From: a virus
DNA length: 64,000 nucleotides
UHGV virus genome: UHGV-0020956
Direction: 5' to 3' (one strand)
In this document: one piece after another, positions 1-64,000 of the stretch
Position numbering within the stretch: the first letter of the stretch is position 1
How the letters are laid out: each line of letters starts with the position of its first letter
Notes under the pieces: model-generated
Told to the model about the DNA's origin: nothing
Databases searched by the model: none
What the model saw: the letters and a program-made list of their open reading frames with translations, nothing else
Made by a program: the position numbers and the translations under genes

Positions 1-194
1 TCACTTTGTAAAGAAATCATTGTAATTTTAATATCTTGAATAGTTTCATTTAAAGCAGTATTAGTTTTTACAACTTGTTCTGATAATTGCTGAATAAATT
101 TATGACTTTCTTGAAGTCTAGTAATATCTTGTGTATGTTCGTCTACTTTTAACTTAACCTCTCTTAAATCTTCTTTAATTTCATGTGCTGTCAT
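1..194 (-). CDS. partial ORF (N-terminus present, C-terminus beyond window start): coiled-coil protein, possibly XhlA-like lysis-associated
   Basis: ATG at 194 on minus strand; translation MTAHEIKEDLREVKLKVDEHTQDITRLQESHKFIQQLSEQV... heptad-rich; frame stays open to window edge. Confidence 0.3.
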   Translation of the reverse strand, partial: MTAHEIKEDLREVKLKVDEHTQDITRLQESHKFIQQLSEQVVKTNTALNETIQDIKITMISLQS

Positions 195-273
195 ATCTTC
201 CACAAATCTCACCTACTTTATCATAGCTTTGCCACTTCTTTCTTTTATTATCCGTCTATTCATTTCATTCCAA

Positions 274-654
274 TTAGTCACCACAAAGGTTAGCAAATAC
301 AATACCAGTAATTGCTCTTAAATCAGCTTTGTTCAAATTTCCAATATAATTCTTAAACCTTGACTTATCTACAGCACGAATTTGTTCTGCACAAGCAACA
401 CTATCGTCTATAAGAAATTTATTCTTTTCTTTAGACAATGTATAATGTGTGAGTAAATCTTCTCTTTTAACCTTAGAAGTTAAAGGTACTATGATTATGG
501 TAGGGCTATAAAAATTTCCAGTATCATTCTGCAAAATCAATACTGGTCTTACTCCACCTTGTTCTGAACCTTGGGTGTTTCTTAAATCTGCGTAATAAAC
601 TTCTCCCCTTTTGAATGTTCTTACATTATTGTTCATTGTTGTAAACATATTCAA
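274..654 (-). CDS. mazF: MazF/EndoA (PemK) family endoribonuclease toxin
   Basis: 126 aa; KRGEVYYADL..GSEQGGVRPVLILQNDTGN..SPTIIIVPLTS matches Bacillus EndoA/NdoA almost motif-for-motif. Confidence 0.85.
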   Translation of the reverse strand: MNMFTTMNNNVRTFKRGEVYYADLRNTQGSEQGGVRPVLILQNDTGNFYSPTIIIVPLTSKVKREDLLTHYTLSKEKNKFLIDDSVACAEQIRAVDKSRFKNYIGNLNKADLRAITGIVFANLCGD

Positions 655-730
655 TTCTCCTTATGTACTATATTTTTATATAACTTTCATATAACAAATA
701 TAGCACTTTTTATTTACAAAGTCAATGCTT

Positions 731-1123
731 TTATTTACCAAAGCCTTTATTTTTATTAATTCCATACCCATTTTTTGTTTTATATAAAGTTACATATTTA
801 GGTATAAAATCAAAAGGATTTTTCAATGTAATAACCATATTGTTCTCAACTTCAATATATAATTCGCCTTTCTTTTCAAAACGAACCCTTGAACTTTTTT
901 CTGGAATAATATATTCACTTTTTAATCTACAAGTATCTTGACTTGGTAGTGGTTTCCAACAATCTGACACATTACACCAACGAACAAAAGGACAAATATT
1001 ACCATTTTGTCTTTTACATAAAATTCTATCTCTGTTATCTATTTTACCAATATATGAATCTGGGCACAAAATAATCACTTCCTTTACAATATAGATTTTA
1101 AATATGTAAAATGCGTAGAGCAT
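731..1123 (-). CDS. hypothetical Cys-rich protein upstream of mazF (not a recognisable MazE)
   Basis: 130 aa ORF in operon position of an antitoxin but no MazE/AbrB or RHH-like features recognisable. Confidence 0.3.
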   Translation of the reverse strand: MLYAFYIFKIYIVKEVIILCPDSYIGKIDNRDRILCKRQNGNICPFVRWCNVSDCWKPLPSQDTCRLKSEYIIPEKSSRVRFEKKGELYIEVENNMVITLKNPFDFIPKYVTLYKTKNGYGINKNKGFGK

Positions 1124-1161
1124 ATTGCCCTACGCATATAAATACAAGCTAGTAACAGAGA

Positions 1162-2208
1162 TTAACCAACAGTTACATTAGCATAGCCTTCTACTGCTGT
1201 ATTCTTAGTGAGAACAGCGTGGATAGTGGTTGTACCAGTTGCTACACCCTCTACTTCGCCAGTTGCATCATCTACTTTAGCTGTGCCAGCAGCAGCACTT
1301 GTAAAAGTAACAGCAGTTGGGTCTACTAACTTAGGCAGAGCATTTCTGATAAGGGCATAAACCTTAATAGTTTCTTTCTCACTTGTCTGTAAATCAATAT
1401 CAGCCGGAGTTAAAGCTAATGCGTAAGCATCATTCTCCCACTGAGCAGTAGACAGAATTTCCTTAATAGTACCATAAATAGCTTCGTCACTACAACTAGA
1501 AGTTTCAGCAGAAGCCAGAGCAGAACCGTTAAGAGGTGTATTAGCCGCACCAGTCATACTCATAGAGATTTCTTGTGAACCGTTTAACATTAAACGCGGA
1601 ATATCAATCTGAACCTCACCAACTTTAGTAGTAGACGCTTCATTTGGATTAGTGCTACTACCTGCAAACAAAGTGCCAGTCATTACAGCATGAACGGTAG
1701 CAGGAATAAAGTTAGCACCTACTGTCAGCACTCTCATGGAATCATTGTTTACTACATACTTAACGCAATAAACATCACCAGACATAGCACCTGCAACAGT
1801 GATAATCTTATTGTTAAAAGTACCTTTAACCCATGTGGAGTCATTAGGCTTTTTGTACCAACCAATAGTACCAAAGTTACCAAATGCTACAGGAGTACCT
1901 GCCACAGTAATCTGTCCTGCGTCTGTTACAGTAACTTCTTCAACGGTTAAAGCACTGCCACCAATCGCAATATCAGAACCAATATTCTTTGCGATAAATT
2001 CAAGACGGAACATTACGTCAGTAAGAGTTACGTCCATTGTGGAAGAATGTGCATACTTACCATACAGTTTTGCACCCTGTCCACCACGAATATCCTCTAA
2101 GGATACATCAAAACTAAAAGTAGAATCTGTTAAAGTTTTTGCAGTAGCAAACAGTTCATCACCTACAAAAAGGTCAACATTTGCCACACCGGCTAAAAAA
2201 GCATCCAT
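1162..2208 (-). CDS. virion structural protein with C-terminal Ig-like (Big_2-type) domain; possible major tail or decoration protein
   Basis: 348 aa; C-terminal ~80 aa TVTSAAAGTAKV..TGTTTIHAVLTKNTAVEGYANVTV typical of bacterial Ig-like domains on phage tail/capsid proteins. Confidence 0.45.
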   Translation of the reverse strand: MDAFLAGVANVDLFVGDELFATAKTLTDSTFSFDVSLEDIRGGQGAKLYGKYAHSSTMDVTLTDVMFRLEFIAKNIGSDIAIGGSALTVEEVTVTDAGQITVAGTPVAFGNFGTIGWYKKPNDSTWVKGTFNNKIITVAGAMSGDVYCVKYVVNNDSMRVLTVGANFIPATVHAVMTGTLFAGSSTNPNEASTTKVGEVQIDIPRLMLNGSQEISMSMTGAANTPLNGSALASAETSSCSDEAIYGTIKEILSTAQWENDAYALALTPADIDLQTSEKETIKVYALIRNALPKLVDPTAVTFTSAAAGTAKVDDATGEVEGVATGTTTIHAVLTKNTAVEGYANVTVG

Positions 2209-2228
2209 TATATTACTCCTTTCATATT

Positions 2229-3029
2229 TCAGACATTTTTAAATCCTTGTCCAATATTCTTTTTATTTACAAAAGCATCTGCATATTTACCTTTCTTATT
2301 CTTATACGCAAAATGCTCTATAGGCTTTTTAAATTTTCCACCATTTGCTTCAAAATTTTTATTTACAATGTAATCAATCTGTTCAACAACAGCGTTAAAC
2401 AAAGATATAAAGCTATAAAAAGTCATTTCAAGCAAATCTTTCTTTAACATACCGTTATGTGCTGAAACAATAGATATTTTTCTTTCTAATGTTATAGGCT
2501 CTTTATTCTTATTCACCAAACTATAATATTCATCAACAGCTTTCTTATAATCTGGGTTTAAATCTCTTTCATCTTCATAATCATAGATATTCTGATATTG
2601 TATCAGTTGTATGATATTATCAAAATCTTTATAATCTATAATTACACCATTTATTTCAAGAATAAATTTACCTTTTTCATTAATCTTGATTTTAAACTGT
2701 TCTTCAATTTTATCAAGTCCAAAACATAACTCTATAATTCTGACAAACTGCCAATACCTCATAGAATGTTTCTCAACTTTTCCAAACAAATCTTGTCCTA
2801 AAACTATTTGTAAAAGAAACTGTAAATAAGAACTTTGAATGATTTCTATATCTTCAAATGTGTTTTTATCTATTGTAAGCACGTTATAACAGTTTACAAA
2901 ATCATTAGCTTCTTTTAACTTAACTGGATATAATGATATTACTTGTTTATGTCTAGTAACATAAGGGATAGGTTTATCCATTTCAATATAATTCCTATAA
3001 GGTGCTATATCAAATTTCATTAAACACAC
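2229..3029 (-). CDS. hypothetical protein (late operon)
   Basis: 266 aa ORF, compact spacing with neighbours. Confidence 0.4.
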   Translation of the reverse strand: MCLMKFDIAPYRNYIEMDKPIPYVTRHKQVISLYPVKLKEANDFVNCYNVLTIDKNTFEDIEIIQSSYLQFLLQIVLGQDLFGKVEKHSMRYWQFVRIIELCFGLDKIEEQFKIKINEKGKFILEINGVIIDYKDFDNIIQLIQYQNIYDYEDERDLNPDYKKAVDEYYSLVNKNKEPITLERKISIVSAHNGMLKKDLLEMTFYSFISLFNAVVEQIDYIVNKNFEANGGKFKKPIEHFAYKNKKGKYADAFVNKKNIGQGFKNV

Positions 3030-3583
3030 CCCTCACTTATACTGCCAATCTGAACAGCCATAAATATACTTGCACCATTATAATTTCTTGTATTATTCAA
3101 AGCCGCCCTAGACCTACAATACTGTGATAGTTCTGCGTTAAACTGGAATTGTCCAACACCGTCCATGGCATAAGAACCATTAAGTGTTTTCATAATCTCA
3201 GTTTCCATAACGTCAGCCCTATTACAAGGAATACCATTATAGTCCACAATAGCAATTTTGTCCCCAAATAAAACATCAAATTCATACACAACGGTACATA
3301 AATAAGGGTTTATTGGATAACTGTCATACTTAAAGCATTTCAATATGGTTGTTGCATCATATTGCATATTTTCAACTAAAGGATTTAAAAATATCCTATA
3401 TTTTTGTTGTTGGTCTTGATTTTTATAAATCATTCCCATTTTTTCCTCGAATGTAAGATTAGGTTTACTTAAACAATCATAAGTGCCATACTTAAGAAGT
3501 TTAAATATATTTTCATTGTTTTGAGCCAATGTCATTATAATTTTATAAGGGACATATGGCAAATTTACAAAATTATTAAACAT
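3020..3583 (-). CDS. hypothetical protein (late operon)
   Basis: 187 aa ORF overlapping stop/start with neighbour. Confidence 0.4.
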   Translation of the reverse strand: MFNNFVNLPYVPYKIIMTLAQNNENIFKLLKYGTYDCLSKPNLTFEEKMGMIYKNQDQQQKYRIFLNPLVENMQYDATTILKCFKYDSYPINPYLCTVVYEFDVLFGDKIAIVDYNGIPCNRADVMETEIMKTLNGSYAMDGVGQFQFNAELSQYCRSRAALNNTRNYNGASIFMAVQIGSISEGCV

Positions 3584-3599
3584 TTACGCACACTCCTTT

Positions 3600-4877
3600 T
3601 TAAAACGCTGACACTAGCTTAATTTCTTTTTGTAATGTCAAATCATCAGCTTCTATTGTCAAAATTAATAAATCAGACGTAGGTTTTATACAAGTTAAAG
3701 CATATGTATTATCTGATTTAGATAAATTATAATACCCTTGTTTAACACCAGTCGCAGTTACAGTAACATCAACATTTTGTTTAACACCGTTAATCATCAG
3801 CATTGGTTCAAAAATTTGAACACTGCCTTGACGTACTTGCGTGAAAACAGGGGTTATAACAATCTCTTTTTTCTCAACCACAGTTTCTACCACAGTGCAT
3901 ACTGCTTCGTCTTGTACTGTCTTGTACTGACTGGTAGCCACATGAAATTCAATTTTAGACCCTATTTCAACCTCTGCTGAAATTTGATAATTGCCATTTT
4001 CGTCTATTGTTGCACTTTCAGACGGTACAGCCCACCATTGTAAAGGAATAGACAGTCGCTCATTGTCCCTCATTACAATAGCTTGTAACCTACCGCTACC
4101 ACCTTGTACCACCTCAAATTCACCATCTTGTATCATAATCGAAAAAGTATGCTCATAACGATTAGCCACATTATTTTCAGTATCATCAGACGGTTGAATT
4201 TCATCAAGATATAAATCTATATAAAGAATAGTAGTATCTTGGTCTATATAACTATTCTGCATATAATTATTATATCCAGTAATTTTAAAAGGTCTACCGT
4301 TAAAAATAAACCTTTTATTCTGTTTCCACTTGATTGTTTCCTTGTTTCCTTGTACAATCATTACAACATGGTTATCTGGCGTAACAATATCTTCCATGTA
4401 CTTAGGCGATGGTGAAGTAGGTGTATAGTCCAAAATACAAGGTACTGATATAATATCACCAGTATTTTCGTCTACATATTTTGCAAGATTATTACAACGT
4501 CTAACAACAACAGCTTCGGAAACACTGTTATAGTTATCTGTGTAAGTAGTAATCCAAAAGTTGTCATCAAATTGATATAATAATCCTCTAGTATTTCTAT
4601 CGGAAGAACCATTTTCTTGAATAATATCTTTGAAAATTAACTTTCTGAAATCATCACCGTTTTTACGTCCGGTGCTTGTTTCCTCTATAACATGATTTAT
4701 ATAAACCTCAATAGGATTAAATTCAAAAGAACCTATTTCAGTTTCTTCGCCTACGCCATACTGCACAGTAGTATTATCCCATTGAAAATTAACCAATGCT
4801 TGCATATCGTTTCTATACTTACTGTTAGGGGTCATAGCCAGACCCTCTAGGTAAGCACCATAATAAGTTAATGCCAT
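3600..4877 (-). CDS. hypothetical structural protein (possible tail/receptor-binding component)
   Basis: 425 aa ORF in structural operon; no recognisable motif. Confidence 0.35.
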   Translation of the reverse strand: MALTYYGAYLEGLAMTPNSKYRNDMQALVNFQWDNTTVQYGVGEETEIGSFEFNPIEVYINHVIEETSTGRKNGDDFRKLIFKDIIQENGSSDRNTRGLLYQFDDNFWITTYTDNYNSVSEAVVVRRCNNLAKYVDENTGDIISVPCILDYTPTSPSPKYMEDIVTPDNHVVMIVQGNKETIKWKQNKRFIFNGRPFKITGYNNYMQNSYIDQDTTILYIDLYLDEIQPSDDTENNVANRYEHTFSIMIQDGEFEVVQGGSGRLQAIVMRDNERLSIPLQWWAVPSESATIDENGNYQISAEVEIGSKIEFHVATSQYKTVQDEAVCTVVETVVEKKEIVITPVFTQVRQGSVQIFEPMLMINGVKQNVDVTVTATGVKQGYYNLSKSDNTYALTCIKPTSDLLILTIEADDLTLQKEIKLVSAF

Positions 4878-4892
4878 GGCTATGCCCTCCTT

Positions 4893-5129
4893 TTATTTTA
4901 CTAAATCTATTGCTTGAAAAATAGAAGCCTTTACCATATAATGTGTAGCTTCTGTTCCTAATTTGTTTAAACCTCTTATAATAATAATAACTTGTTCGTT
5001 TATCTCATTTTTCTTTACACCGTTTAGCCAGACTAATAAGGTTTCTAAATATTTATAATAATCTTCCCTTGAAGTTTCATAAATACATAAAGCCTTATAT
5101 AATTTTCCGATAATTAAACTTTTATTCAT
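4893..5129 (-). CDS. hypothetical small protein
   Basis: 78 aa ORF, start overlaps upstream gene stop. Confidence 0.3.
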   Translation of the reverse strand: MNKSLIIGKLYKALCIYETSREDYYKYLETLLVWLNGVKKNEINEQVIIIIRGLNKLGTEATHYMVKASIFQAIDLVK

Positions 5130-5575
5130 TAAAACACCAACTGCAAGTCTTTTATTTTGTCTATATTATCATTTTGATAATCCAAACTATCTTGCTTTAT
5201 CTTTTCTCTCATTCTATCCAGATATTCAGATTTAGCGTCCAGATTATTTGCTTCTGCATAATGTTTAAAGTCTGTATTAGTAAGGTGTAAATTAAATTGA
5301 GTAACATCATTAACATTGGTTTCAAACCATGTATATACGAACCAATCTGCTAATATACTTTGTTCTTTCAAAGTTAATTCATTAGCAAATTCTCTGGTTT
5401 CCATATCGTAATCAAGAGGTTGTAAACATTCAACAAATTTAGGTATAGATTTAATTAACATTCCATCAGTATATTTTTGAAAATCATCAGCACTTTTTTC
5501 GTAAAGTTTATCCAATTTGTAGTCACGAATAATAATTAATGCTAAGTCTTTTATACTATCAAAGGAAGTAGCCAT
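5129..5575 (-). CDS. hypothetical protein
   Basis: 148 aa ORF with RBS. Confidence 0.4.
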   Translation of the reverse strand: MATSFDSIKDLALIIIRDYKLDKLYEKSADDFQKYTDGMLIKSIPKFVECLQPLDYDMETREFANELTLKEQSILADWFVYTWFETNVNDVTQFNLHLTNTDFKHYAEANNLDAKSEYLDRMREKIKQDSLDYQNDNIDKIKDLQLVF

Positions 5576-5599
5576 AATGTTTCACCTCCTTTTCATTAA

Positions 5600-6262
5600 T
5601 TATTCAGCTTCAATTCCAACAAAATCAATTCCAGTAAGTTCACCAAGCTTAATCAGAATATTTGCATCAACTTCAATTCCTTGTGTACGCTTATTCTTAA
5701 TCATTTCAACAATGGTTTCTTTCTGACCTCTTGGAGCCATATTGTATAAATCAATGATTTTATTTGCATCATTATTGAAAATATTCTCAATAATATCTGG
5801 CGGTAACATCTTATTATATTCAGACGTTTTTCTTAATTTCTTAACAACTTCTTCATCAGCAATATAGAAATATCCCTCATTGGCGAATCTCTGATTATGT
5901 TGTACAATATCTTTCAAATCACCAAATGGTATATCCATAATCTGTCCAAAATCAGTAAAGGTATAAATATTTCCTTGACCTCTACCTTGTGTTGCTAAAT
6001 TTAACTCGCCTTGACACATACTTACAACTGGCACTTCAACTTCGAGGTAATTGTAAAACCTATCGTTACCAGACGGTACAGACTGGGTAACTCCTTGTGT
6101 CTTAACCTTTCCCTCTAAATCATTAAGTCTGTTCATAAGTGCTTCAAATTGCTCTGTACTAAGTGTTACCGTATTAGCAGATTTTTCTTCTACATTTTCT
6201 GTTACAGTTTCCTCAACAATAGGTGCTGTAGCAGTCTTTTTTGTTGTTTTTGCGGTTGCCAT
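5600..6262 (-). CDS. hypothetical protein (virion-associated?)
   Basis: 220 aa ORF, N-terminal Thr/Lys-rich low-complexity tail. Confidence 0.4.
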   Translation of the reverse strand: MATAKTTKKTATAPIVEETVTENVEEKSANTVTLSTEQFEALMNRLNDLEGKVKTQGVTQSVPSGNDRFYNYLEVEVPVVSMCQGELNLATQGRGQGNIYTFTDFGQIMDIPFGDLKDIVQHNQRFANEGYFYIADEEVVKKLRKTSEYNKMLPPDIIENIFNNDANKIIDLYNMAPRGQKETIVEMIKNKRTQGIEVDANILIKLGELTGIDFVGIEAE

Positions 6263-6364
6263 ATCGTTTCTTTCCTTTCATTCATTTTATTCGTTAAAAA
6301 AGAAATGCCAAGAAAGCATAAAACTTCCTTGGCATTTTTTATTATATTTTTGCACAAGACAAAG

Positions 6365-7558
6365 TTATTGCTTGTTCTTAACATCTAATACAATTTCTGC
6401 GTGATTTTTCCCTTGAAGTAAAGAATCTATTGCTTCTACAAGTTGTTGTTCTGTAGGAATTTCAAAATTTCCTTTTACTCGTAAAATTTTATAACCTTTA
6501 CTTCTAACGAAATAATCTCTTCTTATATCTCTTTTCTTATTTACTTCTAAATTGTGCCAATATTCTCCATCATATTCAATATCTATTTTTTCGCCTTGTG
6601 TTTCCAATAAGCAATCAAAAACCGCTCTTTCTAAAACAAAACCAAATATAACTTTACAATTTGGATAGGTTTCTTTTACAAGTTCACAAAGTTTCTTTTC
6701 TGGCTTAGAAGAACGAACATTACCATTTTCTGCCATAGATTCTATTGCTTTTTGCCTCATCTCTGGAACTTGTAAAATATAAGGTTTGCCATATTTTTTT
6801 AAAACAGTTTGTACCGCTTTATTCCTTGTTTCTAAAGATTCAAAAGCACTTTTTCTACCATATCTTTCTAAATTAGTTAATAATGCTCTTTCTCTTATTT
6901 CTGAAACTTGCATAGCATTTGGTTTACCATATTTTTCAATCATAGTTTTTTGTGCTTTTTCTTTTACTTCTGGTATTTGCATTGCATAAGGTTTTCCATA
7001 TTTATTCAAATTATTTTGAACTATTTTTTCTTTTACTTTAGAAGAAGCAAAAACATTAGAAACACCATATTTCTCTAAATTAGTTTGCTCAATTCTTTCT
7101 TTTATTTCAGGAATTTGTAATACACAACGCTTTCCATATTTTTCTAAATTAGTTTTTTCTATTTTCTTTTGAATATCTTTATTTTGAGCAGGAAAATCTA
7201 CTCCATATTTTTCTCTATTTGTATTTTTTAATTTTTCTTGTACACCTTCTATCCCCATAGGATTTGTTGTACCATATCTTTCCAAAAAAGTATTTTCTCT
7301 TTTTATTTGTGAACATTTTTTGCAATATAACTTACCGTCTTTTTCAGTATTTCTTAAATACCCAACATAAGTAATATTTAACTTTTTCCCACAAATATCA
7401 CAAAACGCTATTATTCTTTTTTGAGAAGAAGGAGGTAAATCTTTGAGTTTAACTTTAAATTTATCAAATCTTTTGGTATATTTATACCCTTTTTCAATAT
7501 AATAATTAAAATTTCTTCCTGCCCAAGTCATTTCAATTTCTTGGTTTTCGTCCATCAT
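6365..7558 (-). CDS. free-standing homing endonuclease-like protein: Zn-ribbon, 8 tandem ~23-aa KYG repeats, C-terminal Vsr/DUF559-like (EDxHD-type) nuclease domain
   Basis: 397 aa; repeats TNLEKYG[KV]..Q[IV]PE[VI]KEK; C-term IDIEYDGEYWH..RRD..KGYKILRV resembles DUF559/Vsr PD-(D/E)xK fold; architecture like I-Bth0305I-type enzymes. Confidence 0.55.
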   Translation of the reverse strand: MMDENQEIEMTWAGRNFNYYIEKGYKYTKRFDKFKVKLKDLPPSSQKRIIAFCDICGKKLNITYVGYLRNTEKDGKLYCKKCSQIKRENTFLERYGTTNPMGIEGVQEKLKNTNREKYGVDFPAQNKDIQKKIEKTNLEKYGKRCVLQIPEIKERIEQTNLEKYGVSNVFASSKVKEKIVQNNLNKYGKPYAMQIPEVKEKAQKTMIEKYGKPNAMQVSEIRERALLTNLERYGRKSAFESLETRNKAVQTVLKKYGKPYILQVPEMRQKAIESMAENGNVRSSKPEKKLCELVKETYPNCKVIFGFVLERAVFDCLLETQGEKIDIEYDGEYWHNLEVNKKRDIRRDYFVRSKGYKILRVKGNFEIPTEQQLVEAIDSLLQGKNHAEIVLDVKNKQ

Positions 7559-7596
7559 AAAATTTACCTCCTACTTGACAATCAATTTAGACAAAT

Positions 7597-7655
7597 TTTG
7601 TTAATCATATATCTTTATTATAAATTATACCATAATAATCATAATAAAGATATAT
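7597..7655 (-). terminator. perfect 15-bp inverted repeat downstream of capsid gene (likely terminator hairpin)
   Basis: atatatctttattat ... ataataaagatatat immediately 3' of the 7672-8781 gene on minus strand. Confidence 0.5.
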
Positions 7656-7671
7656 GAATTTTATACAAAAA

Positions 7672-8781
7672 TTAATCTAATTTTATCATTGCGGCTGTTG
7701 AGTTTGACACGAACTCACACGCCCAACTCTTATTAATAGTGGTGTTAGATGTAAGATTTGCGTTATCGTAGTAGTTATTTCCGTTGCTAAGTTGGGTTCC
7801 CTCTAATACCATTTTAACTAACTTATCTGTAGATGGAGATACAACATAAATCTTCTTATCATCAAGTGCCAGAGAATACTTAGAGTAATCACCAGTAGCA
7901 ACCTGAGGAAGTACCATAATATCATAGTCAAAGAAGTTCTTGATAAGCTGAATACTCTGGGAGTTACTATCTGTTACGATTCTGTAACCATTAGCGGCAT
8001 TTGGAATAATCTTAGATAACGCAAGTGCGGTACCTACGATTACAGCTTTGTCACCCTGATTATAAGCAGTTACAGTCTGACACAGACCAAGCAGAGTGTC
8101 CTGTGTATAGCCAGTCTTAACTAAAGCTGTAGGATAAGTAGCCGCAGTTAAACCTGCGTTCAGTGCATTGTAAGCGTCCAGAGAGAAAGCAGTTTCCATA
8201 GAGCGAACAGCAGTTCTTACAAACTCTGCTAAATTCTCCTTACCTGCCAGAACCTTATACAGAGAAGCATAAACAGTAATGTTATGGTTTACTGGAATAA
8301 GTGTCTTGTTTGCACTAAACTGCTTCTGACGGATAGTGGTTCTCTGACCATGCGCGCCAGTAGAAACAGTCATTAATGCTCTTGGCTTAATCTCAAACTG
8401 TGCAGAATCACCCCAAGCCACATTACGAACCTCGGTATACAGACCAATAGAACGAATAATAGTTTCTGGTAATACTGCTTGAATTAACATATCAACAACA
8501 GCAAAAGCCGCCCACTGCATCATTGGATTAGCGACTAAATGCATAGGCTGAATATCTTCTGGCAGATTGCAACCTGCAAATCTCTGAACCTCGCCTAAGA
8601 AAGACTTGTTAATCTTATCTTCCTTTTCACTCAGAGAAACGGAATTATCAAAATCACCTAATTCCTTTTTATTTACCTTAGACATGTAATGGAAATAATA
8701 ATCTCTGAATCTGTCTACAAATTTTAAAGTGTCCTCATTACCATTAGAGAACTTAATAATGGATAAATCCTTAATAGCCAT
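7672..8781 (-). CDS. major capsid protein (candidate)
   Basis: 369 aa; position after scaffold-like and small head gene; strong RBS; followed by terminator; size typical of HK97-fold MCP. Confidence 0.55.
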   Translation of the reverse strand: MAIKDLSIIKFSNGNEDTLKFVDRFRDYYFHYMSKVNKKELGDFDNSVSLSEKEDKINKSFLGEVQRFAGCNLPEDIQPMHLVANPMMQWAAFAVVDMLIQAVLPETIIRSIGLYTEVRNVAWGDSAQFEIKPRALMTVSTGAHGQRTTIRQKQFSANKTLIPVNHNITVYASLYKVLAGKENLAEFVRTAVRSMETAFSLDAYNALNAGLTAATYPTALVKTGYTQDTLLGLCQTVTAYNQGDKAVIVGTALALSKIIPNAANGYRIVTDSNSQSIQLIKNFFDYDIMVLPQVATGDYSKYSLALDDKKIYVVSPSTDKLVKMVLEGTQLSNGNNYYDNANLTSNTTINKSWACEFVSNSTAAMIKLD

Positions 8782-8817
8782 ATTTCAAAAATCCCCTTTC
8801 TAATATATACTCAATAA

Positions 8818-9366
8818 TTACTGAACTCTTTCAAGAATCCAACCTGCTTCACTATCAGTACCAATAGCAAAAGGCATAGCTTTACGGATAGCAAATCTTA
8901 AACCTGCATAAGCACTTGTAGCTTCTGCAAGAGCCTTCCAACCTGTACCTGCGGTATATTCTACATACTTAGCTGTAGCACCAACGGTAGCAGGGTCTTG
9001 TGCGTTTGCGAAGAACGGTGTAGAAAGCTGTACACAATCACCAATCTGTACAGAAAATACATCAAATTCTGTATTCTTAACATTGGTGTAGTTTCTTGGG
9101 TCAACACTAATACCCTTGTACAGTAAAGTACCGTCAGCAAGTACGTTTACTTCTGGGGCGCAAGCCATCCAATACTGAGCATGTTTACCTGCATCACCTA
9201 AAGGAGTAGCTGTCCATACAAATTCTTTACCTGCTGTTTCACTAAAGCCACTTTCAAGAGTAACTACAGTACCGTTCATAACATCAGTATCACAAATAGC
9301 ACTACGATTATAAGCGTCTACGTTATCAGCCGCAATTCTGGATAAAACTAAAACTGTATTAGCCAT
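8818..9366 (-). CDS. hypothetical head protein (decoration/accessory?)
   Basis: 182 aa ORF between scaffold-like gene and capsid gene. Confidence 0.35.
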   Translation of the reverse strand: MANTVLVLSRIAADNVDAYNRSAICDTDVMNGTVVTLESGFSETAGKEFVWTATPLGDAGKHAQYWMACAPEVNVLADGTLLYKGISVDPRNYTNVKNTEFDVFSVQIGDCVQLSTPFFANAQDPATVGATAKYVEYTAGTGWKALAEATSAYAGLRFAIRKAMPFAIGTDSEAGWILERVQ

Positions 9367-9400
9367 ATTCTAATTACCTCACTTTTCTTATTATTTTTTA

Positions 9401-19364: not shown

Positions 19365-19883
19365 TTATTTGCCTTTCTTTTTCTCTACGAACTCGACATA
19401 ATCTGGTTCAAGCATTTCAGCTAATCTTTTTTGTTTTCTTACTCTTTTTTGCTTTTCTATCATTACTTCTCTTTGAAATTCTGGTTTTACGGCTTCTTTT
19501 ATTTTAGCCGCTGACTTATTTTTTACCTTTAATGACGGTTCAAGGTTATTTAAATATCCTTTGAGATATTCAGAGGTTTTAAATCTAACCATGTACGTCA
19601 ATGGTATCATAACGTTATTTTTCTGCTTCGTCTGAATATTATATACTCTCTTGATTGCTCCACCGCATGTGGAAATCTTAAAAGTACCAATATTAGGAAT
19701 ATTGAAATAACCGTTATTCTTTATTTCGTCTGCCATAATTTCAATAAAGGTTTTCATGCATAACTTAGCCATTTCAGTTGTGAAACTTGGTTTAGTTTTC
19801 TTAACTGAAACGGCTATCAGTTCTGCGAGTTCGTTAGGGCTTAAAGACTTAACAATGACACCATCTTTATTAGGTCTTGCCAT
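19365..19883 (-). CDS. HU/IHF-family DNA-binding protein with Lys-rich C-terminal extension
   Basis: 172 aa; LSPNELAELIA...FIEIMADEI..GTFKISTCGGAIKRVYN matches HU fold pattern (helix-helix then beta arm). Confidence 0.6.
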   Translation of the reverse strand: MARPNKDGVIVKSLSPNELAELIAVSVKKTKPSFTTEMAKLCMKTFIEIMADEIKNNGYFNIPNIGTFKISTCGGAIKRVYNIQTKQKNNVMIPLTYMVRFKTSEYLKGYLNNLEPSLKVKNKSAAKIKEAVKPEFQREVMIEKQKRVRKQKRLAEMLEPDYVEFVEKKKGK

Positions 19884-19903
19884 AACTTATTGCTCCTTTA
19901 TGA

Positions 19904-20257
19904 TTACTCTACAAAAGGTGCATCCTGTGTCTTTTCCTTAACAGTTTCTCTTAACTTCTTAGACATCTTGAATACTGGCTTGGTGTAGTCTGGTGTTGCA
20001 CTTAACTTTCCAATTTCACCAGTAGCAGGATTAATAATACCAGTTCTTTCTGGTCTACCCTTAATGGTAGTGAAATCAATCTTACCAAAGCCGTTCATAT
20101 CAAACTTCTTACCAGATGCAATGCAAGTAGCGGCAATCTCATAAAACGCAGTCAGAACAGCCTTTGTGTCCTTCTGAGTAGCCTGTGCCTTATATGCTAC
20201 CATTTTTACTAACTCTGCGGTGCTAACCTTAGATACCTTAATTGCTTTCTTTGCCAT
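19904..20257 (-). CDS. HU/IHF-family DNA-binding protein
   Basis: 117 aa; STAELVKMVAYKAQATQKDTKAVLTAFYEI...GFGKIDFTTIKGRPERTGINPATGE is a near-canonical HU motif (GFGKF..R..R.GRNP.TGE). Confidence 0.7.
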   Translation of the reverse strand: MAKKAIKVSKVSTAELVKMVAYKAQATQKDTKAVLTAFYEIAATCIASGKKFDMNGFGKIDFTTIKGRPERTGIINPATGEIGKLSATPDYTKPVFKMSKKLRETVKEKTQDAPFVE

Positions 20258-20502
20258 AATAAATTACCTCATTTCTTTCTTTTTATTCGTTTTATTCTTT
20301 TATTTCTTAGGGGATTTGGTGAGAGCCTATAAAGGTCACTCCCATACCCCTTTGATTTTTATTTTTGGACTTTCTCTATCCATTAATAGAAAACGATTTT
20401 ACCCTTTCAAAAAGTGGTCTAAATTTCAATACTTTTTGTATAAAATAATTTTATTTTTGAAAGCACCTATTTTACACCCTTATTTTGCTTTATTGAAAAA
20501 AT

Positions 20503-21261
20503 TTAGACTGTTTTTAAACATTTTTTACAAACCGTAGTTAAAGTATTGTCAACCTTAATAAGTTTACCACATTTTGAACACATTGCATAGCCCTCTTTGT
20601 AAGTCGCAATCAAAAGGTTTCCCAAATTCTCCATTTCGCTGATTCTGAAAACTGGTTCCATTCCCTCATAATCATCTAACATTTTTACTTTAATGTTCAA
20701 ATTGTCGCAAGAGTTTGTAACCTCAACCAAACCTTTGCTTTTCAACTCGCCAATCAGCTTCATGCGTTCAAAAGCAGTACAAGCCACATTTGACAACTCA
20801 AACCAATCACCAATATCTTTTATGGTCTTAAGATTTAACCAACCGTTAGCCGCTTTATAATGAGCCATAACATATGCAGAAAACATCAGCTTACGTTCTC
20901 GGTCAGTTTCACCTTTAAATACTTGCGTCATATCCCATGAGTAAATATCTATATACTGTATACGACTTAAAGGTTTAATAACATCTTTTCTTAAATTGTC
21001 ATACACATTCATAATCATTTTACGCCATTTTTCATGTACGTATTCTTTTTGGTAGATTTTAGTCATAGCAATTTGTACTAACTGTTCTACTTGATATAGA
21101 GCATAATCAAACTCTTTATCAGAATAGTATTTAATCAGCCATAAGAGAAATTTAAAAAAACCTATATCTGGTTTAACAATTTCCTTTGTTTTATCAGAAA
21201 AAATGCTTTCTAAAACATTTCTTACATACTGGTTTTCATTAAGAATTATTTTATTCTTCAT
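20503..21261 (-). CDS. hypothetical protein with C-terminal Zn-ribbon
   Basis: 252 aa; CSKCGKLIKVDNTLTTVCKKCLK at C-terminus. Confidence 0.4.
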   Translation of the reverse strand: MKNKIILNENQYVRNVLESIFSDKTKEIVKPDIGFFKFLLWLIKYYSDKEFDYALYQVEQLVQIAMTKIYQKEYVHEKWRKMIMNVYDNLRKDVIKPLSRIQYIDIYSWDMTQVFKGETDRERKLMFSAYVMAHYKAANGWLNLKTIKDIGDWFELSNVACTAFERMKLIGELKSKGLVEVTNSCDNLNIKVKMLDDYEGMEPVFRISEMENLGNLLIATYKEGYAMCSKCGKLIKVDNTLTTVCKKCLKTV

Positions 21262-21299
21262 ATCTTATACTCCTATTTTATTACATTTTCATTGACTTG

Positions 21300-21974
21300 T
21301 CAATCATTTTCGTGTAATTTCTTTAAATTTTTTATTATTAAATCACCAACAACAGCCCAACAGAAATATTTATTCTTATTCTTTCCATAGCACAAATCAA
21401 GCATGATATTAACAAGTCTATCTTTGTTTGGACAAATTTCTTCTGCTCTTGCTCTAAATTCTTGCTGAATACTCATAATTCTTGTATTTGCATCTTCTGT
21501 ACTTAAATTCTTTTCAATCACAATTTTCTTAAACTGTTTAATACGTTTGATATATTCTTTTTCAAGATTTTCAATATCCTCTTTTGTTTTAGGTGAGCTT
21601 CTCTGAATAGGAGATTTAAGAAATTCATAATCAAAGCCTTTAGATTTAAGTTCTGCCACTCGACCATCAAATTCACTTTCCACATATCGGCAAATTCGGT
21701 TCATAGTAGAATTAGAAATATTCACAGGCATTTTTATATTATACCATTTTAAAAACTTTTGCTGTTCTTCTGTAAGACTTTGTTTTTCTCTTAATTCATT
21801 TACTTTACAGCCGTAAAGCATAATACATTTAAGGTCACAGTTTTTTATATAACTATCATAATCTTTCTTTAAAGAAGAATAATTATAAATAAAGTAATAG
21901 GGCTTTTTATCTGTTACGATTGCTTTGTCTAATGTAGTGGTACATAGCTTTGGAACATACCAATACTTAGGCAT
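21300..21974 (-). CDS. hypothetical protein
   Basis: 224 aa ORF. Confidence 0.4.
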   Translation of the reverse strand: MPKYWYVPKLCTTTLDKAIVTDKKPYYFIYNYSSLKKDYDSYIKNCDLKCIMLYGCKVNELREKQSLTEEQQKFLKWYNIKMPVNISNSTMNRICRYVESEFDGRVAELKSKGFDYEFLKSPIQRSSPKTKEDIENLEKEYIKRIKQFKKIVIEKNLSTEDANTRIMSIQQEFRARAEEICPNKDRLVNIMLDLCYGKNKNKYFCWAVVGDLIIKNLKKLHEND

Positions 21975-22191
21975 TTCCTTGCATACAATTCCTTTTAGTT
22001 TCCTTTATACCCTCTGTCACCAGATATTTATTAAGGGAGTAGACTATCTCTTCACTCAATATTTCTATTAAGGTTCGGCACTTCCAAACAAGGAATTTCA
22101 CCTTGAATGTACTGGTTTCATAATCTTTGTATAAAGACCGTATACCATAGTCGTTACACCGTTCAAAAACGTCACCGTTTAAGCTTGGCAC
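21967..22191 (-). CDS. hypothetical small protein
   Basis: 74 aa ORF overlapping next gene start. Confidence 0.3.
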   Translation of the reverse strand: MPSLNGDVFERCNDYGIRSLYKDYETSTFKVKFLVWKCRTLIEILSEEIVYSLNKYLVTEGIKETKRNCMQGNA

Positions 22192-22293
22192 GGCATTGAG
22201 TTTAATGTGACTTTTCCACCGTTAGCAAGATTTTTATAATCTCACACCCTGCATTTACAGGTTCACCGAATTTTACTTGAACTCAACAAAAAG

Positions 22294-24084
22294 TCAATCC
22301 AAGGTATTTTGCTGATATAACTGTCCACACAAAATACGTTTTGATAATTCTTTATATTCATTTGTATTTTCATTAAGCAACGCTAATTTATCTATCTGTG
22401 CCGATACTCTATTAGTGATTGTACCTACCTCTGAGCCTAATCCCATACGGTTACTTTTCCTAATATCGTTTCTTTTAACAACTTTTTTCTCACCTTTACG
22501 TTGCACACAATCAATAGCATTTGTATATTTATAAGCACTTAAAAGTACGTTATTATTAGTAGAATATATAGAGTCGCTGTCAAAATCGCTCCCGTTCAAA
22601 GCCATACATATAGTATCCCAATCATTCAATATCATCATTGTATTTAAATATTTATACCATTCTTTGCATTTTTCATTATTACTTACTTTCATTTTCCTAA
22701 TATTATTATGAGAAGTCATTGGAGAACGAAAACAAACCACCTCGTTCACACCTTTATCTATCCAATATTGTGAATAAATTTCGTTAGCTTTCAATAATCC
22801 AGTAACTTCCAAACTATATATACTTTGCATTAAAGCATAAGGGTCACCCATAATAATCTGATAATTCCCCTCAACTTTTAATTTTCCAATCTTAGCTTGA
22901 TTAATCTTTTTCTTAATCATTTTGTTAATTCTGTCAATCACATAAGGGTCATTCATCATTCTTTCGTCCAAATATAACGCTTGTGCATAATCTTTAGTTT
23001 TAGTTTTTTCACCAACACCTAAAAATTCTTTTGTTTTTTGATAATCTCCGGCAAACGCCATTTTCAACCAATCAACAGTAGGTTTACATAATTCTATAAT
23101 CTGCTCGTCTGTCAGTTCATAACTTTGCAAATACTGATAATTTGTTTCTCTTGTATCCTCTAACTTTTTAGGTGTTACCTTTGTAGCAGAAAACCTATAT
23201 CCGTTTTCATAATAACACTTGTGGTATTCTTCCCAACTTGAATAATTATCCCATAGTTTAAGACTGGATTCAGTGATAATCATATCTATATCTCGAATAT
23301 CTCTTTCAGTACCCCAAATGTCTTTTACTTTATATCCTTTACCAACTTCCTCAGCAAATTTTATAATCTCAAAAACGTTTAACATACCTTTCAGATAAGC
23401 ATTTCTTAAACAAATACCACTTGGCAGATAATCAAGACCTAGTTTAGCAGCAACTCTTTGCATATATTCTGGTGTACAAAGGTTCATACCGTCACTACCG
23501 TTGTTTTCTAAGTCTGCACCAAATTTTTCCTCAACGATAGGTTCGTCTGTTTCACTATCATCAATCCTAACCACATCACCCTTAAACTTAGTGATACAAT
23601 CTCGTACAACCAATACAGAGCGTGGTTCTGGTATCTCAACGGATGCTGAATAGGTCAGAGCAATATAAGCCTCTAATTTAGCTGGTATGGCTTTGTAATC
23701 TTTCTTTCTGCCACAATCAGTCCTCTTAATCAACTCTGGTAAAATATCTTCTCTCACAAACAGCAAAGTGTTATTTTTAAGACCGCCAGTAGTTCCAACA
23801 GCCCACAAAAATCTTTTACCATTTAAAATCACACCTGTTTTAGACGTAACCTTGTCATAATCACTCATTGAGGAAATCTCCACAGCAAGCATTAAATCCG
23901 TCATATCTTGCTTGTACCGCTTGCTACCCACAATTAAATCTATCAGTCGAAACGCTTGTGAATCAAACAAGTCAATCAATTCATCTAAACGAACTGCCAA
24001 TTCTTTAGATAAAGTAATCTGCCAGTTGTTCATTCGGAATCGTTCAGACGAAATCTTGAAAATCTTTCTACGCTTGTTTTGCAT
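22294..24084 (-). CDS. large hypothetical protein, first gene of leftward operon; contains N-x-x-D-F-D-x-D motif
   Basis: 596 aa; LNGSDFDSDS near C-terminus resembles the NADFDGD metal-binding signature of multisubunit/YonO-like RNA polymerases; otherwise no recognisable domain. Confidence 0.35.
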   Translation of the reverse strand: MQNKRRKIFKISSERFRMNNWQITLSKELAVRLDELIDLFDSQAFRLIDLIVGSKRYKQDMTDLMLAVEISSMSDYDKVTSKTGVILNGKRFLWAVGTTGGLKNNTLLFVREDILPELIKRTDCGRKKDYKAIPAKLEAYIALTYSASVEIPEPRSVLVVRDCITKFKGDVVRIDDSETDEPIVEEKFGADLENNGSDGMNLCTPEYMQRVAAKLGLDYLPSGICLRNAYLKGMLNVFEIIKFAEEVGKGYKVKDIWGTERDIRDIDMIITESSLKLWDNYSSWEEYHKCYYENGYRFSATKVTPKKLEDTRETNYQYLQSYELTDEQIIELCKPTVDWLKMAFAGDYQKTKEFLGVGEKTKTKDYAQALYLDERMMNDPYVIDRINKMIKKKINQAKIGKLKVEGNYQIIMGDPYALMQSIYSLEVTGLLKANEIYSQYWIDKGVNEVVCFRSPMTSHNNIRKMKVSNNEKCKEWYKYLNTMMILNDWDTICMALNGSDFDSDSIYSTNNNVLLSAYKYTNAIDCVQRKGEKKVVKRNDIRKSNRMGLGSEVGTITNRVSAQIDKLALLNENTNEYKELSKRILCGQLYQQNTLD

Positions 24085-24249
24085 ATAACGTTTTAGACCT
24101 CCTTTTATATAATTATTATATATATTATTATTACATATTAATGTTATAAAGTCAATATATATTATTATAATTTATTATATTATAAATATTTATGTTATAT
24201 ATAATATATTATATATATAATTATTAAAAAAATAATAAAAAAAGGGAGT

Positions 24250-24355
24250 CAAACTACACAAATTGCTAAATTTACCGTCATAGTGGAACAAAAGACGCTT
24301 GTCGGCTTTTGGAACGCTATAGGTAAATTTCGTTCTATGCAATTTGTGTAGTTTG
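24250..24355. promoter_or_regulatory. long interrupted hairpin/cruciform in divergent control region
   Basis: perfect 17-bp inverted repeat caaactacacaaattgc (24250-24266) / gcaatttgtgtagtttg (24339-24355) with nested aaatttacc/ggtaaattt pairing; followed by GC-rich hairpins to ~24470. Confidence 0.5.
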
Positions 24356-24510
24356 AAACTGCAAGCATATTTCAAGGAATTGACGTGCCTGTGGCACGGC
24401 AATGACTGCTATTTGCGGCAGTCCCCTAAGCCACTGCATAACCCACGGCATAAAGAACCAATAACGATTTACATATTTATATTAATATTATATAATATAT
24501 ATTATACCCC

Positions 24511-24539
24511 TTGACATATTCTATATTATATGATATAAT
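24511..24539 (+). promoter_or_regulatory. sigma-70-type promoter for rightward early operon
   Basis: TTGACA-17 nt-TATAAT, consensus hexamers. Confidence 0.6.
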
Positions 24540-24582
24540 CGGAGTATGAAGTTGATTAATAGTAATGGAAAGTATTAAAAAT

Positions 24583-24659
24583 TTAAGATTTTTTGTACGT
24601 CAAATGTTACAAGTAGTAATTTTTATATATTATAACATTTATAGTACAAAAAATCTTAA
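24583..24659 (+). promoter_or_regulatory. 16-bp perfect inverted repeat in 5' leader (operator or attenuator hairpin)
   Basis: ttaagattttttgtac (24583-24598) / gtacaaaaaatcttaa (24644-24659), 45-bp spacer, between promoter and first early gene. Confidence 0.45.
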
Positions 24660-24715
24660 AACATTATAAATTTTATTTGCTTTATTTACAATTTAACATA
24701 AAGGAGGAAAATAAA

Positions 24716-25678
24716 ATGTTAGAATTTAATAAAAGTTATAAATACAAAGAATTGTGCGAAGCATTAAATTTAGAACGTAAAACAGGCTCTTCAAAAATTT
24801 ATCAATTACAAAGATTACAAAGTCAATATGAAATTTTAAAAAATGGAACATACTATACAATATTAAGAGAATATACAGACCAAGAGAAAAGTATTATCGA
24901 CCTTAAAGGAATGTACCAGAAATCCATCGAAGCAATTTTAAGTGATGTTTTATCTAAACAAAAAGAAAATCTCTTAGTTGTTTCTACTGGACAGCTTATG
25001 CAAATGTGTGCTTTAGTTAATCAAGATTATATGTATTGTAAATACAATCCAGTATACGCTTCTTTAATTTTAGATACAGACCCAGACATATTTGAAAATT
25101 ATCTTAATACTACTTATAGTATGTTAGGTAATTTAATTAAAAGAGTTTTAGAACAGCTTGCTAAAAAAGATATTATTTTTTATAGAAAATCATTTAGAAT
25201 CTATAAGAAAGAAAATAATTATACAACTTCTTTAGATATTGAGCCAGAATCAAAAGATGAAGAAAAAATTTTAGAAATTGAACAAAGAATCATTAAAGAA
25301 TTAGGTTGTAGAAATTTAAGAGATGTATATGCAAACCACAATAATATTCTTAATTTTCAGTTAAAGGTTGCTATTGAAATTACTAAAATTTTTCCGGGAT
25401 ATACTGGGTATTGTAGAGTTCATAGAATCAGTTTTAATCCTAAATTTATGGATTATAACAAGAAAAATGTTTGCAAAGAAATCAATATGCACATTAAAGA
25501 AAAAATTAAAACAAATGATAGAAAAGAATTAGAAGAATTAGACGAAAAACTGTTAAACACATATATTGAAGCAACTATTGAATTATCTTGTCCTTATAAT
25601 TTAAAAGAAACTATTATGAAGTATAAAGAAAATAGAATAGACCCTAATTTCTTTTGCTTAGATAGTCCTCTTGATTAA
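24716..25678 (+). CDS. hypothetical early protein, paralogue A (start at second Met with strong RBS)
   Basis: aaaggaggaaaataaaATG; N-terminus MLEFNKSYKYKELCEALN... paralogous to 26765-27697. Confidence 0.55.
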   Translation: MLEFNKSYKYKELCEALNLERKTGSSKIYQLQRLQSQYEILKNGTYYTILREYTDQEKSIIDLKGMYQKSIEAILSDVLSKQKENLLVVSTGQLMQMCALVNQDYMYCKYNPVYASLILDTDPDIFENYLNTTYSMLGNLIKRVLEQLAKKDIIFYRKSFRIYKKENNYTTSLDIEPESKDEEKILEIEQRIIKELGCRNLRDVYANHNNILNFQLKVAIEITKIFPGYTGYCRVHRISFNPKFMDYNKKNVCKEINMHIKEKIKTNDRKELEELDEKLLNTYIEATIELSCPYNLKETIMKYKENRIDPNFFCLDSPLD

Positions 25679-26071
25679 AAAACGAAATATTATAATTTTT
25701 ATAATGAAAAAAATAATTAGGTACTATTAAAATCGTCCAATATATAAGTTCTCAGTATTGAACGATTTAGATAGTACCTATTTAATTAAATATTAATAAA
25801 AATATTAAATGTTTTTGAATTTTTGTACTATCAAATGTATCTAATAAGGTGCTCTCTATATCTGATACATTTAAAGTGACAAAAAATAAAAAATTATTTA
25901 TAAAAATCATTATTATTATTATTTAATTAAGAGCGTCCAAACAGACGTTCTTTTTTTGTTACTTAATTCCGCTAATATATTTATTACAAAATATTTTCAA
26001 AATTACTCTTGACATATATGATTTCTTATGCTATTGTATAGTTATCACATACAGAAAGGTGGTACAATGAA

Positions 26072-26755
26072 TTGGAGAAACCGACAAAGAAAGTTATTAT
26101 TATCAACGGCTCTGGTGGAGTTGGTAAGGACGCTTTTGCTAAAAGAGTTATTGAAGAAACTGTTAAAATGGCAAAACGTACTAGCTACACTACAGAACAA
26201 ATTAAAAATGGTCAGATTTGTAATTATGCTGTTGACCCAGAGATTTATTACAGAAGCAATAATATTTCCACTATTGATTGTGTAAAAAATATTGCTAGAA
26301 TGTTTGACTGGAATGGTGAAAAATCTGAAAAGGATAGGAAAATGTTAAGCGACCTAAAGGATTTAATGACAGTCTATAATGATTATCCTTTTAAACATAT
26401 CGTTACTCAAATTGCCGACTGGTTACGTTATGATAAATCAAGACCAAATGATATGTATGACCACTCATTTCTTTTTGTCCACTGTAGAGAACCTAAAGAG
26501 ATTGATAGGATAAAGAATCAGTTCCCTAATAATACTTTTACTTTATTAGTACAAAATCCTAAAGTCGCAAAGGTAACTGATAATCACGCTGACAGAGAAG
26601 TTGAAAATTACAACTATGATTTTACTGTGATTAATGATTCCGACCTTAGAGCATTAAGAAAAGTTACTATTGATTTTTACAAAAAAATCTTTAATCAAGG
26701 CTTTACAAAATATAAGTTTGTTGCTTCTGATTATGATTTTGACCCAGAGGAATGA
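26072..26755 (+). CDS. P-loop NTPase, putative (deoxy)nucleotide kinase
   Basis: TTG start after aaaggtgg; Walker A IIINGSGGVGKD; size 227 aa similar to phage dNMP kinases. Confidence 0.4.
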   Translation: MEKPTKKVIIINGSGGVGKDAFAKRVIEETVKMAKRTSYTTEQIKNGQICNYAVDPEIYYRSNNISTIDCVKNIARMFDWNGEKSEKDRKMLSDLKDLMTVYNDYPFKHIVTQIADWLRYDKSRPNDMYDHSFLFVHCREPKEIDRIKNQFPNNTFTLLVQNPKVAKVTDNHADREVENYNYDFTVINDSDLRALRKVTIDFYKKIFNQGFTKYKFVASDYDFDPEE

Positions 26756-26764
26756 GATAACCAA

Positions 26765-27697
26765 ATGTTAGAAATTGGTAAAACATATCGTTATAAAGAA
26801 CTTTGTGAAGCCGTAGGGAAAGACAATGTTATAGGGTCTTATAAGACCACTTTACTTAAAGGTATTTATAAGGATTATGAGGTTGTCCATAAAAACGGCT
26901 TCTATAAAATCATAAGAGAATATACACAACAAGAAAAAGAAGCAAAAGAAATCAAAGGTATGTATCAAAAACTCCTTGAAGCCATATTAAGTAATTTCCT
27001 ATCTCAGCAAGATAATTATTCAGTCTGTACTTCAATGATGGAATTACTTATAGCTTGTGGAATTATCAATACAGACTTTAAATATTGTAGGTATAATATT
27101 GATTCTTCGTCTAAAATACTTAAAAGTGACCCTTATGATTTGGAGGAATATATCACAAAGTCCTATAATCTTCTTAGTCGAATGTTTAAAGATATTCTCG
27201 ACCAGTTGGAAAGTAAGGCTCTAATCAAATGTCGAAAAGGGTACAAGCTGTTCAAAGTCAATAACATGGGGTTACAAAGCGGTAGCAAGGTGGTAACTCT
27301 TGGCTCAAAAGAGGAAACGATAATTATCAAGGCTGAGGAAGAAGGACTTAAGGAAATGGGTCTTACTAAGCTGTTTGAGGTGTATAGGAATGAAATCAAT
27401 ATTGAAACATTCAAAAAAATCACAAATAGAAAGATAAAAGAACAGTTTCCAGATTATGACGGTTATTATAAAGTATACCATATTACTTTAAATCGCACTG
27501 GACTTTGGGAGAATAAGAATAATATCTATAAAGAACTAAACAAAAAAATTCAGACTAAGTTATTAAAGAATAAAGGTTTATCTGAAATAACGCAGTTAAA
27601 GAAAATGGTAGACGCTACAATTAATTTGTCCAGACCATTTAAGATACAGGAGAATGTAAAACTTATGAAAAAATTGGAGGTAAACGAAAATGAGTGA
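26765..27697 (+). CDS. hypothetical early protein, paralogue B
   Basis: 310 aa; MLEIGKTYRYKELCEAVG..YKIIREYTQQEK..KGMYQK.LEAILS shared with paralogue A. Confidence 0.55.
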   Translation: MLEIGKTYRYKELCEAVGKDNVIGSYKTTLLKGIYKDYEVVHKNGFYKIIREYTQQEKEAKEIKGMYQKLLEAILSNFLSQQDNYSVCTSMMELLIACGIINTDFKYCRYNIDSSSKILKSDPYDLEEYITKSYNLLSRMFKDILDQLESKALIKCRKGYKLFKVNNMGLQSGSKVVTLGSKEETIIIKAEEEGLKEMGLTKLFEVYRNEINIETFKKITNRKIKEQFPDYDGYYKVYHITLNRTGLWENKNNIYKELNKKIQTKLLKNKGLSEITQLKKMVDATINLSRPFKIQENVKLMKKLEVNENE

Positions 27698-27938
27698 AAT
27701 TAAAAAAACAGAAAATGGTGTTACAACTAAGTATAAAGGAGTATGGAACGCTACCATATGTGTTGAAGAAGAATTTGGTAGTGATACATTTACAGAGGAA
27801 GAATTACATGATTTTGTGAATAGATGTGGTAAATATACTGAGGAGAAATTACAGAAAGTTGTTGAAGAAATCTTATCAAAAACTTTAGAGGGTAAAGTAA
27901 GCGTAACTAATTTCAATTATAATTTTAAGAAATTGTAA
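27690..27938 (+). CDS. hypothetical small protein
   Basis: 82 aa ORF with RBS ggaggtaaacgaaaATG. Confidence 0.4.
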   Translation: MSEIKKTENGVTTKYKGVWNATICVEEEFGSDTFTEEELHDFVNRCGKYTEEKLQKVVEEILSKTLEGKVSVTNFNYNFKKL

Positions 27939-28105
27939 ATAAATAATAGTAAAGGAGAATAAAACCATGGGAATTTCTTGTAAAGGTATTGGAAAAATGA
28001 GAGGAATTATGGATAAGTTAAAGAAAGAACAGGCTCTTGAAGCTGAAAAAATTAGGTTGGAGAAGAAAGGTAATAAAAAAGATAAGAAAGTAAAGGAGAA
28101 ATGAT

Positions 28106-28426
28106 ATGGAACATATTTTACAGTTAGGTATTAACATTGATGATGAAAGAATTAAAAATATGGTGGGAGCCAAAGCTGAAAAAGCACTTAATGAAAACGT
28201 TAAAAGTGACGTTATTGAAGCTTTAACAGGAAAAAGAGATAGTAATAATTGGGAGTATTCAAGGAGATTAGAGTCTTTAGTTAATGACACTATGGAAAAG
28301 TTTTGTGTAGACAACAAAGAAGAAATCATTAACTTAGCGGCTAATAGACTTGTGGAAAAGTTGTCGAGAACAAAAGCTGCTAAAGAAGCTACTGAAAAAG
28401 TTCTTAAGGAAATAGAAAATAAGTAA
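28106..28426 (+). CDS. hypothetical protein
   Basis: 106 aa ORF with RBS ggagaaatgatATG. Confidence 0.4.
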   Translation: MEHILQLGINIDDERIKNMVGAKAEKALNENVKSDVIEALTGKRDSNNWEYSRRLESLVNDTMEKFCVDNKEEIINLAANRLVEKLSRTKAAKEATEKVLKEIENK

Positions 28427-28492
28427 TAAAAATAATTTCACTGTAAGCAGATTATACGTTTGCTTACAGTAAAAATTTATAAGGAGCGGAAA

Positions 28493-29176
28493 ATGAAAAC
28501 AATTTTTAACTGGATTGCAGATGATTGGCGTAGAGTAAAAAATCATTGTAGAACAACAGATAATAAGGATTTTACAGAAAAAGATGCTACAGAAACTTTT
28601 AAGAAAAAATTACTTATTTCTGAGCATAGCCCTATTAGATTACTTGAATTTGATTGGACTTGGAGAACAATTAAATACTGGTTAAGCACTGAAATGAGCC
28701 GTCATAGGTATGAAAAATTTATATCTACAGCAAGAGATGATAGAGGATTTTCAGAACTTAATACTGAAAAAGGTTATACAGTATGGGACGAAGCTACTAA
28801 ACAGAATATTGAATATCACCCATTATCCAGAGATGATGCACCACAGAAAAATCCTGTAAATTTTGATGGTTACGCTAACATGCAGAATTTAATTGACGTT
28901 TGGCGTAAAAGATTATGTTTCTGCTGTACTAAAGACGCAAGAGAACTGGCAGAAGATTTCAAATATGTTTTACATGAAACTCACCCTATTGAAGCTGACG
29001 TATTACAGAAAAATTGTATATATAGATGTGGTTGTCCAGAATTTAAGTCTTGTGGATACTGGGAAAATTTTTGCAAGAAACACAGTAAAGAAGATTTGAC
29101 AAATATTCAGACAAGATATGATTTGGCTAATAAAGAGTTTTATGAAAATTATAATAAACGTAAGTCAGAAGAATAG
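28493..29176 (+). CDS. ThyX-like (flavin-dependent thymidylate synthase-like) protein, tentative
   Basis: start at ATG after ataaggagcggaaa; contains RHR-x-like motif TEMSRHRYEKFISTARDDR and HSP..LE.F.W segments reminiscent of ThyX signature. Confidence 0.35.
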   Translation: MKTIFNWIADDWRRVKNHCRTTDNKDFTEKDATETFKKKLLISEHSPIRLLEFDWTWRTIKYWLSTEMSRHRYEKFISTARDDRGFSELNTEKGYTVWDEATKQNIEYHPLSRDDAPQKNPVNFDGYANMQNLIDVWRKRLCFCCTKDARELAEDFKYVLHETHPIEADVLQKNCIYRCGCPEFKSCGYWENFCKKHSKEDLTNIQTRYDLANKEFYENYNKRKSEE

Positions 29177-29184
29177 GAGAGATT

Positions 29185-29715
29185 ATGGCTAACAAATATT
29201 ATTATACCGCTTGCCTTAAGAAAGATGATAATGGTGGTATTATTAAAGATAAAAGAAACAAATATAGTGAAGCTGTAAAAGATTTAATTGAATTGCATAA
29301 TGATAATAGAATGACTGGTGATAGTATTACTTTTATAGGCGTAATCAAGCATAAAGCAAATGAAAATCCTTTCGATAGAATCAGAGATTTGAATGAGAAT
29401 CTTACTTTAGACGTTTATACAAGAATTGTAAATGCTATGGACGAATTAAGAAAGAAAAATGATGTTTCTGTGCTTATGGAAGGTAATGCTAATGGCATAT
29501 CAGAAGATTATATGTGCTGTAAAAAAGTGAAATATAATTGTAATATAACTTTTAATATAGAAGCCTATTATGACAAAGATACATTTGCTTTAATTGAGTT
29601 TCAAATATATCTTAAGAAAAAAGACAAGTATGAAGATTGCTGTACTTTGCCAAGTTATTTTAAAAAAGAGCAAGAAAAAGATTTGCGAGAATTCATAAAT
29701 ATGTATGTTGATTAA
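29185..29715 (+). CDS. hypothetical protein
   Basis: 176 aa ORF with RBS. Confidence 0.4.
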   Translation: MANKYYYTACLKKDDNGGIIKDKRNKYSEAVKDLIELHNDNRMTGDSITFIGVIKHKANENPFDRIRDLNENLTLDVYTRIVNAMDELRKKNDVSVLMEGNANGISEDYMCCKKVKYNCNITFNIEAYYDKDTFALIEFQIYLKKKDKYEDCCTLPSYFKKEQEKDLREFINMYVD

Positions 29716-29725
29716 GGAGAATGGC

Positions 29726-29881
29726 ATGAAAGAATATATCGCAACGCCACTAGTTATAACATTTTCCATAATGATGTTTTTATGGGGATTACGAAATGAT
29801 ATTGGAGATAAAGGACGTGATATAGCAGGAGTACTTCATATCATTGCATGTGTTGTGTTAATCATTATGGCGAGTATTTAA
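29726..29881 (+). CDS. small membrane peptide (51 aa), not in ORF track
   Basis: RBS aaggagaatggcATG; two hydrophobic segments LVITFSIMMFLWGL and VLHIIACVVLIIMA. Confidence 0.35.
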   Translation: MKEYIATPLVITFSIMMFLWGLRNDIGDKGRDIAGVLHIIACVVLIIMASI

Positions 29882-29971
29882 AAAATTTGAAAAAGTGCTT
29901 GACGTATTAAGAATTATATAGTATAGTATGAAATATAATAAATAAAAAATAATATTAAAGGAGATTAAGAA

Positions 29972-30220
29972 ATGGATAGTTTAGCAATGAATTTAACAGA
30001 TACACAGAAGAGAGCAGTAGAGTTAAAAGATGAAATTGTTAAAATCTGTGAAGAAAAGAAGTTAATTTTAGTTGCTCCAAAAGAGGGAATTGGCTTTTAT
30101 GATGTAGAGTCTAAGGAACTTGTTGCTGTTTGGTCTGATAGTAAGGCTAACGAAGAAACAAAACCAGTTGATAAAGATGGCGAAGTATCAAAAATACCGG
30201 AAGTTCCAGAACAGGAATAA
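29972..30220 (+). CDS. hypothetical acidic small protein
   Basis: 82 aa ORF with RBS aaaggagattaagaaATG and upstream TTGAC..TATAGT-like promoter. Confidence 0.4.
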   Translation: MDSLAMNLTDTQKRAVELKDEIVKICEEKKLILVAPKEGIGFYDVESKELVAVWSDSKANEETKPVDKDGEVSKIPEVPEQE

Positions 30221-31029
30221 ACCATTATGGTCAAGGACTTAATAAAAATAATTAAAATTTTTTAAAAAGTCCTTGACTTATCTAATAAAATATGTTATAG
30301 TATATACATAGCAAACGAGAGAACTAAATAAATGAGTAACGATAGTGTAGCGAAAGTTTACAGAGTTCGATAGTTGCTATAGTAAATAGAGATTTGATGT
30401 GAAGAAGAGTTTCAGAAGTGCGGGTGAGTAATTAAAGTCTACAGAGAATAAACTCTGATGAAAACAGCCAACATATTATAAAATTGGAATATATCTTTTT
30501 ATTAAGTTCAGCTTTTTGCTTAAATCGTGTGTAGACGAGGGAAAGATATATGAAAGCGAAAATAAGACTTTTCCTCTGGATTTTACATTAAATCGGCGGT
30601 TGGTTGGTTATTAGGTGTAAGCGCAAACACATAATAACGCAACATGATGTGCCACTACTCACAACCGCTTTTGGTATGTATGAACAGCATACCAAAGCCT
30701 CCTAATCAGCAATACAAAAGATTAATTATTTTCTCCTTTTTGACTGGCATCTTTTCTGGTAGATGGACACGAATAGTCAAAGTGGCAACTTGTTTTGCAG
30801 AATGAGTTGCCACGTACATAGTAATTAAAAATTAAATATTTGAGATTACTAATTAATACCGTTAATAACAAAAATGCTTTGAATATTTACGGATACGGTA
30901 GATATTCAAACTCGTTATTAGAAACCTGTTCTGTAAAGATATTATAAGCTATGGCAGTGAGAACGTATCTAGTCTGCGGTTACAGAACGCATATCCTTTG
31001 GTAACGGTTGAGGGGATATGAATTGATAA

Positions 31030-31102
31030 TGGGCGTTCGGCAAGCGGCAAAGCCACAGAGTTTTGATCTCTGCACCCACTGGTTCAAATCCAGTACGCCC
31101 AG
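31030..31102 (+). tRNA. tRNA-Gln (anticodon UUG)
   Basis: hand-folded cloverleaf: 7-bp acceptor tgggcgt/acgccca, D-arm with GG, anticodon stem cagag/ctctg, loop ttTTGat, T-arm actgg-ttcaaat-ccagt. Confidence 0.8.
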
Positions 31103-31141
31103 TTTATAAAAAATAATAATTAACAAAGGTTGGTAAACAAA

Positions 31142-31747
31142 ATGGAGAATAAAGTATTAGCAGGTGCGAAACTTGCAGGCGGTAATCCAGAAAACGGAAG
31201 GGTTGAAGATGATTACTACGCAACTAATCCAGAAGCAGTAAAAATGCTGCTGACTAAGTATACATTTGATGCACATACAATCCTAGAACCTTGTGTTGGT
31301 GGAGGTCATATTGCCAATGCGATTAATGATTTTTACACAAATAAACGAGAAATTACAGGATTAGATCTGGTGGACAGAGGATATCCTGGGACAATTGTTG
31401 CTGATTTCCTTACATATGAAACTGATAAAAAGTATGAAGGCATTATCACAAATCCGCCGTATTCATTAGCAAAGGAATTTGTAGAAAAAGGTATGGAGTT
31501 TTTAGAAGATAATGGTCAGATGGCAATGTTTTTAAAAATCCAATTTTTAGAGGGTGCAAAACGAAAAGAACTGTTTGACAAATATCCTCCGAAGTACATC
31601 TATGTTTTTAGAAATCGTATGGCAACTTGGAATAGTGGACTAGAGAAAGACCCAAAGACAGGGAAACGTTGGGCAACAACTATGTGTCATGCTTGGTTCA
31701 TTTGGGAGAAAGGAAGTACGTCTGAACCGGTAGTAAGATGGTTATAA
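31142..31747 (+). CDS. DNA N6-adenine methyltransferase (orphan)
   Basis: SAM motif EPCVGGGHI and catalytic motif IV ITNPPYS; no adjacent restriction endonuclease. Confidence 0.6.
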   Translation: MENKVLAGAKLAGGNPENGRVEDDYYATNPEAVKMLLTKYTFDAHTILEPCVGGGHIANAINDFYTNKREITGLDLVDRGYPGTIVADFLTYETDKKYEGIITNPPYSLAKEFVEKGMEFLEDNGQMAMFLKIQFLEGAKRKELFDKYPPKYIYVFRNRMATWNSGLEKDPKTGKRWATTMCHAWFIWEKGSTSEPVVRWL

Positions 31748-31895
31748 AGAGATAAATAAAGGAGGATGTAATAGATATGGACAAGATAGATAAAATCAAA
31801 AAAGAAATTTTTACATCTATGAAAATTTTGGATGTATCTGTTAGCGGTTAATATGCTCGAAGGTTATGATACCGAAGCCCTACCGCCCAGATATG

Positions 31896-31966
31896 GGAAT
31901 TATAGTGTTGGATACCGTCACCGTAGAGAACCTACAAGGGTAGGGGTTCAATTCCCCTTAATTCCC
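31896..31966 (+). tRNA. degenerate tRNA-like element (possible tRNA pseudogene)
   Basis: good acceptor stem ggaatta/taattcc and T-arm agggg-ttcaatt-cccct, but anticodon arm does not fold canonically. Confidence 0.25.
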
Positions 31967-31981
31967 CTCTTTAAAAATAAA

Positions 31982-32055
31982 GGAACAATATTTCAACTGG
32001 CAGAAAATTCGGCTCATAACCGAAAAGTTATAGGTTCGAGTCCTATTTGTTCCAC
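31982..32055 (+). tRNA. tRNA-Met (anticodon CAU; could be elongator, initiator or lysidinylated Ile)
   Basis: canonical cloverleaf: acceptor ggaacaa/ttgttcc, D-stem tttc/gaaa, anticodon stem ttcgg/ccgaa loop ctCATaa, T-arm atagg-ttcgagt-cctat. Confidence 0.85.
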
Positions 32056-32242
32056 TAGAAGAATAATTAGTATTGAAATACACCACCAAAAGTTATATGA
32101 TAACCTTAAATCATTGTTGCCATACTAATTATTCTTCATAGCACTAAAATAGCAGTATAGTATAACAAAACCACCACCCCTGTTTATACTGTATTGCTAT
32201 TTTTTATTACAAAAAAATATTATTTAAAAAGGAGAAATAAAA

Positions 32243-32608
32243 ATGTTTAAAGGAAAATTAATGAGTAGATGCAACTGTCAGCATTGTGACGCTTATATTA
32301 ATATTCCAGTAAATTGGTTCACAATGTATTTTTATGAGGATTTAACAAGATGTTGGATTTTCTTGCATATGAAATTAAACCATAGTTTCCAGAGTACAGA
32401 AGATAACTGGTTTACTTTTGTGTTAAGGTTTATTGGATTGATGTTAAAATTTGATTTGGCTTGTATGCTAATTCCAGTAAAGATTGTATTGATACCGTTT
32501 TTAATGTTAGATAGATTTTTATTCTTTGACGCTAGAAGAGATATGGATTTTGAGTATCTGGAAAGTGACGACATTGAGGAAGATGAAGATAAAAGCGAGG
32601 AAAAATAA
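32243..32608 (+). CDS. hypothetical protein with hydrophobic core and acidic C-terminal tail
   Basis: 121 aa; C-terminal EYLESDDIEEDEDKSEEK. Confidence 0.4.
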   Translation: MFKGKLMSRCNCQHCDAYINIPVNWFTMYFYEDLTRCWIFLHMKLNHSFQSTEDNWFTFVLRFIGLMLKFDLACMLIPVKIVLIPFLMLDRFLFFDARRDMDFEYLESDDIEEDEDKSEEK

Positions 32609-32610
32609 TA

Positions 32611-33306
32611 ATGGAAAAGTTACAGGTAAATAAGATTTATAATACAGATTTTAGAGAAGCATTTAAAAACTACGATTTATCTAATGTAAATTTGATAGCA
32701 ACTGACCCGCCCTATAATATAAATTTTAACTATAACAACTATAAAGATAACTTGGGGGGGGTAGAGTATATTAGCTTACTAAGCAATTTTAAAAATTTCC
32801 CAACAGCTATAATTCATTATCCAGAAGAAATGATGAAATATGTTGTACCTGCGTTGGGCGTGCCTAATGAGGTTTGTGCTTGGTGTTATAATTCTAATTT
32901 ACCTAAACAATTCAGATTGATTAACTTTTATAATGTAAAAGTTGATTTTAATAAAGTAAAACAGCCATATAAGAATCCAAATGACAAAAGAATAAAAGAA
33001 CTGATAGCAAAAGGTAGTAAAGGTTCAAGATTGTATGATTGGTTTTCTGATATACAACTTGTGAAAAATGTATCCAAAGAAAATATCAATCACCCTTGTC
33101 CTGTTCCAGTAGAACTAATGGAAAGAATTATTTTATTGACCACAAATGAGGGAGATATAGTATTAGACCCTTTTATGGGTTCTGGTACTACGGCAATAGC
33201 TTGTATAAACACTAAAAGGAATTATATAGGTTTTGAAATAGATAGAGATTATTATTTATCTTCTCTGGAAAGAATTGATAAACACATTAAAAAAAAGGAG
33301 AACTAA
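32611..33306 (+). CDS. beta-class DNA methyltransferase (N6-adenine or N4-cytosine), orphan
   Basis: motif IV ATDPPYN near N-terminus and motif I DPFMGSGTTAIAC near C-terminus (beta-class order). Confidence 0.7.
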   Translation: MEKLQVNKIYNTDFREAFKNYDLSNVNLIATDPPYNINFNYNNYKDNLGGVEYISLLSNFKNFPTAIIHYPEEMMKYVVPALGVPNEVCAWCYNSNLPKQFRLINFYNVKVDFNKVKQPYKNPNDKRIKELIAKGSKGSRLYDWFSDIQLVKNVSKENINHPCPVPVELMERIILLTTNEGDIVLDPFMGSGTTAIACINTKRNYIGFEIDRDYYLSSLERIDKHIKKKEN

Positions 33307-33307
33307 T

Positions 33308-33838
33308 ATGAATATTAATTTAACAAAAATTAAAGTACATGATGATACGGTATCATACAAACACCATTCTTATGAATTTTGTTGTAAAAAAATGAAAGAA
33401 GTTTTGGAAAGCGACGAAGAAGATAGATATATAATTTTCACTAATGAAGATATTATTACTAATAAAGATAGAGAATATGAATATCCGTCAATTTGTATTA
33501 GCATTTTAGGAGTTGATGAGTTTGGTGAAAATTTTCGCAATAATTATCCTATTAAATATTGTCCGTTTTGTGGTAAAAGAATTAAAATTACAACAGTTAA
33601 AGAAGAGGATTGGACAAAGGAATATGAATCTTTAAATAAATATCTTAATGATTTAGTAAAAGCAAAACAAAAGATAAACACTACTACTTATGCCGAATAT
33701 AATAAAATTTTAGCAAAAATTCATAAAAACAATAAGATTTTTAATGATTTTTATTATATTGGTAATTATGAAGAATTTTGTAAAAATATAACAAACATTA
33801 TTGAATTAGAAGAAAAGGAAGAAAATGATAGAAATTGA
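33308..33838 (+). CDS. hypothetical Zn-ribbon protein
   Basis: RBS aaaaaaggagaactaatATG; CPFCGKRIK motif. Confidence 0.4.
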   Translation: MNINLTKIKVHDDTVSYKHHSYEFCCKKMKEVLESDEEDRYIIFTNEDIITNKDREYEYPSICISILGVDEFGENFRNNYPIKYCPFCGKRIKITTVKEEDWTKEYESLNKYLNDLVKAKQKINTTTYAEYNKILAKIHKNNKIFNDFYYIGNYEEFCKNITNIIELEEKEENDRN

Positions 33839-34122
33839 TAGAAATGAGTTTTGATTTTAAGTTTGGAAATAAAGTAAAACCTGTAGACCTCTGCCAATAT
33901 ACTCTTGCTATTGACAGCGAAGTATATTTGCAGACCGTAAGCAACATGAAGATTATCAACGCCAAAAGTCTTATTGCACTTAGTCAATTCTCTTATTTCC
34001 CCACTGAGATTGTAAGACTTATCATTAAAGACAGCAAACCAAGTGAAGCAAACAAGGCTCTGGAATATTTCCTAAGTCAGAATACAAATATTGTTAGAAA
34101 GCGAGTTGTTCAGCATGATTGA
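33835..34122 (+). CDS. hypothetical protein
   Basis: 95 aa ORF. Confidence 0.35.
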   Translation: MIEMSFDFKFGNKVKPVDLCQYTLAIDSEVYLQTVSNMKIINAKSLIALSQFSYFPTEIVRLIIKDSKPSEANKALEYFLSQNTNIVRKRVVQHD

Positions 34123-34546
34123 TAAAATAAGAGAAGCAAAAAGAGGAAAACTCACCAAAGAGGAAAACGCCATTAAACAAGTTTCAGCATGTATAAAAGC
34201 ATGGGAGAATAATGAACCTGCCACACTTAGCACTGAAACAATGAAAATAATCCTTAAAACCTTAAAAGAGGTAAAAGACTTTCGTGACGTTGGCAATGTG
34301 AAAGCTATGAAAGAATTAAAAAAACTCAGCCTTAAACGTCAGCCCAAAAGTCTTAACAAAAAATATTGCGACTATAAAGTTGATGATGAAGAAATCCACT
34401 CTTTCTACGGCATTTGCCCCAACTGTGAACAACCATTAAATTTCTACTGGCATCAAAAATATTGCGGCAACTGTGGACAAGCCCTTATCTGGCGAAACTT
34501 AAAGTCAGTCATAAGTAAGAAAGACCTTGACAAAATTATAAAATAG
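34091..34546 (+). CDS. hypothetical Zn-finger protein
   Basis: 151 aa; CPNCEQ...CGNCGQ four-Cys motif. Confidence 0.4.
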   Translation: MLESELFSMIDKIREAKRGKLTKEENAIKQVSACIKAWENNEPATLSTETMKIILKTLKEVKDFRDVGNVKAMKELKKLSLKRQPKSLNKKYCDYKVDDEEIHSFYGICPNCEQPLNFYWHQKYCGNCGQALIWRNLKSVISKKDLDKIIK

Positions 34547-34561
34547 CAGACCACATTTTGA

Positions 34562-34600
34562 AACCCCTTAGTATAAACAAGTACAAGGGGTTCTTTTTTA
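34562..34600 (+). terminator. rho-independent terminator ending the early operon
   Basis: aacccctt...aaggggtt stem followed by TTTTTT. Confidence 0.7.
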
Positions 34601-35689
34601 TTTCCAACCAAGTTATCACAATCAGAACAAAAATCCCCTATACCCACTTTCTACGGACTGTTACCACCCTAAATCAGAACAAATCCCCCTAACTCAGAAC
34701 ACGTAAATCCACCCCATATTGCAAAATGCCACACAACGTCCAAGGGAACATTTATTTGCAATGTCTTATAAATTGGACACCTAGAACAGTAATAAAAACC
34801 ATTTAAGCCCTAAGACATTGCAAATCGCACATTCAAAAACGCCTACGCAGAAACCATTACATTTATACCCATGGGGGTATGGGTACTTTTCGCCAATAGT
34901 TCTTTTTAGAACCAATTTTTCGTTATTCATAATTTTTAATAACGCTCAGTGAATTGACAAGACAACTGACATTACAGGTGACAAGACAGTTGGCAAGACA
35001 ATTCTTAATTCTCCACTATGGTTATGATAAACCACACTCCCCAAAATCTAACCACCTACAAATACTCCCCTATACCGTTACAAGTCATTTAAAGACCCTT
35101 ACAAACGGTTTTAATAAGCAAGAAGATTAAGTTATCATGTGCGAACCGAAATGCTCACATTTGCCTTGTACTAAAAAGTGACACCTTGTTATGTTCCCCA
35201 AACCCCTACAGGAATAATAGTCAAACATTAAACCAGTATACCGGTATACGGCGAATGACCCTTAACCCCGGTACACAATCACCCCCCTATCAGATAATAT
35301 GTTATCTATTGTGAAGAGTAGATGATTAAGAGATAGAATTGCAAGAATTATAAGAGTAGATAAGGGATAAGAGGATTGAGGACTGGATAATATGTTGGCT
35401 ATTACATACTCGTAAATGTTATTCCACGATACCGCCTACGCCTATGAAACCACTAGGCATAAAGAGCAAAATGATACACACATTTTCGTCACATATATCT
35501 TAAATACTCTTAGACGATTTACTGTGTGTTATTGTGGTGAGAAATGGTATGAAAAGTATAGGGATTGAGAGTGGCGCAAAAGTGGAGTGTGATAGGGTAT
35601 GGGGATATGTCTTATCGTGTGTGTGCATTATATATAGTTATATATCCAGATTGAGATAGATGAATAAAATATGGGACAGATTGTAAGAG

Positions 35690-36075
35690 TGAAGAGTAGG
35701 TTAATTGGGATAATGATATGATGTGGGTTATAGGTATCATGAGTAAAAGGTATGTATGAGGGGGATATTGAGGGAAGAGATAAAAGATATGGGTGAGAGT
35801 GTGGATAGGGGATAGTGAAGAGATAATAAAAGATAATTGAGATAGGATATGGGGATAGGAAAGAGGCGAGAGGTTGATAAGGATAATGAGAGCAAGAGGT
35901 AAGATAAGTGATAAAGAGTGAACTGGGGGGTTGGGTGCTAAAGAGGGGATTAGGGGAGAACTGGAAAGGGAAATTGAAGTTGATGAGAAGTTGGGAAGTG
36001 AATGAGGGAACGGGAGGAACGAATGGGAAACATGAGGGTGAAATATTATAAAACTGATGGGTGGGAGTGTGAGGT
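35690..36075. repeat. C-depleted (G/A/T-only) block on top strand built from GGATAA/GATAAG/TGTGGATAG motifs
   Basis: about 11 C in ~390 nt by eye; repeated GATA(A/G)G units. Confidence 0.7.
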
Positions 36076-36219
36076 GTATCAGCTATGCCGAGGGTGCGAA
36101 AATCGTATATACGAATTGTCTGAAAATACCCCCAGTTAGGCATGACTAATAGAACAACTGTTCGACTTGTCCAGGGGAGGGGGCGGTATAGTCTGCTTGC
36201 ACCGGAGCAGAACGCCAAA

Positions 36220-36254
36220 AAACGTGTCTATAATAAATCATTATAGACACGTTT
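36220..36254. repeat. perfect palindrome (15-bp arms, 5-nt loop) at the symmetry centre of the two compositional blocks
   Basis: aaacgtgtctataat-aaatc-attatagacacgttt. Confidence 0.8.
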
Positions 36255-36419
36255 GTATGCAAGCGGTTGCACAAAATTGCATATTGCGTTGCATATAATG
36301 GAAAGTATTAGCGAAAGTGATATTTTTTTATAGATATATTTACAGGAGTTATAAGTGTATGTTAAAAAAGTGACGTAATAAGATAATGTTATATATGTGA
36401 TACCATATACCAGTATTAA

Positions 36420-37040
36420 CCATTATCCCTTATCTTCTATCCTCTGCTTTCCCGTCTTAATGTTTCTTAATGTTTCATGTGAAACATGTGTAATATATTT
36501 TATCCAAATCAATTCATATTTATATCGCATCACGTTTCCGTTTTTCCATCTTCCCATACCTTATATATACCATCTTTCATTCTTCCACCTATCAACCCAC
36601 TTTCCACCCGTCCATGCATCCCACTTTCTGCCAGATCCGTTTCGTTCCAATTCCGTTTCCGTTTCCGCTTATCCTAGTTCCCACACTTTAACATCTTGCA
36701 ATCATTCCCACTTGCTACCATATCGCATACTACTTTACATATATACTCATACCATATTATCACATACGCACATTACTTTACATAGTAACCATAACCACTC
36801 ACATAGTATTCAATACTACTTATAACGCTATTCACATTCTATAACACATTTTCCAATACTATCTCATATCCCTATTAATCCACTATGTTAATATGCAATC
36901 AATAACCCATTATCCCTATAGGTTAATATGTAAATCATAAATCCTATAACCCACTAACATAGTAGATTAATATATTATCATAAACCCACTTGCTTACTAT
37001 GTAATAAGCATTTTATAAACCTATTAACACACTATGTTAT
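36420..37040. repeat. G-depleted (C/T/A-only) block on top strand built from TTATCC/CTTATC motifs (reverse complement of left block motifs)
   Basis: G fraction by eye ~5%; TTATCC at ~36425, 36503, 36670, 36910; spurious long ORFs arise because only TAA stops are possible. Confidence 0.7.
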
Positions 37041-37992
37041 TGAATTGATATACAATTTATTAAGTTATTGCTATTGTTACCATTTTAGACAATACTTTTA
37101 TCACAACGGCTCAATTTTAGTCGATAGCTTAAAGTTATATGAAAACTATAGTTATTTAAGCAATAATGATACACATTAAAACGTCTAATATATATATTAT
37201 ATATGGCACGAAAATGTATGTGCTATTGTTTGCAAAATTGCTACAATTTTCATTATGTTAGCACAACTCCAATTTTTCGGTTTACATAAGGCGTAAATAT
37301 TCAGACTCAATTTGAATTTTAGATTAATTCAACTGTGCTTATTAATAAGTGGCATTTTTAATAAGTATATCTAATAATAAGTGGCAAGTGATAGTATGCC
37401 ATAAATGGTCAAATGCCGTTTAAAGCCCCTAGAAGCCATTTTAAGACGTTTTGGGGGCGTACCCTTATATTTTATCGCTGAACCTTTTCCAATGGAAACT
37501 ATGTTATATAGTATTGAAAACTATGTAATTATCTGACAATTTAGCGCTCATAAGTGGCAAGTGCTAGTAATTAGTTTGATACTCAAATGTTTTAGCAATC
37601 AACTGTATTGAGTGCTAACAAGTAAACATATGTGAACCGTTGCCATATATGAATAGTTGCTAACTATGAATTGTAAATAAATGTTTACTAACGGGCTTCT
37701 GGCATAAAGCAGATCACTTTGTATAGGCAGTGGGCTTACTATGCTTACTTATATATATGTATACACGCATAGGGCTTTATATGTGGGCTTGCGTATGCTT
37801 TTATATGGTATCCTGCTTTTTGTAAATCCCTTTATATAAGGAAGTGATACAATCGAACAAATGTTTTTTATGAAAAGTTTTTTATGAAAAGTGTATAGAA
37901 AATATACGATTTTTTGGTAGTTTTTACTATTGAGTATATCTATACATTTTGTTATAATCGATTTATCAAAAAAGATAAAGGAGAAAAAACCA

Positions 37993-38273
37993 TGTTAAAA
38001 TTTTATGCAAATAAGAAAGAAGCAAATTTAATTGAAAGATTGATTTATTGGTGCAATGAATTATCTTACAATATAGAAAGAAGTCCAGAAGATACAGAGT
38101 TTACTAATAAATGCAATAAAGAAATCAGATATTGTATGGAAGATTTACAAAAAATAGGCGTTTCAAGATATATTATTAAAAAATGCGTTAAAATAGGGCG
38201 TGACTGGCGTAAATGCTATAACAACTATTTAAAAGAGTTGTTAAAAGTAGAAAATATCTATATTCTACGATAA
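37993..38273 (+). CDS. hypothetical small protein (Cys-rich)
   Basis: RBS aaaggagaaaaaaccATG; 93 aa; own terminator follows. Confidence 0.45.
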
Positions 38274-38278
38274 CTGTA

Positions 38279-38306
38279 TAAGGGGCTGTATAAAGCCCCT
38301 TTTTTC
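38279..38306 (+). terminator. rho-independent terminator
   Basis: aaggggctgtataaagcccctt + TTTTT. Confidence 0.7.
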
Positions 38307-38363
38307 ATATCTTTTTTGCTATCTGGATAAAATAAAAAATATAAAAAACATAATGAAAAGTAT

Positions 38364-38399
38364 TGACAATTATATAAATGTATGGTATATTATAACCAT
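38364..38399 (+). promoter_or_regulatory. conserved promoter copy 1: TTGACA-N14-TGGTATATTATAACCAT
   Basis: -35 TTGACA at 38364; extended -10 TGgTATATT embedded in near-palindrome tatggtatattataaccat. Confidence 0.6.
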
Positions 38400-38442
38400 G
38401 ATACAAATAAACAAAATTTAACAAAGAAAAGGAGAATGAATT

Positions 38443-39030
38443 ATGTCAAACTGTTATAATCTGGATGGAATTAAAAAGGATATTGAAAAGGAAATCGACC
38501 GTTATCAGTGCATGAAAAAAGAATGGGAAAGCGTAAAGTTTCCAACAAAGAAAAATGGTGAACCTTTTTCAATTATGAGCAAAAACTTTGAAAATGCTAC
38601 TTATATGGGTAGCACATACTTAGAACAGGGATACAAAGGTAAAGTATTAAATCCAACTTTGAAAGTTTGCTTTATCACTAACTTATCTGGTTATCACAAA
38701 GACGAATTGTATTTATATAAATACACAAAATACATGGATAAAAATGAATTTGTTGATAAAAGAGAAAAAAATACTTTTAATGGTATTTATATTTATGACT
38801 TAGAAGATATTAAGCAGGCTGTAAATGATAGAATTGAATATCTTGAAAAATATATCAATTCTTTAAAAAGACAACTGGAAATTGCTGATAAAGCGTATGT
38901 CACTTTCAGAAAAGCCTATGAAGATGCAATGTTGATTCTGAATACTGTTACAAATACGAAAAAAGATGAATACAGTTATTTAAAATCTGCTATCTTGGAT
39001 ACAATAAAAAATCGTTATCCATATTGCTAA
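38443..39030 (+). CDS. hypothetical protein
   Basis: 195 aa ORF with RBS aaaggagaatgaattATG. Confidence 0.5.
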   Translation: MSNCYNLDGIKKDIEKEIDRYQCMKKEWESVKFPTKKNGEPFSIMSKNFENATYMGSTYLEQGYKGKVLNPTLKVCFITNLSGYHKDELYLYKYTKYMDKNEFVDKREKNTFNGIYIYDLEDIKQAVNDRIEYLEKYINSLKRQLEIADKAYVTFRKAYEDAMLILNTVTNTKKDEYSYLKSAILDTIKNRYPYC

Positions 39031-39105
39031 AAAATTACATAGCGCAGAGGGAAAAATTTCCTCTGCCATATGTAAAAAATCAGAAAAGGAAAAGGAAAAT
39101 AGAAA

Positions 39106-39411
39106 ATGGATTTTAAAAATATTACAGTTAAAAGTCATAATCTTACAAATAACCAGATTGTAACAGAAGTTAAGACAGTAGGTGATAAAACGTTAGCTTA
39201 TTTTTTTAGTAGTTACGATTCTACAATATGTAAGCTAGACATTATAAACAATGTCATTTACGTTCACAAAAACTGGAATTTTTCAACAACAACAACAAAG
39301 TGGTTTAATAAATTCCTTTCTACTGTTCTGGAAGAAGAAATCAAGTTTAAAGGACAGAAAGAAATCAAAACAAAAAATAATACTTTTACAGTAATAATGC
39401 TTGACAAATAG
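39106..39411 (+). CDS. hypothetical protein
   Basis: 101 aa ORF with RBS. Confidence 0.45.
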   Translation: MDFKNITVKSHNLTNNQIVTEVKTVGDKTLAYFFSSYDSTICKLDIINNVIYVHKNWNFSTTTTKWFNKFLSTVLEEEIKFKGQKEIKTKNNTFTVIMLDK

Positions 39412-39474
39412 TGAAAAATGCTATATAATCTATTACAGAAGTAAAGAAAAACATTCATAGAAAAGGAGAAAATT

Positions 39475-40755
39475 ATGTATACTATCACAAATACACAGTG
39501 GTCTTTTAAGAAAGTTGCAGAGGAAATGAAAAAAGGAACTATTGATTTTAAGTGTGGTGGTGCGCAAAGAGGATTTGTTTGGGATAAAGCAAGACAGTCT
39601 TTGTTTGTACATTCTGGACTTAAAGGAGATCTTATTCCTTGTTTGTATATTCGTAGAATTATTGAGAAGGAAGTTGAACAGTGTGAGGAAGCCATCAAAG
39701 AAGTAAAAAAAGTAAAATATGTTTTTGAAACGAGGGACGGAAAACAAAGATGTACTACGATTTTAAAGTTTATTAATAATGAGTTTAAAACTTCTGGTAT
39801 TCCAGAGTATGAAGAAGGGGACAAACTTGATTATAGAATTGAACGCAACGGTGAACTTGTAAGCCCCAACGGTATTGGTTTTGAGGATTTAACAGAAGAT
39901 GAAAAATTGGACTTTTTAACGCGTTCTATTACTGTTTATTATATCGACAACGCAACGGACGCAGAAGCAGATATGATTTTCCTTAAGTTAAACAATGGAA
40001 AAGCATTGACTACCGCAGAAAGGAACAGAGCAGAAGCAAAGTCAAGAGGTGAAATCATTGATATTGCGAACCATGATATTTTTAAGCTGATGTTTAGCGA
40101 AAAAACGTTAGATAATAACGCATTTGATACCGTTGTAAAATCTTATATTATGTTAAATAATGATAATCCGTCACTGCTCAATAAGGACGTTAAACCGTTA
40201 ATGAAATCTATTGATATTACAGAAGCGGATAAAAAGGAGTTAAATGATATTTTTGATTATATTTTAGAAACTCACAACGTTCTGGAAAGTAAGAAAGTTA
40301 AAAAAAGAATTATTGGAAAGACAAGTTTCTTATCTTTAATTCCAGTTGCAGAACAGGCGTTAAATGATGGAAAGATTGCAGAAGAATTTGCAAGTTTTCT
40401 TGACAAGTTTTTCTCTGGAAAGACAACTAAAGAGCCAACAATCAGTACAACTTATAACGAAAACTTCTTTGATTCTTCCGCAAGCAGAATGAAGATTAGA
40501 TTAAGACACAACGCACTTATGAACGAATACGAAAGATTTTTCAATGGTGAAATTGAAAACGTATACAGTGAAAATGCTGAAGATTTACAGGAAGAAATTG
40601 ACGAAGCAGAAACCGTGGCAGAATACATTGATATTGACGAATTGAGTAAACCAGATGAAGAAGTGCAGACAGAGGAAAACAAAACAGATGAGCAGATAGA
40701 AGAAGCTACAGAACAGGAAACATCTGTAGAAGAAGCAGAAACAGAAGTATTTTAG
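39475..40755 (+). CDS. DUF262 (ParB-like nuclease/NTPase domain, GmrSD N-terminal type) protein with acidic C-terminal tail
   Basis: 426 aa; GGAQRGFVWD and DGKQRCTT correspond to the (I)xFQR..VW and DGQQR signatures of DUF262; C-terminus EEVQTEENKTDEQIEEATEQETSVEEAETEVF. Confidence 0.65.
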   Translation: MYTITNTQWSFKKVAEEMKKGTIDFKCGGAQRGFVWDKARQSLFVHSGLKGDLIPCLYIRRIIEKEVEQCEEAIKEVKKVKYVFETRDGKQRCTTILKFINNEFKTSGIPEYEEGDKLDYRIERNGELVSPNGIGFEDLTEDEKLDFLTRSITVYYIDNATDAEADMIFLKLNNGKALTTAERNRAEAKSRGEIIDIANHDIFKLMFSEKTLDNNAFDTVVKSYIMLNNDNPSLLNKDVKPLMKSIDITEADKKELNDIFDYILETHNVLESKKVKKRIIGKTSFLSLIPVAEQALNDGKIAEEFASFLDKFFSGKTTKEPTISTTYNENFFDSSASRMKIRLRHNALMNEYERFFNGEIENVYSENAEDLQEEIDEAETVAEYIDIDELSKPDEEVQTEENKTDEQIEEATEQETSVEEAETEVF

Positions 40756-40843
40756 TTAAGATTGAAAAGAGATTGAAAAGAGCGTGTATAAAAGCACGTT
40801 CTTTTTTTACTGTAAAAAATATAAAAAAGTATAAATAAACTAT

Positions 40844-40880
40844 TGACATATCAATGTTTATATGGTATATTATAACCATA
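40844..40880 (+). promoter_or_regulatory. conserved promoter copy 2
   Basis: ttgacatatcaatgtttatatggtatattataaccata. Confidence 0.6.
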
Positions 40881-40907
40881 GAAATTAAAGCAAAGGAGAA
40901 CAAATAC

Positions 40908-41198
40908 ATGAGAAAAATTTTATTAACAATTTTGGGAACAGCAGGGTTTATTGGATTATTCGCTTTCTGCTGTACACTTGCAAACAGAACAGAAGTAATG
41001 ACTTGTGTTTCTTGTACAGGTAATGACATTGTATCAACGTTTGAAGATGCAGACGGTAACTTGTGGGAGTATGAACATTACTACGCAGTTGTTGGTGATG
41101 ATTACAAGGTTACAATGCACGATAACGATACAATCAATATTTATGATGATTTTATTGTTAAAGTTGTGCCAAATAAAAGGAGAAAAAGTTATGTATAA
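40908..41198 (+). CDS. small secreted/lipoprotein-like protein
   Basis: RBS aaaggagaacaaatacATG; MRKILLTILGTAGFIGLFAFCC signal-like N-terminus. Confidence 0.45.
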   Translation: MRKILLTILGTAGFIGLFAFCCTLANRTEVMTCVSCTGNDIVSTFEDADGNLWEYEHYYAVVGDDYKVTMHDNDTINIYDDFIVKVVPNKRRKSYV

Positions 41199-41373
41199 AA
41201 AAATTAACGTTTTTTTAAATGGAAATTATCTTTTTAGTACCAATAAATTTAAACGTTGCAAAGACGTTATAAACCACATTAGAGCAGTAAAGCATATATG
41301 TATTGCTAGTATTCCAGACAAGTATATTACTGTTTATGATTATGATAAGTTAGTGGCAAAGTTTGAAAAATAA
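41191..41373 (+). CDS. hypothetical small protein (61 aa)
   Basis: RBS aaaaggagaaaaagttATG overlapping previous gene stop. Confidence 0.4.
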   Translation: MYKKINVFLNGNYLFSTNKFKRCKDVINHIRAVKHICIASIPDKYITVYDYDKLVAKFEK

Positions 41374-41394
41374 TCAAAAAGTTATAATATACCA

Positions 41395-41441
41395 TTGACA
41401 AAGTTGTAAATCAGTGGTATATTATAACCATAAAAACAAGT
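41395..41441 (+). promoter_or_regulatory. conserved promoter copy 3
   Basis: ttgacaaagttgtaaatcagtggtatattataaccat. Confidence 0.6.
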
Positions 41442-41476
41442 ACAAATGATAACAAATAGTAAAGGAGAAAATAAAA

Positions 41477-41785
41477 ATGAAAAACGAAAAGATTCTGGAA
41501 ATGTTAAACAATGGTGAAATTGAGGAACTGAAAAAAGCAATCTCAGAGGAAATTTATAATGATTCTCTGGATAAAAATAGCAATGCAAAATCCAGATATA
41601 AAGCAATGAAGGATTTTTATAAATTTCCTAGTAATAAGACAGATACTAGGCTTTTAAAACCTTGTAAAAAGTCGATTAGAGGACAGCTTTATAATTGCTT
41701 TCTTAGCCCAGACATTCTGGTATGTAGTAAAGAAAGCACTGGAAATATTGAACTTTTTAACGAAAAAGAAGAAAGTAGAGAATAG
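41477..41785 (+). CDS. hypothetical protein; in-frame TAG followed by 112 further sense codons (to 42141)
   Basis: 102 aa to TAG at 41783; same frame stays open with no plausible restart codon/RBS until TAA at ~42139. Confidence 0.45.
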   Translation: MKNEKILEMLNNGEIEELKKAISEEIYNDSLDKNSNAKSRYKAMKDFYKFPSNKTDTRLLKPCKKSIRGQLYNCFLSPDILVCSKESTGNIELFNEKEESRE

Positions 41786-42163
41786 TTTAATCCAGAAAAA
41801 TTAATTGACGCAAGTAATTTTGAAATCGTTGAAAACATTGATTTTAATGATATTCTTTCAGAAGCTAAAAGTAAAGGTTTTAAACCAGTAAAAAAGGAAA
41901 TTAAATACGGAGAATGTGCCAAGTATTATTTACATTTCAGAAACGCCTACTATAAGATAGGGCTTCTGAATAAAGGTTATAGCATTATAGATGGTGGAAA
42001 GTATCAAGAAGTATTCTATAGAGGAAGTACAACTCCATTATTTATTTACAACTCTTTGGGAATAGTGATGTTGCTACCAGTAAGAATCAACATAGCTTTA
42101 AAGGATGCCGAAGATAAAAACTTTGTATACGTTGAAAGATAAAAGAAAAGAGGATAAAAGACA

Positions 42164-42412
42164 ATGGCAGTATTAAAAAATGACGAATTGGAAACAATGA
42201 ACAGAATCAATAACATTTTAAATTTAACAACTTATGAAAGTGCTGTATTTTATGAAAATCTCACAGAAGAACAGAAAACAGATATTGTAAAGTTTGCTAG
42301 ACTTATAGGTAAACTGGAAAATGATAGGGATATGCAAAGAGTGCGTACTAAATTAGCGAACAGGAAAAAACGAAAAATCAACAAAGATTATGGAAGAAGA
42401 AAGCAAGCATAA
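42164..42412 (+). CDS. hypothetical small basic protein
   Basis: 82 aa; followed by terminator aagcaagcataacgcttgctttt+T-run. Confidence 0.45.
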   Translation: MAVLKNDELETMNRINNILNLTTYESAVFYENLTEEQKTDIVKFARLIGKLENDRDMQRVRTKLANRKKRKINKDYGRRKQA

Positions 42413-42653
42413 CGCTTGCTTTTCTTTTTTTGACTGCGTACAAACTAAAATAACAGGGTTTAAGCTTTAAGGGATAATGTATCATGTAATGAATTAAAAT
42501 TGCTTGTAGTGGCTTGTAGTGCGTTGTAGCCGTATTCCAGATCGGGTTTATCCGATTATCCGGTTAAGTTGTCCGGTTTATCTGTATCCGGTTATCCGGT
42601 GTTAGCTGTTTTTATAATCATAATAAAAATCATTGCATTTTTTAAAATAACTA

Positions 42654-42682
42654 TTGACAAAGTATATGAAAAGTATTATAAT
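42654..42682 (+). promoter_or_regulatory. promoter (TTGACA-17-TATAAT) driving conserved short leader/sRNA candidate
   Basis: ttgacaaagtatatgaaaagtattataat. Confidence 0.5.
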
Positions 42683-42895
42683 TAAGATAGTTAAAAAAGA
42701 ATAGTTGTGGTGGAGAGTCCTAGCCCAGATATAGGAAAAACACGGAAGTTGCAATTTTTTAAATGTCAGAATATTTAAAAGAAATTGTAGAAAAGTGATA
42801 CAATTTAATTTTAAAATAATGCTTGATTTAATAGGGAAAAGTGGTATAATTAAACCATAGTTAAATAACATATAAAAACAAAGGAGAATAAAAAC

Positions 42896-43729
42896 ATGGC
42901 AAAAAATGTATATGAAATGGTAACAGATAGAATTATTGAAGAATTAGAAAAAGGCGTTATTCCTTGGAAAAAACCTTGGAAAAGTATTTCCAACGGAGCA
43001 TATAACAGAGTAAGTAAAAAACCTTATAGTTTACTTAATCAGCTTATGCTAAAGCATGAAGGAGAATATGCAACTTTTAAACAGTGGCAGGAAATGGGCG
43101 GAAAAATCAAAAAAGGAGCAAAGTCTGAATTTGTAGTGTTCTGGAAAATGTTAGCAGTTGAAGAAGAAAAAGACGGTGCTACTATTACAAAGACAATACC
43201 AATGTTACGGTATTACAACGTATTCCACATTTCACAGGTTGAAGGCGTTGAACCTTTGGAAACTGTAGAAGCTACACACAATGAACCAATAGAAGAAGCC
43301 GAAAAAGTGAAAAATGGTTATAGCACTAGGGAAAATATCCAGATCATAGAAGAAGTCGGAAATAAAGCATTTTATAGTCTTAGTGGGGATTATATCTGTA
43401 TCCCGTGTAAGGAGCAGTTTGAAAAAATCAATGAATACTACAGCACTGCCTTTCATGAAATGGTTCATAGTACTGGACACAAGAAAAGACTTGATAGATT
43501 AGTTAATGCCAAGTTTGGAAGTGAAAAGTACAGCAAAGAAGAACTGGTAGCAGAAATAGGTTCGGCAATGATTTTAAACGAACTGGGAATTGAAACATCA
43601 GATACATTTGAAAACTCTACAGCTTATATTCAGAGTTGGTTACAAGTTTTAAAAAATGATAGTAAGTTTATTGTTAGTGCTTCTGGAAAAGCAGAAAAAG
43701 CAGTAAAGTATATCTTAGGAATTGAATAA
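42896..43729 (+). CDS. ardC: ArdC-like antirestriction protein (N-terminal ssDNA-binding domain plus zincin-like metalloprotease domain)
   Basis: N-terminus VYEMVTDRIIEELEKGVIPWKKPW is the ArdC-N signature; C-terminal HEMVHSTGH HExxH motif. Confidence 0.8.
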   Translation: MAKNVYEMVTDRIIEELEKGVIPWKKPWKSISNGAYNRVSKKPYSLLNQLMLKHEGEYATFKQWQEMGGKIKKGAKSEFVVFWKMLAVEEEKDGATITKTIPMLRYYNVFHISQVEGVEPLETVEATHNEPIEEAEKVKNGYSTRENIQIIEEVGNKAFYSLSGDYICIPCKEQFEKINEYYSTAFHEMVHSTGHKKRLDRLVNAKFGSEKYSKEELVAEIGSAMILNELGIETSDTFENSTAYIQSWLQVLKNDSKFIVSASGKAEKAVKYILGIE

Positions 43730-43740
43730 AGCACAGGATA

Positions 43741-43770
43741 AAAGGACTTGAAAAAGTCCTTTTATTTTTT
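43741..43770 (+). terminator. rho-independent terminator
   Basis: aaaggacttgaaaaagtcctttt + T-run. Confidence 0.7.
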
Positions 43771-43790
43771 GAAAAATATTATATAAACCA

Positions 43791-43827
43791 TTGACAAAAC
43801 TATGATACTATGGTATACTTAAACCAT
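43791..43827 (+). promoter_or_regulatory. conserved promoter copy 4 (variant -10 palindrome tatggtatacttaaaccat)
   Basis: ttgacaaaactatgatactatggtatacttaaaccat. Confidence 0.55.
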
Positions 43828-44022
43828 ACAAAAGATGTGGGGAATCCTAGCAGAGAAATGGCAGAAGATAGGGCAAACAGCCAAGATGCAATTTTTTAGC
43901 TGCCTGATAATTCTAATGTTTTCTTATAATATTCTAAACATTTATCTGTGATATTCCATTGACTTTTATATATAAATTTGCTATAGTATGTATGATTATA
44001 AACGGAAGGAAGTGAAAAAAAT

Positions 44023-44172
44023 GTACTTTACAAAGGACTACAGACAGCTTGATACTGTAGCATTACACTTGATGTATAACAAAGATAAGAAGCAATACAA
44101 GACAGTACACAGTTTCAAACAATGGCTAAACAAGTCTTTATTGACTGGAAGTATTAAACAGCTGTAACAAGG
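44023..44172 (+). CDS. small protein (49 aa) not in ORF track
   Basis: promoter TTGACT-17-TATAGT at ~43967; RBS ggaagtgaaaaaaATG; terminator at ~44200-44250. Confidence 0.4.
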
Positions 44173-44900
44173 TTTACAATCGCATATAAAGCCGATATAA
44201 AGCGAATAAAGCATAGGCATAAGCAGAGGAAAAATCTTCTGTTTATGCCTATTTTTTATTTCAGAAAAATCAGATACAGAAGTGATCGGAGTTGTCCAGA
44301 ATAAACCTATTTAATTAGTATGAATTGCTACAAGCTAAAATTAGCCGTTTTAATGTGTCAATGGTAACTAATTCAAGTAAACGTGTAAAATGCCTAGAAA
44401 CGGCTTGTAATGCGTTATAACATGGTTTAAATGGTTCTCAAGCTGTCTGGAAAGCTGAAAACTACAGATTATCCGGTGTTGTGTTATCCGGTTTACTGTA
44501 TGAGATTTTTCCGGTAAATAAAAAATAGCGTTTAATTTTGAAATCTTTAAAGGAAATTTGAACAGAATTGTTGAATTGTTTGAAACAATTTACAATCGAA
44601 CAAGTGTTTGGGAATTATCTTTCAGAATTTTCTGAATTTTCCCAAGGGTAAGAAATTTCCCCAGAATATGTGAGAATGATTTTCTCCGCGGAACTGGTGG
44701 GGATTTTCGTTTTGGTAATAGCGAGATTTAAAAATTTCCCCACGGAGTTTTAAAATTGTTTTTATTTTTTTCTTTTGTTTTTTTATTGTTTAAACATTTT
44801 CTTTTATAATCTTTATCTTATCTATTGACAAAACCAAATGTTTATGTTATTCTTTTATATAGAAATCATTAGTGCATAACGAAAGGAGAAAAATTTTTTT

Positions 44901-45437
44901 ATGAAGATGGAAATAGTTCTTACCGAAGAAGAAGTTAAAAATTTGTGCGCCACTGATATAGATGAAATCGAAAACGATAAATTCAATAAGTGTAATTATT
45001 GTGGTGAATTTAATTCATTTTTAAAACATACGTTTTTTATGAACGGTAAAGAAAAATTTAACACTTGCGAAAGTTGTGATAAAAATTTTGAAGCAAAATT
45101 TTATGTAGAAAAAGAACTTTCTAAAAAAGAATATTTCCGTAAATTTATTGAAGAACCTTTTAATAAAGATATTTGCGATTCCAAAGCAAAGATTCTGAAT
45201 GGCGGTGTTATATTTATTGATGAAACAAATCCAGACAAAGAATTAAGATATTTTATTAAGCAAGCTATCAATCCAGAAGTAATGTTTGAAGGAAATTTTA
45301 AAGATTTTAAATTTGAAGAGCAACTTGATAAGACTTTAGACCTTACTGAAACAGTTAAAAAAGATGGTGTATATATACTGAAAGCATATTATAAAGTATA
45401 TAAGACATCAGAAAATCCAAAACGGTTTTTAATATAG
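44901..45437 (+). CDS. hypothetical Zn-ribbon protein
   Basis: 178 aa; CNYCGE...CESCDK. Confidence 0.45.
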   Translation: MKMEIVLTEEEVKNLCATDIDEIENDKFNKCNYCGEFNSFLKHTFFMNGKEKFNTCESCDKNFEAKFYVEKELSKKEYFRKFIEEPFNKDICDSKAKILNGGVIFIDETNPDKELRYFIKQAINPEVMFEGNFKDFKFEEQLDKTLDLTETVKKDGVYILKAYYKVYKTSENPKRFLI

Positions 45438-45442
45438 AAAGT

Positions 45443-46036
45443 ATGAAAGGATTTAGAAAAGTGGAAACTACCCCCTCTATTGACAGAAAGAAATTAGCAG
45501 AAGAAAACCACAAACTTATCTATTGGTTTTGTTGGAAAAACCATTTAGATTTAGAAGAGTGGTATGATATAATTGCTATTGGATATATGAAAGGTATTAA
45601 TTCTTATGATGAAACAAAAGGCGTTAAATTAAGCACTTACTTAATTAGGATAATGAAAAATGAATATCTATTAGTATTAAAAAACAAAAAATATGCTAAA
45701 TATATTCCAGATGAAGAAATTTTATCTTTGGATTTTGAATATAAATTTGATAAAGATAAAGAGAGTTATAGTATTTTAGATTTCGTTGTGAATGAAAATT
45801 CGTTTTTTGAAAATGATGTTTGTTTTAAGATTGATATTAAAAAAGCGTTTAGTGAACTGAAAATCTCAAAGCGTAATTATGAAATTTTCATACAGAGATT
45901 ACAAGGTGACACATTAGAGAAAATAGCTTCTGATTTTGGAATAACAAGAGAAAGAGTTAGAATGATATGTAAAGATGTAGGGAAAAAATTAAAACATAAA
46001 TTAGATGAAAATGGAGTGAATTATTTTGAAAACTAA
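45443..46036 (+). CDS. RNA polymerase sigma factor (sigma-70 family, regions 2 and 4)
   Basis: region 2-like ENHKLIYWFCWKN...GYMKGINSYDETKGVKLSTYLIRIMKNEYL; region 4 HTH TLEKIASDFGITRERVRMICKDVGKKLKHKL. Confidence 0.65.
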   Translation: MKGFRKVETTPSIDRKKLAEENHKLIYWFCWKNHLDLEEWYDIIAIGYMKGINSYDETKGVKLSTYLIRIMKNEYLLVLKNKKYAKYIPDEEILSLDFEYKFDKDKESYSILDFVVNENSFFENDVCFKIDIKKAFSELKISKRNYEIFIQRLQGDTLEKIASDFGITRERVRMICKDVGKKLKHKLDENGVNYFEN

Positions 46037-46472
46037 AAAAAGACCTTTGAATTTTGATAGTGCTGATGAATATTTAAGTTATAAACGTAGACTATTAGAT
46101 GAAAAAGATGAAGAAGAGCAAAAAAAGAATCCGACTTTTAATGTTTATTCTTTTTATTTTAGTTATCTTGATAGTGAAACCAATCGTAGGCGAGTAGCGA
46201 AACCTATTAATATTGCCGCTGAAACTCAATATGAAGCAGAACAGATATTTGAAATCTGGGCTGAATTTCACACCATAAGAAACGTAAGTTTTAGAAATAT
46301 CACAGAAGTATTTTGGGTGACACGTAGTTCTGATACAGCAAGTCAGAATATTAATTTTGCTTACGATTATAGCAAAAAAGAAATCACAGAGGTTTATCAA
46401 GATGATTATTTAGAATGGTACTGGAACCATGTAGACACTTGGAATACGGAGGGTAATAAATTTGGCAAGTAG
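46026..46472 (+). CDS. hypothetical protein
   Basis: 148 aa ORF overlapping sigma gene stop. Confidence 0.45.
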   Translation: MKTKKRPLNFDSADEYLSYKRRLLDEKDEEEQKKNPTFNVYSFYFSYLDSETNRRRVAKPINIAAETQYEAEQIFEIWAEFHTIRNVSFRNITEVFWVTRSSDTASQNINFAYDYSKKEITEVYQDDYLEWYWNHVDTWNTEGNKFGK

Positions 46473-47037
46473 AGCATTAATGGCTAGACGTAAAGCAAAC
46501 AAGAAACGTAGTGAAACAATGAAAAAGAATAGGAAATATACAGTAGACGTTAATAGACGTATCGTACTCTTTTCTACTTATCTGTATCCTAATCTTTTAT
46601 GCTTTGTTTTAAAGTCAAAGAAGTATGATGATACACATTTACTGTTAAAAGTGGCAACACTTAACTCAGATTATAGTGTTAAACTTGATGAAGAAGTAAA
46701 AGATTTAATTGTGGAAACAGAAAAAATAAAAGTCCTCTGGCAAGGTGAAGCTAAATTAGCAAGGGAAAAATTAGACAAGATATTTAGATATGTTGAAGAT
46801 ATAACTTATAAAGAAAAGGCAGAAGCTAGACGAAAGATGATGAAACGTCTGAATAATTTATACTGCCCTAAGTGTGGCAAGCGTAGAGTATCTATTACTT
46901 ATCCAATGTATAATAATGCTTATCTTCATTGCAAGATTTGTGACTATGATATTACTAGGATATTTATTGCAGAAATTCCTTTAATTAGAGAATTTCTTGA
47001 AAGAAATAAAGATAAGAAAGATAAAAAATGTTTTTAA
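46462..47037 (+). CDS. hypothetical Zn-ribbon protein
   Basis: 191 aa; CPKCGKR...CKICDYD. Confidence 0.45.
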   Translation: MASRALMARRKANKKRSETMKKNRKYTVDVNRRIVLFSTYLYPNLLCFVLKSKKYDDTHLLLKVATLNSDYSVKLDEEVKDLIVETEKIKVLWQGEAKLAREKLDKIFRYVEDITYKEKAEARRKMMKRLNNLYCPKCGKRRVSITYPMYNNAYLHCKICDYDITRIFIAEIPLIREFLERNKDKKDKKCF

Positions 47038-47078
47038 CAAAAATGTAATACTTTTTATAAGAAAATGTAGCATAGGTA

Positions 47079-47107
47079 TTGACAAAAATCAGTATCTATG
47101 CTATTAT
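47079..47107 (+). promoter_or_regulatory. promoter TTGACA-17-TATTAT upstream of recombinase gene
   Basis: ttgacaaaaatcagtatctatgctattat. Confidence 0.45.
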
Positions 47108-47138
47108 TTATGTATAAAAACAAAGGAGAATAAAAGTT

Positions 47139-47942
47139 ATGACAAATATTACAAGATTTTTAAATGGTTTAAAGAGTGAACATACAAAGGTAGCATACGA
47201 GAATGATTTAAAACAGTTCTTTGATTTTACTGGTAAAGACGAAACTGAAATCACTTATGCTGATATTTACGATTACAAAGTGTCTATGAGTGAGTACAGC
47301 AGTGCTACAACAGCACGTAAACTGACAGCTATTAAATCCTATTTCAATTTTCTTTCTGACATGGAATTTATTTCTACTAATCCTTCTGCTAAAATCAAAA
47401 TTCCAAAAGTAAAGAATCACGAAAAAGAATATATCCCTATGGACGAAGCAAAGAAATTATTAGACGTTGCTAAATCCCCTAGAGATAAAGCTATCATTGC
47501 ATTATATCTTTCAACTGGTATGCGAGTTAATGAACTGGTGAATTTAACTGTAGAGCAGTATGAGAAAGATGAAATCGTATTTATTGCTAAAGGTGACAAG
47601 GAAAGAAAAGTATATCTTAATGATAAGTGTAGAGGATATATTAACGAATATTTAAAAGTTCGCAAAAATAGTGGTATTGATAATCTGTTTGTAAGTAATT
47701 ATGGTACACCTATGCGACATGATTTAATTGCTAAAATGTTAAAGAAAAATGCTAAAAAAGCAGGATTAAGTGAGGATATAACTAATCATAGCTTAAGGCA
47801 CAGCTATGTTTCATGTATTTGCGACAACTATGGTATTAATGTTGCGAAAGATGTTATAGGGCATAGTTCAACGAGAATTACTGAAAAATATGCACATAAT
47901 ACTCAAGATACAATTAAAAATGCCATGGTATCTGTTTTCTAA
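47139..47942 (+). CDS. tyrosine site-specific recombinase (XerC/D-like integrase)
   Basis: 267 aa; GMRVNEL (box I Arg), HSLRHSYVS (H-x-x-R), GHSSTRITEKYAH (catalytic Tyr). Confidence 0.8.
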   Translation: MTNITRFLNGLKSEHTKVAYENDLKQFFDFTGKDETEITYADIYDYKVSMSEYSSATTARKLTAIKSYFNFLSDMEFISTNPSAKIKIPKVKNHEKEYIPMDEAKKLLDVAKSPRDKAIIALYLSTGMRVNELVNLTVEQYEKDEIVFIAKGDKERKVYLNDKCRGYINEYLKVRKNSGIDNLFVSNYGTPMRHDLIAKMLKKNAKKAGLSEDITNHSLRHSYVSCICDNYGINVAKDVIGHSSTRITEKYAHNTQDTIKNAMVSVF

Positions 47943-47951
47943 GAGGTAAAT

Positions 47952-48134
47952 ATGACACGAGATTATGAGAAGTTATTAAGAGCAAAAATGCTTTTAGTCA
48001 AAGTACAAACATTGCTTTCTGAAACTTGTGGTGAGATAATTTCACCAGAAGAAAAGAAAACTTTGATTAAAAATGTAGAAAATTCAATTCAATTTTTAGA
48101 ACTAAAGTGTGATAAGTTTAATGAAAGTAGGTGA
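47952..48134 (+). CDS. hypothetical small protein
   Basis: 60 aa ORF. Confidence 0.3.
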   Translation: MTRDYEKLLRAKMLLVKVQTLLSETCGEIISPEEKKTLIKNVENSIQFLELKCDKFNESR

Positions 48135-48201
48135 TTTTCATATATGGAAGTTTATAAATTGTGGTATGAGTTAGTATAAAAGAGATAAAGGAGTTTGAAT
48201 A

Positions 48202-48663
48202 TTGAAGTCAATAATTTATAAGATGAAACTACTTGTAGCTGTTTTAACCATGTGCTACTTGTTTGTAACTACGTCATTTGCAGACGAAATGACTAAATTG
48301 AATCCGTATGACGAAATTGAAATTTCAGAAGAAGATATAGACCTAATGAGCTGTTTGGTCTACTGCGAGAGTAGGGGTGAAAGCATCGAAGGTCAACGTG
48401 CGGTGGCAGAAGTAGTATTAAATCGTTGCCTTAGTAGTGATTTTCCAGATAGCGTGAATGATGTTATTTATCAGAGGAAACAGTTTTCTACAGCTAAAAT
48501 GTTAAGTAAGACAACGCCTAACGAGGAAAATATTGAAGCCGTAAGATATGTTTTAGAAAATGGAAATACGTCACTATCAACAACTGAATATGTTTATTTT
48601 TCTACTGGTAAATCTAATGGTCATGGTTTTACTAAATTAGGTAATCATTGGTTTTCTAAGTGA
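48202..48663 (+). CDS. secreted SleB-family cell wall hydrolase (possible endolysin component)
   Basis: signal-like N-terminus; CLVYCESRGESIEGQRAVAEVVLNR is the SleB/Hydrolase_2 signature. Confidence 0.6.
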   Translation: MKSIIYKMKLLVAVLTMCYLFVTTSFADEMTKLNPYDEIEISEEDIDLMSCLVYCESRGESIEGQRAVAEVVLNRCLSSDFPDSVNDVIYQRKQFSTAKMLSKTTPNEENIEAVRYVLENGNTSLSTTEYVYFSTGKSNGHGFTKLGNHWFSK

Positions 48664-48670
48664 GGGCAAT

Positions 48671-48919
48671 ATGGAAAGAGTATATTATAGAGTAAAATTT
48701 AATAGTAAAGATGATTTATTTCAGTTCAACAAATGGGCTGACAGTTGCAGTTATAATATTGATGTTAGGTACAACAGTAAGGTTTTAGACGGTAAATCCT
48801 TAATTGGACTGATGGGTATGGATATTACTAACCCTATCATTGTTATCTTGTATACCGATAACGCTAATGATTTTGTTGAGAAATTTAGCAATATTATCCT
48901 TGACAAAATTGTAATGTAG
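48671..48919 (+). CDS. HPr-like phosphocarrier-fold protein lacking the His15 site
   Basis: 82 aa; KVLDGKSLIGLMGMDITNPIIVILYTDNANDFVEKFSNI aligns with HPr [31 protein letters not shown]; no GIHARPA His motif. Confidence 0.45.
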   Translation: MERVYYRVKFNSKDDLFQFNKWADSCSYNIDVRYNSKVLDGKSLIGLMGMDITNPIIVILYTDNANDFVEKFSNIILDKIVM

Positions 48920-49215
48920 TGGTATTATTGCTATATAAATCAATAAGAAAGGAGAAAATCAAGTTGCCAAGAATTAGTAAAAAGCAGAGAGTAATCAATC
49001 AGATTACAGAGAACTTGAAGCAGAAAGAAAAAGAAATTGCTATCAATGCGGCTATGGGTGGTTACTATTCAGCAATTAAGATTGTACAGGATATGATTAC
49101 CAAAGGTAAGAATATCGCAGACCTTAGTACCTTTTGTGCCACTGAGTTGTCAAGAAAAGAAACAGTAGAACAGGGAACTAAGAGTAAATATTTAAAAAAT
49201 AGTAAAGAAAATTAA
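48919..49215 (+). CDS. hypothetical protein
   Basis: 98 aa ORF. Confidence 0.4.
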   Translation: MVLLLYKSIRKEKIKLPRISKKQRVINQITENLKQKEKEIAINAAMGGYYSAIKIVQDMITKGKNIADLSTFCATELSRKETVEQGTKSKYLKNSKEN

Positions 49216-49229
49216 AGGAGATATTTAAC

Positions 49230-50240
49230 ATGAAGAATGTAAGACAGACAACTAACACAGGACTTTTAATTGGTACTCTTTCTGAAAAGAATACAGAAAT
49301 CAAGCAGATTGAATTAACAAAGGATGATAACACCAAGTTTAAGTGTAATGCTGTACAGGGAAATATCGTAGTTTCCACTGTAAACGGTGATTTTAATTTA
49401 AGAGTTAATTGTCCAGAGTGCAAGAAAGATGGTACAAAGACTAAGCTGTATGCAAACTTTGAAACACTTCATAACAGTTATGTATCTGCTGTAGAAGCCG
49501 CAAAGGATAAATCACTTACACCAAGTATTATTGGTGCTACTGTAGGACTTAGTTGTTGGGATAGATATAACCAGAATAGTGGTAAAATGGTTTCCTCACC
49601 ACAGATTAGATTGAGAGTTGTGAACAGAGAAAATTCAGATGCAGAATCTCAGACAGATTTTTCACTTGAAGGTGTTATTCGTTCTATTAAGCCAGAAATG
49701 ACAACTCCTAAGAGTGAAACAGAAGAAGCAGAGGAAACAGGTAGATTACTGGTAGAGTTTATTACAATTAACTTTAACAGTGAAGCAGAGCCTTATAGCT
49801 TAATTGTTCCAGAAGATTTAGCAGAAGCATTTGTAAATGGTTGGACTGATGATGATGGAACAGTAGTAAATGGTTATGCAGTAGGTGATACTTGCTGTTT
49901 AGGTGTTGAACTTGTTATGCGTCACGTAGGTGGTGAAAAGAAGAAATCTGCGGGATTTGGTAGAAAAGCAAAGGTAGCAGAGGGCTTTGATGTATTAGAA
50001 TTGGTTGTAATTGGTGGTGAGCCTGCTTACACTGATGATACCGAGGACGAAAAGAAAAAGCCTTTCACACCAGAAGTAATGAAAGAACTTATGAATGAGC
50101 GTAAGATGAAACTTGAAAAAATTGAAAAGGACGCAAAGGAAAATAAAGACAACAGTTCTTCTCAGAAATCAAGTGGTAAAGGTCTTGGTGGACGTAAGCC
50201 AAATGTGAATATGGCTGACATGGGTGACGCTCCTTTCTAA
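49230..50240 (+). CDS. putative ssDNA-binding/recombination-associated protein with SSB-like acidic C-terminal tip
   Basis: 336 aa; Cys cluster (FKCN...CPEC); C-terminal ADMGDAPF resembles the SSB D-D-D-I-P-F tip. Confidence 0.35.
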   Translation: MKNVRQTTNTGLLIGTLSEKNTEIKQIELTKDDNTKFKCNAVQGNIVVSTVNGDFNLRVNCPECKKDGTKTKLYANFETLHNSYVSAVEAAKDKSLTPSIIGATVGLSCWDRYNQNSGKMVSSPQIRLRVVNRENSDAESQTDFSLEGVIRSIKPEMTTPKSETEEAEETGRLLVEFITINFNSEAEPYSLIVPEDLAEAFVNGWTDDDGTVVNGYAVGDTCCLGVELVMRHVGGEKKKSAGFGRKAKVAEGFDVLELVVIGGEPAYTDDTEDEKKKPFTPEVMKELMNERKMKLEKIEKDAKENKDNSSSQKSSGKGLGGRKPNVNMADMGDAPF

Positions 50241-50399
50241 AAAACAAGTGGTTATGAGTTAGTATAAAGTGGTTACAAGCGGTTAGGATAGGTTAGATGA
50301 TAAATTGGTAGTCTAAAAAATTCAAACCGCTTGTACTAATTTAATAAGTAAAAATTGACATGAATAAAATATAATAGTTTTATATGGAGGAATTAAATA

Positions 50400-51434
50400 A
50401 TGGCAGACGAAAAGAAAAGAAATAATCCACTTTTAGACCTTGAAATTGAAGAAATGGTAGGAGGTTTAGCTGGTCAACGTGTTTTGTTATATTCTGGCAA
50501 TTCATTGGGAAAGACAACACAAGCTATGAAATGTGAAAGACCTTTACTTTTAATGACTGAGAGTGGTGGTAATGGTGTTAGGGGTTATAAAATTGCTATT
50601 AATTCTTGGGCTGATTTTACAACTAATGTAAATTATCTTACAGCACCACAGACAAGTAAAAAAATGCATGAAAAGTTTTTTACAGTAATTATTGATACTG
50701 CGGAGAACCTTGTTGACCTTTGTGAACAGTCTGTATGTAAAGAGTTTGGTGTAAGAGATTTAAGTGAAATTGAAGGAAAATCTAATGGTTATAAGATTGC
50801 TAGACGTAAATTTGCAATGCAGATTAATAAACTTACATCACAGGGATATTTTATTATTTTCATTGCTCACGAGGAAGTTGACGAGAATCACGTTGATGAA
50901 TTAACAGGTGAAACTACAACTTTTGTTCAGCCTAAAGGTTCTGGAAATGTTAAATCTTCTATGCGTATGATTAGAGATATTTGTGATTTTACAATTTATC
51001 TTAAATCAAATGGTATCGACCCAGAAACAAATGAAACAATAATGTCTACTGGTATTTGTAAGCAGACTTCTCATGTATTTGCTAGAAGCAGATATGCTAT
51101 TCAGACATTCATTGACCCATTTACTGCAAAGAATATGTGTGACGCAATGGAAAAAGCTATTAAGAAATCTGCTGAAAATGAAAATATTGGTCTTACTACA
51201 TTTAAGCCTTATGAAAACGTAACAACTAAAGAGGAATGGTTAGCTTTAATTCAGCCATATGTACAGAAACTTTGGAAAACTTATCCAGAATATATTAATC
51301 AAGTTGTTGCCGACCAGTTAGGAAAGGGTAGGAAGATTAGTTCTGCTACAGATGATGAACTTGCTTGTCTTGAAAGTATTTATAATAATTTTGTGGACTT
51401 CTGTTGTGACAGAGGAATTGTTGTAGAGGTGTAA
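50400..51434 (+). CDS. RecA-like AAA ATPase, Sak4-like recombinase candidate
   Basis: Walker A LLYSGNSLGKTTQ; Walker B-like IIFIAHEE; ~340 aa. Confidence 0.45.
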   Translation: MADEKKRNNPLLDLEIEEMVGGLAGQRVLLYSGNSLGKTTQAMKCERPLLLMTESGGNGVRGYKIAINSWADFTTNVNYLTAPQTSKKMHEKFFTVIIDTAENLVDLCEQSVCKEFGVRDLSEIEGKSNGYKIARRKFAMQINKLTSQGYFIIFIAHEEVDENHVDELTGETTTFVQPKGSGNVKSSMRMIRDICDFTIYLKSNGIDPETNETIMSTGICKQTSHVFARSRYAIQTFIDPFTAKNMCDAMEKAIKKSAENENIGLTTFKPYENVTTKEEWLALIQPYVQKLWKTYPEYINQVVADQLGKGRKISSATDDELACLESIYNNFVDFCCDRGIVVEV

Positions 51435-51435
51435 A

Positions 51436-51747
51436 ATGCCATTTCAACCTAAAAAGAAATCCAGATACAAACAAGTAAAAATAAGTAGAGAAACTTTTAT
51501 TAATCAGTATATAATGAGCATGAATACTGGGTTTAAATACATTGCTGTACTGATTAGGAACGATGAAGAAATAAAGCCGGACATTCATATTATTATGAAC
51601 GAGAACCAAGAAGAACGATTTAAAAGTTATCTGGACGATTATGATAGTAGTTTAAGAGAAAAAAGAAACAAAGCTAATCGGATTGTCGGTATCACGGCTT
51701 TTGATGAATTTAACGAAAATATTTTTTCACCATCAATGTTAAGATAA
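51436..51747 (+). CDS. hypothetical protein
   Basis: 103 aa ORF overlapping stop of upstream gene. Confidence 0.4.
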   Translation: MPFQPKKKSRYKQVKISRETFINQYIMSMNTGFKYIAVLIRNDEEIKPDIHIIMNENQEERFKSYLDDYDSSLREKRNKANRIVGITAFDEFNENIFSPSMLR

Positions 51748-52007
51748 AATTTCTTTTAGTTTATAAAGTAAATTTTTAAACTATTGTTATCGACTAAATA
51801 TATAAAAATAGCCCCGGCATTGTGAGTACCGAGGCGTAATGGTTATTTTGAGTATGATATTATATATTTAAAAACTTTTATTTTCATCTGTTAATACTTT
51901 TCTTTTTTAATGAAACTCTTTACTTTAATCGGTAAGGAGTTTCATTTTTTATATTGACAAATCATATAATTTGTGATAGAATTTATATATATTGAAAGGG
52001 AAATAAT

Positions 52008-52658
52008 ATGGAAGAAAAAATTAAAAAAGGCGATACAAAAGTAAAATGTAGATACTGTAAAAATAGTATTTATAAGAGCAAAAGTTTTACAAGTCCAGAT
52101 AAACCAAGAATGTATTATTGTAATGAAGAATGTTATAACAACGCAATAAAGGAATTATCGGCAAAAAAAACGAATAGTAATAATGCTGATAAGACAGCTA
52201 CTTGCCGTTGTTGTGGTAAAAAAATACAAAAAGATAAAGCTTTTATGACAAAACAAGGTTACTATTATTGTTCGGAAAATGAATATAACAATAAATATGT
52301 TGGTAGTGAAGCATATTTTGAGGAAACATTTCTTGATTATATTTATTTCGATATGAGCAATAAACAATGTGATTTTCCTTTACTACAAAGGCAAGCACCA
52401 CTGATACATGATAAATTTGGGTATAAGTGGACTGGTATGATAATAACATTGAAATTCTTCCACGAAACTTTAAAACTAGACTGGAATAGTGAATGGGGGT
52501 TAGGACAGATTTTTCCAAAATATTATATACAAGCTAGAGATTTTTGGAATCAACAAAGAAAAATCAAAGATATTACGGATAAAATTGAAGAAGATGAAAC
52601 AGTGTTTATTGAACGAAAGAAAAAAGAAACAAATATTCCTAAATGGGAGGAATTGTAA
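52008..52658 (+). CDS. hypothetical protein with duplicated Zn-ribbon modules (possible helicase loader/initiator)
   Basis: two copies of C..C-x14-YYC.E.(C)YNN; immediately upstream of and translationally coupled to helicase. Confidence 0.4.
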   Translation: MEEKIKKGDTKVKCRYCKNSIYKSKSFTSPDKPRMYYCNEECYNNAIKELSAKKTNSNNADKTATCRCCGKKIQKDKAFMTKQGYYYCSENEYNNKYVGSEAYFEETFLDYIYFDMSNKQCDFPLLQRQAPLIHDKFGYKWTGMIITLKFFHETLKLDWNSEWGLGQIFPKYYIQARDFWNQQRKIKDITDKIEEDETVFIERKKKETNIPKWEEL

Positions 52659-54164
52659 ATGCTTTATTCAGCGTCAGATGCTTCAATGTGTTTGGGGGTA
52701 TTATTACAGAATCCCTCTTTAACAATCAGTAAGAAGTTCCCTATTAATTCAGATGATTTTAAACCCATTTTATTCCATGAGATTTTATATAAATCTATAT
52801 CATGGTTATTTAAAAATGGTGCAGAACAAATAGACGAAATTGTTTTGGATAAATTTTTACAGAATTATCCAGAACAGTTAGAGGTTTGTACAGATAACAA
52901 TTATCTTGAATTTATAGTAACTATTAAGAAATTGGTTAATGTGGATAATTATGAACTGCATTATAATATTATTAGAAAATATAGTTTACTTAGAAAAGCT
53001 AAAGAATTAGGTATTGACATTACAGAATTTTATGACGAAACTAAACCAGAAGAAACAGAAGTAGAAAAGTTTAATCGTTTTTCCATGCAAGAAATCCTTA
53101 ATAAGATTGAGGGCAAAATGACCTCTCTTAGAATGGAATTTAATACAGAATTATGTAGAGAAACATTAAGAGCAGGTGATAAATGGGAAGATACTTTAAA
53201 TGGTTTTGAAAGTGAACCTGTTATTGGTGCTATACTTCAAAGTAAATATTTAACTACTTTATACAGAGGTTGGCAAAGAGGACATTTATTATTAAGGTCT
53301 GGTTCATCTGGACAAGGAAAGACAACAACTTCCATTGGTGATTTATGTAATGTATGTGCTAATCGTTATTGGGATTTTGACGAAGAAAAATATGTAGATA
53401 ATCCTTATAAATCTGGTGATGGATTTATGATTAATACAGAAATGGATTTATCAACTGAAATTCAACCTAAATTTATCTCTTGGATAAGTGGTGTTCCATA
53501 TCATAAAATCCTTGACGGAAAATATAATAAATTTGAAAAAGAAAGACTGATTGAAGCAGGAAAGATTCTTTATGAAAGTCATATTGAATTATTCGACCAA
53601 CCAGATTTTACAGCTACAAAGTTAAAAGAAATATATCGTCAATGTCATTTATGGGGAGCAAGTTATTGTTTTTTCGATTACATTTGGGATAATTCAGAGT
53701 TTGGAACTGAATATAAACAAATGACAAGTATTCCAATTCGAGAGGATAAGGTTCTTTTCCAGATTGCGACTACACTTAAAAGTTTATCTGAGGAATTTAA
53801 TATAGGTACTTGTACTGGTACTCAGTTAAACGGTAAAGAGCAAGAAAATGAACTTTTAGATGAAAGATGTATTTATGGCTCTAAACAGATTAAGACTAAA
53901 CTAGATAATGGTGCTATATTATCTTTCCTTAGACCTAAAGAGTTGGAACTTGTAGATACTTTAATTAATCGAAAAGGTTTTGGAACCAAGAAAAGACCTA
54001 CACATATTCTTCATAATTTTAAAACAAGATTTTCACGTTATGGACAGAATATCAAAGCATGGATTAATGTGGATATGGGAACTGGTAGAATAAGTGATTG
54101 CTTTTGCACAGACCAATATAATCAGCCGATTAACGTAGATAAGACAGATATTAAGTTAGGTTAG
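52659..54164 (+). CDS. DnaB-like replicative helicase
   Basis: N-terminal DnaB-N-like region (ASMCLGVLLQNP..FHEILYKSI..GAEQIDEIVLDKFL) and Walker A LLRSGSSGQGKTT. Confidence 0.6.
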   Translation: MLYSASDASMCLGVLLQNPSLTISKKFPINSDDFKPILFHEILYKSISWLFKNGAEQIDEIVLDKFLQNYPEQLEVCTDNNYLEFIVTIKKLVNVDNYELHYNIIRKYSLLRKAKELGIDITEFYDETKPEETEVEKFNRFSMQEILNKIEGKMTSLRMEFNTELCRETLRAGDKWEDTLNGFESEPVIGAILQSKYLTTLYRGWQRGHLLLRSGSSGQGKTTTSIGDLCNVCANRYWDFDEEKYVDNPYKSGDGFMINTEMDLSTEIQPKFISWISGVPYHKILDGKYNKFEKERLIEAGKILYESHIELFDQPDFTATKLKEIYRQCHLWGASYCFFDYIWDNSEFGTEYKQMTSIPIREDKVLFQIATTLKSLSEEFNIGTCTGTQLNGKEQENELLDERCIYGSKQIKTKLDNGAILSFLRPKELELVDTLINRKGFGTKKRPTHILHNFKTRFSRYGQNIKAWINVDMGTGRISDCFCTDQYNQPINVDKTDIKLG

Positions 54165-54800
54165 GAGTTCGTATAACATGATAACAGACGTTCTAAGGCT
54201 TTTAGCCATACAAGTTATTAAACTGAATCTTAAGGCAGTCCGTAAATGGATTTGCTTTTTAGATAAAATATATAATAAAATTAAGTAAACAAGGAGGATT
54301 TACAAATGGCAGTAACAGGAACTTTAAGGGAAATCACAGGTGATAAATACTTTTTTGTCAGCGCATAGGGAAACTTGTGCGTAGTGGTGCTTTTGGCATC
54401 CAATACTACTTGAATTGCTAGGAAACCTTAAAGTCATTCAAACTACAACGTAATACTTTAAATGGTATAAGCGTGAATGTGACGAAAGTAGAAAAAATTG
54501 AATGAATGGTGCATGGTTAAATCCTAAACACTGAAAAATAGGCAATTAGCAGGTAAGTCCGAAAGGAAAACTTCAACGACTATTCCTCTTGAGGGAAGTA
54601 CACACAAGCGTGTGGAAGTGGGTAGACCCTAACATATAATGTTGAGGGATAAGATATAGTCTGTGCTTGTATGAAAGTACAAGAAGTTCATTAGAGAACT
54701 GCATAGGAGTAGCGAACCTATGTGAACGACAACCTCTAATTATAACTAAAGTAACTTACGGTTTTTATATATTATTTAAACTAAAGTAATTCTTTTTATA
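54165..54800 (+). ncRNA. group I intron ribozyme core (5' part of IStron-like element)
   Basis: conserved R-like uucaacGACUA (54572-54582) and S element AAGAUAUAGUC (54651-54661) forming P7; P/Q-like agcgcauagggaaa / gugcguag; GC-rich island. Confidence 0.6.
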
Positions 54801-54851
54801 ATTTAACTTGACATTTATATAAATTTATGTTATATTAATTTATGAAAGGAA

Positions 54852-55976
54852 GTGATATTGTTGGAAAAGGGTTTTAAGTATAGAATTTATCCAAATAAGA
54901 AACAGCAAGAGTTAATACAGAAAACGTTTGGCTGTTGTAGATATGTTTATAATTATTTCTTAGATAAAAGAATAACTGAGTATAAAGAAAATAAAAAGAC
55001 TTTAAGTTTTTATGATACAAATAAAATGCTTACTCAATTAAAGAAAGAAAACGAATGGCTTAAAGAACCAGATAAAAATGCTTTGCAAATAGCGTTAAGA
55101 AATTTAGATAAAGCTTATAAAAAATTTTTTAAACAACAGTCTGGCTATCCTAAATTTAAGTCTAAGAAAAATAATTATCAATCTTATACTACAAGTTGTA
55201 ATAAAAAAGTGCATAAAGATACAATAAGGATTGAAAACAAACATATCAGACTTCCAAAATTAGGTTTTGTAAAAATTCGTGATAAACAAGTTCCGCAAGG
55301 AAGAATACTTAATGCTACTATATCGCAAGAACCAAATGGACATTATTATTGTTCGTTATGTTGCACTGATATAGAATTTCCACAATATCCAAAAACAAAT
55401 AAAAATGTTGGAATAGATTTAGGAATTGTAGATTTTGCAATCTTATCTGACGGTATTAAGATTAAAAATCCTAGATTTTATGAAAAGTCAGAAAAGAAAC
55501 TTGCTAAGTTACAAAAAGAATTATCGAGAAAAACAATCGGTGGCTCTAATTGGAATAAAGCAAGAATTAAAGTTGCAAAACTATATAAACATATATCTAA
55601 TCAACGCAAAGATTTTTTACAGAAATTAACTACTAATTTTGTAAGACAATATGATATTATTTGTATTAAAGATTTAAGTATTAAATCTATGAAAGAAATA
55701 AGTTCAAAAATTCGTAACAAACATTTGGAAGATGTTTCATGGTTTGAATTTCGCAGAATGTTGACTTATAAATCTACATGGTATGGAAAGATATTATCTG
55801 TAATTGATAGATATTTTCCTTCTTCACAAATTTGTCATTGTTGTGGTGCTAATGGAGGTAAAAAGTCTGTTGAGATTAGATACTGGATTTGTTCTAACTG
55901 TGGTTCAAAATTAGATAGGGACGATAATGCTTCTATTAATATTTTGAATGAAGGAATGAGAATTTTAAGTGTTTAA
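54852..55976 (+). CDS. tnpB: IS200/IS605-family TnpB (RNA-guided nuclease-type transposon protein)
   Basis: 374 aa; N-terminal KGFKYRIYPNKKQQELIQKTFGCCRYVYN; C-terminal Zn finger CHCCG..CSNCGSK and RuvC-III DRDDNASINILN. Confidence 0.85.
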   Translation: MILLEKGFKYRIYPNKKQQELIQKTFGCCRYVYNYFLDKRITEYKENKKTLSFYDTNKMLTQLKKENEWLKEPDKNALQIALRNLDKAYKKFFKQQSGYPKFKSKKNNYQSYTTSCNKKVHKDTIRIENKHIRLPKLGFVKIRDKQVPQGRILNATISQEPNGHYYCSLCCTDIEFPQYPKTNKNVGIDLGIVDFAILSDGIKIKNPRFYEKSEKKLAKLQKELSRKTIGGSNWNKARIKVAKLYKHISNQRKDFLQKLTTNFVRQYDIICIKDLSIKSMKEISSKIRNKHLEDVSWFEFRRMLTYKSTWYGKILSVIDRYFPSSQICHCCGANGGKKSVEIRYWICSNCGSKLDRDDNASINILNEGMRILSV

Positions 55977-56080
55977 ATAATATATAAAAACCGTAGGAAC
56001 TACGGGGTTAGCTTGGTAAATATTCTTGCAATAGTAAGAAGTTCCCAAGAATTGCGTAACTTTAGTTATGTGAGGTTCAG

Positions 56081-56554
56081 ATGATGCAGTTAATGATTAT
56101 GCTTGAAGATGAACCAGATTCAGATGTATTAAAGGATACATTAGAGGGTTTATCTGGGGAATTGGATACCAAAGCAGAAAATTATGTATACGTCATTAAA
56201 GAGTATGAGGGTCAGATTGAGAATATCAAGAAAGAGATTGAAAGACTGACCGCAAGAAAGAAAACAGCAGAAAACGCTATTGAAAGACTTAAGAACGCAT
56301 TATTATATGCTATGCAGACTACAAATACTAAAAAATGTGGCGGTAATTTATATACTATCTCAGTAAGAAATAACGCACCACAGTTAGGGCAGTTAGACGA
56401 AAGTCGTATTCCAGAAAAGTATTTTAATGTAGTTACTGAAAAGAAACTGGATAAGAAAACTTTGTTAGCTGATGTAAAAGTTGCCGAAAAAGAAGGAAAA
56501 CATATTGATGGTGTTGATGGTTTAAGAGTTAGTCAGTCACTTTCAATTAAATAA
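56081..56554 (+). CDS. siphovirus Gp157-family protein (replication/recombination module accessory)
   Basis: 157 aa, coiled-coil central region; size and position typical of Sipho_Gp157 next to Sak/SSB genes. Confidence 0.45.
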   Translation: MMQLMIMLEDEPDSDVLKDTLEGLSGELDTKAENYVYVIKEYEGQIENIKKEIERLTARKKTAENAIERLKNALLYAMQTTNTKKCGGNLYTISVRNNAPQLGQLDESRIPEKYFNVVTEKKLDKKTLLADVKVAEKEGKHIDGVDGLRVSQSLSIK

Positions 56555-56576
56555 TTTATATAAAGGAGAATAAAAA

Positions 56577-56873
56577 ATGATTCATGTAATTGACGGTTTT
56601 TATATTGTAGTAGATGCTTACCAGTATATCGCACAGGAAGATAGTGGTGCAAAATTATCATCTAAAGGGAAAGAGTACATTAAATGGAATGTACTTGGCC
56701 ATTATTCTTCCATTGATAAGGCTGTAGAAAGAATTATCACAGAACTGATTAATAGAAGAACAAAAAAGAAAACTTATGAATTGGCTGATTATCTTGCTGA
56801 TTATAAAGCTGAAACATTAAGATTAAAGAAAATGATTAAAGAATCGATGAAAGAAGTAAGCAGAACAAAATAA
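56577..56873 (+). CDS. hypothetical protein
   Basis: 98 aa ORF with RBS aaaggagaataaaaaATG. Confidence 0.45.
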   Translation: MIHVIDGFYIVVDAYQYIAQEDSGAKLSSKGKEYIKWNVLGHYSSIDKAVERIITELINRRTKKKTYELADYLADYKAETLRLKKMIKESMKEVSRTK

Positions 56874-56891
56874 AGATAACGGTGGTCAAAC

Positions 56892-58019
56892 ATGGGTATT
56901 GACGCAAAACGTTTAACTAAACAACTAACTATAGACGATTATAGAAAAGTTGCTGTATCTCTAGGGGCTATAGTGATTCACGAAAATGACAGAGAAATAT
57001 TATTTACTTCTATATGCCATGAAAAAAATCCAGACGGCAAAAAGAATAAACTTTATTTCTACAAAGACAAAAAAATATTTCTCTGTTATATATGTGATGT
57101 TTCTTATTCTGTTTATAGCTTAGTTCAGAAAAGAAAAAAACTTCTGGGAGAGGAATATACTTTCCCAGAAGCATTACAATATGTTTGTGATGTTTGTAAT
57201 ATTCCTTATGACGATATACAAAGGATTCATAAGAAAAGCACAAAAGTATATAATTGGGAAGATGATTTAAGTAGATATATCCGTATAAAAAACGGAGATT
57301 CACTCACACAAACTTATGATAAAGCTATCTTAGATTTTTTCCCAAAAATATATCATTCCTCTTTTCTTAATGATGGCATAAGTATTCAGACTATGGAAAT
57401 GTTTGGGATAAGATTTTATCCGTATGCTCAACAAATAGTAATTCCTGTTTTTGATGAAAACGGAGAATTGGTTGGGCTACATGGTAGAAATCTCAATCCA
57501 GAGTTAGTAGAAATGGGTTACAAATATCTTCCAGTTAAACTTGTAGAGAATAATGCTGAATATAGGTTTAACGCTTCTACTGTCTTGTACGGACTGAATT
57601 GGACAAAAGCAAACATAGAAAACACCAAAGAAGCTATTTTATTTGAAGCACCAAAAAGTGTTATGCAAATGGAAGATATATTAACAGTTAATAATACTGT
57701 TGGCATGTTTGGAATGAATTTGCAGAACGCCAAAAGGAATAAACTTATCCAATTAGGTGTTGAAAGAGTTGGAATTGCTTTAGATAAACAGTATCATACG
57801 GTATATGATGATAATGGTGAACTTACAGAAGAATATGTTAAATGGAAAGCAAAAGTAAACAAAATCATTGATAAGTTTAAAGGTTTTGTAAAAGAGATTT
57901 ATGTTATCTATGACGATAATGATAAAGAGCCTTTGTTAAGCTATAAAGATTCTCCCTCTGATAAAGGCAAGGAAGTATGGGGAAAATTATATGAAAAAAG
58001 AGAAATTGTTGAACAGTAA
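56892..58019 (+). CDS. DnaG-like DNA primase (CHC2 Zn finger + TOPRIM)
   Basis: SICHEKNPDGKKNKLYFYKDKKIFLCYICD (C-H-C-C) and TOPRIM-like ILFEAPKSVMQMED / ALDKQYHTVYDDNGE. Confidence 0.55.
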   Translation: MGIDAKRLTKQLTIDDYRKVAVSLGAIVIHENDREILFTSICHEKNPDGKKNKLYFYKDKKIFLCYICDVSYSVYSLVQKRKKLLGEEYTFPEALQYVCDVCNIPYDDIQRIHKKSTKVYNWEDDLSRYIRIKNGDSLTQTYDKAILDFFPKIYHSSFLNDGISIQTMEMFGIRFYPYAQQIVIPVFDENGELVGLHGRNLNPELVEMGYKYLPVKLVENNAEYRFNASTVLYGLNWTKANIENTKEAILFEAPKSVMQMEDILTVNNTVGMFGMNLQNAKRNKLIQLGVERVGIALDKQYHTVYDDNGELTEEYVKWKAKVNKIIDKFKGFVKEIYVIYDDNDKEPLLSYKDSPSDKGKEVWGKLYEKREIVEQ

Positions 58020-58227
58020 AAAAGAATCATATAATTGGTTAAGATTTTTTGGTGAATTAATATTGGTTATTTTAATTTCACCGATTTTAATTATATTAAC
58101 TATTGTATTTGTTATTATAGAACAGTTAATAAAATTATATGAAAAACATTTTAAAAAGCATTGACATATCGTACAAAATATGTTATGATAAATCTATCAA
58201 ATTAATAACGAAAGGAAAATATAAACA

Positions 58228-59052
58228 ATGGCAGAGAACACAACTGAATTAAAAGAAGTAGAGTTAGAACTTAACAAGGTGGTTTTAACAGGAACTATCA
58301 CAGAGGATTTTACTTATCATCATTCCACAAAAGGAACAAATATTTATAAGAGTTTCATTTGTGTAAAAAGAGATAGCGGTACTGATGATGTGCTTCCTAT
58401 CATGGCTTCTGAAAAAGTCCTTAAAGAAGCGTTTTCACTTACCGAGGAAAAGTCCTACGGCTCACAGAATTACACAGTCTGCGTTGAGGGAATTATGGCT
58501 TCTTACAATGAGCATATTGAGAACGGCAAGAGTAAGTTAATTTTATTTGTTAAACCAAATAATATCTTAATTGTTGCTGACAATACAAAACCGAGTAATA
58601 ACATTGAAATTACTGGTTATATTGTAAAAGATGTGATTGTAAGAAAAACCCCTGGTCTTAAAGACGAGAAAGGTATTTGGGTTAAACAGGAAAGAACCAT
58701 TGCTGATGTTATGTTAGGTGTTAATATCAACACGAATAAACGTTGTGTATCTTATTACATTCCTTGTATCTTTTGGGGTAAAGCTGCTTCTGCTATTGGT
58801 AAATTAGGAATTGGTACACAGGTTAATATTCGTGGACGTGTTCAGAGTAGAAAGTACAATAAGAGATATGAAAATGGCAATATTGAAGAAAAGGTTGCTT
58901 ACGAAATTTCTGTGGCAGATGCAATGTTAGTTGACAAACAGGGTAATGTAAGTAATTTAGTAAAAGTTGAACCAAAGAAGCCAGTAAAAGAAAAACGTAA
59001 TAAAGTCACAGTAAAAACTAGGCACAATCCAAACGGATTCAACCTAGACTAA
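58228..59052 (+). CDS. SSB-like OB-fold ssDNA-binding protein
   Basis: 274 aa; CIFWGKAASAIGKLGIGTQVNIRGRVQSRKY matches the SSB pattern (VVFGKLAE..LRKGSQVYVEGRLQTRKW). Confidence 0.5.
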   Translation: MAENTTELKEVELELNKVVLTGTITEDFTYHHSTKGTNIYKSFICVKRDSGTDDVLPIMASEKVLKEAFSLTEEKSYGSQNYTVCVEGIMASYNEHIENGKSKLILFVKPNNILIVADNTKPSNNIEITGYIVKDVIVRKTPGLKDEKGIWVKQERTIADVMLGVNINTNKRCVSYYIPCIFWGKAASAIGKLGIGTQVNIRGRVQSRKYNKRYENGNIEEKVAYEISVADAMLVDKQGNVSNLVKVEPKKPVKEKRNKVTVKTRHNPNGFNLD

Positions 59053-59119
59053 TTTAGAAATTCAGAAAAAGTAAAAGCACTCTTATATAAGGGTGCTTTT
59101 CTTGGTATAAGGAGTATAT

Positions 59120-60835
59120 ATGCGAGTAAAAGAAATTTTGCCTAACATTGATTTATCAAGATGGGAGCAACAGTATTTAGAAGCATTTGGAATTAAAGAT
59201 GTTGAAGAATATTTGTATCCAACTTTTAAATATGTTGAACGCCCAGAACGATATGATAACATGGAAGAGGGGAAAGAACTATTATACAAGATAATAAGTA
59301 ATCAGACTAATCATATAGGAATTATACAAGATTGCGACGGTGATGGTTTGTTTTCTGCTGTTATGATGTATAATTTTCTTAAAAACGATTTAAAAGTTAA
59401 GAATCCTATTTTCATATATTTTCATTCAGATAAAAAACATGGTATTACAGAAAACGTACAGAACTGGGTACTACATAATGAAATCAATTTGTTAATTGTG
59501 CCAGATGCAGGTAGCAATGACTATCAAGCACAAGAAGATTTGAATTTCCTTAATACCCATATATTGATAATAGACCATCACAAGATTGCTCCGTATAAAA
59601 GGGAATATATTAGTAATTATGAAACAGTGGTGATTAGCAATCAACAAGGTTGGGTAAAGAATAAGTGCCTTAGTGGTACTGGCGTTGTGAATAAATTTAT
59701 TAAATATTATTGCAATAATAATCCAAGTTGTAAAGCAAGTGCAAGTGTAAAATATGTAGACTTGGTAGCATTTAGTTTAGTATCTGATAATTGCAATATG
59801 CTTTCACAAGAGAATAGAGATTTTCTAATGGTAGGCACTTCTATAGCAAATATGCAGAACGAATTTTTAACTTATCTGAACGAACATTTAAACTATACTA
59901 ATGAAGTTACTTGGAAATCAATAGGGTTTATAATTTGTCCTTATCTTAATGCAGTATGTAGAAGTAACAACCAACAGTTGAAAGCTGAATTGTTTTTTTG
60001 TTTTACTAGCGGTCATTCAGAAATGTTTGAAAGTGTACTAGCCAAAATTAAAGACCAAAAAGCTATACAGGATAAGATTGTTGCTGAAACAGTTAAAGAC
60101 GGCTGTAGCATGGTTCTACGCATTGATAACGTACCGTTGTTAGGAATCAAGTACCTTGAAAATGTGGAACAGCACCCTTATAGTGGCTTGATTGCTAATA
60201 AGCTGAAAGACGAAACTCCGATTGTGTTTGCTACACATGAAAGTAATGGATTTGTAACTGGTTCTTGTCGGTCTGATTATGAAATTCTTGAATTATGCCA
60301 AGATAGTGGGTTATTTGAAATTGCACAAGGTCATGATAAAGCATTTGGAATTGGATATAAAAAAGAAAACGAAGAAAAGATTTATAAATATATTCAAGAT
60401 AAATTCACCAACGAAAAAATAGAATTACCGTCAATTCCAGTTGTAAAAAAATATGATTTGGAAAAAGAAGATTTTTCAAAATGTCTGTTCGGATTTGCAG
60501 ACCAATGGGAATATATCTGGAATAACGATTTGATTAGACCAGTTTTTGCCATTGATTTTAAATTAAAAATTTCTGATGTAGAGGTAATCGGAAAAGACAA
60601 AAACACATTACGGTTTAGTATAAACGGGGTAACGTTCATTAAATTTAAAGAGAGCGAGAACTGGTTAGATGATATGTCAGAACGGCTTGTACTGGCTTCT
60701 ACTATCTGTAACCTATCTATAAATTATTGGAATGGTCGAAAATATTACCAAGCTATTATTGAAGAATGGGAAATTAAAGAAATATCCCAAGAAGTAAAAG
60801 AAATTAAACCACTTTCATGGGATGATGTGTGGTAA
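59120..60835 (+). CDS. RecJ-like DHH-family phosphoesterase (ssDNA exonuclease)
   Basis: DHH motifs IQDCDGDGLFS, VPDAGSND and IIDHHK. Confidence 0.6.
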   Translation: MRVKEILPNIDLSRWEQQYLEAFGIKDVEEYLYPTFKYVERPERYDNMEEGKELLYKIISNQTNHIGIIQDCDGDGLFSAVMMYNFLKNDLKVKNPIFIYFHSDKKHGITENVQNWVLHNEINLLIVPDAGSNDYQAQEDLNFLNTHILIIDHHKIAPYKREYISNYETVVISNQQGWVKNKCLSGTGVVNKFIKYYCNNNPSCKASASVKYVDLVAFSLVSDNCNMLSQENRDFLMVGTSIANMQNEFLTYLNEHLNYTNEVTWKSIGFIICPYLNAVCRSNNQQLKAELFFCFTSGHSEMFESVLAKIKDQKAIQDKIVAETVKDGCSMVLRIDNVPLLGIKYLENVEQHPYSGLIANKLKDETPIVFATHESNGFVTGSCRSDYEILELCQDSGLFEIAQGHDKAFGIGYKKENEEKIYKYIQDKFTNEKIELPSIPVVKKYDLEKEDFSKCLFGFADQWEYIWNNDLIRPVFAIDFKLKISDVEVIGKDKNTLRFSINGVTFIKFKESENWLDDMSERLVLASTICNLSINYWNGRKYYQAIIEEWEIKEISQEVKEIKPLSWDDVW

Positions 60836-60893
60836 AATGTATTGATTTTATATAAGTTTTATGTTATAATAAAGAATATGAAAGGAGAAACAT

Positions 60894-61328
60894 ATGGAAA
60901 AATTTAAAGATAAAACTTATATTGTAGTTTGTAGTGATTTTGATAAAGCTAGAAACGCTATTAGAAAAGAACTGTATAAACATTATCAAAGGGATAGTGA
61001 CGAGCCAAGTGTTACCAGAGAGATTAAAGCTATGACAATTAACGATACTAAAATAAAAGAAACTTATAGAGGTAATCTTAGACTTATTGAAAATGTAGGT
61101 CGAGATTATTTAAAAGGCTACGCTTATTCCAGATTAAATCCATTTGATAGCATTAAGATTTTATGGTTGGATATTAACAAATTTAAGAATCCGTCAAAAG
61201 GTAATTTTGGGTATTATGATGATGTTGTGAAAGTTATTATTGTAGGTAATGACAGTTTATCATTTTATCTTAACAACTTAAAGAAAAGTTTTAATTTGGA
61301 TATAGAAGTAGAAATTATAATGATGTAA
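60894..61328 (+). CDS. hypothetical protein
   Basis: 144 aa ORF with RBS gaaaggagaaacatATG. Confidence 0.45.
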   Translation: MEKFKDKTYIVVCSDFDKARNAIRKELYKHYQRDSDEPSVTREIKAMTINDTKIKETYRGNLRLIENVGRDYLKGYAYSRLNPFDSIKILWLDINKFKNPSKGNFGYYDDVVKVIIVGNDSLSFYLNNLKKSFNLDIEVEIIMM

Positions 61329-61342
61329 AAGGAGAGAATGTT

Positions 61343-61744
61343 ATGATTAATGATGTAACTTATGAACTGATTAGAATTGTAAAGAAAATTGACTTAAATA
61401 ATAGTTTATTTGAGAGAACAGAAGAAAGTAATATTAGTAAAATCGTAAATAAAGACATTGAAAATCTTATTAAAGAAATGGTGGAAACTGATAGCCAGTT
61501 CAGATTTAAGAAAAACATTTTCGATAGACAGTACGGAATGAATGTTAAATATTTAAGATGTGGTGAGGTAGTTATTAAATCTAAAGAGGGGCTAGGGTTG
61601 GTAACTGTTATGGATATTGATGAATTTTTAGAAGTGCTGAGTTTTAGAATTTATAATGGGATTGAGAAAACAAAAGAAGAACATAAGAACTGGAAGTTGT
61701 GGAAAATGAGTAAGGTGGATTTGGAGAAAATGGGAGTTATGTAG
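61343..61744 (+). CDS. hypothetical protein
   Basis: 133 aa ORF with RBS aaaggagagaatgttATG. Confidence 0.45.
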   Translation: MINDVTYELIRIVKKIDLNNSLFERTEESNISKIVNKDIENLIKEMVETDSQFRFKKNIFDRQYGMNVKYLRCGEVVIKSKEGLGLVTVMDIDEFLEVLSFRIYNGIEKTKEEHKNWKLWKMSKVDLEKMGVM

Positions 61745-61752
61745 GTGATAAT

Positions 61753-63042
61753 ATGGGAAAGTTTATAGATATGACTGGTTGGAGAATGTCAGAACATGGT
61801 GTTCCAAATAGTAGGTTGACTGTTATTGAAAGAGCAGAAGATACTTTTAGTCCAAAAGGTTCGAGAATTACTAATTGGAAATGTAAATGCGATTGTGGAA
61901 AAATAAAAGTTATACAAGGTACAGCATTAAGAAAAGGTGTTGTTTTATCTTGTGGCTGTTATCATCTTGAGTTGCTTTTAGCAAGTGTTAAAAGTAGAAA
62001 AATGGTTAATAAATATGTTGATAAAGGTGACTATTTAGAAGGTTATGACGGAAAAGGTAATTGCTTTTTAATTGATAAAGACGATTATAATAAAGTAAAA
62101 GATTACCGTTGGAATATGGACAATCATGGATATTGGTGTTATAGCACTTCTTCTAAAGAAAATGGTCGAACCAGAATAAAAATGCATAAATTGATTTGCC
62201 CCTCACCTTCTAAAGATTTAGTAGTAGACCATTATAATAGAAATCGTTCTGATAATAGAAAAAACAATTTGTTTTTAAAAACACCTAGAGAAAATGGAAT
62301 AAATAAAGAAATTCCTTCTAATAATACTTCTGGATTTATTGGTGTCAGCCAAAGAAAAGACGGGTATTGGGTAGTAAGAATTAATACTGACGTTGATAAA
62401 ACAAGGATGATTAGTAGTTTTGCAACAAAAGAAGAAGCTTTAATATGTAGATTAAACTTTGAAAAATTGTATTACAAAGAAAATGCTCCACAAAGACATT
62501 TATTTGAAGAATATAATATAACAGAAGAAGGTGCAAAAGAATATTGTAATCAAATTTTTAAAAGAATTGATAATACAAGTGGAACAATGGGTGTTTTTAA
62601 AAGAGAAAATAAAGATACATGGCGAGTAGAAATTAGGGTAAAAAATGAAAGAAAAAATTTTGGTAGTTTTACAAATAAAGAAGAAGCTATAAGAGTTAGA
62701 CTTCTTATGGAAAAATATTATTATGGTGACAATGCTTTACAGAAAAATCTTTTTGATAAATATAACATTACTTTAGAAGAAGCTATAAAGTTTCATGATG
62801 ATTTTTATAAAAAGAAAGAAATAGAAAAAGAAAAGAAAAAAGATAAAATAACAGGTGTAAGCTATTCAGAAAAAATAAAAAAATGGGAAGTTTATATTTG
62901 TGTTAATAGAAAAAATATATACTTAGGTGCTTATAAAGATAAGAATGATGCTATTATAGCGAGATTAAAAGGTGAAATAAAATATAGAGGTAAGGATAAC
63001 GCACCACAGAAACATTTATTTAAACAATACGGAATAGAGTAG
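61753..63042 (+). CDS. HNH homing endonuclease with three AP2-type DNA-binding repeats (free-standing)
   Basis: HNH motif VVDHYNRNRSDNRKNNL; AP2-like repeats SGFIGVSQRKDGYWVVRI, SGTMGVFKRENKDTWRVEIRV, KITGVSYSEKIKKWEVYICV; flanked by duplicated gtaggtgataatatg. Confidence 0.75.
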   Translation: MGKFIDMTGWRMSEHGVPNSRLTVIERAEDTFSPKGSRITNWKCKCDCGKIKVIQGTALRKGVVLSCGCYHLELLLASVKSRKMVNKYVDKGDYLEGYDGKGNCFLIDKDDYNKVKDYRWNMDNHGYWCYSTSSKENGRTRIKMHKLICPSPSKDLVVDHYNRNRSDNRKNNLFLKTPRENGINKEIPSNNTSGFIGVSQRKDGYWVVRINTDVDKTRMISSFATKEEALICRLNFEKLYYKENAPQRHLFEEYNITEEGAKEYCNQIFKRIDNTSGTMGVFKRENKDTWRVEIRVKNERKNFGSFTNKEEAIRVRLLMEKYYYGDNALQKNLFDKYNITLEEAIKFHDDFYKKKEIEKEKKKDKITGVSYSEKIKKWEVYICVNRKNIYLGAYKDKNDAIIARLKGEIKYRGKDNAPQKHLFKQYGIE

Positions 63043-63050
63043 GTGATAAT

Positions 63051-64000
63051 ATGAGCGTAGAATTTAGTTATTTTAATTGTCATTCTCATACAGGAAAAGG
63101 TTCTAATCTTCGTATGTTAGATTGTACAATAAAGGTAAAAGATTTAATAAATACAGCTTTAGAATTAGGATATAAAGGTTTAGCAATTACAGACCATTCT
63201 TCTTTAAGCGCTCATATCGAAGCCATTCAGTATGTTAAAGAATTAAAGAAGCAAGGAAAAGATTTTATTCTTGGACTAGGTTCTGAGGAATATTTAGTTA
63301 ATTCTTTATATGATACAAAAGAAAATTATGAAAGTGGTGTGACAAAATTTTGGCATTTTATTTTTATTGCTAAAGATGAAATAGGCTATGAGCAACTTAG
63401 ACGCATTGATAGCCAAGCATGGGATAATAGCTTTTTTACTGGTAAAATGCGTAGAACTCCTATTGAAAAATCACAAGTAGAAAATATTATAAGAGAAGAA
63501 AAAGGACATTTATTAATTACTTTTGCTTGCTTGGGCGGTGAATTAGCCGCCCTTGTAAAGCAATATTTAGAAAATCCTACTAAAGAAAATAAAATGGAAA
63601 TACATCAGTTTATTACTTGGTGTATTAACCTTTTTGGAAAAGAAAATATTGGTTTTGAATTACAACCAAATACACAAGAAGAACAAATTAACTATAATAA
63701 ATTTTTATTAACTTTATCAAAAGCTTATGATATTAAAACTGTATTAGGTCTTGACTGCCATTATCTTAGAAAAGAAGATAGAAAAGTACATGAAGCCTTT
63801 ATTAAAAGTAGAGATTCTATAGATAGAGAAGTGGGTGATTTTTATAGTAGCACTTACTTACATTCTTATGAAGAAATGAAAGAAGCATTAAATTATTTAA
63901 CAGATGAAGAATTTAAAACCTTGTTAGACAATTCTTATAATTTTGCTAAAAATATTAATTTTATTGATATGGAACACACTACTATTATTCCAGAAAGAGA
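63051..64000 (+). CDS. DNA polymerase III alpha subunit (PHP domain), N-terminal part; continues beyond window
   Basis: NCHSHTGKGSNLRMLDC ... LAITDHSSL is the PHP-domain metal-binding signature of PolC/DnaE-type polymerases. Confidence 0.65.
   Translation, partial: MSVEFSYFNCHSHTGKGSNLRMLDCTIKVKDLINTALELGYKGLAITDHSSLSAHIEAIQYVKELKKQGKDFILGLGSEEYLVNSLYDTKENYESGVTKFWHFIFIAKDEIGYEQLRRIDSQAWDNSFFTGKMRRTPIEKSQVENIIREEKGHLLITFACLGGELAALVKQYLENPTKENKMEIHQFITWCINLFGKENIGFELQPNTQEEQINYNKFLLTLSKAYDIKTVLGLDCHYLRKEDRKVHEAFIKSRDSIDREVGDFYSSTYLHSYEEMKEALNYLTDEEFKTLLDNSYNFAKNINFIDMEHTTIIPER

Follow-up and report, generated by a model that had tools for sequence, protein, structure and literature searches.

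We analysed a 64-kb stretch of the virus genome UHGV-0020956 (the window), in which the largest gap, at 34547-37991, contains no credible ORF and is flanked exclusively by plus-strand genes, as an earlier note had observed when describing it as an origin-like hub. The left edge of this gap, referred to here as the hub, carries the strong terminator recognised previously (z about -3.0), and its right end holds a strong sigma-A type promoter, followed by the gene at 37992-38273. This promoter is the sole strong match in the hub and is kept in the clade to which the window belongs; no strong conserved sigma-A promoters were found leading into or out of the two compositionally extreme arms described below. 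Anti-restriction and methylase genes are located within 6 kb of the hub on both sides. A search against the curated covariance models of Rfam 15 matched only tRNA in the window, the best match within the gap having an E value of 0.59. The features of the gap are collected in Table 1.

Table 1 Features mapped within the ORF-free gap, with positions given in the window
Feature	Position	Strand	Details
Intrinsic terminator	34562-34598	+	GC-rich stem, -14.5 kcal/mol, then U6; z -2.96; closes upstream plus-strand series
Left non-coding stretch	34600-35290	.	Plus strand C>G: C 25.5%, G 12.8%
Inverted repeat, 15 bp	34754/34811		In left stretch
Tandem array	34955-35000		12-bp unit TGACAAGACA, x3.8
Two GATAATATGTT repeats	35290-35403	+	Position kept in window clade
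G-arm	35524-36076 (553 nt)	+	Almost C-free, G ~35%, GC skew up to +0.92
Conserved core	36080-36145	+	CAGCTAT ... TCGTATATACGA, box AATTGTCTGAAAAT, then C-run
Palindrome, 12 bp	36103-36114		TCGTATATACGA, in core
Box	36114-36127	+	AATTGTCTGAAAAT, in core
Central palindrome	36220-36254	.	15+15 bp, perfect; A6 before, T3 after
Spacer	36257-36399	.	TTGCA(C/T) x3 at 36267-36294; 76-88% conserved
Point homologous to PMBT24 pac terminus	36397-36402	.	Transferred by alignment
C-arm	~36400-36900	+	G ~6%, C ~28%; skew to -0.74
Inverted repeat	36470-36487		ATGTTTCA-TG-TGAAACAT, in C-arm
Cluster of five ACTATGTWA	36778-37039	.	Both orientations; strong local inverted-repeat structure, z -6
Moderately AT-rich stretch	37040-37300	.	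GC 22-25%; 82-92% conserved
Second clade-shared block	37377-37569 (37405-41, ~133 nt)	+	Flanked by ATAAGTGGCAAGTG(A/C)TAGTA repeats
Promoter, sigma-A type, strong	37930-37958	+	TTGAGT-17-TGTTATAAT; serves downstream early genes

The main feature of the hub, which had escaped the earlier note, is a pair of extreme GC-skew arms of opposite sign. The centre of the hub consists, from left to right, of a C-free arm (the G-arm), a conserved core, a 15+15-bp palindrome, a spacer of ~140 nt and a G-poor arm (the C-arm). The G-arm has 22 C in 561 nt and includes a run of 128 nt without any C (35739-35866), a length unmatched elsewhere in the window, and 300-nt windows with an absolute skew of at least 0.7 occur across the 64 kb only in the arms and once more at 61551. 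Both arms are more GC-rich than the genome and display AT/TA phasing of ~10 nt. The G-arm is hypervariable, being unalignable between genomes with 85% identical flanks, and the C-arm is 65-80% alignable among relatives; composition is thus conserved and not sequence. Predicted single-strand folding energies are ~0 kcal/mol per 150 nt for both strands of the G-arm and -1 to -5 kcal/mol per 150 nt for the plus strand of the C-arm; both strands of the arms are thus predicted to be at about 0 kcal/mol, while the centre between them is strongly structured. GATATG and GGGATAT are enriched on the G-rich strand of both arms (z 4.5-6.6 against a dinucleotide null), with no such enrichment of the reversed forms in the C-arm.

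A number of explanations for the arms were considered and rejected. Two long ORFs can be read in the gap, 35628-36218 (-) and 36397-36825 (+), both in G-less reading strands, and their length arises because such strands carry few stop codons; 3-nt periodicity is absent and the ORF sequence is not conserved, which argues against coding. A long hairpin or inverted repeat between the arms was dismissed as their complementarity is no more than expected by chance, and arrays of G-quadruplexes as G-runs and G4 motifs stay within compositional expectation and are missing from most arms. Simple deamination of C to T on the transcribed strand does not fit the arms, which have twice the G of the genome and less T, and a KOPS- or Chi-like genome-wide polarity of shared k-mers was likewise rejected since these k-mers track the coding strand.

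This layout was found in every related sequence covering the region, comprising six cultured Enterocloster phages and ~20 human-gut contigs from metagenomes or viromes. No comparable arms were present in the 30 kb examined of each of Thomasclavelia TR-TP1 and MT835481, which are more distant and have the same YonO-type RNA polymerase. The family, ~100-kb phages of the human gut, is little studied and known from one paper and six isolates. PhageTerm analysis called the Enterocloster phage PMBT24 circularly permuted and pac-type, and its pac site was taken as the genome start (PMC11035940). With the ends of the PMBT24 record joined, position 1 falls exactly on the inner edge of the C-arm: it is at core+281, and the first C of that arm follows 5 nt later, in agreement with BLAST. 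By alignment, ~36400 in the window therefore corresponds to the PMBT24 pac terminus. A unique terminus of virion DNA is found for this relative only, and the sole experiment-derived datum for the family is that a pac terminus, not an origin, is at the centre of the homologous region.

The core adjoining the G-arm, which like the central palindrome had been overlooked in the earlier note, is one of just two blocks common to both the window clade and the Enterocloster clade. It contains a near-palindromic box, ATTRTCWGAYAAT, not listed previously, which across the 64 kb has perfect copies solely within the gap, one at 36114 (+) and one at 37528 (-). When the core was considered as a structured RNA, the palindrome alone received support while the energy and covariation terms were weak, and this candidate was rejected. 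The central palindrome is midway between the inner ends of the two arms and is predicted to fold at -21 kcal/mol on either strand (z about -6). Its right arm is invariant, and its left arm varies without compensation. The palindrome takes the forms GCATAA-TATGTA-TTATG and CCATAA-TACATA-TTATG in the Enterocloster clade and CTATAA-TAAATCA-TTATAG in the window clade. As a terminator it would serve better on the minus strand, where it is followed by U6, than on the plus strand, which offers only UUUG, and its stem is AT-rich compared with the GC-rich terminators elsewhere in this phage. We consider it to be either a terminator or a site of Xer/dif type with the pattern ATAA-N6/7-TTAT. It agrees with the layout of such sites, in which two imperfect inverted arms of ~11 bp, ending inwardly in ATAA and TTAT, surround a centre of 6-8 bp.

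Towards its ends the gap additionally carries the terminator, arrays of repeats and, at 37930, the early promoter. The left stretch, 34600-35290, is 74-94% conserved in the window clade and is absent as such from the Enterocloster clade; a terminator followed by a C>G tract is also the order seen at 34562-35290. Among the repeats previously proposed here, the 14-bp palindrome is located at 35236-35249 and the GATAA-type near-palindromes are two copies of GATAATATGTT, at 35293 and 35386, the first of which includes TCAGATAAT, one half of the ATTRTCWGAYAAT box. The direct repeats TCAGAACAAA..CCCC, in contrast, occur twice, a number reached or exceeded in 52 of 100 shuffles and so not above chance, while the tandem array of the 12-bp unit had been missed.

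On the right, all seven perfect copies of ACTATGTWA (the ACTATGTTA/TAACATAGT family) in the 64-kb window fall within 36778-37528, the expectation for the whole window being 2.6, and among the repeats listed in the earlier note this family alone is clearly non-random. The claim of an iteron-like array holds insofar as the cluster is real; its members, however, are in mixed orientation and irregularly spaced (104, 73, 41 and 35 nt). As a cluster the 9-mers are kept in the window's own clade only and not in the Enterocloster clade. The 20-bp direct repeats ATAAGTGGCAAGTG(A/C)TAGTA were recovered in two copies, at 37377 and 37550. The second block shared by the clades, which they flank, holds two ACTATGTWA and ends in the box ATTATCTGACAAT (37528-37541, minus orientation). 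It was rejected as a conserved ORF owing to indels and stop codons in relatives. A 19-mer of this 133-nt element also occurs in four viral contigs of 16 kb, which were considered as possible satellites and rejected, the match being within a gene and attributable to chance; a hit to L010 was likewise due to chance.

What stands of the earlier interpretation of the gap as a replication origin is a conserved cis-acting non-coding hub with one real repeat cluster beside a moderately AT-rich stretch; the origin claim itself is not positively supported. An origin could be of iteron type, using the ACTATGTWA cluster at 36778-37039 and the AT-rich stretch at 37040-37300, or be primed by transcripts through R-loops formed on the arms by purine-rich, centre-directed RNAs, and it could coexist with a pac site. 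The first form is consistent with the real clustering of the 9-mers, which adjoin a conserved stretch of moderate AT-richness. Hybrids are at their most stable when the RNA is purine-rich and its template pyrimidine-rich, and the composition of the arms suits R-loops of this kind, although the arms are GC-richer than the genome and thus harder to melt, and strong promoters into them are absent. No classical initiator gene was recognised, making a non-classical start plausible; ICP1 offers a precedent for pac beside a putative rolling-circle origin in ORF-less space, and the one-strand read-start peak of PMBT24 could mark the start of replication. Against an origin, DnaA boxes are not in excess (2 observed, 1.5 expected), no initiator gene adjoins the gap, the 9-mer cluster is not kept in the Enterocloster clade, and a skew passing from plus to minus is the sign of a terminus, not of an origin. 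The AT-rich tract reported at 37130-37260 (GC 22%) reaches just the 6th percentile of 120-nt windows, whereas the truly AT-rich tract of the window is found at 24100-24240 (140 nt, GC 5%) in the divergent intergenic region 24085-24676. Replication genes are downstream as claimed only in a loose sense, being at least 13 kb away (Sak4-like at 50400, DnaB-like helicase at 52659, primase at 56892). We regard an origin here as possible but less than probable.

The alignment with PMBT24 points instead to the gap as a pac region, the centre where packaging would begin and the genome be processed, in a virulent siphovirus of ~100 kb that packages by headful, infects gut Lachnospiraceae and is related to PMBT24, a reading to which we assign a probability of roughly 0.55. 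The core and the ATTRTCWGAYAAT boxes bracket the putative cut point, and polar k-mers occupy the arms. The terminase would recognise the conserved core and the boxes and cut concatemers at ~36400, possibly assisted by two phage HU-family proteins, whose genes are close to the putative terminase genes and precede the region homologous to that of the PMBT24 terminase. The G-rich strand runs 5'->3' towards the centre on both sides, and because the G-rich strands converge in this way, the 3'-ending strand of any end made between the arms would be G-rich, C-free and unfoldable. Such pac ends may be good substrates for phage end-handling and recombination proteins (Sak4-like, SSB-like, RecJ-like) and poor substrates for hairpin- or site-dependent attack. 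A demand on composition rather than on sequence would explain the free sequence drift of the arms, and the anti-restriction and methylase genes on either flank would be expected if DNA near pac enters first.

A number of observations weigh against a pac region. The terminus is taken from a relative ~65% identical at the protein level and is a software call on one strand only, given with no direction of packaging; the read-start peak could alternatively represent a nick or a start of replication. In P22, SPP1 and P1, pac is found within terminase genes or next to them. In the window, by contrast, the counterpart of the PMBT24 terminase region is ~15-20 kb from the hub rather than a small-terminase gene being adjacent, the PMBT24 terminase large subunit is at 15032-16930 of the record starting at pac, and no TerS was identified. 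Headful phages start at pac only for the first molecule of each series, and the protection of ends would therefore serve only some virions and the unpackaged end of the concatemer. The part we propose for the arms is one that we only infer. They may form a cis-acting element set by strand composition, in which the mirror tracts keep the 3'-ending strand C-free and unstructured where packaging cuts or, alternatively, at a Xer-type site in the centre, as a 'telomere/dif-like' module governing pac ends through protection, recombination-primed replication or recombinase-mediated cyclisation; this extension of the pac reading is speculative and we hold it to be unlikely.

The central palindrome could also be the target of the phage's own Xer-family tyrosine recombinase, the hub then being a Xer/dif-like module that cyclises first-headful genomes carrying the site at both ends, as Cre-loxP does near P1 pac, or that resolves multimers, with the arms mimicking the converging polarity around dif. 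A recombinase of 267 aa is encoded at 47139-47942 with the two-domain layout of Xer (Phage_integrase and a SAM-like N-terminal domain); its best solved relatives are XerA (2e-29) and XerD, and all six cultured relatives, which are reportedly virulent, conserve it with an identity of 58-59%. No palindromic site adjoins the recombinase gene, and the central palindrome, ~160 bp from the pac point, has N6 between ATAA and TTAT in the Enterocloster clade but N7 in that of the window. As in dif, one of its arms is invariant while the other varies uncompensated, and the site marks a switch of the skew from G>C to C>G. Against such a module, the likeness to dif arms extends over about 11 nt only, the PMBT24 version of the palindrome has no exact copy in 185,579 bacterial genomes, and the palindrome with its A/T runs makes an equally good terminator. 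The shared polar k-mers are neither KOPS- nor SRS-like and lack genome-wide polarity, and since lytic phages depend on concatemers, what they would gain from resolution is not obvious. A recombination module of this type seems unlikely to us.

If the palindrome is instead a terminator, two further explanations of the arms arise. In the first, the hub is a bidirectional transcription insulator in which the central hairpin terminates transcription and RNA reading through it, comprising 350-550 nt that are C-rich, G-poor, unstructured and untranslated, becomes a rut substrate for Rho, so that the arms block transcription across the hub. Outward transcripts would be ~28-35% C and 3-6% G, pyrimidine-rich and near 0 kcal/mol, and those predicted to leave the centre would contain at least ~80 nt of unstructured, untranslated RNA with C>G, as rut requires. 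The requirement of rut for composition rather than sequence fits arms that are hypervariable and compositionally fixed, the hairpin at -21 kcal/mol carries U6 on the minus strand, and the same order of terminator and C>G tract recurs at 34562-35290. The flanking genes are all on the plus strand, however, leaving the leftward half without an obvious task, and no promoter was seen that would need it. Known rut sites are far shorter and less extreme than the arms, the stem of the hairpin is AT-rich in contrast to this phage's other, GC-rich terminators, and the coincidence of the pac terminus with the arm edge is left unexplained. We consider an insulator doubtful.

In the second, two convergent, purine-rich and C-poor non-coding RNAs would end at a bidirectional central terminator and act as RNAs, one possible task being to sponge up a host RNA-binding factor. 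A terminator does stand at the downstream end of both units when read in their G-rich sense, with U6 for the leftward one, and the sense strands of genes in this phage are purine-rich. A weak, position-conserved -35/-10 match (TTGTCA-18-AATACT/CATACT, 37539-37510, minus strand) overlaps the box in both clades, but a strong promoter is absent, as are an Rfam match and, outside the hairpin, any conserved structure or covariation. The G-arm moreover has no conserved sequence, and we know of no bacterial RNA class with such a composition. Such RNAs are, in our judgement, very unlikely.

With a pac region as the preferred reading, the likely annotation of the family's largest non-coding region shifts from 'origin-like' to 'packaging/genome-processing centre', and conserved mirrored tracts of 0.35-0.55 kb, the first with almost no C and the next with almost no G, are exposed around the pac point. 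The layout is conserved, and mirrored arms around a pac point are a feature for which we found no description, a literature search having returned none of pac-flanking skew like that of these arms. If the arms act through strand composition, their mechanism would be invisible to searches for sequence motifs but could be sought in other phages with a simple scan for skew. PMBT24 and E. bolteae form a cultivable system in which every one of the rival readings can be tested directly.

Parts of the hub resemble known systems. Phage P1, with pac and loxP-Cre, likewise packages by headful, short repeated motifs stand on either side of the cleavage point in both, and like the phage studied here P1 has its own site-specific tyrosine recombinase; with a candidate palindromic site near pac, first headfuls could carry two copies. 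P1 pac differs in being ~160 bp long, inside pacA and marked by seven Dam hexamers, whereas the flanks of the hub span 350-550 nt, are defined by strand composition rather than by a repeated site and are separated by ~15-20 kb from the genes that probably encode the terminase, any recombination at the palindrome being only hypothetical. The pacL-pacC-pacR region of SPP1, a headful siphovirus of Firmicutes, is similarly tripartite with two flanks around a central cut, although these measure ~100 bp, are located in gene 1 and have bent DNA and defined TerS boxes, and extreme GC skew is unreported for them. Regions acting as rut sites share with the arms a C-rich, G-poor, unstructured and sequence-unconstrained character but are ~80-100 nt and much less extreme. 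At chromosomal dif regions the G-rich strand also points from both sides to a central palindrome of the ATAA-N6-TTAT type, the skew passes from plus to minus and a Xer-family recombinase is encoded; the polarity there is mild, genome-wide and built on defined 8-mers, while that of the hub is extreme and limited to ~0.5 kb per side. ICP1 contains a 1.3-kb ORF-less space with a PhageTerm pac terminus and a putative rolling-circle origin (PMC7145576). Although ICP1 is an unrelated phage and mirrored C-free and G-free arms are not described there, it resembles the hub in its large ORF-less space with a PhageTerm pac terminus, and illustrates that pac and an origin can share one hub.

The largest gap of the window, 34547-37991, holds no credible ORF and is best supported as a packaging and genome-processing centre. 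Two arms, mirror images of each other and defined by composition, lie within it, and the cut point would be the inner edge of one of them. The plus strand is almost without C from 35524 to 36076 (the G-arm; skew up to +0.92, 22 C in 561 nt, longest C-free run 128 nt) and almost without G from ~36400 to 36900 (the C-arm; skew to -0.74). The central palindrome is the midpoint of the inner arm ends. Both single strands of the arms have essentially no folding (0 to -10 kcal/mol per 150 nt) and strong folding is predicted for the centre between them (-56 kcal/mol, z -6.4). The polar k-mers GATATG and GGGATAT are modestly enriched on the G-rich strands of both arms (z 4.5-6.6, dinucleotide null), with no polarity genome-wide, and AT/TA steps in C-arms are phased at about 10 nt. 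One long inverted repeat, coding sequence and G-quadruplex arrays were each ruled out for the arms, as was deamination as the source of their composition, since their G content is twice that of the genome. A TTGCA(C/T) trio between palindrome and C-arm is conserved in the window phage and its close gut relatives (the window clade) and is not a canonical promoter.

Features of the gap, its flanks and the wider window
Feature	Coordinates	Strand	Location or detail
Conserved core, CAGCTAT ... TCGTATATACGAATTGTCTGAAAATACCCCC	36080-36145		between arms
Central palindrome, perfect, 15+15 bp	36220-36254		between arms
Spacer, 140 nt			between arms
TTGCA(C/T) x3	36267-36294		in spacer, 10-12-nt spacing
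Tandem array of 12 bp, TGACAAGACANN x3.8	34955-35000		left part of gap
Conserved element, 133 nt	37405-37541		second conserved block
DNA methyltransferase genes	31130-31747, 32611-33306		gap flank
GmrSD_N/DUF262 protein gene	39475-40755		gap flank
ArdC-like anti-restriction protein gene	42896-43729		gap flank
Xer-family tyrosine recombinase gene	47139-47942		267 aa
YonO-type polymerase ORFs	21300-21974, 22294-24084	-	224 aa and 596 aa, 320-nt gap between
HU/IHF-family (Bac_DNA_binding) genes	19365-19883, 19904-20257	-	adjoining; upstream of PMBT24-terminase-homologous region
tRNA-Gln(ttg)	31030-31102
tRNA-Met(cat)	31982-32055
Mobile-element genes	11175-12128, 16636-18114, 54852-55976, 61753-63042		GIY-YIG/NUMOD1 endonuclease, LAGLIDADG-containing protein with HTH domains, IS-type transposase, HNH endonuclease

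The source of the window is a large tailed phage with leftward genes from 24084 and rightward genes from 24677. The deposited genomes closest to it belong to six phages of Enterocloster bolteae (PMBT24 and the CB457/CB473 series) of ~100 kb and ~65% protein identity, and closer kin (~90%) are present in human-gut viromes and metagenomes. Farther downstream, from 45.4 to 60.8 kb, lie genes for a sigma factor and for Xer-like, Sak4-like, DnaB-like, primase, SSB-like and RecJ-like proteins. A homologue of YonO, the single-subunit RNA polymerase of SPbeta, is encoded at 21300-24084; its gene is a single 831-aa ORF in PMBT24, annotated there as 'RNA-dependent RNA polymerase', and its split in the window could reflect an intron, an intervening element or a frameshift. 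The HU/IHF-family pair could form a heterodimeric DNA-bending factor. Two tRNA genes are present in the window, PMBT24 is reported to have none, and a listed ORF (31832-32128) that overlaps tRNA-Met is probably spurious.

We searched for relatives using the core motif and a motif from the second conserved block. The same arm layout was present in 4 + 4 viral contigs and 14 metagenome contigs so recovered, and in all six cultured phages. Sequence conservation between the window clade and the cultured Enterocloster phages is limited to two short blocks, the core and the 133-nt element, each carrying one copy of the near-palindromic box ATTRTCWGAYAAT, inverted relative to each other; these are its only perfect copies in the window. 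The G-arm centre cannot be aligned even between genomes with 85% identical flanks; what selection keeps is the composition of the arms, not their sequence. The iteron-like TGACAAGACANN array, which the earlier note does not mention, is kept in the window clade only. The 19-mer TTTTCCAATGGAAACTATG of the 133-nt element also occurs in four IMG/VR contigs of ~16 kb (L024, L026, L027, L028); we rejected these as satellites carrying a phage signal, since there the 19-mer lies within a 401-aa ORF and is a chance match. In Thomasclavelia phage TR-TP1 (L032, 29200-29900; record ~88860-89560) a gene-free, very AT-rich stretch of ~1 kb, G-poor by eye, adjoins a homologous recombinase gene just upstream of the YonO-type polymerase, and could represent a less pronounced form of the gap.

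The central palindrome makes a good terminator for leftward transcription (-21 kcal/mol, then U6). Its stem is AT-rich, in contrast to the phage's other terminators. The left arm varies without compensation while the right arm is invariant. A rival reading is a Xer/dif-like module: the palindrome fits the ATAA-N6/7-TTAT form of such sites, and the phage encodes a Xer-family recombinase that all six cultured relatives share at 58-59% identity. The PMBT24 version of the palindrome resembles the XerD arm of B. subtilis dif (10/11), a lead and not a test. An exact copy of this version was absent from all bacterial genomes searched, and no candidate recombination site was found beside the recombinase gene. 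This gene is kept although PMBT24 is reported to be strictly lytic.

The sole experiment-derived datum for this phage family points to packaging and not to replication. The PMBT24 genome is circularly permuted and pac-type by PhageTerm, with a single significant peak, on one strand, and its map was started at the pac site (PMC11035940). With the record ends joined, position 1 falls 281 nt to the right of the core and 5 nt ahead of the first C of the C-arm, aligning to ~36397-36402 in the window. The anti-restriction genes either side of the gap would fit early cell entry of pac-near DNA. The interesting part of the finding is what the arms may do. We favour a role at DNA ends, in which the arms would keep the strand ending 3' at the pac cut structure-free and C-free. 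A rival reading is a Rho-type insulator. Any transcripts leaving the centre would be ideal Rho-loading substrates; any made in the opposite direction, towards the centre, would be rich in purines and would stop at the palindrome. Within the gap, the early promoter at 37930-37958 is the sole strong sigma-A promoter.

The earlier note had called the gap origin-like from its sequence and is borne out in part, although it overlooked the skewed arms, the strongest feature. The upstream terminator is real. Also present, as claimed, are the palindrome (35236) and both repeats with two copies each (35293/35386; 37377/37550), whereas the direct repeat TCAGAACAAA is no more frequent than chance. From the proposed iteron-like array, ACTATGTWA is the sole repeat family in the gap clearly above chance (7/7 perfect copies in the 64-kb window fall within 36778-37528). 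An origin in the gap, of R-loop or iteron type, is a less likely rival reading that the evidence does not support. Against a classical origin, DnaA boxes are not enriched, the 'AT-rich tract' is ordinary (6th percentile within the window), no initiator gene adjoins and the 9-mer cluster is clade-specific. Within the window, AT content peaks elsewhere, at 24100-24240 (about 140 nt, 5% GC), in the intergenic region 24085-24676 between divergent gene blocks. After this tract comes a perfect inverted repeat of 17 bp (caaactacacaaattgc / gcaatttgtgtagtttg, copies about 70 nt apart). As an origin-like or regulatory site, this region is more classical than any part of the gap. In favour of an origin there is the precedent of phage ICP1, in which pac and a putative rolling-circle origin lie within one ORF-less space (PMC7145576).

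Follow-up and report, generated by a model that had tools for sequence, protein, structure and literature searches.

A noncoding locus of about 1.5 kb within the 64,000-nucleotide window that we analyzed (the whole stretch of viral DNA) is laid out as a G-rich arm, a conserved core of about 340 bp, and a C-rich arm. We propose that it is a packaging and genome-end hub of a headful (pac-type) phage, with arms that provide polarity, and put the chance that this is right at somewhat less than even. In our best reading, the core consists of conserved blocks of the protein-binding type together with an inverted repeat, with the series-initiating cut of the relative PMBT24 at its right edge, and the central repeat of the sister clades would be a dif/lox-like Xer recombination site. 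The arms are undergoing fast sequence turnover, and their composition is constrained. The phage itself we read as a siphophage of about 100 kb from the PMBT24/CB457P1 lineage, infecting Lachnospiraceae.

The locus lies in a gap of about 3.4 kb (34546 to 37992) for which the ORF list has no real-looking frame of at least 50 aa. At the left edge of the gap is a hairpin with a predicted fold of -14.5 kcal/mol, followed by TTCTTTTTT. Iteron-like repeats are found in the gap (TGACAAGACA copies at 34955 to 35000, ATAAGTGGCA three times at 37344 to 37559, and a cluster of ACATAGT), and the terminase gene is 17 to 20 kb away from the locus. The layout is as follows.

34566 to 34600, plus strand: hairpin and T-run that closes the upstream plus-strand operon, at the left edge of the 3.4-kb gap
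35508 to 36088, unstranded: left arm; top strand G-rich and C-depleted, the G-rich strand running 5′ to 3′ toward the core
35628 to 36218, minus strand: spurious 196-aa ORF inside the unalignable left arm
35646 to 36060, unstranded: hypervariable part of the left arm, with no homologue in relatives
36061 to 36419, unstranded: conserved core, about 340 bp, kept in all three clades
36397 to 36825, plus strand: spurious 142-aa ORF, in which close relatives differ by frame-breaking indels
36420 to 37040, unstranded: right arm; top strand C-rich and G-depleted, the G-rich bottom strand running 5′ to 3′ toward the core
36470 to 36487, unstranded: 18-bp palindrome ATGTTTCATGTGAAACAT within the right arm
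36780 to 37045, unstranded: distal right-arm repeats I9, I10, and D6, from the repeat listing

An earlier note on this DNA had described mirror-image blocks of strand composition with a palindrome between them, and sliding-window base counts and skew bear this out. On the left, where the note had seen a near absence of C at 35690 to 36075, we count A142 C10 G150 T84, and the block actually extends from 35508 to 36088, with 24 C in 581 nt; nowhere else in the window does the C count per 300 nt drop to 12 or below (mean, 44.5; standard deviation, 14.9). On the right, G is depleted at 36420 to 37040 (A184 C168 G39 T230 in 621 nt; 6.3% G versus 16% overall), although the wording "almost devoid" was too strong. 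The two arms are the most positive and the most negative 400-nt GC-skew windows in the 64 kb (+0.88 at 35679 and -0.70 at 36494), and the switch from plus to minus skew scores 1.51 (z = 6.7), against 0.54 for the runner-up elsewhere. As the note had stated, the two arms lack complementarity; inverted matches between them are limited to short ones of 16 to 21 nt. On each side, the strand reading inward 5′ to 3′ has 33 to 39% G and 2.5 to 6% C, with arm lengths of 300 to 700 bp, and the arms have a G+C content of 39 to 47% versus 31% overall. The inward strands are thus C-poor and not purine-only as had been thought: the top strand of the left arm is 76% purine and 22% T, and the G-rich bottom strand of the right arm is 64% purine (top strand, 36%). 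Purine runs reach at most 7 to 16 nt, depending on the arm, which is too short for the H-DNA (triplex) suggested before. G-quadruplexes were considered and rejected as well, with canonical motifs (loops of 7 nt or less) numbering zero in 11 of 14 arms.

Every relative found has the same layout. These relatives are all six cultured phages of Enterocloster bolteae and about 25 contigs from metagenomes, and they fall into three clades. In a blastn search with 35300 to 37500, no direct DNA similarity to database phages was detected, and relatives were therefore reached via flanking proteins and a pattern made from the core element at 36061 to 36135. The succession of plus skew, about 300 nt, and then minus skew was present in CB457P1, PMBT24, CB473P3, 11 IMG/VR loci, and about 16 metagenome or MAG contigs; chance matches to the core search pattern came without it. 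There is one such pair of skewed arms in the window and one in the 99,962-bp PMBT24 genome, where the arms are the sole skew blocks of this kind of at least 500 nt genome-wide. Because six isolates and numerous independent assemblies share it, the architecture is not an assembly artefact. More distant phages with Xer-like or DUF262 genes (Thomasclavelia TR-TP2 and Alicyclobacillus MMB025) had neither the architecture nor a dif-like site in the 25 to 35 kb examined, and a search by portal protein returned no plasmid (phage-plasmid) relatives. As to gene content, RecJ-like, RecA/Sak4-like, Gam, and ExoV-like proteins are among the products of the phage, and phages of the lineage carry their own sigma factors and a noncanonical RNA polymerase annotated "RdRP." Candidates for the small terminase and for HU-like proteins lie around 19365 to 19883 in the window and at 13042 to 15020 in PMBT24.

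Across clades, the arms keep their composition and not their sequence. For 35646 to 36060, BLAST with a word size of 7 found no homologue among about 45 related loci, whereas the left flank is 84 to 87% identical. In eight clade A genomes, 71% of left-arm columns are variable versus 29% in the flank, and C accounts for only 7% of the variant bases. In the right arm, identity to relatives is 68 to 82%, and there are many indels of a length not divisible by three; the proximal part of this arm (36420 to 36780) evolves fast, with 62% variable columns versus 26 to 27% in the distal part and flank. Some elements within the right arm recur. The palindrome at 36470 to 36487, probably a protein-binding island, fits the pattern TGTT(T/C)CA(C/T)(G/A)TGAAACAT. 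Of 12 genomes scanned, 10 carry this pattern in the right arm, with all three clades represented; its position is +361 to +371 for clade A and +598 to +651 for clades B and C. At the place equivalent to the distal repeats, clade B has another repeated word, ATTCATA. We regard the two long ORFs of the arms as spurious, because the sequence is unalignable or riddled with frame-breaking indels among close relatives; their coding potential was rejected on these grounds. The view in the note that such frames are a by-product of G-poor outward strands is upheld.

Variability of this kind invites the question of whether the arms have any function. Strand-specific mutation (for instance, C deamination) on 3′ tails at a recurrent double-strand break, together with slippage, could leave such a pattern as a by-product: the C-depleted strand is the one that would be left single stranded by 5′-to-3′ resection from a cut in the core, and the arms show slippage-type duplications as well as high variability. 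However, deamination predicts a gain of T and a drop in G+C, and what is observed in the left arm is G raised 2.4-fold (39% versus 16% overall) and T lowered (22% versus 33%), with the higher arm G+C given above. The pattern has, moreover, been kept in three clades through complete sequence turnover. We consider this account very unlikely.

The note itself had seen the arms as a degenerate inverted array of DnaA-box-like motifs, possibly a DnaA-dependent origin or a titration site, built from GGATAA and GATAAG units. The units hold in part. GATA-type words are overrepresented in the window's clade (19 in the left arm versus 6.1 expected), as is GGATA, but clade B keeps the architecture and its universal composition bias with no GATA enrichment. 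The array itself fares worse. No TGTGNATAA 9-mer occurs in any arm, and DnaA boxes (TTATCCACA, up to one mismatch) number 34 in the window against 22.8 ± 5.2 by chance, a total near chance, with only two (at 35800 and 36500) in the 1.35 kb of the arms. The array is therefore not borne out, and we hold a DnaA role to be extremely improbable. Judged against mononucleotide and first-order Markov models, GGGATA/ATAGGG (also GATAG) is mildly enriched in the arms (mean z of about 2), with copy numbers from 1 to 13. The k-mer enrichment revealed no repeated TerS-type motif common to the arms, and there was no consistent peak for helical phasing (10 to 11 bp) of AA/TT, GG, A-tracts, T, or G.

The core is a different matter, as its sequence is kept. 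Its parts are as follows.

36061 to 36135, unstranded: core element, comprising GTGTATCAGCTAT (36074 to 36086), the 12-bp palindrome TCGTATATACGA (36103 to 36114), and TTGTCTGAAAATACCCCC (36116 to 36133)
36220 to 36254, unstranded: central inverted repeat, AAACGTGTCTATAAT-AAATC-ATTATAGACACGTTT, preceded by an A6 run and followed by TTT
36255 to 36419, unstranded: right half of the core, comprising TAATGGAAAGTATT (36296 to 36309) and GTGACGTAATAAGATAATGTTATATATGTGATACC (36370 to 36404), from alignments

In the alignments, the element at 36061 to 36135 is invariant or nearly so in clades A, B, and C. The central repeat has, as noted earlier, perfect 15-bp arms (36220 to 36234 and 36240 to 36254; 100% complementary, with a 5-nt spacer); the hairpin has a predicted folding energy of -20.6 kcal/mol on one strand and -21.2 kcal/mol on the other, and its half-site occurs only once in the window. 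Relatives retain it as an imperfect inverted repeat, with one compensatory change of a T-A to a C-G pair.

In form, the repeat resembles a bidirectional terminator (A6, 15-bp stem, TTT), although the stem is AT-rich and the plus-strand tail has only three T's. We weighed the possibility that the arms are transcribed, either inward, as convergent C-poor, purine-rich noncoding RNAs that end at the central hairpin, or outward, as divergent G-poor, structure-free RNAs that would make ideal Rho-loading (rut) sites. All clades retain the A run on one side of the hairpin and the T run on its opposite side, a purine-rich strand in Firmicutes is usually the sense strand, and the outward strands are almost free of structure (-1 to -6 kcal/mol per 200 nt, versus a background of -30 ± 9). 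The lineage's own sigma factors and "RdRP" also mean that promoters could be atypical. Against this, promoter-like sites in the window are at chance (24 versus 23.4), and in the PMBT24 arms and core there was no promoter (PhagePromoter, score of at least 0.9) and no terminator (ARNold, ΔG of -10 kcal/mol or lower), the PMBT24 hairpin itself not being among the ARNold terminators at that threshold. The G-less noncoding RNAs proposed in the note thus find no support in these predictions. The stem is conserved in sequence and does not vary freely, and which of its strands is the more stable differs between clade B and clade C. A structured RNA was rejected separately: Rfam gave no match below an E value of 0.5, and the consensus fold of 14 cores reached -4.9 kcal/mol, with the hairpin alone conserved. 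A leftward RNA, finally, would have nothing on the left to express. Transcription of the arms therefore strikes us as unlikely.

The central repeat can also be compared with Xer recombination sites of the dif type, whose consensus is a 28-bp imperfect palindrome with 11-bp arms and a 6-bp center. In clades B and C, the same position is taken by a dif-like 28-bp site, and the central sites of relatives score 20.9 to 25.1 bits against the Firmicutes dif position weight matrix (PMBT24, 25.1; clades B and C, 20.9). The PMBT24 site is the best of about 200,000, with a runner-up of 13.8 bits; the maxima of simulated genomes averaged 11.1 bits and went no higher than 21.9. No other site in the genome or locus matches dif as well as the central palindrome in clades B and C, and the two clades share an identical 26 bp in opposite orientation. 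The palindrome of the window itself scores 8.5 bits and needs a 1-nt gap to do so (its inner spacer is 5 nt versus 4 nt in dif), and other sites in the window score higher. The phage also encodes an enzyme of the relevant family.

47139 to 47942, plus strand: Xer-like tyrosine recombinase, 267 aa, with Pfam domains Phage_integrase and SAM_1

Its nearest solved structures are XerA (5hxy; 2e-29) and XerD (1a0p), it is 58% identical to the "XerD" of PMBT24, and the gene is present in six of six E. bolteae phage isolates. We consider it a candidate partner of the central inverted repeat.

The dif-like site coincides with the GC-skew switch, and the G-rich strands converge on it. One can envision that the locus is a miniature chromosome terminus, with a dif-type site for the phage Xer-like enzyme and/or host XerCD and with arms acting as KOPS/SRS-like signals that steer a translocase of the FtsK/SpoIIIE type, packaging being secondary. 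The site falls exactly at the strongest plus-to-minus switch and is unique in the PMBT24 genome, and its inversion between clades B and C shows that orientation is tolerated, as is inversion of E. coli dif within its activity zone. A C-free inward strand would eliminate all reverse-oriented purine-rich polarity words, an Xer-family recombinase is present in all isolates, and a correlation between dif sites and points of skew shift has been published (PMC3025954). However, the known KOPS/SRS words GGGNAGGG, GAGAAGGG, and GAAGAAG are not enriched in the arms as exact words, though they may not be the motifs of the host, and the arm polarity, perfect as it is, follows trivially from composition. 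The window site is not dif-like by the matrix, and no FtsK-like gene was seen among the annotated parts. The isolates are, in addition, reported to be virulent, and dimer resolution would be of little gain to phages that package concatemers. A terminus function with packaging in second place seems to us rather unlikely.

A packaging function is suggested more directly by PMBT24. In the PMBT24 paper, PhageTerm read-pile analysis gave a single significant peak, headful packaging was concluded, and the site was taken as the map origin. This pac terminus maps to the boundary of the core and right arm, about 165 to 175 bp to the right of the palindrome, an assignment that comes from one relative (flanking proteins about 50% diverged), one software call, and one strand. 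The PMBT24 record and the map in the paper start at ...GGCGAACCCTCAAAATATG|AGATACATTC|ACCCACTATCC, and the sequence runs contiguously across this junction in an IMG/VR contig (L009). Weak alignment at this place permits only an approximate transfer to the window, where the homologous position is about 36400 to 36425. The map in the paper is the reverse complement of GenBank version.2, with a 10-nt offset, and the direction of packaging is not recoverable from the two. A search of the literature found no described strand-asymmetric pac region.

The note had also offered a replication origin as a possible role. The G-rich strand points inward, and the skew polarity is therefore that of a chromosome terminus and not of an origin. 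R-loops are favored by G-rich nontemplate strands, and inward transcription might in principle form R-loops that prime synthesis; alternatively, a rolling-circle origin might be coupled to pac, as proposed for ICP1. The iteron-like repeats in the wider gap and the ICP1 precedent would fit such an origin. The terminus-like skew does not, no promoters were found, the replication genes are more than 10 kb distant, and the core lacks an AT-rich unwinding element beside a conserved array of initiator sites. We judge an origin at this locus to be quite improbable.

For the packaging and genome-end hub that we favor, we imagine the following. TerS/TerL would assemble on the core and then cut. Both new ends would expose a long, structure-poor, G-rich, C-free 3′-ending strand, whose polarity relative to the end would be that seen with Chi sites, KOPS motifs, and telomeres, and this G-rich strand might condition nucleases, recombinases, or translocases that start from or head for the core. 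If packaging proceeds leftward, the inverted repeat would fall within the terminal redundancy of the first headful, and the Xer-like enzyme could then circularize the injected DNA, as Cre-loxP does for P1. To our knowledge, all known Chi sequences contain C, and the arms, unlike them, exclude it. We infer the role of the arms from polarity alone, because there is no common TerS-type motif, phasing, or KOPS/SRS enrichment and because Chi contains C.

How does this locus compare with known systems? The pac region of SPP1 covers about 270 bp and overlaps the terS promoter and gene with no strand asymmetry, whereas here the locus spans about 1.5 kb in a gene-free gap and is far from the terminase gene. 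SPP1, which infects Bacillus subtilis, has a tripartite pacL-pacC-pacR, and its small terminase engages both the encapsidated and the nonencapsidated sides of the cut (PMC6316719). Like SPP1, the phage described here would be a headful phage of a Gram-positive host with a cut between two flanking regions, but its flanks are hypervariable and defined by composition. P1, a headful phage of about 100 kb, has short repeated elements on both sides of its pac cut, and its loxP is close enough to pac to lie in the terminal redundancy and allow site-specific cyclization. The P1 pac site is 162 bp, lies inside pacA, and contains Dam-methylated hexamers; loxP is kilobases away, and there are no skewed arms. 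Cre-loxP is also a resolution system (PMC10999674). The likeness to P1 would thus lie in the genome size of about 100 kb, headful packaging, and a tyrosine recombinase site near pac, the link between recombinase and site being a candidate here. Bacterial dif (XerCD/FtsK/KOPS) offers a parallel in its 28-bp imperfect palindrome of the ATAAT-N4-ATTATG type at a skew switch, one per replicon, with an Xer recombinase present; in contrast, the skew here is extreme over about 1 kb instead of mild over megabases, and the replicon is a virulent-looking phage. In the Vibrio phage ICP1, the pac site was mapped with PhageTerm to a 1.3-kb stretch that has no ORF and adjoins a putative rolling-circle origin, and a link to replication was proposed (PMC7145576); ICP1 is unrelated, and neither mirror-image composition nor a palindrome is reported for it. 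At the cleavage and packaging signal of herpesviruses, pac1 and pac2, G-rich tracts flank a T-rich element (PMC13595911), but these are tens of base pairs long and capable of forming G-quadruplexes, the motifs for which are missing from most arms here. The arms have no described counterpart.

A bolder version of the proposal is that of a self-contained mini-terminus, in which a dif/lox-like site with its own Xer-type recombinase would sit beside the packaging cut, and composition-coded polarity arms would direct an end-processing enzyme or a translocase with no fixed word. We give it a small chance of being correct. If true, it would amount to a sequence-free polarity code, and a programmed double-strand break of a virus would be conditioned in the manner of telomeres or Chi sites.

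Headful pac sites are known in detail for few models, and none has this form. In a lineage of phages of gut Firmicutes, with six cultured, manipulable isolates, about 1 kb of DNA has free sequence and fixed strand composition, the composition being mirror-imaged around the proposed first genome cut and a dif-like site. On the practical side, a pair of plus and then minus skew blocks around TCGTATATNCGANTTGNCTGAAA would locate the pac site and the correct genome start when members of the group are assembled from metagenomes, and the skew signature accounts for the spurious ORFs annotated at the locus. If the arms act on DNA ends or translocases, they would represent a new means of writing direction into DNA, and, if the hub is real, packaging, recombination, and circularization would be joined in one locus.

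Both composition blocks are where the earlier note had placed them and are far beyond chance. The C-poor left block holds 10 C in 386 nt (35690-36075), and the full C-poor stretch, 35508-36088, is the sole place in the 64 kb with no more than 12 C per 300 nt. The right block (36420-37040) had been called almost devoid of G; it is depleted 2.5-fold but not devoid (39 G in 621 nt). No other 400 nt of the window has a GC skew as positive as the left arm or as negative as the right arm, and the left-to-right switch in skew has z=6.7 in a scan of the window. As previously described, the palindrome between them (36220-36254, 15-bp arms) is perfect, and neither arm is complementary to the other. The inward strands had been expected to be purine-only, which is wrong: purines make up 76% of the G-rich strand on the left (T, 22%) and 64% of that on the right. 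What distinguishes the arms is the exclusion of C together with the enrichment of G (39% versus 16%). In general, the description in that note largely held, and its functional guesses largely did not. Two coding stretches also have a strong strand bias, milder than that of the arms and inside ORFs: 61151-61900, with a G-rich, C-poor top strand, and 11751-12200, with a G-poor top strand. At 61601, the folding energy of the antisense strand is just -1.8 kcal/mol per 200 nt.

The feature lies within a 3.4-kb gap without genes in a tailed phage of ~100 kb, of which the window is part. DNA and protein similarity is distant and only to the Enterocloster bolteae phages PMBT24, CB457P1, CB457P2, and CB473P1-3. 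Structural genes occupy the minus strand of the window (274-24084), and early, replication, and recombination genes the plus strand (24677-63042); there are two tRNAs. The gap is bordered upstream by the end of a plus-strand gene (34546), followed by a hairpin and T-run, and downstream by a gene starting at 37992, preceded by a good promoter-like site. The genes on either side code for DNA methyltransferases, a zinc-ribbon protein, a DUF262/GmrSD-like protein, and small proteins of unknown function:

31130-33306, several DNA methyltransferases
39475-40755, GmrSD-like DUF262 protein

The early genes include an anti-restriction-type ArdC-N plus zincin metallopeptidase gene (42896-43729, plus strand). 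A TnpB/IS605 OrfB-like gene (54852-55976, plus strand; OrfB_IS605, HTH_OrfB, and Cas12f1-like TNB domains) lies inside the replication module and adjoins the DnaB-like helicase gene. The large-terminase gene appears split (14760-18433, minus strand): the part matching N-terminal PHROG 15503 is at 18101-18433, the remainder is at 14760-16334, and an endonuclease ORF lies between them (16636-18114; PHROG 4645 and D5-like/HNH signals). CB457P1 has an annotated intron-associated endonuclease at the equivalent place. The split probably reflects a group I intron or homing-endonuclease insertion.

Although blastn of the region gave no database match, relatives were found with a pattern from the conserved center (6 IMG/VR contigs, 23 metagenome stretches, and 5 MAG contigs) and, for six further loci, via a neighboring protein. 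All true relatives have a skew of +0.7 to +1.0 over 300 to 500 nt, ~300 nt that are neutral, and then -0.5 to -1.0 over 400 to 700 nt; chance matches to the search pattern lack this profile. CB457P1 has the same arrangement as the window, and in PMBT24 (99,962 bp), where it straddles the ends of the GenBank record, the arm pair forms the only blocks of at least 500 nt with an absolute skew of at least 0.6. Three clades can be distinguished:

Clade A, the window and its closer relatives
Clade B, PMBT24 and CB457P1
Clade C, CB473P3 and others

The arms themselves turn over rapidly. Within clade A, identity is 84 to 87% in the left flank, 80 to 91% in the core (~36061-36419), and 81 to 86% in the right flank. 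In the same comparison, the left arm of the window (35646-36060) has no homologue even at 7-nt words, and the right arm is 68 to 82% identical, with many indels. Tandem duplications are seen in the arms. The share of variable columns is 26 to 29% in the flanks but reaches 62% in the proximal right arm and 71% in the left arm, where only 7% of variant bases are C; thus, the arms evolve two to three times faster than adjacent noncoding DNA, with the composition rule enforced. This turnover also rules out coding by the two long outward ORFs, which are open frames but, as had been supposed, spurious. Deamination bias alone is rejected, given the excess of G, the deficit of T, and the higher G+C content. 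That the arms are a mutational by-product of some kind is very improbable.

The arms had been read as an array of DnaA-box-like motifs, marking a candidate origin. This is rejected: the 9-mers are absent from the arms, and box counts are at chance level. GATA words are enriched in clade A only; across clades, the arms share GGGATA/ATAGGG alone, mildly enriched and erratic in copy number. Neither helical phasing nor enrichment of known KOPS/SRS words, which set translocase polarity, was found in the arms. Triplex formation is rejected, with arm purine runs reaching just 7 to 16 nt, as is G-quadruplex formation, with motifs absent from most arms. As single strands, the C-rich arm strands have almost no structure, at -1 to -6 kcal/mol per 200 nt (window background, -30 ± 9). 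That the arms are transcribed seems unlikely to us, and an R-loop or rolling-circle origin quite improbable.

The core, in contrast, contains the most structured 200 nt of the window (36100-36299, -66.8 kcal/mol). Among the stretches that do not vary between clades are CAGCTA, the palindrome TCGTATATACGA, TTGTCTGAAARTACCCC, the central inverted repeat, and TAATGRAAAGTATT; within the right arm, every clade has an 18-bp palindrome, ATGTTTCAYGTGAAACAT. An Rfam search of the core gave no match, and the hairpin was the only conserved fold there. It is bordered by an A run and a T run in all clades, the form of a bidirectional terminator, but sequence conservation extends to its arms; in other clade A genomes, its left arm is imperfect and its right arm constant. 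Other repeats lie nearby. Approximately four tandem, iteron-like 12-nt units (34955-35000, consensus TGACAAGACAGC) occupy the left part of the gap, and the block at 34600-35300, which is C-rich (skew, -0.4), is missing from clade B but has 85% conservation in clade A. Highly conserved noncoding DNA separates the right arm from the first early gene and holds three copies of ATAAGTGGCA (37344-37559); two of the copies fall in a 20-nt direct repeat (37377-37396 and 37550-37569, 95% identical). These copies may be operator or iteron sites.

The PMBT24 record junction (...GGCGAACCCTCAAAATATG / AGATACATTCACCC...) lies where the core gives way to the right arm; its sequence is contiguous in an independent contig, and by alignment the homologous window position is ~36400-36425. 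The coordinates in the PMBT24 paper, where PhageTerm placed the pac terminus, start 10 nt further right in the orientation of the window, and GenBank version.2 is the reverse complement of the paper map. ICP1 provides a precedent for pac within a large ORF-less region (PMC7145576). SPP1 provides one for a cut site between two terminase-bound flanks (PMC6316719).

In relatives of the window, the core also carries a dif-like site. On a weight matrix built from 20 distinct Firmicutes dif sites from Kono et al. (PMC3025954), AGCGTCCATAATACATATTATGTACACT, the inverted repeat of PMBT24, reaches 25.1 bits, compared to 24.9 to 40.1 for real dif sites. It is the top of ~200,000 genome positions (runner-up, 13.8 bits); maxima in 60 simulated genomes averaged 11.1 bits and reached 21.9. 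For the sites of clades B and C, the score is 20.9 bits, the highest in each locus. The window site has a spacer one base longer and reads ATTATAG instead of ATTATG. With 8.5 bits, it is outscored elsewhere in the window, so that the dif reading for the window itself rests on positional homology. The 26-bp clade C element is the exact reverse complement of that of clade B. As seen between related loci (L002, 7138-7165, versus L033, 733-760, and L048, ~4275-4305), the site is cleanly inverted while the surrounding core keeps its orientation. A recombinase of 267 to 272 aa is encoded by all of these phages; among solved structures, XerA and XerD are closest to it. RecJ-like, AAA_24 (Sak4/RecA-like), and DnaB-like proteins are also encoded in the window, and RecA, Gam, SSB, and exonuclease V are annotated in PMBT24. 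A locus serving purely as a dimer-resolution mini-terminus is rather unlikely.

The best-supported reading, which we hold tentatively, is a hub for packaging and genome ends, in which a protein-binding core would be cut by terminase at one edge and carry an Xer-type site in its middle. In both arms, the G-rich, C-free strand runs 5′ to 3′ toward the core, so that after a cut in the core it would be the 3′-ending strand at each new end; this polarity matches that of Chi, KOPS, and telomeric G-strands. We infer that composition, and not a fixed word, is the means by which the arms would influence end processing, recombination, or the direction of a translocase; this would account for constraint combined with free sequence drift. 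If packaging is leftward here, the first headful would contain the Xer-type site ~170 bp in and once more in the terminal redundancy, permitting site-specific cyclization like that of P1.

The feature is real, conserved, and unusual. We file the locus as a putative variant of the phage pac region, with arms that we could not match to anything described. Independent assemblies (L022, L035, L018, and L028) break inside the left arm or just past the core C-run, consistent with strain-level hypervariability or low complexity; the locus is thus a practical hazard in assembling these phages. Beside the divergent switch in gene orientation, PMBT24 has an annotated 831-aa "RNA-dependent RNA polymerase" (record 9612-12107); the corresponding window ORF (22294-24084, minus strand) matches only PHROGs of unknown function. 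A YonO/crAss-type single-subunit RNA polymerase is one possible identity for this protein and, if true, would imply atypical promoters in this phage group.

Follow-up and report, generated by a model that had tools for sequence, protein, structure and literature searches.

The morons of lambdoid phages are said to have been described by Juhala and colleagues in 2000 as promoter-gene-terminator units, and Gentz and Bujard reportedly found in 1985 that the strong early promoters of phage T5 and the A1-A3 promoters of T7 have a conserved extended sequence. The conserved downstream region of these T5 and T7 promoters has been attributed to promoter clearance and strength, and we know of no report that gives them a role in cassette recombination. 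T4-like phages carry promoter-early stem-loop (PeSL) regulatory cassettes (Arbiol et al. 2010, PMC2839356; Comeau et al. 2014, PMC4122927), for which circular excision products (mini-circles) are detectable according to the earlier report (PMC2839356). Here we have analysed 64,000 nt of the virus genome UHGV-0020956 (hereafter the window), apparently part of a ~100 kb phage of the virulent siphophage type, which is related to the siphovirus PMBT24 (PMC11035940) and whose nearest cultured relatives are phages of Enterocloster bolteae. In this phage one near-identical promoter is reused before at least five accessory cassettes, including one with an anti-restriction gene. In the explanation that we favour, with a probability of roughly 60%, these are paralogous strong early promoters of the host sigma-A type whose core doubles as a crossover site for the cassettes.

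The cassettes occupy a variable early island with a 3.3-kb non-coding region directly on its left, and carry, besides ORFans, ArdC (an anti-restriction protein), a GmrSD_N/DUF262 protein and a non-coding element (Table 1). The gene content of the island varies among relatives, and for the majority of its ORFs the Enterocloster phages carry no homologue. All four sites listed by the sequence-only reading were found where it had placed them: TTGACA (at 38363, 40843, 41395 and 43791) is followed after 14 nt either by the exact 17-mer TGGTATATTATAACCAT, which occurs three times in the whole window (38383, 40863 and 41415), or, at 43811, by its variant TGGTATACTTAAACCAT. With up to three mismatches allowed, a search of the window for the 17-mer returned 9 matches against 0.68 expected, a count attained by none of 100 shuffled sequences, and TGGT-N8-ACCA was observed 7 times against 0.55 expected. 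In a repeat search the four sites (P1-P4) formed a single direct-repeat family of 67 nt with 66-76% identity. Together with P5, a promoter that the sequence-only reading had missed, the class comprises five full promoters (the four above and 42823) and two remnants; all copies of the 67-nt family, and P5, are confined to 38.3-43.9 kb. The proposal of one conserved class, limited to the accessory early island and kept in related phages, holds.

Table 1. Promoter units, predicted terminators and related elements in the window.
Feature	Coordinates	Strand	Elements	Downstream
Core-like box without -35	35019..35034	-	TGGTTTATCATAACCA in window, TGGTATATCATAACCATA in relatives; within the 3.3-kb non-coding region
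Predicted intrinsic terminator before P1	38280..38301	+	8-pair stem, 5 GC, then T-run
Promoter unit P1	38333..38400	+	A-rich block; -35 TTGACA 38363-38368; TATG -16 element; -10 TATATT 38386-38391; core TGGTATATTATAACCATG 38383-38400	195-aa ORF (38443), 101-aa ORF, GmrSD_N/DUF262 protein (39475-40755)
Predicted terminator hairpin before P2	40778..40803	+	AAGAGCGTG-N8-CACGTTCTT, then T-run
Promoter unit P2	40813..40880	+	-35 40843-40848; core 40863-40880	96-aa protein with signal-peptide-like N-terminus (40908-41198), then 60-aa ORF (41191-41373)
Promoter unit P3	41365..41432	+	-35 41395-41400; core 41415-41432	102-aa ORF at 41477
Inverted partial core copy	41378..41394	-	TGGTATATTATAACTTT; 14 nt; left arm of P3 inverted repeat, abuts P3 -35
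Promoter P5	42823..42859	+	TTGATT (TTGACT in relatives), 16-nt spacer, TGG-TATAAT; core TGGTATAATTAAACCATA 42842-42859	ArdC (42896-43729)
Predicted terminator hairpin before P4	43738..43765	+	TAAAAGGAC-N8-GTCCTTTTA, then T-run
Promoter unit P4	43761..43828	+	-35 43791-43796; core TGGTATACTTAAACCATA 43811-43828	conserved non-coding stretch, ~75 nt; no ORF of its own
Conserved non-coding element downstream of P4	43829..43915	+	from alignment	next ORF (43988) with own promoter at 43959

By their sequence, P1-P5 read as textbook host-type sigma-A promoters with an extended -10, in agreement with the earlier assignment of the four sites as promoters. P1-P4 match the sigma-A consensus at 11 of 12 positions, with the TG and a 17-nt spacer, and P5 at 10 of 12, with the TG and a 16-nt spacer. 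From the consensus we infer promoter activity, early timing and the start site, with +1 at the A of CCAT. In a conservation set of 8 paralogous loci with 35 distinct instances we observe directly that the class is held to one pattern, TTGAC(A/T)-N14-T.GTATA.T..AACCAT(A/G), with 94-100% conservation of the -35, T.GTATA.T and AACCAT against a nearly random spacer and leader. Identity over the 8 loci is 0.86 in the core, 0.41 in the spacer and 0.38 in the leader, against a shuffled expectation of 0.33-0.38; likewise, in orthologous comparisons the core is frozen while spacer and leader diverge. The TG at -15/-14, part of the Gram-positive TRTG -16 element, is present in 32 of the 35 instances, with TATG or AGTG before the -10, and most positions of the block before the -35 have only A or T. 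Four bases are invariant across the paralogues, namely G(-13), A(-4), A(-3) and C(-2), whereas generic promoters of other phages have any base at -13, with AGCA nearly as frequent as ACCA, and the other strong promoters of this phage (39401, 42654, 43959, 47079 and others) lack these bases. RNA polymerase alone is thus not obviously what fixes G(-13) and AAC(-4..-2). The class was not found in the cultured relatives PMBT24, CB457P1 and CB473P3; it is clade-restricted, neither host-wide nor common across phages.

The surroundings of the units differ. An adjacent upstream terminator is predicted for P1, P2 and P4 only, with none adjacent to P5, and P3 is enclosed by an 18-bp inverted repeat (41381-41398 / 41412-41429) that spans its -35 and -10 (DNA fold -12 kcal/mol, z -6.7) and that, like P3 itself, is conserved in all relatives. 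A ribosome-binding site and start codon lie 40-60 nt downstream of P1, P2, P3 and P5. The suggestion that each copy stands upstream of a different accessory gene is right for P1, P2 and P3 but fails for the fourth site, P4, which would drive a non-coding stretch instead. By alignment, this element is a paralogue of 42700-42780, itself downstream of the promoter at 42654, and in the related contig L029 the corresponding element joins parts of both paralogues in a chimera; neither an Rfam family nor a supported fold was found for the element at 43829..43915. The box at 35019-35034 is probably a decayed promoter copy.

The clearest property of the element, which the sequence-only reading had missed, is that its core is a crossover point for cassette exchange among related phages. 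The relatives differ by entire promoter-bounded cassettes, and the differences fall at the 18-nt core, in the form of chimeric promoters, cassette gain and cassette loss. One contig, L232, carries a chimera that is 100% identical to P5 of L230 through the last base of the core and 100% identical to P4 of L230 from the core on; L234 and L232 have one downstream cassette in common and different upstream halves; P5 of the window and P5 of L022 begin to diverge 9 nt past the core; and alignment breakpoints coincide with the unit edges at 38334 and 41359. In all, the crossover cases number ~4, from ~15 related contigs. The window also encodes a Sak4-like annealing protein and a RecJ-like exonuclease. 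Eighteen nucleotides is short for homologous recombination. Homogenisation driven by recombination should also reach the three free positions of the core, and is only partly seen there.

In the reading that we prefer, the host RNA polymerase with its primary, sigma-A-type factor would read a paralogous family of strong early promoters, each built from an A/T-rich block, TTGAC(A/T), a 17-bp spacer (16 bp in P5), a TRTG/extended -10, TATAnT and AACCAT(A/G). Each unit would head a separate accessory cassette of the variable early island, most of them placed just after a terminator, P3 having instead a stem-loop that covers both its -35 and its -10. The near-identical 18-nt core would act as a short-homology crossover site, and recombination inside it would insert, delete and re-partner cassettes between related phages, a scheme that would be the functional equivalent of the PeSL promoter/terminator cassettes of T4-like phages.

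Other explanations bear on who reads the block and why its bases are fixed. The window encodes a sigma-like protein (45443-46036) with sigma-70 regions 2 and 4 and matches to phage sigma-factor PHROGs, whose regions 2/1.2 could in principle contact G(-13) and the discriminator. That this protein reads the promoters, as had been proposed, is very improbable: the sites are already near-perfect matches to the host sigma-A consensus, they lie upstream of the sigma gene and precede genes needed first, such as ArdC, and the sigma gene is itself served by a sigma-A-type promoter at 44825. Its fast evolution (27-28% identity to the Enterocloster-phage homologue, against 46-58% for neighbouring genes) could go with a shifted promoter specificity, but a syntenic homologue occurs in the three motif-free cultured phages PMBT24, CB457P1 and CB473P3, and phage sigma factors such as SPO1 gp28 recognise motifs unlike the host consensus. 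It is likewise improbable, if less so, that nothing in the block is class-specific and that it is simply the ancestral, optimal core promoter of the host RNA polymerase, the host preferring G(-13) and an AACCAT start. The exact 17-mer does occur 14 nt past TTGACA-like hexamers, both in phages that are unrelated and in chromosomes of Clostridia, one of these matches being a CIRCE-controlled heat-shock promoter; however, the chromosome-wide matches number 63 against ~70 expected in 1.2e12 positions by our own estimate, which is near chance. CA-T starts after AT-rich discriminators are general, but outside the clade ACCA is only ~1.7 times as frequent as AGCA and the n of TGn is A17/C12/G9/T9. 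In favour of this reading, the phage has TGG-TATA(A/T)T without ACCA at other places (before 7558, before 16334 and at 48900); against it, other equally consensus-like promoters of the phage lack the block and are conserved themselves.

The palindrome poses a different question. The 18-19 bp near-palindrome of the sequence-only reading shrinks to arms of 4 bp (TGGT/ACCA) in every copy, extended to 5-6 bp (TATGGT/ACCATA) in some, around an 8-bp centre that is asymmetric and variable (ATATTATA, ATAATTAA, ATACTTAA, ATAGTGTA). The TRTG element is the reverse complement of the CAT(A/G) start, and the apparent palindrome would be mostly a by-product of RNA polymerase elements: TRTG and the -12T account for its left side and C-1 A+1 T+2 R+3 for its right, leaving only G(-13) and AAC(-4..-2) unexplained. 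The same bases can be read in another way, as G(-13), A(-3) and C(-2), class-specific and needless in generic promoters, complete the dyad left open by TG/-12T and C-1/A+1, although we roughly estimate the probability of such completion by chance at ~0.05-0.1, so that it is suggestive only. The dyad, TGGT-N8-ACCA or at its longest TATGGT-N8-ACCATA, has its centre on the -10 and extends to +1, and might then be a putative operator through which a dimeric phage or host protein switches the class off, or on, as a whole; if so, an immediate-early anti-defence island could, for example, be shut off once the middle genes start. Overlap with the -10 and +1 is the classic position of a repressor site, and the class is limited to one island, the dyad being missing from the promoters of other types that lie between its members. 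In E. coli the LexA SOS box is CTGT-N8-ACAG, and the dyad shares its geometry of 4-bp inverted arms and an 8-bp AT-rich centre in a 16-bp site able to overlap the -10; the arm sequence differs, and the dyad is not the host SOS box, because the Firmicute LexA box is GAAC-N4-GTTC. We identified no LexA-like or S24-family repressor in the window. The symmetric double variant TAGT...ACTA of L234 would suit an operator, but some promoters that look functional have a single arm altered (TAGT..ACCA before ArdC in two lineages; TGGT..ACTA; TGGT..GCCA), A(-4) has no symmetric partner, and the position just 5' of TGGT varies freely (A16/G16/C3), in contrast to ACCA, which is followed by a fixed T and then A/G. 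Nor did a regulator emerge: no conserved clade-specific DNA-binding protein was found and no protein co-occurs uniquely with the class, Pfam detected neither an HTH nor any other DNA-binding domain in the small early proteins, and L004 retains P2 and P3 but lacks the gene at 44901. Finally, the non-promoter copies (35019 and 41378) resemble decayed or rearranged cores rather than independent operators. We consider a dimeric operator possible but less probable, and favour promoters of the host polymerase whose core is also a crossover site.

How, then, do these units compare with the systems already described? As with lambdoid morons, autonomous transcription units (here predicted), in which a promoter and a terminator flank one or a few accessory genes, are inserted between other genes and variably present; however, morons are usually expressed from the prophage, each with its own unrelated promoter, whereas here a phage that appears to be virulent uses a common promoter design in its early region and exchange goes through the shared promoter. 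Similarly to T5 and T7 A1-A3, several strong early promoters for the host polymerase (here predicted) are alike beyond the hexamers, with an A-rich upstream block, a conserved -10-to-start region and a C-1 A+1 T+2 start, and they would drive first-expressed genes including anti-restriction genes, the timing here following from the consensus; hosts and sequences are different. The likeness to PeSLs, as PMC2839356 describes them, extends to a repeated consensus early promoter for the host sigma with an AT-rich block before it and, in part, to a predicted terminator or stem-loop (none being adjacent to P5); to clustering ahead of ORFans and auxiliary genes where the genome is variable; to inverted repeats that may overlap the -10 or -35 boxes, as in P3; and to motif-bounded indels and replacements that leave chimeric motifs between close relatives. 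The differences are that (i) our phage is a siphovirus with a Gram-positive-type sigma-A TRTG/extended -10, not a T4-like myovirus; (ii) tight conservation lies in the 18-nt -10/start core, while that of PeSLs is spread over ~100 bp; (iii) a separate AT-poor hairpin usually stands upstream, where PeSLs have a polyG/polyC stem inside the promoter; and (iv) the units have no sequence homology to PeSLs. They are an analogue of the T4 PeSLs and not a member of the PeSL set, and the scheme resembles one already described in T4-like phages.

The four promoter-like sites that the sequence-only reading had picked out in this early region are present as described, as reading the sequence itself confirmed, and our analysis both upholds and extends that observation. 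An exact 17-mer occurs at three of them and a variant at the fourth (site 4, here P4), in every case 14 nt downstream of the TTGACA. In the whole window 9 matches with at most 3 mismatches were found against 0.68 expected, a number that none of 100 shuffles reached, and TGGT-N8-ACCA occurs 7 times against 0.55 expected. In a repeat search the four fell into a single 67-nt direct-repeat family (66-76% identity), which takes in an A-rich block at roughly -60 to -45. Beyond these, three further copies were found: a fifth complete promoter (P5), a box without a -35 and an inverted partial copy. It had also been proposed that each copy precedes a different accessory gene; this holds for sites 1-3, and fails for site 4, which no protein gene follows.

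Features of the early region and other annotated elements (positions in the window)
Feature	Position	Sequence	Context
P1	-35 at 38363; 17-mer at 38383	TGGTATATTATAACCAT	195-aa ORFan, 101-aa ORF, GmrSD_N/DUF262 protein
P2	-35 at 40843; 17-mer at 40863	TGGTATATTATAACCAT	96-aa protein with signal-peptide-like N-terminus, 60-aa ORF
P3	-35 at 41395; 17-mer at 41415	TGGTATATTATAACCAT	102-aa ORF
P4	-35 at 43791; variant at 43811	TGGTATACTTAAACCAT	conserved non-coding stretch, ~75 nt; paralogue downstream of unrelated promoter 42654
P5	42823-42859	TTGATT, 16-nt spacer, TGG-TATAAT-TAAACCATA	upstream of ArdC (ArdcN and zincin metallopeptidase domains)
Box without -35	35019-35034		
Inverted 14-nt partial copy	41378-41394		abuts -35 of P3
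Inverted repeat containing P3	41381-41432	GTTATAATATACCATTGA / TCAGTGGTATATTATAAC	18 bp; spans -35 and -10
Paralogous non-coding elements	42700-42780; 43829-43915	GTGGnGAnnTCCTAGC...ATAGGnnAAACA...GCAATTTTTTA	predicted promoters 42654 and P4, respectively
Repeat clusters	42503-42600; 44470-44500	TTATCCGG / GTTTATCCG repeats, three GCTTGTAGTG copies	intergenic, ahead of promoters 42654 and 44825
Rejected match	11796-11812	GGCTATATTATAACCAT	15/17 motif match inside - strand coding region, without -35; judged chance or coding coincidence
Small gene preceding the P1 unit	37992-38273		own promoter at 37930
Sigma-like gene	45443-46036		sigma-70 regions 2 and 4
ORF-free region	34600-37900		~3.3 kb without credible ORFs; extreme strand-bias blocks
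G-poor blocks	34.6-35.3 kb; 36.4-37.05 kb		within ORF-free region
C-free block	35.3-36.06 kb	degenerate GGGATA/GAGATA-type repeats	purine-rich
Direct repeats	34955-35005	four GACAAGACA-like copies	directly left of core-like box 35019; kept in relatives
tRNA-Gln(TTG)	31030-31102		early region
tRNA-Met(CAT)	31982-32055		early region
Transposase-family and homing/HNH genes	54852-55976; 6365-7558; 61753-63042		selfish elements within the phage

Judged by their sequence, these are classic promoters of the primary-sigma type, with 11 of 12 consensus positions plus the TG (10 of 12 in P5), the top scores in the region and the Gram-positive TRTG -16 element, as TATG or AGTG. An intrinsic terminator is predicted just before P1, P2 and P4, and a strong ribosome-binding site with a start codon lies 40-60 nt downstream of P1, P2, P3 and P5. 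The same phage has about ten further + strand near-consensus TTGACA-17-TATAAT promoters, which do not have the downstream block common to P1-P5. The motif sites span 38.3-43.9 kb, to the right of the ORF-free region, and the units that bear them are almost the first + strand transcription units, with a single small gene ahead of them.

Several local structures accompany these promoters. P3 lies inside an inverted repeat that all relatives keep and that folds, as DNA, at -12 kcal/mol (z = -6.7); its left arm, read on the - strand, resembles an extended -10 (TGGTATATT) and could start antisense transcription. The non-coding stretch after P4 and its paralogue belong to no Rfam family and show no covariation (fold z-score -0.37), and one related locus (L029) carries a chimera of the two. 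The repeat clusters in front of 42654 and 44825 look like iterons or binding-site arrays.

What sets the five promoters apart is an 18-nt core, running from the TGn/-10 through the start region AACCAT(A/G). To the window we added ten loci from IMG/VR and genomes and six from metagenomes, which together yielded 35 distinct promoter sequences at about 8 paralogous loci. Across this set the -35 is an invariant TTGAC(A/T) and the spacer is near random, while the core, in counts out of 35, reads T34 G32 G35 T35 A35 T34 A35 n T35 n n A35 A34 C33 C33 A35 T35 R35. Comparison of the 8 paralogous loci with one another gives an identity of 0.86 for the core, against 0.41 for the spacer and 0.38 for the leader, where shuffling predicts 0.33-0.38; orthologues behave alike, and other promoters, such as that at 43959, vary in both -10 and discriminator. 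Because the core is frozen while spacer and leader diverge, in paralogues and orthologues, we conclude that the block is under constraint and not merely young.

The relatives differ from one another by whole cassettes bounded by these promoters: (i) an extra gene (155-162 aa) with its terminator and promoter lies between P5 and ArdC in L022, L032 and L050; (ii) ArdC and neighbouring cassettes are missing from L009 and L033; and (iii) in L004 the P3 gene is joined directly to the sigma-like gene. The alignments break at 38334 and 41359, where units P1 and P3 have their 5' edges, and three junctions could be placed at single-nucleotide resolution. From -75 to the last core base the promoter of L232 matches P5 of L230 at 100%, and from the core onward it is identical to P4 of L230, the product of a crossover between P5 and P4 in which ArdC was lost. 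L234 and L232 have the same downstream cassette, preceded by an upstream half that is P5-like in one case and P3-like in the other, and the window and L022 share P5 through the core and the next 9 nt but diverge beyond. Where the window and L022 have an intact ArdC, L032 (13023-13860) and L050 (2883-3720) have it broken into ORFs of 116 aa and 89 aa, probably a pseudogene. The reading best supported by these data is a system of early promoters and recombination linkers, like the promoter-early stem-loop (PeSL) cassettes of T4-like phages, in a gut siphophage lineage: a promoter family read by the host polymerase would double as linkers for accessory and anti-defence cassettes.

Two other roles for the motif had been put forward, recognition by the phage sigma factor and binding of a dimeric regulator. 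The product of the sigma-like gene does carry sigma-70 regions 2 and 4, but that it reads P1-P5 is highly improbable: the sites have the host consensus, they lie upstream of its gene and in front of the functions needed first, and a syntenic homologue exists in Enterocloster phages that do not have the promoter class. No clear shared late-promoter motif was seen by eye upstream of the - strand genes. The sigma-like protein shares 27-28% identity with that homologue, for 46-58% in neighbouring genes, and is evolving unusually fast. As to a regulator, the 18-19 bp near-palindrome described earlier shrinks on comparison: only 4 bp (TGGT/ACCA) are symmetric in all copies and 5-6 bp (TATGGT/ACCATA) in some, around an asymmetric and variable 8-bp centre. 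Most of it comes from a fortuitous reverse complementarity of polymerase elements, the TATG of the TRTG -16 element facing the CATA of C-1 A+1 T+2 A+3, plus T(-12). These elements leave G(-13), A(-4), A(-3) and C(-2) unexplained, and G(-13), A(-3) and C(-2) exactly complete TGGT/ACCA, a coincidence whose chance we roughly put at 0.05-0.1; moreover, the dyad is placed over the -10 and +1, and L234 holds one symmetric double variant, TAGT...ACTA. Nevertheless, we hold TGGT-N8-ACCA to be unlikely as a protein operator, since its flanks are asymmetric, four single-arm variants occur in otherwise intact promoters, the copies outside promoter context resemble decayed or rearranged promoter cores, and no cognate regulator was identified; a Pfam search of 20 early proteins found no HTH, and a presence/absence comparison of genes across relatives singled out no candidate.

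Nor does the dyad seem to act as a structure. As a DNA hairpin it reaches -1.6 to -2.6 kcal/mol, not better than shuffles, and this negligible energy led us to reject a hairpin or cruciform. The transcript lacks the dyad because the inferred start is the 3' end of the motif, and a role at the RNA level was also discarded, the P4 transcript having neither an Rfam match nor a supported fold. A reading that joins both functions appears somewhat more doubtful still than the operator by itself: the core would be bifunctional, a recombination linker moving anti-defence and ORFan cassettes between gut siphophages and also a -10-overlapping operator through which a candidate dimeric phage or host protein would time the whole immediate-early island as one regulon. 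Were it true, every cassette recombining in would fall automatically under the same temporal control.

The promoter class itself elaborates an ordinary design in a way specific to the clade. The exact 17-mer has 63 matches in 185,579 genomes, about the chance number, which rules out a host-wide element; some matches in Clostridia lie in promoter context, one preceding a CIRCE element, and these tell no more than that TGGTATATT makes a good extended -10. An IMG/VR scan for TTGAC-N15-TGnTATATTATAACCA that left the n of TGn free found A17, C12, G9 and T9 at this n outside the clade, and therefore G(-13) is not coupled to ACCA in general. A control replacing CC by S S in the same part of that collection returned about 73 CC, 37 GC, 10 GG and 0 CG stretches. 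The general rule is thus a C-1 A+1 T+2 start after an AT-rich discriminator, and a motif conserved across phages was rejected, as the n spread and this control leave only the CA-T start as general. The nearest cultured relatives (PMBT24, CB457P1 and CB473P3) have promoters of the form TTGACA-N12-tATGA-TATAAT with neither the ACCA class nor a common block after the -10, which excludes conservation among them. The motif strings were found in no paper.

The window derives from a large tailed phage, with portal and virion genes on the - strand (1-24 kb) and early and replication genes on the + strand from ~24.5 kb, the latter comprising a Sak4-like annealing protein, a DnaB-like helicase, a primase, a RecJ-like exonuclease, a tyrosine recombinase and the sigma-like protein. 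Between the helicase and primase genes lies one of the transposase family (phrog_506, E = 2e-126), the virion and replication modules are broken up by genes for homing/HNH endonucleases, and two tRNA genes lie in the early region. Database comparison found no near-identical phage among those deposited, and megablast of the island against them gave zero matches. The portal shares 75% identity with its counterparts in PMBT24 and CB457/CB473, ~100 kb Enterocloster bolteae phages of which PMBT24 is a virulent, pac-type siphovirus (PMC11035940). Nearer relatives are uncultured IMG/VR contigs of ~83-106 kb with 75-93% DNA identity, and protein-anchored retrieval aimed at more distant ones led back to this close clade alone (1+6 viral and 6 metagenome loci). 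One whole clade phage contig of 85.8 kb (CAAGHO010000049.1, the source of L043/L050) is placed inside a human-gut 'Bacilli bacterium' MAG (HGM10839), unlike the cultured relatives, whose host is Enterocloster (Clostridia); this is a weak clue to the host or else an artefact of binning. The ORF-free region is kept in relatives at 73-90%, and the Enterocloster phages have a syntenic multi-kb ORF-poor region (e.g. CB457P1 82.5-86.8 kb, CB473P3 92.6-95.8 kb); it may serve as a replication origin or in packaging or injection. The direct repeats within it may be protein-binding iterons.

In practice, the core motif offers a simple marker with which to locate the variable anti-defence island and predict cassette boundaries in these phages, and its compact promoter design is probably very strong in Clostridia-type hosts. 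This kind of system is already known: according to the published descriptions, the PeSLs of T4-like phages are consensus early promoters with an AT-rich upstream block and stem-loops possibly overlapping the -35 or -10 (PMC2839356), which cluster in hyperplastic regions upstream of ORFans, with indels arising from recombination between them (PMC2839356; PMC4122927). The cassette behaviour seen here is that described for PeSLs, and the gut siphophage lineage is a new member. The principle, a reusable early promoter/terminator unit that expresses and shuffles accessory genes, is hence not peculiar to T4-like coliphages, and appears in an unrelated ~100 kb human-gut siphophage lineage whose cultured relatives infect Enterocloster.

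Follow-up and report, generated by a model that had tools for sequence, protein, structure and literature searches.

[quoted passage not shown]

The DNA under study is a stretch of 64,000 nucleotides of the virus genome UHGV-0020956 (the window), in which a DnaB-like helicase gene is followed by a gp157 gene that is split after codon 13 by an IStron of 1736 nt (~1.7 kb), a group I intron fused to tnpB (Table 1). IStrons as such are known, and the locus is a phage-borne, degenerate new member. The original prediction, a ribozyme joined to an IS605-family tnpB, is upheld by full-length homology to the CdISt1 family, and the ORF-poor stretch that it described from the helicase stop (54164) to tnpB is indeed present. 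Positions 54165-54305 of this stretch are ordinary intergenic DNA, however, and of the proposed span, 54165-56080, the end is exact while the start has to be moved to 54345. The element had also been placed between the helicase gene and gp157, and instead lies within the latter.

Table 1. Coordinates in the window of the IStron, its parts and the two gp157 exons.
Feature	Position	Strand	Basis
gp157 Shine-Dalgarno sequence (AAGGAGG), 8 nt upstream of ATG 54306	54291-54297	+	read from sequence
gp157 exon 1, 13 codons (MAVTGTLREITGD), last nucleotide U54344	54306-54344	+	homologue comparison
Target/TAM-like GTGAT next to the left end (TTGAT in the family consensus)	54340-54344	+	comparison with C. 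difficile and phage sites
P1, UGAUAAA (54341-47) / UUUGUCA (54354-60)	54341-54360	+	in MFE fold
Whole IStron, identical with the intron	54345-56080	+	colinearity with empty alleles; right end by similarity loss
IA2-type core: P2, P2.1, P3, P4, P5, P5a-d, P6, P6a, P7, P7.1, P7.2, P8, P9, P9.1, P9.2	54361-54722	+	covariation, identity with C. difficile
Ribozyme/IS junction GAACGA (54724-29), then CAACCUC	54724-54736	+	literature motif; pairing
5' strands of intron-form long-range helices: AUAACUAAAG (54742-51), CUUACGGUU (54755-63)	54742-54763	+	pairing
AU-rich inverted repeat, ~25 nt, left and right arms	54757-54781, 55971-55995	+	reverse-strand blastn
Sigma-70-like promoter, TTGACA, 17 nt, TATATT, extended TG; inside the intron, upstream of tnpB	54808-54836	+	consensus match
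tnpB, 371 aa from TTG 54861; alternative GTG start at 54852	54861-55976	+	Pfam, relatives
Codon AAA, Lys270, at the RuvC-II Glu position (ISDra2 E278)	55668-55670	+	ISDra2 TnpB alignment
Omega-RNA-like scaffold and right end	55977-56080	+	covariation, weak Rfam match
gp157 exon 2, 157 codons and stop	56081-56554	+	Pfam Sipho_Gp157

The predicted 5' and 3' splice sites are located at 54344/54345 and 56080/56081, respectively. Intact helicase-gp157 junctions in related phages had been proposed as a means of defining the insertion site. Uninterrupted gp157 alleles were found in ten related phages, and removal of 54345-56080 results in a single colinear blastn alignment of approximately 4766 nt with these phages at 92-95% identity. 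The empty site displays no target duplication, the exon-2 flank is 100% conserved over at least 30 nt in the empty alleles, and the insertion is exactly in frame. The right end was set by comparison of more than ten independent copies, which cease to resemble one another beyond GAGGTTCAG, their flanks being unrelated. The gp157 Shine-Dalgarno sequence and start codon are kept in the ten related phages, and exon 1 and its Shine-Dalgarno sequence match the uninterrupted genes except for two differences at the TAM positions, with one additional base in the spacer between Shine-Dalgarno sequence and ATG in some alleles.

Across the junction, uninterrupted Gp157 homologues read MAVTGTLREITGE/MMQLMIML, and the likewise uninterrupted gene of CB457P2 encodes MGSLREITGD/MLKLMIML. 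Removing the element restores a full-length, family-typical Gp157 of 170 aa with the N-terminus MAVTGTLREITGDMMQL, while the form encoded by exon 2 only has 157 aa and starts with MMQL. The predicted spliced protein is 96-99% identical to the uninterrupted Gp157 of the ten related phages, and covers positions 1-162 of the 162 positions of the Pfam Sipho_Gp157 domain, whereas exon 2 on its own covers 11-162. The alternative of a canonical left end starting with TAAAT, for which exon 1 would have to end at 54343, was rejected because it would put the frame out of step with the empty alleles. It had originally been suggested that splicing may restore or extend the helicase frame; the helicase ends at 54164 as it does in relatives, gp157 has its own Shine-Dalgarno sequence and ATG, and the gene restored is gp157.

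The GTGAT at the left end agrees with TTGAT at four of five positions, and its last nucleotide is U. At about 30 C. difficile sites and most phage sites the left end directly follows TTGAT, the targets of relatives being TTGAT (~40 sites), TTTAT (two) and TCGAT (one). TTGAT is the TAM of both group A IStrons and ISDra2 (PMC4227781; PMC8612924), and group A IStrons insert 3' of TTGAT, ATTAT or TTTAT, with a 5' exon ending in U (PMC4227781). On the other side of the element, the first ~16 nt of exon 2 (ATGATGCAGTTAATGA) occupy the position of the would-be omega-RNA guide.

The 5' 390 nt of the IStron fold as an IA2-type group I ribozyme, of which every helix forms in the window copy (the labels of the P5 sub-helices and of the P9 series are our own). 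Support for the ribozyme was obtained with nhmmer and by counting pairs against slid controls. In an alignment of 25 sequences, the fold from P2 to P9.2, including the P3/P7 pseudoknot, is paired in 92.4% of the cells (slid controls 32-41%), with 71 of 96 pairs changed on both sides and a covariation score of 0.512 (at most 0.10 in slid controls). P3 is 93% paired with four pairs changed on both sides, P4 and P7 are each 100% paired, and P7.1, P7.2, P9, P9.1 and P9.2 are supported by covariation. The R element TTCAACGACTA (54572-54582) and the S element AAGATATAGTC (54651-54661) lie exactly where they had been placed, are each unique in the window and form P7 as foreseen (GACUA, 54578-82, with UAGUC, 54657-61). 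The "P/Q-like" elements named alongside them were misassigned: these two sequences are the strands of the P2 hairpin (GCGCAUAGGGAAA / GUGCGUAG, 54361-67 / 54376-82), and the true P element is GAAUUGCUAGGAAA (~54412-54425; P4 5' strand 54416-21) and the true Q element CAAUUAGCAGG (~54543-54553; P4 3' strand 54546-51). P1 consists of 7 bp, with a U54344-G54357 wobble at the splice site and a loop of 6 nt; only four of its pairs involve the exon, because the target is GTGAT and not TTGAT. In relatives, the internal guide co-varies with the target (TTGAT/GUCAG, TTTAT/GUAAG and TCGAT/GUCCGAA). The omega-G is G56080, the last nucleotide before exon 2, and no convincing P10 was found that would pair the first nucleotides of exon 2 with the internal guide region.

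The group I signal goes well beyond what chance would give, the ribozyme scoring E = 2.6e-109 in nhmmer against a family profile built with the window among its sequences. It is 79.5% identical over 443 nt to CdISt1-type copies of C. difficile, and the suggested comparison also revealed a shared right end. Its core matches 171 phage records, one of them annotated as "Group I catalytic intron" beside TnpB. The Intron_gpI match that had been expected was not obtained: cmscan with Rfam gave no RF00028 hit in the whole window at the gathering threshold or in 53900-56300 at E <= 10. This negative is uninformative, as the annotated group I intron of phage D-1873, used as a control, was missed as well, together with the L003 intron; the Sternberg lab used 14 GISSD subclass models rather than Rfam. 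The ribozyme had been described as GC-rich, which holds in relative terms only, its G+C content of 33-39% comparing with 22-31% for tnpB and approximately 31% for the flanks. Searches of the window with nhmmer, with the R/S motifs and with TnpB in tblastn revealed no further introns or IStron copies.

The GAACGA motif, described at the ribozyme/IS junction of IStrons (PMC4227781), is followed by CAACCUC, the AACCUC of which forms with GAGGUU, located just before the 3' splice site, a helix that is 100% paired in 17 copies. Two further long-range helices of the intron form, AUAACUAAAG with 56060-69 and CUUACGGUU with 55989-97, are 94% and 92% paired, with three pairs changed on both sides. The AU-rich inverted repeat encloses the cassette of promoter and tnpB, similar to ORF-flanking inverted repeats described for IStrons (PMC4227781). 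Its arms co-vary by eye across copies, which is not reliably quantifiable because MAFFT shifts the register there; its GC-rich inner end is supported by pairing counts.

The same 3' nucleotides can fold locally. The right-end hairpins that had been predicted after tnpB are present as SLa (55991-96/56000-05), SLb (56012-16/56045-49 with 56023-29/56034-40) and SLc, the right-end hairpin proper (56054-60/56065-71), followed by the terminal GAGGUUCAG, which coincides with the 3' splice site and ends in the omega-G. These hairpins are 89.8% paired (slid controls 24-48%), with 11 pairs changed on both sides, and Rfam gave a weak match to Ref70 at 55985-56102. SLc and the intron-form helix share nucleotides 56060-69. 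The intron-form helices and the omega-RNA/right-end hairpins are both conserved and are mutually exclusive, in line with the conflict between splicing and omega-RNA formation that had been anticipated. The terminal hairpin has a folding energy of -6.4 kcal/mol here, compared with -7.7 to -12.5 kcal/mol in five other folded copies, and splicing should therefore be favoured.

The tnpB gene is an intact ORF under weakened constraint with its own promoter-like site, which matches 11 of 12 consensus positions, the best in the region, and is proposed from this consensus match only. Its product carries the Pfam domains HTH_OrfB_IS605, OrfB_IS605 and Cas12f1-like_TNB and matches the ISDra2 TnpB structures 8BF8, 8EXA and 8H1J (E = 2e-93); the TnpB proteins of relatives start at the equivalent LEK or VEK. 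The RuvC-I and RuvC-III aspartates (D186 and D354) and the zinc-finger cysteines are present. The gene was correctly recognised as a complete IS605-type ORF, but in its catalytic site Lys270, beside a conserved Asp (KDL), occupies the RuvC-II position that is Glu in all 119 other homologues, Lys being confined to the window and the identical cluster P0001. The corresponding E278A mutant of ISDra2 TnpB is catalytically dead (PMC8612924), and RuvC-dead TnpB has been reported to lose RuvC-dependent omega-RNA processing (bioRxiv 10.1101/2023.11.20.567912). RNA-guided DNA cleavage has probably been lost, because Lys replaces the catalytic Glu, and RuvC-dependent omega-RNA processing by this TnpB has probably gone with it. 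The tnpB branch of the window has an omega of approximately 0.29, versus 0.12-0.18 in sister copies, with dN elevated; the protein may retain some function, as the ORF is intact over 371 codons and the branch omega remains below 1. The copy belongs to a fixed lineage: identical TnpB proteins were found on 17 contigs, of which 16 have the helicase-TnpB-Gp157 neighbourhood in common, and in two samples the identity with the window is 100% over 4-6 kb.

The original prediction that tnpA is lacking is borne out, neither the element nor the rest of the window containing one. The query was an IS608 TnpA sequence, for which L113 served as a positive control (E = 2e-20); the sole match in the window (63423-63593, E = 0.001) is spurious and lies inside a PHP-domain DNA polymerase gene. 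IStron copies with ORF B only, without ORF A, have been published (PMC4227781). Also absent is the left-end hairpin, the GTGACTTTAGTC core of which is located in the P1 loop of ~30 C. difficile copies and most phage copies; as the P1 loop has only 6 nt here, the ~55-nt extension that carries this hairpin is missing. Its likeness to the right-end hairpin suggests that the left-end hairpin is a TnpA site. Two other copy lineages without a canonical left-end hairpin have kept the RuvC-II Glu, so that loss of the hairpin is in itself no proof of immobility. Considered together with the state of TnpB, the window copy appears immobilised.

Taken as a whole, the locus is likely to be a CdISt1-type group A (IS200/IS605-family) IStron that is spliced from the gp157 transcript and has become an immobilised relic kept for its intron. 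The RNA steps are modelled on known group I intron chemistry and published IStron work. P1 would form in the gp157 transcript by pairing of UGAU at the end of the exon with GUCA in the internal guide, and an exogenous G would attack after U54344. The helices between 54731-63 and 55989-56077 would loop out the tnpB cassette and carry the omega-G to the G-binding site in P7, upon which ligation of the exons would yield the 170-aa Gp157. Alternatively, the same 3' nucleotides would fold locally as the omega-RNA scaffold and TnpA right-end hairpin, and splicing would be blocked. Relic status is what we infer from the lack of tnpA and of the left-end hairpin and from the Lys at the RuvC-II Glu position.

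A fully active IStron, whose TnpB and omega-RNA would cut the IStron-free gp157 of co-infecting phages and thereby promote homing, with splicing and guide biogenesis in competition, is an unlikely reading of the same locus. The intact tnpB ORF with its good promoter-like site, the retained aspartates and cysteines, the conserved omega-RNA-like hairpins and the perfect identity of the guide-equivalent flank in the related empty alleles would all suit it; set against these are the Glu-to-Lys exchange at a position where substitution kills ISDra2 TnpB, the missing tnpA and left-end hairpin, the elevated dN on the window branch, and the ten closest empty alleles, which have GAGAG or GAGAA in place of the required TTGAT-like TAM. 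The homing activity implied by the original prediction is on these grounds doubtful. At the TAM positions, GGTGAT in the window corresponds to GGAGAG or GGAGAA in the empty alleles, a conservative Asp-to-Glu change, while the guide match is perfect. This could be the trace of a past arms race, which we consider improbable, in which TnpB and its omega-RNA would have cut IStron-free gp157 alleles in co-infections and the relatives would have escaped through two TAM mutations, leaving no cleavable targets, so that the nuclease was then inactivated (E270K). Under such a history TnpB may now be decaying, or may have been retained for RNA-guided binding of DNA or for the regulation of splicing, the latter being conceivable because bound TnpB is a repressor of splicing in the published system.

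It is likewise improbable that the insertion stays unspliced, with exon 1 as a dead remnant and the 157-aa Gp157 made from ATG 56081, perhaps from the internal promoter. Such a protein could be translated without splicing because an SD-like GAGG (56072-75), within the last 9 nt of the element, lies 5 nt upstream of this ATG; public gene calls give 157 aa, read-through from the promoter-like site in the element is possible, G(A/G)GAGGTTCAG is the terminus of all family members, and splicing of the published C. botulinum IStron ranks below omega-RNA formation and is easily lost. On the other side, exon 1 and its Shine-Dalgarno sequence are intact and, apart from the differences given above, agree with the start of the uninterrupted genes, the element interrupts the frame exactly between codons, positions 1-10 of the Pfam domain come from exon 1 only, all ribozyme helices are intact while tnpB accumulates changes in the lineage, and the weakening of the terminal hairpin favours splicing. 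Chance nesting, in which an unrelated IS605 tnpB remnant would have inserted in the P9 region of an ordinary phage group I intron, has very little to recommend it. Phage contigs do contain many solitary IA2 introns with this R/S core (125 distinct cores, in most cases with no TnpB nearby), but the ribozyme, GAACGA-CAACCUC, tnpB and right end are co-linear and homologous with the IStrons of C. difficile and phages, covariation links the 5' segment to the right-end hairpin, and the boundaries of the element are those of the intron.

CdISt1, of which Braun reportedly gave an early description in C. difficile in 2000, and other group A IStrons of C. difficile and relatives are the closest known systems. 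CdISt1 shares with the window the IA2-type 5' ribozyme, the GAACGA junction after P9.2, the right end GAGGTTCAG (its copies run from TTGAT to this sequence) and insertion in frame inside a gene without target duplication, 3' of a (T/G)TGAT motif that puts U at -1; the TnpB proteins are 55-57% identical. The TCAG terminus, the GAACGA junction and the U at -1 of the window are those published for group A (PMC4227781), while its long, AU-rich (~25 nt) ORF-flanking inverted repeat is a group B trait according to Tourasse 2014 (PMC4227781). Unlike CdISt1, which resides in a bacterial chromosome, the window copy is located in a phage of ~100 kb, has GTGAT as its target instead of TTGAT, lacks the ~55-nt left-end-hairpin extension in the P1 loop as well as a recognisable tnpA fragment, and carries TnpB E270K. 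CboIStron and CbISt3-4 (group B, IS607-type, including those of the C. botulinum phages c-st and D-1873) are also phage-borne, with the same order of intron, tnpB and omega-RNA, a 3' splice site within the omega-RNA scaffold, and a terminal stem-loop that excludes the intron fold (Zedaveinyte 2023 bioRxiv; Mortman and Sternberg 2026). They differ in having a serine TnpA, a TGGG TAM, a CGG terminus, G at the exon end, a TnpB only ~28% identical to that of the window, and a 3' region matching Rfam RAGATH-18, which the window does not match.

The window protein aligns end to end with ISDra2 TnpB, which belongs to the same TTGAT TAM family and takes its omega-RNA guide from the right-end flank (Karvelis 2021, PMC8612924); ISDra2 has no intron, and its E278 is Lys in the window. 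The introns with homing endonucleases of Twort/K-like Staphylococcus and SPO1-like Bacillus phages belong to the same IA2 class, with a core that is 72-74% identical over ~190 nt, and similarly interrupt phage replication or structural genes, but owe their mobility to a protein-guided endonuclease encoded in a loop and not to transposon ends that are also intron ends. An inactivated RuvC site in a phage-encoded TnpB-family protein is shared with the TldRs. TldRs form old, diverged clades whose guides target host promoters. The window TnpB differs by a single recent substitution from an otherwise typical TnpB and is still in its transposon, and its guide-equivalent flank, unlike those of TldRs, matches its own insertion site and, among the related phages compared, the same site.

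The IStron architecture itself is not new, IStrons having been known since 2000, when they were first found in C. difficile, and their mechanism having been dissected in 2023-2026. Here a gut-type phage of ~100 kb carries a clean natural example of a CdISt1-type IStron, whose occupied allele can be matched with empty ones in closely related phages, and both predicted splice sites and the omega-RNA target are thereby fixed to the nucleotide from sequence alone. The locus also has a bearing on annotation, since the Rfam group I model is blind to IStron-type introns, and in all public copies seen the gene callers shorten Gp157 to 157 aa. The locus may illustrate one possible end-state of an IStron, in which the need of the host gene preserves an intact intron, tnpA, the left-end hairpin and the nuclease site have gone, and the RNA switch leans toward splicing. 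Dozens of related phage-borne IStrons are found in IMG/VR, which suggests that phages are an under-appreciated reservoir of these elements.

By comparison with uninterrupted alleles of related phages, the element lies inside the gp157 gene, with both of its boundaries placed to the nucleotide. The original prediction had set it between the helicase and gp157 genes and had suggested that splicing might restore or extend the helicase frame; that frame is not involved, and it is gp157 that would be restored. After the end of the DnaB-like helicase ORF at 54164, the first long ORF is the IS605-type tnpB. The exon 2 ORF alone matches Sipho_Gp157 positions 11-162 (131.6 bits, Pfam), versus positions 1-162 of 162 (138.7 bits) for the predicted spliced protein. 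Enterocloster phage CB457P2 (helicase DNA 77% identical to that of the window) carries an uninterrupted gp157 with the N-terminus MGSLREITGD-MLKLMIMLEDEPDS. Searched with the spliced protein, viral contigs gave ten loci with an uninterrupted Gp157 that is 96-99% identical across all 170 residues. With the element removed, the window aligns to each of these ten loci as one colinear segment of ~4766 nt at 92-95% identity (blastn). The uninterrupted junctions that had been proposed as a check therefore define the insertion site, and together with the Pfam coverage of the spliced protein they give the exon and intron limits listed in the table. Exon 1 has U as its last nucleotide and the intron has G, in keeping with the requirements of group I chemistry. 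Two public contigs identical to the window, L200 and L201, have Gp157 called as 157 aa from MMQL, with exon 1 overlooked and the ribozyme region left without annotation.

Features of the IStron, the split gp157 gene and their surroundings
Feature	Position (nt)	Strand	Sequence or basis
tRNA gene	31982-32054		68.5 bits, sole gathering-score Rfam match in the 64-kb window
Surrounding-module genes	58228-59052, 59120-60835, 50400-51434, 56892-58019		domain matches
gp157 Shine-Dalgarno, strong	54291-97	+	AAGGAGG, read from sequence
gp157 exon 1	54306-54344	+	ATG at 54306, 13 codons MAVTGTLREITGD, ends in U
P1	54341-47 / 54354-60	+	UGAUAAA / UUUGUCA, U54344-G54357 wobble
Intron (whole element)	54345-56080	+	1736 nt, comparison with empty alleles
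Intron-form helix 1	54731-36 / 56072-77	+	AACCUC / GAGGUU, pairing across 17 copies
Intron-form helix 2 (middle)	54742-51 / 56060-69	+	AUAACUAAAG / CUUUAGUUAU, three compensatory pairs
Intron-form helix 3	54755-63 / 55989-97	+	CUUACGGUU / AACCGUAGG, pairing across 17 copies
Promoter-like site within intron	54808-36	+	TTGACA, 17 nt, TATATT, consensus match
tnpB	GTG 54852 or TTG 54861 to 55976	+	Pfam HTH_OrfB_IS605, OrfB_IS605, Cas12f1-like_TNB
Codon AAA (Lys270)	55668-70	+	alignment to ISDra2 TnpB
SLc (right-end hairpin)	56054-60 / 56065-71	+	pairing conserved
gp157 exon 2	56081-56554	+	Pfam Sipho_Gp157

The surrounding genes encode an SSB-domain protein, a DHH/RecJ-like exonuclease, an AAA_24 ATPase and a protein with a faint DnaG-like match, which fits the replication (or recombination) module originally proposed. 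A further mobile-element-like gene in this module (61753-63042) codes for an HNH_3 and AP2-domain protein resembling free-standing homing endonucleases; the gene immediately downstream, from 63051 to the end of the window, encodes a PHP-domain DNA polymerase.

Correctly recognised by eye though misplaced at first, the element is a genuine IStron, a new member of the known CdISt1 family (group A). Group A IStrons insert after TTGAT, ATTAT or TTTAT (U at -1) and end in TCAG; their IA2 ribozyme has P7.1, P7.2 and an extended P9, and the IS200/IS605 ORF B follows a GAACGA-type motif (Tourasse et al. 2014, PMC4227781). Set against these traits, the window has the target GTGAT/ (slash, junction), the terminus ...GAGGTTCAG/ and GAACGA at 54724-29. 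Its TnpB matches ISDra2 TnpB with E = 2e-93. Dozens of C. difficile copies, their TnpBs 55-57% identical to that of the window, came out of a genome scan, and nearly all have a full-length ribozyme profile match upstream. The suggested comparison with CdISt1-type copies gave a ribozyme identity of 79.5% over 443 nt to one C. difficile copy (pairwise), the ends of which read TTGAT/TAAAAAATAG...GGGAGGTTCAG/. Related TnpBs were present at 63 loci in viral contigs, several of them 83-86% identical and located in ~100-kb phage contigs, and in more than 10 copies the similarity breaks off at GAGGTTCAG, with unrelated flanks beyond, which confirms the right-end boundary. The IStron of L003 (Clostridioides phage ES-S-0173-01) interrupts a large gene in frame at CTTGAT/...TTCAG/AAGG; judged by eye, this gene would code for a terminase-like large subunit. 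One related 82.8-kb phage contig holds two copies: L161 (3001-4102), with a frameshifted tnpB and 46 in-frame stops, and L129, whose target TTTAT is matched by the internal guide GUAAG and whose P1 is short and has no left-end hairpin. Decay and co-variation of target and guide thus also happen in other members of the family.

The predicted P7 motifs TTCAACGACTA (54572-54582) and AAGATATAGTC (54651-54661) are present, each once in the window, while the region called GC-rich is so relative to tnpB (33-39% versus 22-31% GC) and not in absolute terms. The elements first taken for P and Q form the P2 hairpin; the classical P (GAAUUGCUAGGAAA) and Q (CAAUUAGCAGG) lie elsewhere and together build P4 (54416-21 / 54546-51). 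A blastn search of phage genomes with 54165-54860 matched the core (54396-54726) in 171 phage records, among them the intron annotated in D-1873 and numerous phages of Staphylococcus (Twort/K-like) and Bacillus. The IA2 layout (P7, P7.1, GUA, P7.2, GAAGUGG, P8, AAGAUAUAGUC) recurs in 125 distinct viral sequences found by an R...S core pattern search. A structure derived by hand from the window (P2, P2.1, P3, P4, P5, P5a-d, P6, P6a, P7, P7.1, P7.2, P8, P9, P9.1 and P9.2; names of the P5 sub-helices and P9 series are our own) was projected onto an alignment of 25 non-redundant relatives (68-98% identity). Standard pairs occupied 92.4% of cells, versus 32-41% in controls with the pairing partners slid by 1-3 columns; both sides changed in 71 of 96 pairs (25-38 slid), doubly changed cells numbered 419 (50-82 slid), the covariation score was 0.512 (<=0.10 slid), and none of 500 shuffles attained any of the observed measures. 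In P3, the pseudoknot partner of P7, pairing stood at 93% and four pairs were compensatory. The test somewhat favours the structure, because it was derived partly from the same alignment, but the margin is very large nonetheless, and on this conserved pairing we regard the group I ribozyme as real. P1 has four exon pairs only, and a search for P10 in the window element found none. In locus L127 (~2600-2625), a 23-nt insertion occupies the P5b hairpin loop (alignment columns 150-172); this peripheral loop therefore tolerates insertions. The cultured Enterocloster bolteae phages CB457P2 and CB473P1-P3, with helicases 77% identical to that of the window, have a group I-like core match elsewhere in the genome, at ~8.4-9.0 kb and without annotated feature, and probably carry unannotated introns; their relatedness is a hint that the phage of the window has Lachnospiraceae or Enterocloster-like hosts.

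The Rfam test originally proposed gave no group I match: cmscan of the whole window at the gathering threshold returned the tRNA only, and at E <= 10 the region 53900-56300 gave just a weak match to Ref70 (Enterococcus sRNA 70; 55985-56102) and none to a group I family. This result is uninformative, since Rfam also missed both positive-control introns, in L003 and in L001 (Clostridium phage D-1873, whose GenBank record has a "Group I catalytic intron" marked upstream of a TnpB); the published survey of IStrons relied on the 14 GISSD subclass models, not on Rfam. Ref70 also matched weakly in L003 (4738-4819), and RAGATH-18 scored above gathering directly after the D-1873 group B (IS607-type) IStron TnpB (L001 4314-4383) and weakly in L003; both families probably describe TnpB omega-RNA/right-end structures.

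The 3' end is predicted to have two conserved, mutually exclusive folds. The long-range intron-form helices, counted on 17 copies, were 92.4% paired (31-47% slid); they would bring omega-G56080 beside the ribozyme core and leave the tnpB cassette as a loop. An AU-rich inverted repeat of ~25 nt (54757-81 / 55971-95) also flanks this cassette. The local hairpins SLa, SLb and SLc were 89.8% paired (24-48% slid), with 11 compensatory pairs, and 56060-69 is common to both folds. Experiments on a Clostridium botulinum IStron showed that the choice between splicing and guide formation is set by how stable the 3'-terminal omega-RNA stem-loop is; the same antagonism, recognised in the window from conserved pairing, agrees with the competition originally proposed. 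On folding, the window-type terminal hairpin was the weakest (-6.4 kcal/mol, versus -7.7 to -12.5 for the five other copies folded, the C. difficile one among them at -10.1) and the competing duplex reached -19.0, by which we infer that the window copy would be tilted toward splicing.

In the 30 nt to each side of the insertion, the occupied allele differs from the ten empty ones at two positions only, TAM -4 and -1 (GGTGAT versus GGAGAG or GGAGAA, giving Asp13 versus Glu13); the 3' flank, the would-be omega-RNA guide target, is identical in the empty alleles for at least 30 nt, and more distant phages have GGGGAT. This pattern would fit TAM escape by the IStron-free phages, and it fits co-conversion or chance as well: two of five positions differing at ~6% divergence has an estimated chance of roughly 4%, and the two differences represent one or two evolutionary events only. 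The copies most closely related to that of the window (L124, L128, L161 and L164; 91-92% identical) sit in a different gene, after TTCGAT, and share with it a 3' flank beginning ATGATG and a 5' flank ending GAT; the 3' flanks of other copies are unrelated. This sharing may reflect chance, selection for sites where insertion is tolerated, or a move mediated by microhomology. Gp157 could also be produced without splicing, as a 157-aa protein from ATG 56081: an SD-like G(A/G)GAGGTTCAG ends every family member, so that an ATG directly after the element could be translated, and in the window a GAGG 5 nt upstream of this ATG could act together with the promoter-like site.

As originally noted, tnpA is lacking, both within the element and elsewhere in the window (tblastn); one weak match was rejected as it falls inside the PHP-domain polymerase gene. 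At ~30 C. difficile sites and in most phage copies the P1 loop is extended by ~55 nt; the extension contains a hairpin (core GTGACTTTAGTC) mirroring the one at the right end and is taken to hold the left-end site for TnpA. Between splice site and internal guide the window has just AAATACTTTTTT, and the canonical hairpin is also missing in the closest relatives (L124/L164 type) and L129. The ISDra2 RuvC triad D191/E278/D361 aligns with D186/K270/D354 of the window; the RuvC-II position is Glu in 119 of 120 database homologues, and the sole Lys belongs to the 100%-identical protein cluster P0001. ISDra2 E278A is catalytically dead (PMC8612924), and from such alanine mutants of a homologue we infer that Lys270 would probably abolish catalysis. 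P0001 occurs on 17 contigs (16 sharing the helicase-TnpB-Gp157 neighbourhood), and contigs of two samples match the window at 100% identity, one over 6.1 kb and the other over 4.0 kb; the substitution is therefore genuine and has become fixed in a phage lineage that circulates. For the window tnpB, a three-taxon decomposition gave a branch omega of ~0.29 (sister copies, 0.12-0.18) together with a higher dN to outgroups (0.174 versus 0.140-0.150), which indicates constraint that is relaxed, not absent, on an intact ORF. The window copy looks immobilised, and is most likely a stranded element surviving as an intron.

Follow-up and report, generated by a model that had tools for sequence, protein, structure and literature searches.

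A variable HNH-AP2 endonuclease slot beside an exchanged DNA polymerase gene in SPbeta-like gut phages, with a 15-nucleotide repeat best read as a translation start signal

The stretch of DNA analysed here, called the window below, comprises 64,000 nucleotides of the virus genome UHGV-0020956. Its right end lies in the replication operon of an SPbeta-like gut phage, where a gene for an HNH endonuclease with AP2 repeats separates a conserved upstream gene (orf133) from the gene for a DnaE-like DNA polymerase. The features of the locus are as follows.

61343..61744, plus strand: orf133, conserved upstream gene from the ORF list, whose stop TAG (61742-61744) falls within the 15-mer's 5' copy
61741..61755, plus strand: 5' copy of the 15-mer GTAGGTGATAATATG, made up of the orf133 stop TAG (61742-61744), the SD AGGTGAT (61743-49), the spacer AAT and the HNH start codon ATG (61753-55)
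61753..63042, plus strand: free-standing HNH-AP2 endonuclease gene, 429 aa (Pfam HNH_3 and AP2 above gathering scores, PHROG)
61756..62950 (right limit approximate), plus strand: hypervariable HNH body, 40-75% identical in nucleotides to the L020-25 and L055 alleles, with flanks at 85-100%
61876-61959: N-terminal Cys motif WKCKCDCG...SCGC of the HNH protein
62221-62298 (aa 157-173): HNH_3 motif VVDHYNRNRSDNRKNNL, kept in all four aligned alleles
Starts at about 62329, 62578 and 62851: three AP2 repeats, with a NAPQ+HLF+YNI/GIE linker after each
62989..63042, plus strand: conserved 3' end of the HNH ORF, ...DNAPQKHLFKQYGIE and stop, continuous as DNA with the flank on the polymerase side in each of the three type A alleles
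63039..63053, plus strand: 3' copy of the 15-mer, made up of the HNH stop TAG (63040-42), the SD AGGTGAT, the spacer AAT and the polymerase start codon ATG (63051-53)
63051..64000, plus strand: 5' part of the gene for the type A DNA polymerase, DnaE-like and with a PHP domain (Pfam PHP, 1.8e-20)

The 429-aa ORF matches Pfam HNH_3 with 31.9 bits (cut-off 24.8) and AP2 with 35.9 bits (cut-off 33.3), and its best match among the PHROG families of HNH endonucleases reaches 1.3e-47. Both the sequence and the PHROG matches show three internal AP2 repeats, and every HNH allele retains an intact D-H...N...N motif. The C-terminal motif ...QKHLWKEYGIE also occurs in P0007, which belongs to a different phage group. 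We found no second HNH-AP2 copy in the window, and a search for a solved structure of any sequence relative of the protein was negative. The HNH-AP2 proteins are an established family of homing endonucleases (PMC10448857; PMC2248197). Free-standing genes (HEGs) of this family have been described in the Xanthomonas phages Xp10, OP1 and Xop411, in T5 and in T4-related phages, as far as the account of Magnani et al. (2004) given in PMC10448857 and PMC2248197 extends. The gene in the window is likewise a separate ORF, lying between orf133 and the polymerase gene, and is variably present among relatives. By analogy with the described genes it is probably a free-standing HNH-AP2 homing-endonuclease gene, and its product would be expected to cleave and to home. 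The resemblance includes the N-terminal HNH nuclease of H-N-N type, the C-terminal AP2 repeats, the intergenic free-standing position, the variable presence and the occurrence of truncated forms. It departs from the described genes in its three AP2 repeats in tandem, its Cys-rich motif at the N-terminus, its location in a gut SPbeta-like phage and its tight coupling, through translation signals, to the gene on either side.

The upstream gene orf133 has no match in Pfam or PHROG, and a tblastn search was also empty; its product is 77-89% identical in amino acids across all relatives of the phage group. The polymerase gene runs past the end of the window. Its full-length product, complete in L017, has 1321 aa and is 45% identical to SPbeta YorL; an example of the 5' end sequence of the gene is CATTCTCATACAGGAAARGGTTCTAATCTTCGTATG. 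The polymerase is followed by an 80-aa ORF and then a helicase gene, with no nuclease gene. A near-identity DNA search of GenBank phages with positions 60800-64000 gave no match, and the one pointer to a host is a Bacilli MAG. Neither the locus nor the interrupted polymerases of type B contain an intron or another RNA that Rfam recognises.

Between 58000 and 64000 we found no consensus terminator, and promoter-like matches were not more frequent (38) than expected from shuffled sequence (32.8). The HNH gene thus appears to have neither a promoter nor a terminator of its own. It would be transcribed by read-through of the operon and translated from the SD that overlaps the orf133 stop codon. 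Its own stop codon overlaps the identical SD and ATG of the polymerase gene, so that translation would be passed along the operon.

The two exact occurrences of GTAGGTGATAATATG, both on the plus strand, stand in the same register at the starts of two consecutive genes, as an earlier note on this DNA had pointed out; that note's assignment of an HNH-AP2 endonuclease and of a PHP domain in the next ORF is likewise borne out by the Pfam matches. The bases adjoining the two copies differ on either side, and the identity is confined to the 15 nucleotides. Exact 15-mer repeats as such are not rare in the window, which has a GC content of 30.8%: a first-order Markov model predicts about 17 repeated 15-mers, and 71 are present. 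For the G-rich GTAGGTGATAATATG the expected count is about 1e-4 per strand. Among approximately 3,240 pairs of 15-nucleotide start contexts, taken from 81 putative genes, this pair is the sole 15/15 match and the next best reaches 13/15. The dominant SD in the window is AAAGGAG, and AGGTGAT with a spacer of 3-4 nucleotides precedes four of the 81 genes. With this small number we rejected a genome-generic RBS as the full explanation of the repeat; a repeat common as a generic RBS motif had been named in the earlier note as something that would count against its reading of the locus. An unrelated gene start in the window reads AGGTGATAAT followed by TTG, which would be in keeping with convergence of the two copies.

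Convergence is one way to account for the exact match between the copies: both genes would have evolved one strong start signal (AGGTGAT overlapping the stop codon, a 3-nucleotide A/T spacer and ATG) independently, for efficient coupled translation and without any copying. AGGTGAT can pair, at suitable spacing, with the 3' end of 16S rRNA, and stop codon, SD and start codon together leave only about five of the 15 positions free. Moreover, an unrelated minus-strand gene (9401-11170) has the start context AGGTGATAATTTG, a 13/15 match to the 15-mer in which the stop codon of the preceding ORF also falls within the SD, and another unrelated gene pair in the window has a common 23-nucleotide leader and RBS. 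However, this SD type is uncommon in the window and both exact copies are found at adjacent genes, the 15/15 match is an outlier relative to the next best pair, and the polymerase copy has drifted to AGGTAAT in L020-25, which argues for weak selection on the exact sequence. We consider independent origin of the two copies unlikely.

The relatives of the phage group differ at this locus in both the endonuclease and the polymerase gene. The polymerase occurs as three types (A, B and C) that are 29-49% identical in amino acids between types; SSB, RecJ, orf144, orf133 and the helicase are 77-98% identical. One slot upstream of the polymerase holds four HNH alleles of 429, 428, 341 and 282 aa, with three, three, two and one AP2 repeats, respectively, and an amino acid identity of 47-54%. 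The 15-mer is found only before the alpha-type HNH 5' end (in the window lineage, L055 and L056-58) or before the type A polymerase. Wherever the 5' copy junction is present, GGAAAGTTTATA, the 5' end of the alpha-type allele, comes next. L056-58 have the 5' copy in front of an HNH allele, but the type C polymerase downstream has an unrelated RBS and there is no 3' copy. The 5' copy in these genomes is the start signal of the HNH gene itself and no duplicate of its neighbour's. L020-25 carry the same polymerase as the window (97% amino acid identity) and, in the slot, an HNH allele with 47% identity; the 5' copy is missing there, and the 3' copy, GTAGGTAATAATATG, has one mismatch. The 3' copy is exact in L055. 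Position 7 of the 3' copy is G in both lineages that have the 5' copy and A in the lineage without it, a pattern that is compatible with a recent duplication in a common ancestor as well.

The earlier note had interpreted the repeat as the precise footprint of a HEG cassette of about 1.3 kb that was inserted between orf133 and the polymerase gene and duplicated the polymerase RBS and start codon. On this reading the mobile unit would extend from one 15-mer to the other, its excision would restore the empty site, and a type A junction without HNH would be expected to read ...GGAGTTATGTAGGTGATAATATGAGC... / GGAGTTATGTAGGTGATAATATGAG. The repeat is indeed exact, in register and statistically unusual, the pair is also kept in the divergent lineage L055, and the 3' copy is tied to the type A polymerase in all alleles. 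As read from the sequence, removal of one repeat unit (1298 bp) leaves the orf133 stop codon and the polymerase RBS intact.

A target-site duplication should, however, leave a single copy of the repeat in the empty site, coincide with the boundaries of whatever stretch relatives gain, lose or exchange, and flank every occupant. The 15-mer is absent, even at one mismatch, from all 23 distinct HEG-less loci of the phage group, all of which carry a type B or C polymerase and hence provide no strict test of the type A empty site. Their junctions read GTTATGTGATTATGG (type B) or ...GAGAAATATATTTAAGTTGTACTAAAGGAGAATTAATATG (type C). Thus the comparison with HEG-less relatives, which the earlier note had proposed as a test, went against the footprint as far as these loci can be compared. 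L005-16 and L039-50, relatives with a RecJ that is 92-93% identical, are without HNH. The sole near-isogenic pair with and without the HEG, L056 and L007, has flanks that are 98.6% and 96.5% identical and differs by an 837-bp indel, which ends inside orf133 and 38 nucleotides upstream of the polymerase ATG, away from the 15-mer. An insertion of about 1.7 kb in L013, considered as a candidate HEG, was rejected as such because it is an IS200/IS605 element.

The limits of divergence between the HNH alleles likewise count against the footprint. Alignments and identity profiles place the divergent block between alleles from 61741 to approximately 62950-62990, with its right end inside the HNH ORF, and the last 50-90 nucleotides of this ORF belong with the conserved right flank. 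L055 is 100% identical to the window up to about 61780 and diverges beyond. Occupants of the slot do not all have both copies: L056-58 have only the 5' copy, L020-25 have only a 3' copy with one mismatch, and the P0002 allele occupies the slot without a 5' copy. In addition, homing proceeds by double-strand-break repair from a homologous donor, which produces no target-site duplication. What stands of the cassette reading is therefore a free-standing HNH-AP2 gene that is polymorphic in presence and in allele among close relatives, while neither the insertion footprint nor the delimitation of a 1.3-kb unit by the repeats agrees with these data. We consider it unlikely that a discrete cassette was inserted with duplication of the polymerase start.

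Searches for a type A genome of this phage group without the HEG recovered none. The polymerase N-terminus had only matches of at most 48% identity in IMG/VR, GTDB genomes and JGI metagenomes, and the predicted empty-site sequence was absent from IMG/VR. Protein-database searches with the polymerase gave no match above 68% identity and failed to recover even the window's own cluster, so this route was blind. The window's orf133, looked up by exact match, is present on 18 contigs, with the HNH start after the 15-mer at every place listed. More remote type A-like polymerases (L029-32, 58-68% amino acid identity) have no HNH gene upstream; since their promoters and RBSs are unrelated and their phage backgrounds different, they tell nothing about the junction.

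All recovered genomes with a type A polymerase carry an HNH gene, whether found through the window's HNH protein (identical on 14 contigs), the window's orf133 (18), the P0002 allele (11) or L055. Because every type A genome found has the gene, a fixed accessory role for the type A polymerase is conceivable. The HNH-AP2 protein would then be no selfish element but a domesticated accessory component of the type A polymerase module, such as a nuclease in replication or phage competition, that is kept as useful. Related HNH genes also lie directly upstream of DnaE polymerases in other phage backgrounds (L051-54 and L059), where the HNH stop codon overlaps the polymerase start codon in apparent translational coupling, and the intact catalytic motif of all alleles is consistent with such a role. 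However, the alleles differ strongly within backgrounds that are 90-97% identical, and their AP2 repeats vary from one to three. The HNH gene is dispensable before the type C polymerase (L007-16 as compared with L056-58), and more distant HNH homologues adjoin other replication genes. We consider domestication very unlikely.

Since the HNH gene and the polymerase gene would be translated from an identical, stop-overlapping SD and ATG, the 15-mer is best read as a translation-initiation signal used at two adjacent junctions and not as an insertion scar. The 3' copy would be the start signal of the type A polymerase, and the 5' copy that of one family of HNH 5' ends, moving with that 5' end even before a different polymerase. 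The copies most likely became identical through a single ancient event at the start codon, either copying or recombination. The 15-mer would not be regenerated with each insertion and would not bound the unit exchanged today. Exchange among relatives appears instead to involve the HNH body, with breakpoints inside orf133 and inside the HNH ORF, as well as the whole polymerase ORF. By analogy with characterised free-standing HEGs, the enzyme may cut the polymerase locus of co-infecting relatives that have no HEG or another allele, and recombinational repair may then copy the HEG together with adjoining polymerase sequence. We consider this explanation as a whole, a HEG in a replication operon with a shared start signal and exchange of HNH bodies and polymerases, to be probable. 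A more speculative view is that the HNH cassette is a "translation-neutral plug-in", with the same stop-overlapping SD and ATG at both ends, that is gained or lost by recombination within the 15 bp without disturbing polymerase expression. This HNH-AP2 lineage would be specialised to ride upstream of DnaE-type genes and would drive whole-polymerase allele replacement among gut SPbeta-like phages. We regard this view as a whole as quite improbable.

Short direct repeats around an accessory gene are also typical of the target-site duplications of transposons and IS elements. Here, in contrast, the empty sites have no single copy, other alleles miss one copy, the repeat is a functional RBS and start signal, and neither a transposase nor terminal inverted repeats are present. 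The locus suggests caution in that direct repeats of this kind around an accessory gene of an operon can be re-used translation signals, and empty sites should be compared before a footprint is called.

The best description of the locus is a hypervariable, mosaic homing-endonuclease slot next to a polymerase gene that is in turn exchanged as a cassette, an arrangement of a known kind. In T4-related phages, SegH/Hef reportedly replaces mobC/mobE at one intergenic site, as Sandegren et al. are said to have found in 2005. The slot described here is similar in that different endonuclease genes occupy one intergenic position in close relatives. However, the genes that alternate in it are without exception HNH-AP2 homologues, with mosaic relationships among them. 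The locus leaves knowledge of how homing endonucleases work unchanged. It provides a natural example, in uncultured human-gut SPbeta-like phages, of a fast-turnover endonuclease slot with four alleles of one to three AP2 repeats, of a whole essential replicative polymerase gene swapped as a cassette beside it, and of a near-isogenic genome pair with and without the endonuclease gene.

A similar association is known from HEG-islands (Barth, Dunham and Seed 2023, PMC10448857). At a given location a HEG may give way to a homologue, whether or not the two have nucleotide identity, and regions of this kind do not have discrete boundaries (PMC10448857; PMC2248197). The window's locus shares with these islands a HEG that adjoins an essential replication gene (DNA polymerase), cognate HEGs at one site that are homologues with little nucleotide identity, exchange of cargo between related phages and the lack of discrete unit boundaries. 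In contrast to the islands, which have HEGs on both sides, it has one flanking HEG, 5' of the polymerase, and none was found 3' of it. Its polymerase types also differ far more than the flanks, the reverse of a "conserved island in diverged genomes". AP2-associated HNH HEGs of the IPA-HNH class, a divergent relative of HNH_3, often adjoin DNA polymerase genes, in 29% of cases in one survey (PMC10448857). This class does not match Pfam HNH_3, whereas the protein encoded in the window does.

The gene at 61753-63042 is a free-standing HNH-AP2 homing-endonuclease gene (HEG) in a segment of the window that is part of an SPbeta-like replication module.

Features of the segment (window positions)
58228-59052: SSB
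59120-60835: RecJ-like DHH exonuclease
60894-61328: orf144
61343-61744: orf133
61741-61755, plus strand: 5' copy of a 15-mer (orf133 TAG at 61742-44, SD AGGTGAT, spacer AAT, HNH ATG at 61753)
61753-63042: HNH gene
63039-63053, plus strand: 3' copy of the 15-mer (HNH TAG at 63040-42, SD AGGTGAT, spacer AAT, polymerase ATG at 63051)
63051 onwards: PHP/DnaE polymerase, 45% amino acid identity to SPbeta YorL

The earlier note had identified the gene correctly: its 429-aa product scores above the Pfam gathering thresholds for HNH_3 and AP2 and matches PHROG HNH-endonuclease families. The protein carries a Cys-rich motif at its N-terminus, VVDHYNRNRSDNRKNNL as its catalytic stretch, and three AP2 repeats with a NAPQ-HLF-YNI/GIE linker after each. 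We infer its homing, the specificity of its cleavage and its translational coupling. Among proteins of solved structure it has no sequence relative, and an Rfam search at the locus gave no match. Between 58000 and 64000 there is no consensus terminator and no excess of promoter-like matches (38, versus 32.8 expected in shuffled sequence); the HNH gene appears to be expressed as a member of the operon. Elsewhere, the window contains a tRNA gene (31982-32054; Rfam RF00005, 68.5 bits) and three copies of the 17-mer TGGTATATTATAACCAT (38383, 40863 and 41415), each forming an extended -10 element with TTGACA approximately 17 nt before it. They probably represent one family of strong promoters of the phage.

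Exactly two copies of the 15-mer GTAGGTGATAATATG lie in the window, at a distance of 1298 bp, and identity stops at the 15-mer on either side. Exact 15-mer repeats are in themselves frequent in the window (30.8% GC), with 71 present where a first-order Markov model predicts about 17, but the expected count of this G-rich sequence is about 1e-4 per strand. Among approximately 3,240 pairs of start contexts (15 nt, 81 putative genes) this is the only 15/15 match, the second-best pair reaching 13/15. The repeat is real and non-random, and it is not the generic ribosome-binding site of the genome: AAAGGAG is dominant, and AGGTGAT with a spacer of 3-4 nt serves only 4 of the 81 genes. An unrelated minus-strand gene (9401-11170) has AGGTGATAATTTG, in which the SD likewise takes in the stop codon of the ORF before it, so part of the similarity could be functional. 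The non-essential positions are also identical and the two genes are adjacent, and we therefore favor a single old copying event, in either direction, over pure convergence. A second re-used start signal in this genome is the 23-nt leader TATAAAAACAAAGGAGAATAAAA, identical at 42871-42893 and 47113-47135, which precedes two unrelated genes (ArdC-like anti-restriction protein, 42896-43729; tyrosine-integrase-like, 47139-47942), both with an upstream promoter-like -10 element.

No GenBank phage is close to the locus at the DNA level, and the relatives compared here are metagenomic contigs found via orf133, RecJ and the HNH protein. Their polymerases fall into divergent types A (that of the window), B and C.

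Occupants of the slot upstream of the polymerase gene (P0001-P0004, HNH alleles)
Group a, L017-19 and L033-38 (same phage, 100%): P0001, 429 aa; 5' 15-mer; type A polymerase, 15-mer start
Group b, L020-25: P0002, 428 aa, 47% amino acid identity; 5' junction GTTATGTGATTATGG, no 15-mer; type A polymerase (97% aa), start signal GTAGGTAATAATATG
Group c, L055: P0003, 341 aa, two AP2 repeats; exact 5' 15-mer; type A polymerase (97% aa), start signal exact 15-mer
Group d, L056-58: P0004, 282 aa, one AP2 repeat; exact 5' 15-mer; type C polymerase (98% aa to L007), start signal AAAGGAGAATTAATATG
Group e, L005/6, L039/40 and L050: no HNH; junction GTTATGTGATTATGG; type B polymerase
Group f, L007-16 and L041-49: no HNH; orf133 end different; type C polymerase, start AAAGGAGAATTAATATG

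The window's orf133 is present on 18 contigs, with the HNH start following the 15-mer at every place shown. Across all loci scanned, the 15-mer (at most one mismatch) is found only before a GGAAAGTTTATA-type HNH 5' end or a type A polymerase, and never in HEG-less loci. L039 (CAAGHO010000049.1), a close relative with a type B polymerase and 93% amino acid identity in RecJ, is found on an 85.8-kb contig binned into the human-gut MAG 'Bacilli bacterium HGM10839', the only hint of a host. Elements of the IS200/IS605 family occur as well: a TnpB-only ORF of the window (54852-55976, between DnaB helicase and Sipho_Gp157-like genes) is absent from L020-25, and L013 has a TnpA + TnpB insertion between orf144 and orf133 (about 4260-6000).

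The earlier note read the two 15-mers as the precise footprint of a HEG insertion, delimiting a mobile unit of about 1.3 kb. The relatives do not support this reading. The 15-mer is missing from the junction in HEG-less relatives, the first outcome that the note itself had named as refuting, with the caveat that these relatives carry other polymerase types. In L056-58 the 5' copy, which has no 3' partner, is a start signal that belongs to the endonuclease gene itself and does not duplicate its neighbor's; here the HNH ORF enters the unrelated RBS of the type C polymerase, terminating in ATGA. L020-25 have the same slot filled and the same polymerase downstream, yet no 5' copy. Homing via double-strand-break repair is not known to generate target-site duplications.

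Nucleotide identity between alleles drops from 85-100% to 40-75% from 61741 to about 62950-62990, inside the HNH ORF, so that its last 50-90 nt belong to the conserved right flank. Against L055 the left limit is about 61780 instead of 61741. The L055 HNH gene matches the window at 100% over roughly its first 60 nt, continues with a third divergent sequence in the middle, and resembles L020 at its 3' end. The alleles are mosaic, and what is exchanged has no fixed ends. The orf133/HNH junction reads GTTATGT-AGGT-GAT-AA-TATGG in the window (61735-61757) and GTTATGT-GAT-TATGG in L020 (about 7985-8005). The GTTATGTGATTATGG form is likewise found where orf133 adjoins a type B polymerase with no HEG, so recombination seems to recur at the start codon region.

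L056 (HEG+) and L007 (HEG-), with flank identities of 98.6% and 96.5%, differ by an 837-bp indel (L056 946-1782; L007 around 6384) before the type C polymerase. Along with the 15-mer, the segment missing from L007 takes in the last five orf133 codons and almost the entire HNH gene, and it stops 38 nt short of the polymerase ATG; its ends therefore do not lie at the 15-mer. Microhomology at the ends is only about 2-4 nt. As a result of the indel, orf133 of L007-16 ends in ...LEKYI* rather than ...NMGVM*, which suggests that the HEG was lost imprecisely from this form. No type A genome without a HEG was found; close type A polymerases are missing from IMG/VR, JGI and GTDB, and two polymerase searches of a large protein database failed to return even the window's own cluster, so that the absence of such genomes is only weakly tested. 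At most, an insertion footprint might account for how this HNH lineage first came to lie beside polymerase type A.

The three polymerase types share 29-49% amino acid identity, while the genes to the left (SSB, RecJ, orf144, orf133) and the helicase to the right keep 77-98%. The polymerase ORF itself is swapped as an exact cassette among these phages (window 63051-64000 and beyond; L005-L016, L020-25, L039-50, L055-58). The left breakpoint is the orf133 stop/polymerase start; to the right, homology resumes with an 80-aa ORF and the helicase. An HNH gene always precedes type A and, in some genomes, type C. Inserts encoding HNH-motif proteins interrupt type B genes at two different positions (L005 3981-5231, ORF 4275-5165, 296 aa; L006 7815-8650, ORF 8072-8536, 154 aa). 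Rfam detects no group I intron in them at the gathering threshold, and they may be either introns or free-standing HEGs that split the gene. Many database polymerases are about 455-476 aa long, which suggests that a split near residue 460 is common.

The slot upstream of the cassette-swapped polymerase gene is best explained as one of fast turnover of HNH-AP2 HEGs, with the 15-mer as a stop-overlapping SD/ATG signal serving both junctions. HNH-AP2 proteins are a recognized HEG family (PMC10448857; PMC2248197). AP2-associated HNH HEGs (IPA-HNH class, a divergent HNH_3 relative) frequently adjoin DNA polymerase genes, and cognate HEGs that occupy one position can have little nucleotide identity with each other (PMC10448857). 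The window's gene matches these descriptions. In phages of other backgrounds (L051-54, L059), homologues of the window's HNH with 44-49% amino acid identity immediately precede DnaE polymerase genes, and the HNH stop codon there overlaps the polymerase start codon; more distant ones (39-41%) adjoin a DNA ligase gene or one that resembles a helicase. In another phage group, a 265-aa HNH_3 gene splits the RecJ-like DHH gene of L051 and L054 (211-2788), whereas that of L052 (1343-2788) is intact; here too, a HEG in a replication gene is present in some contigs and absent from another.
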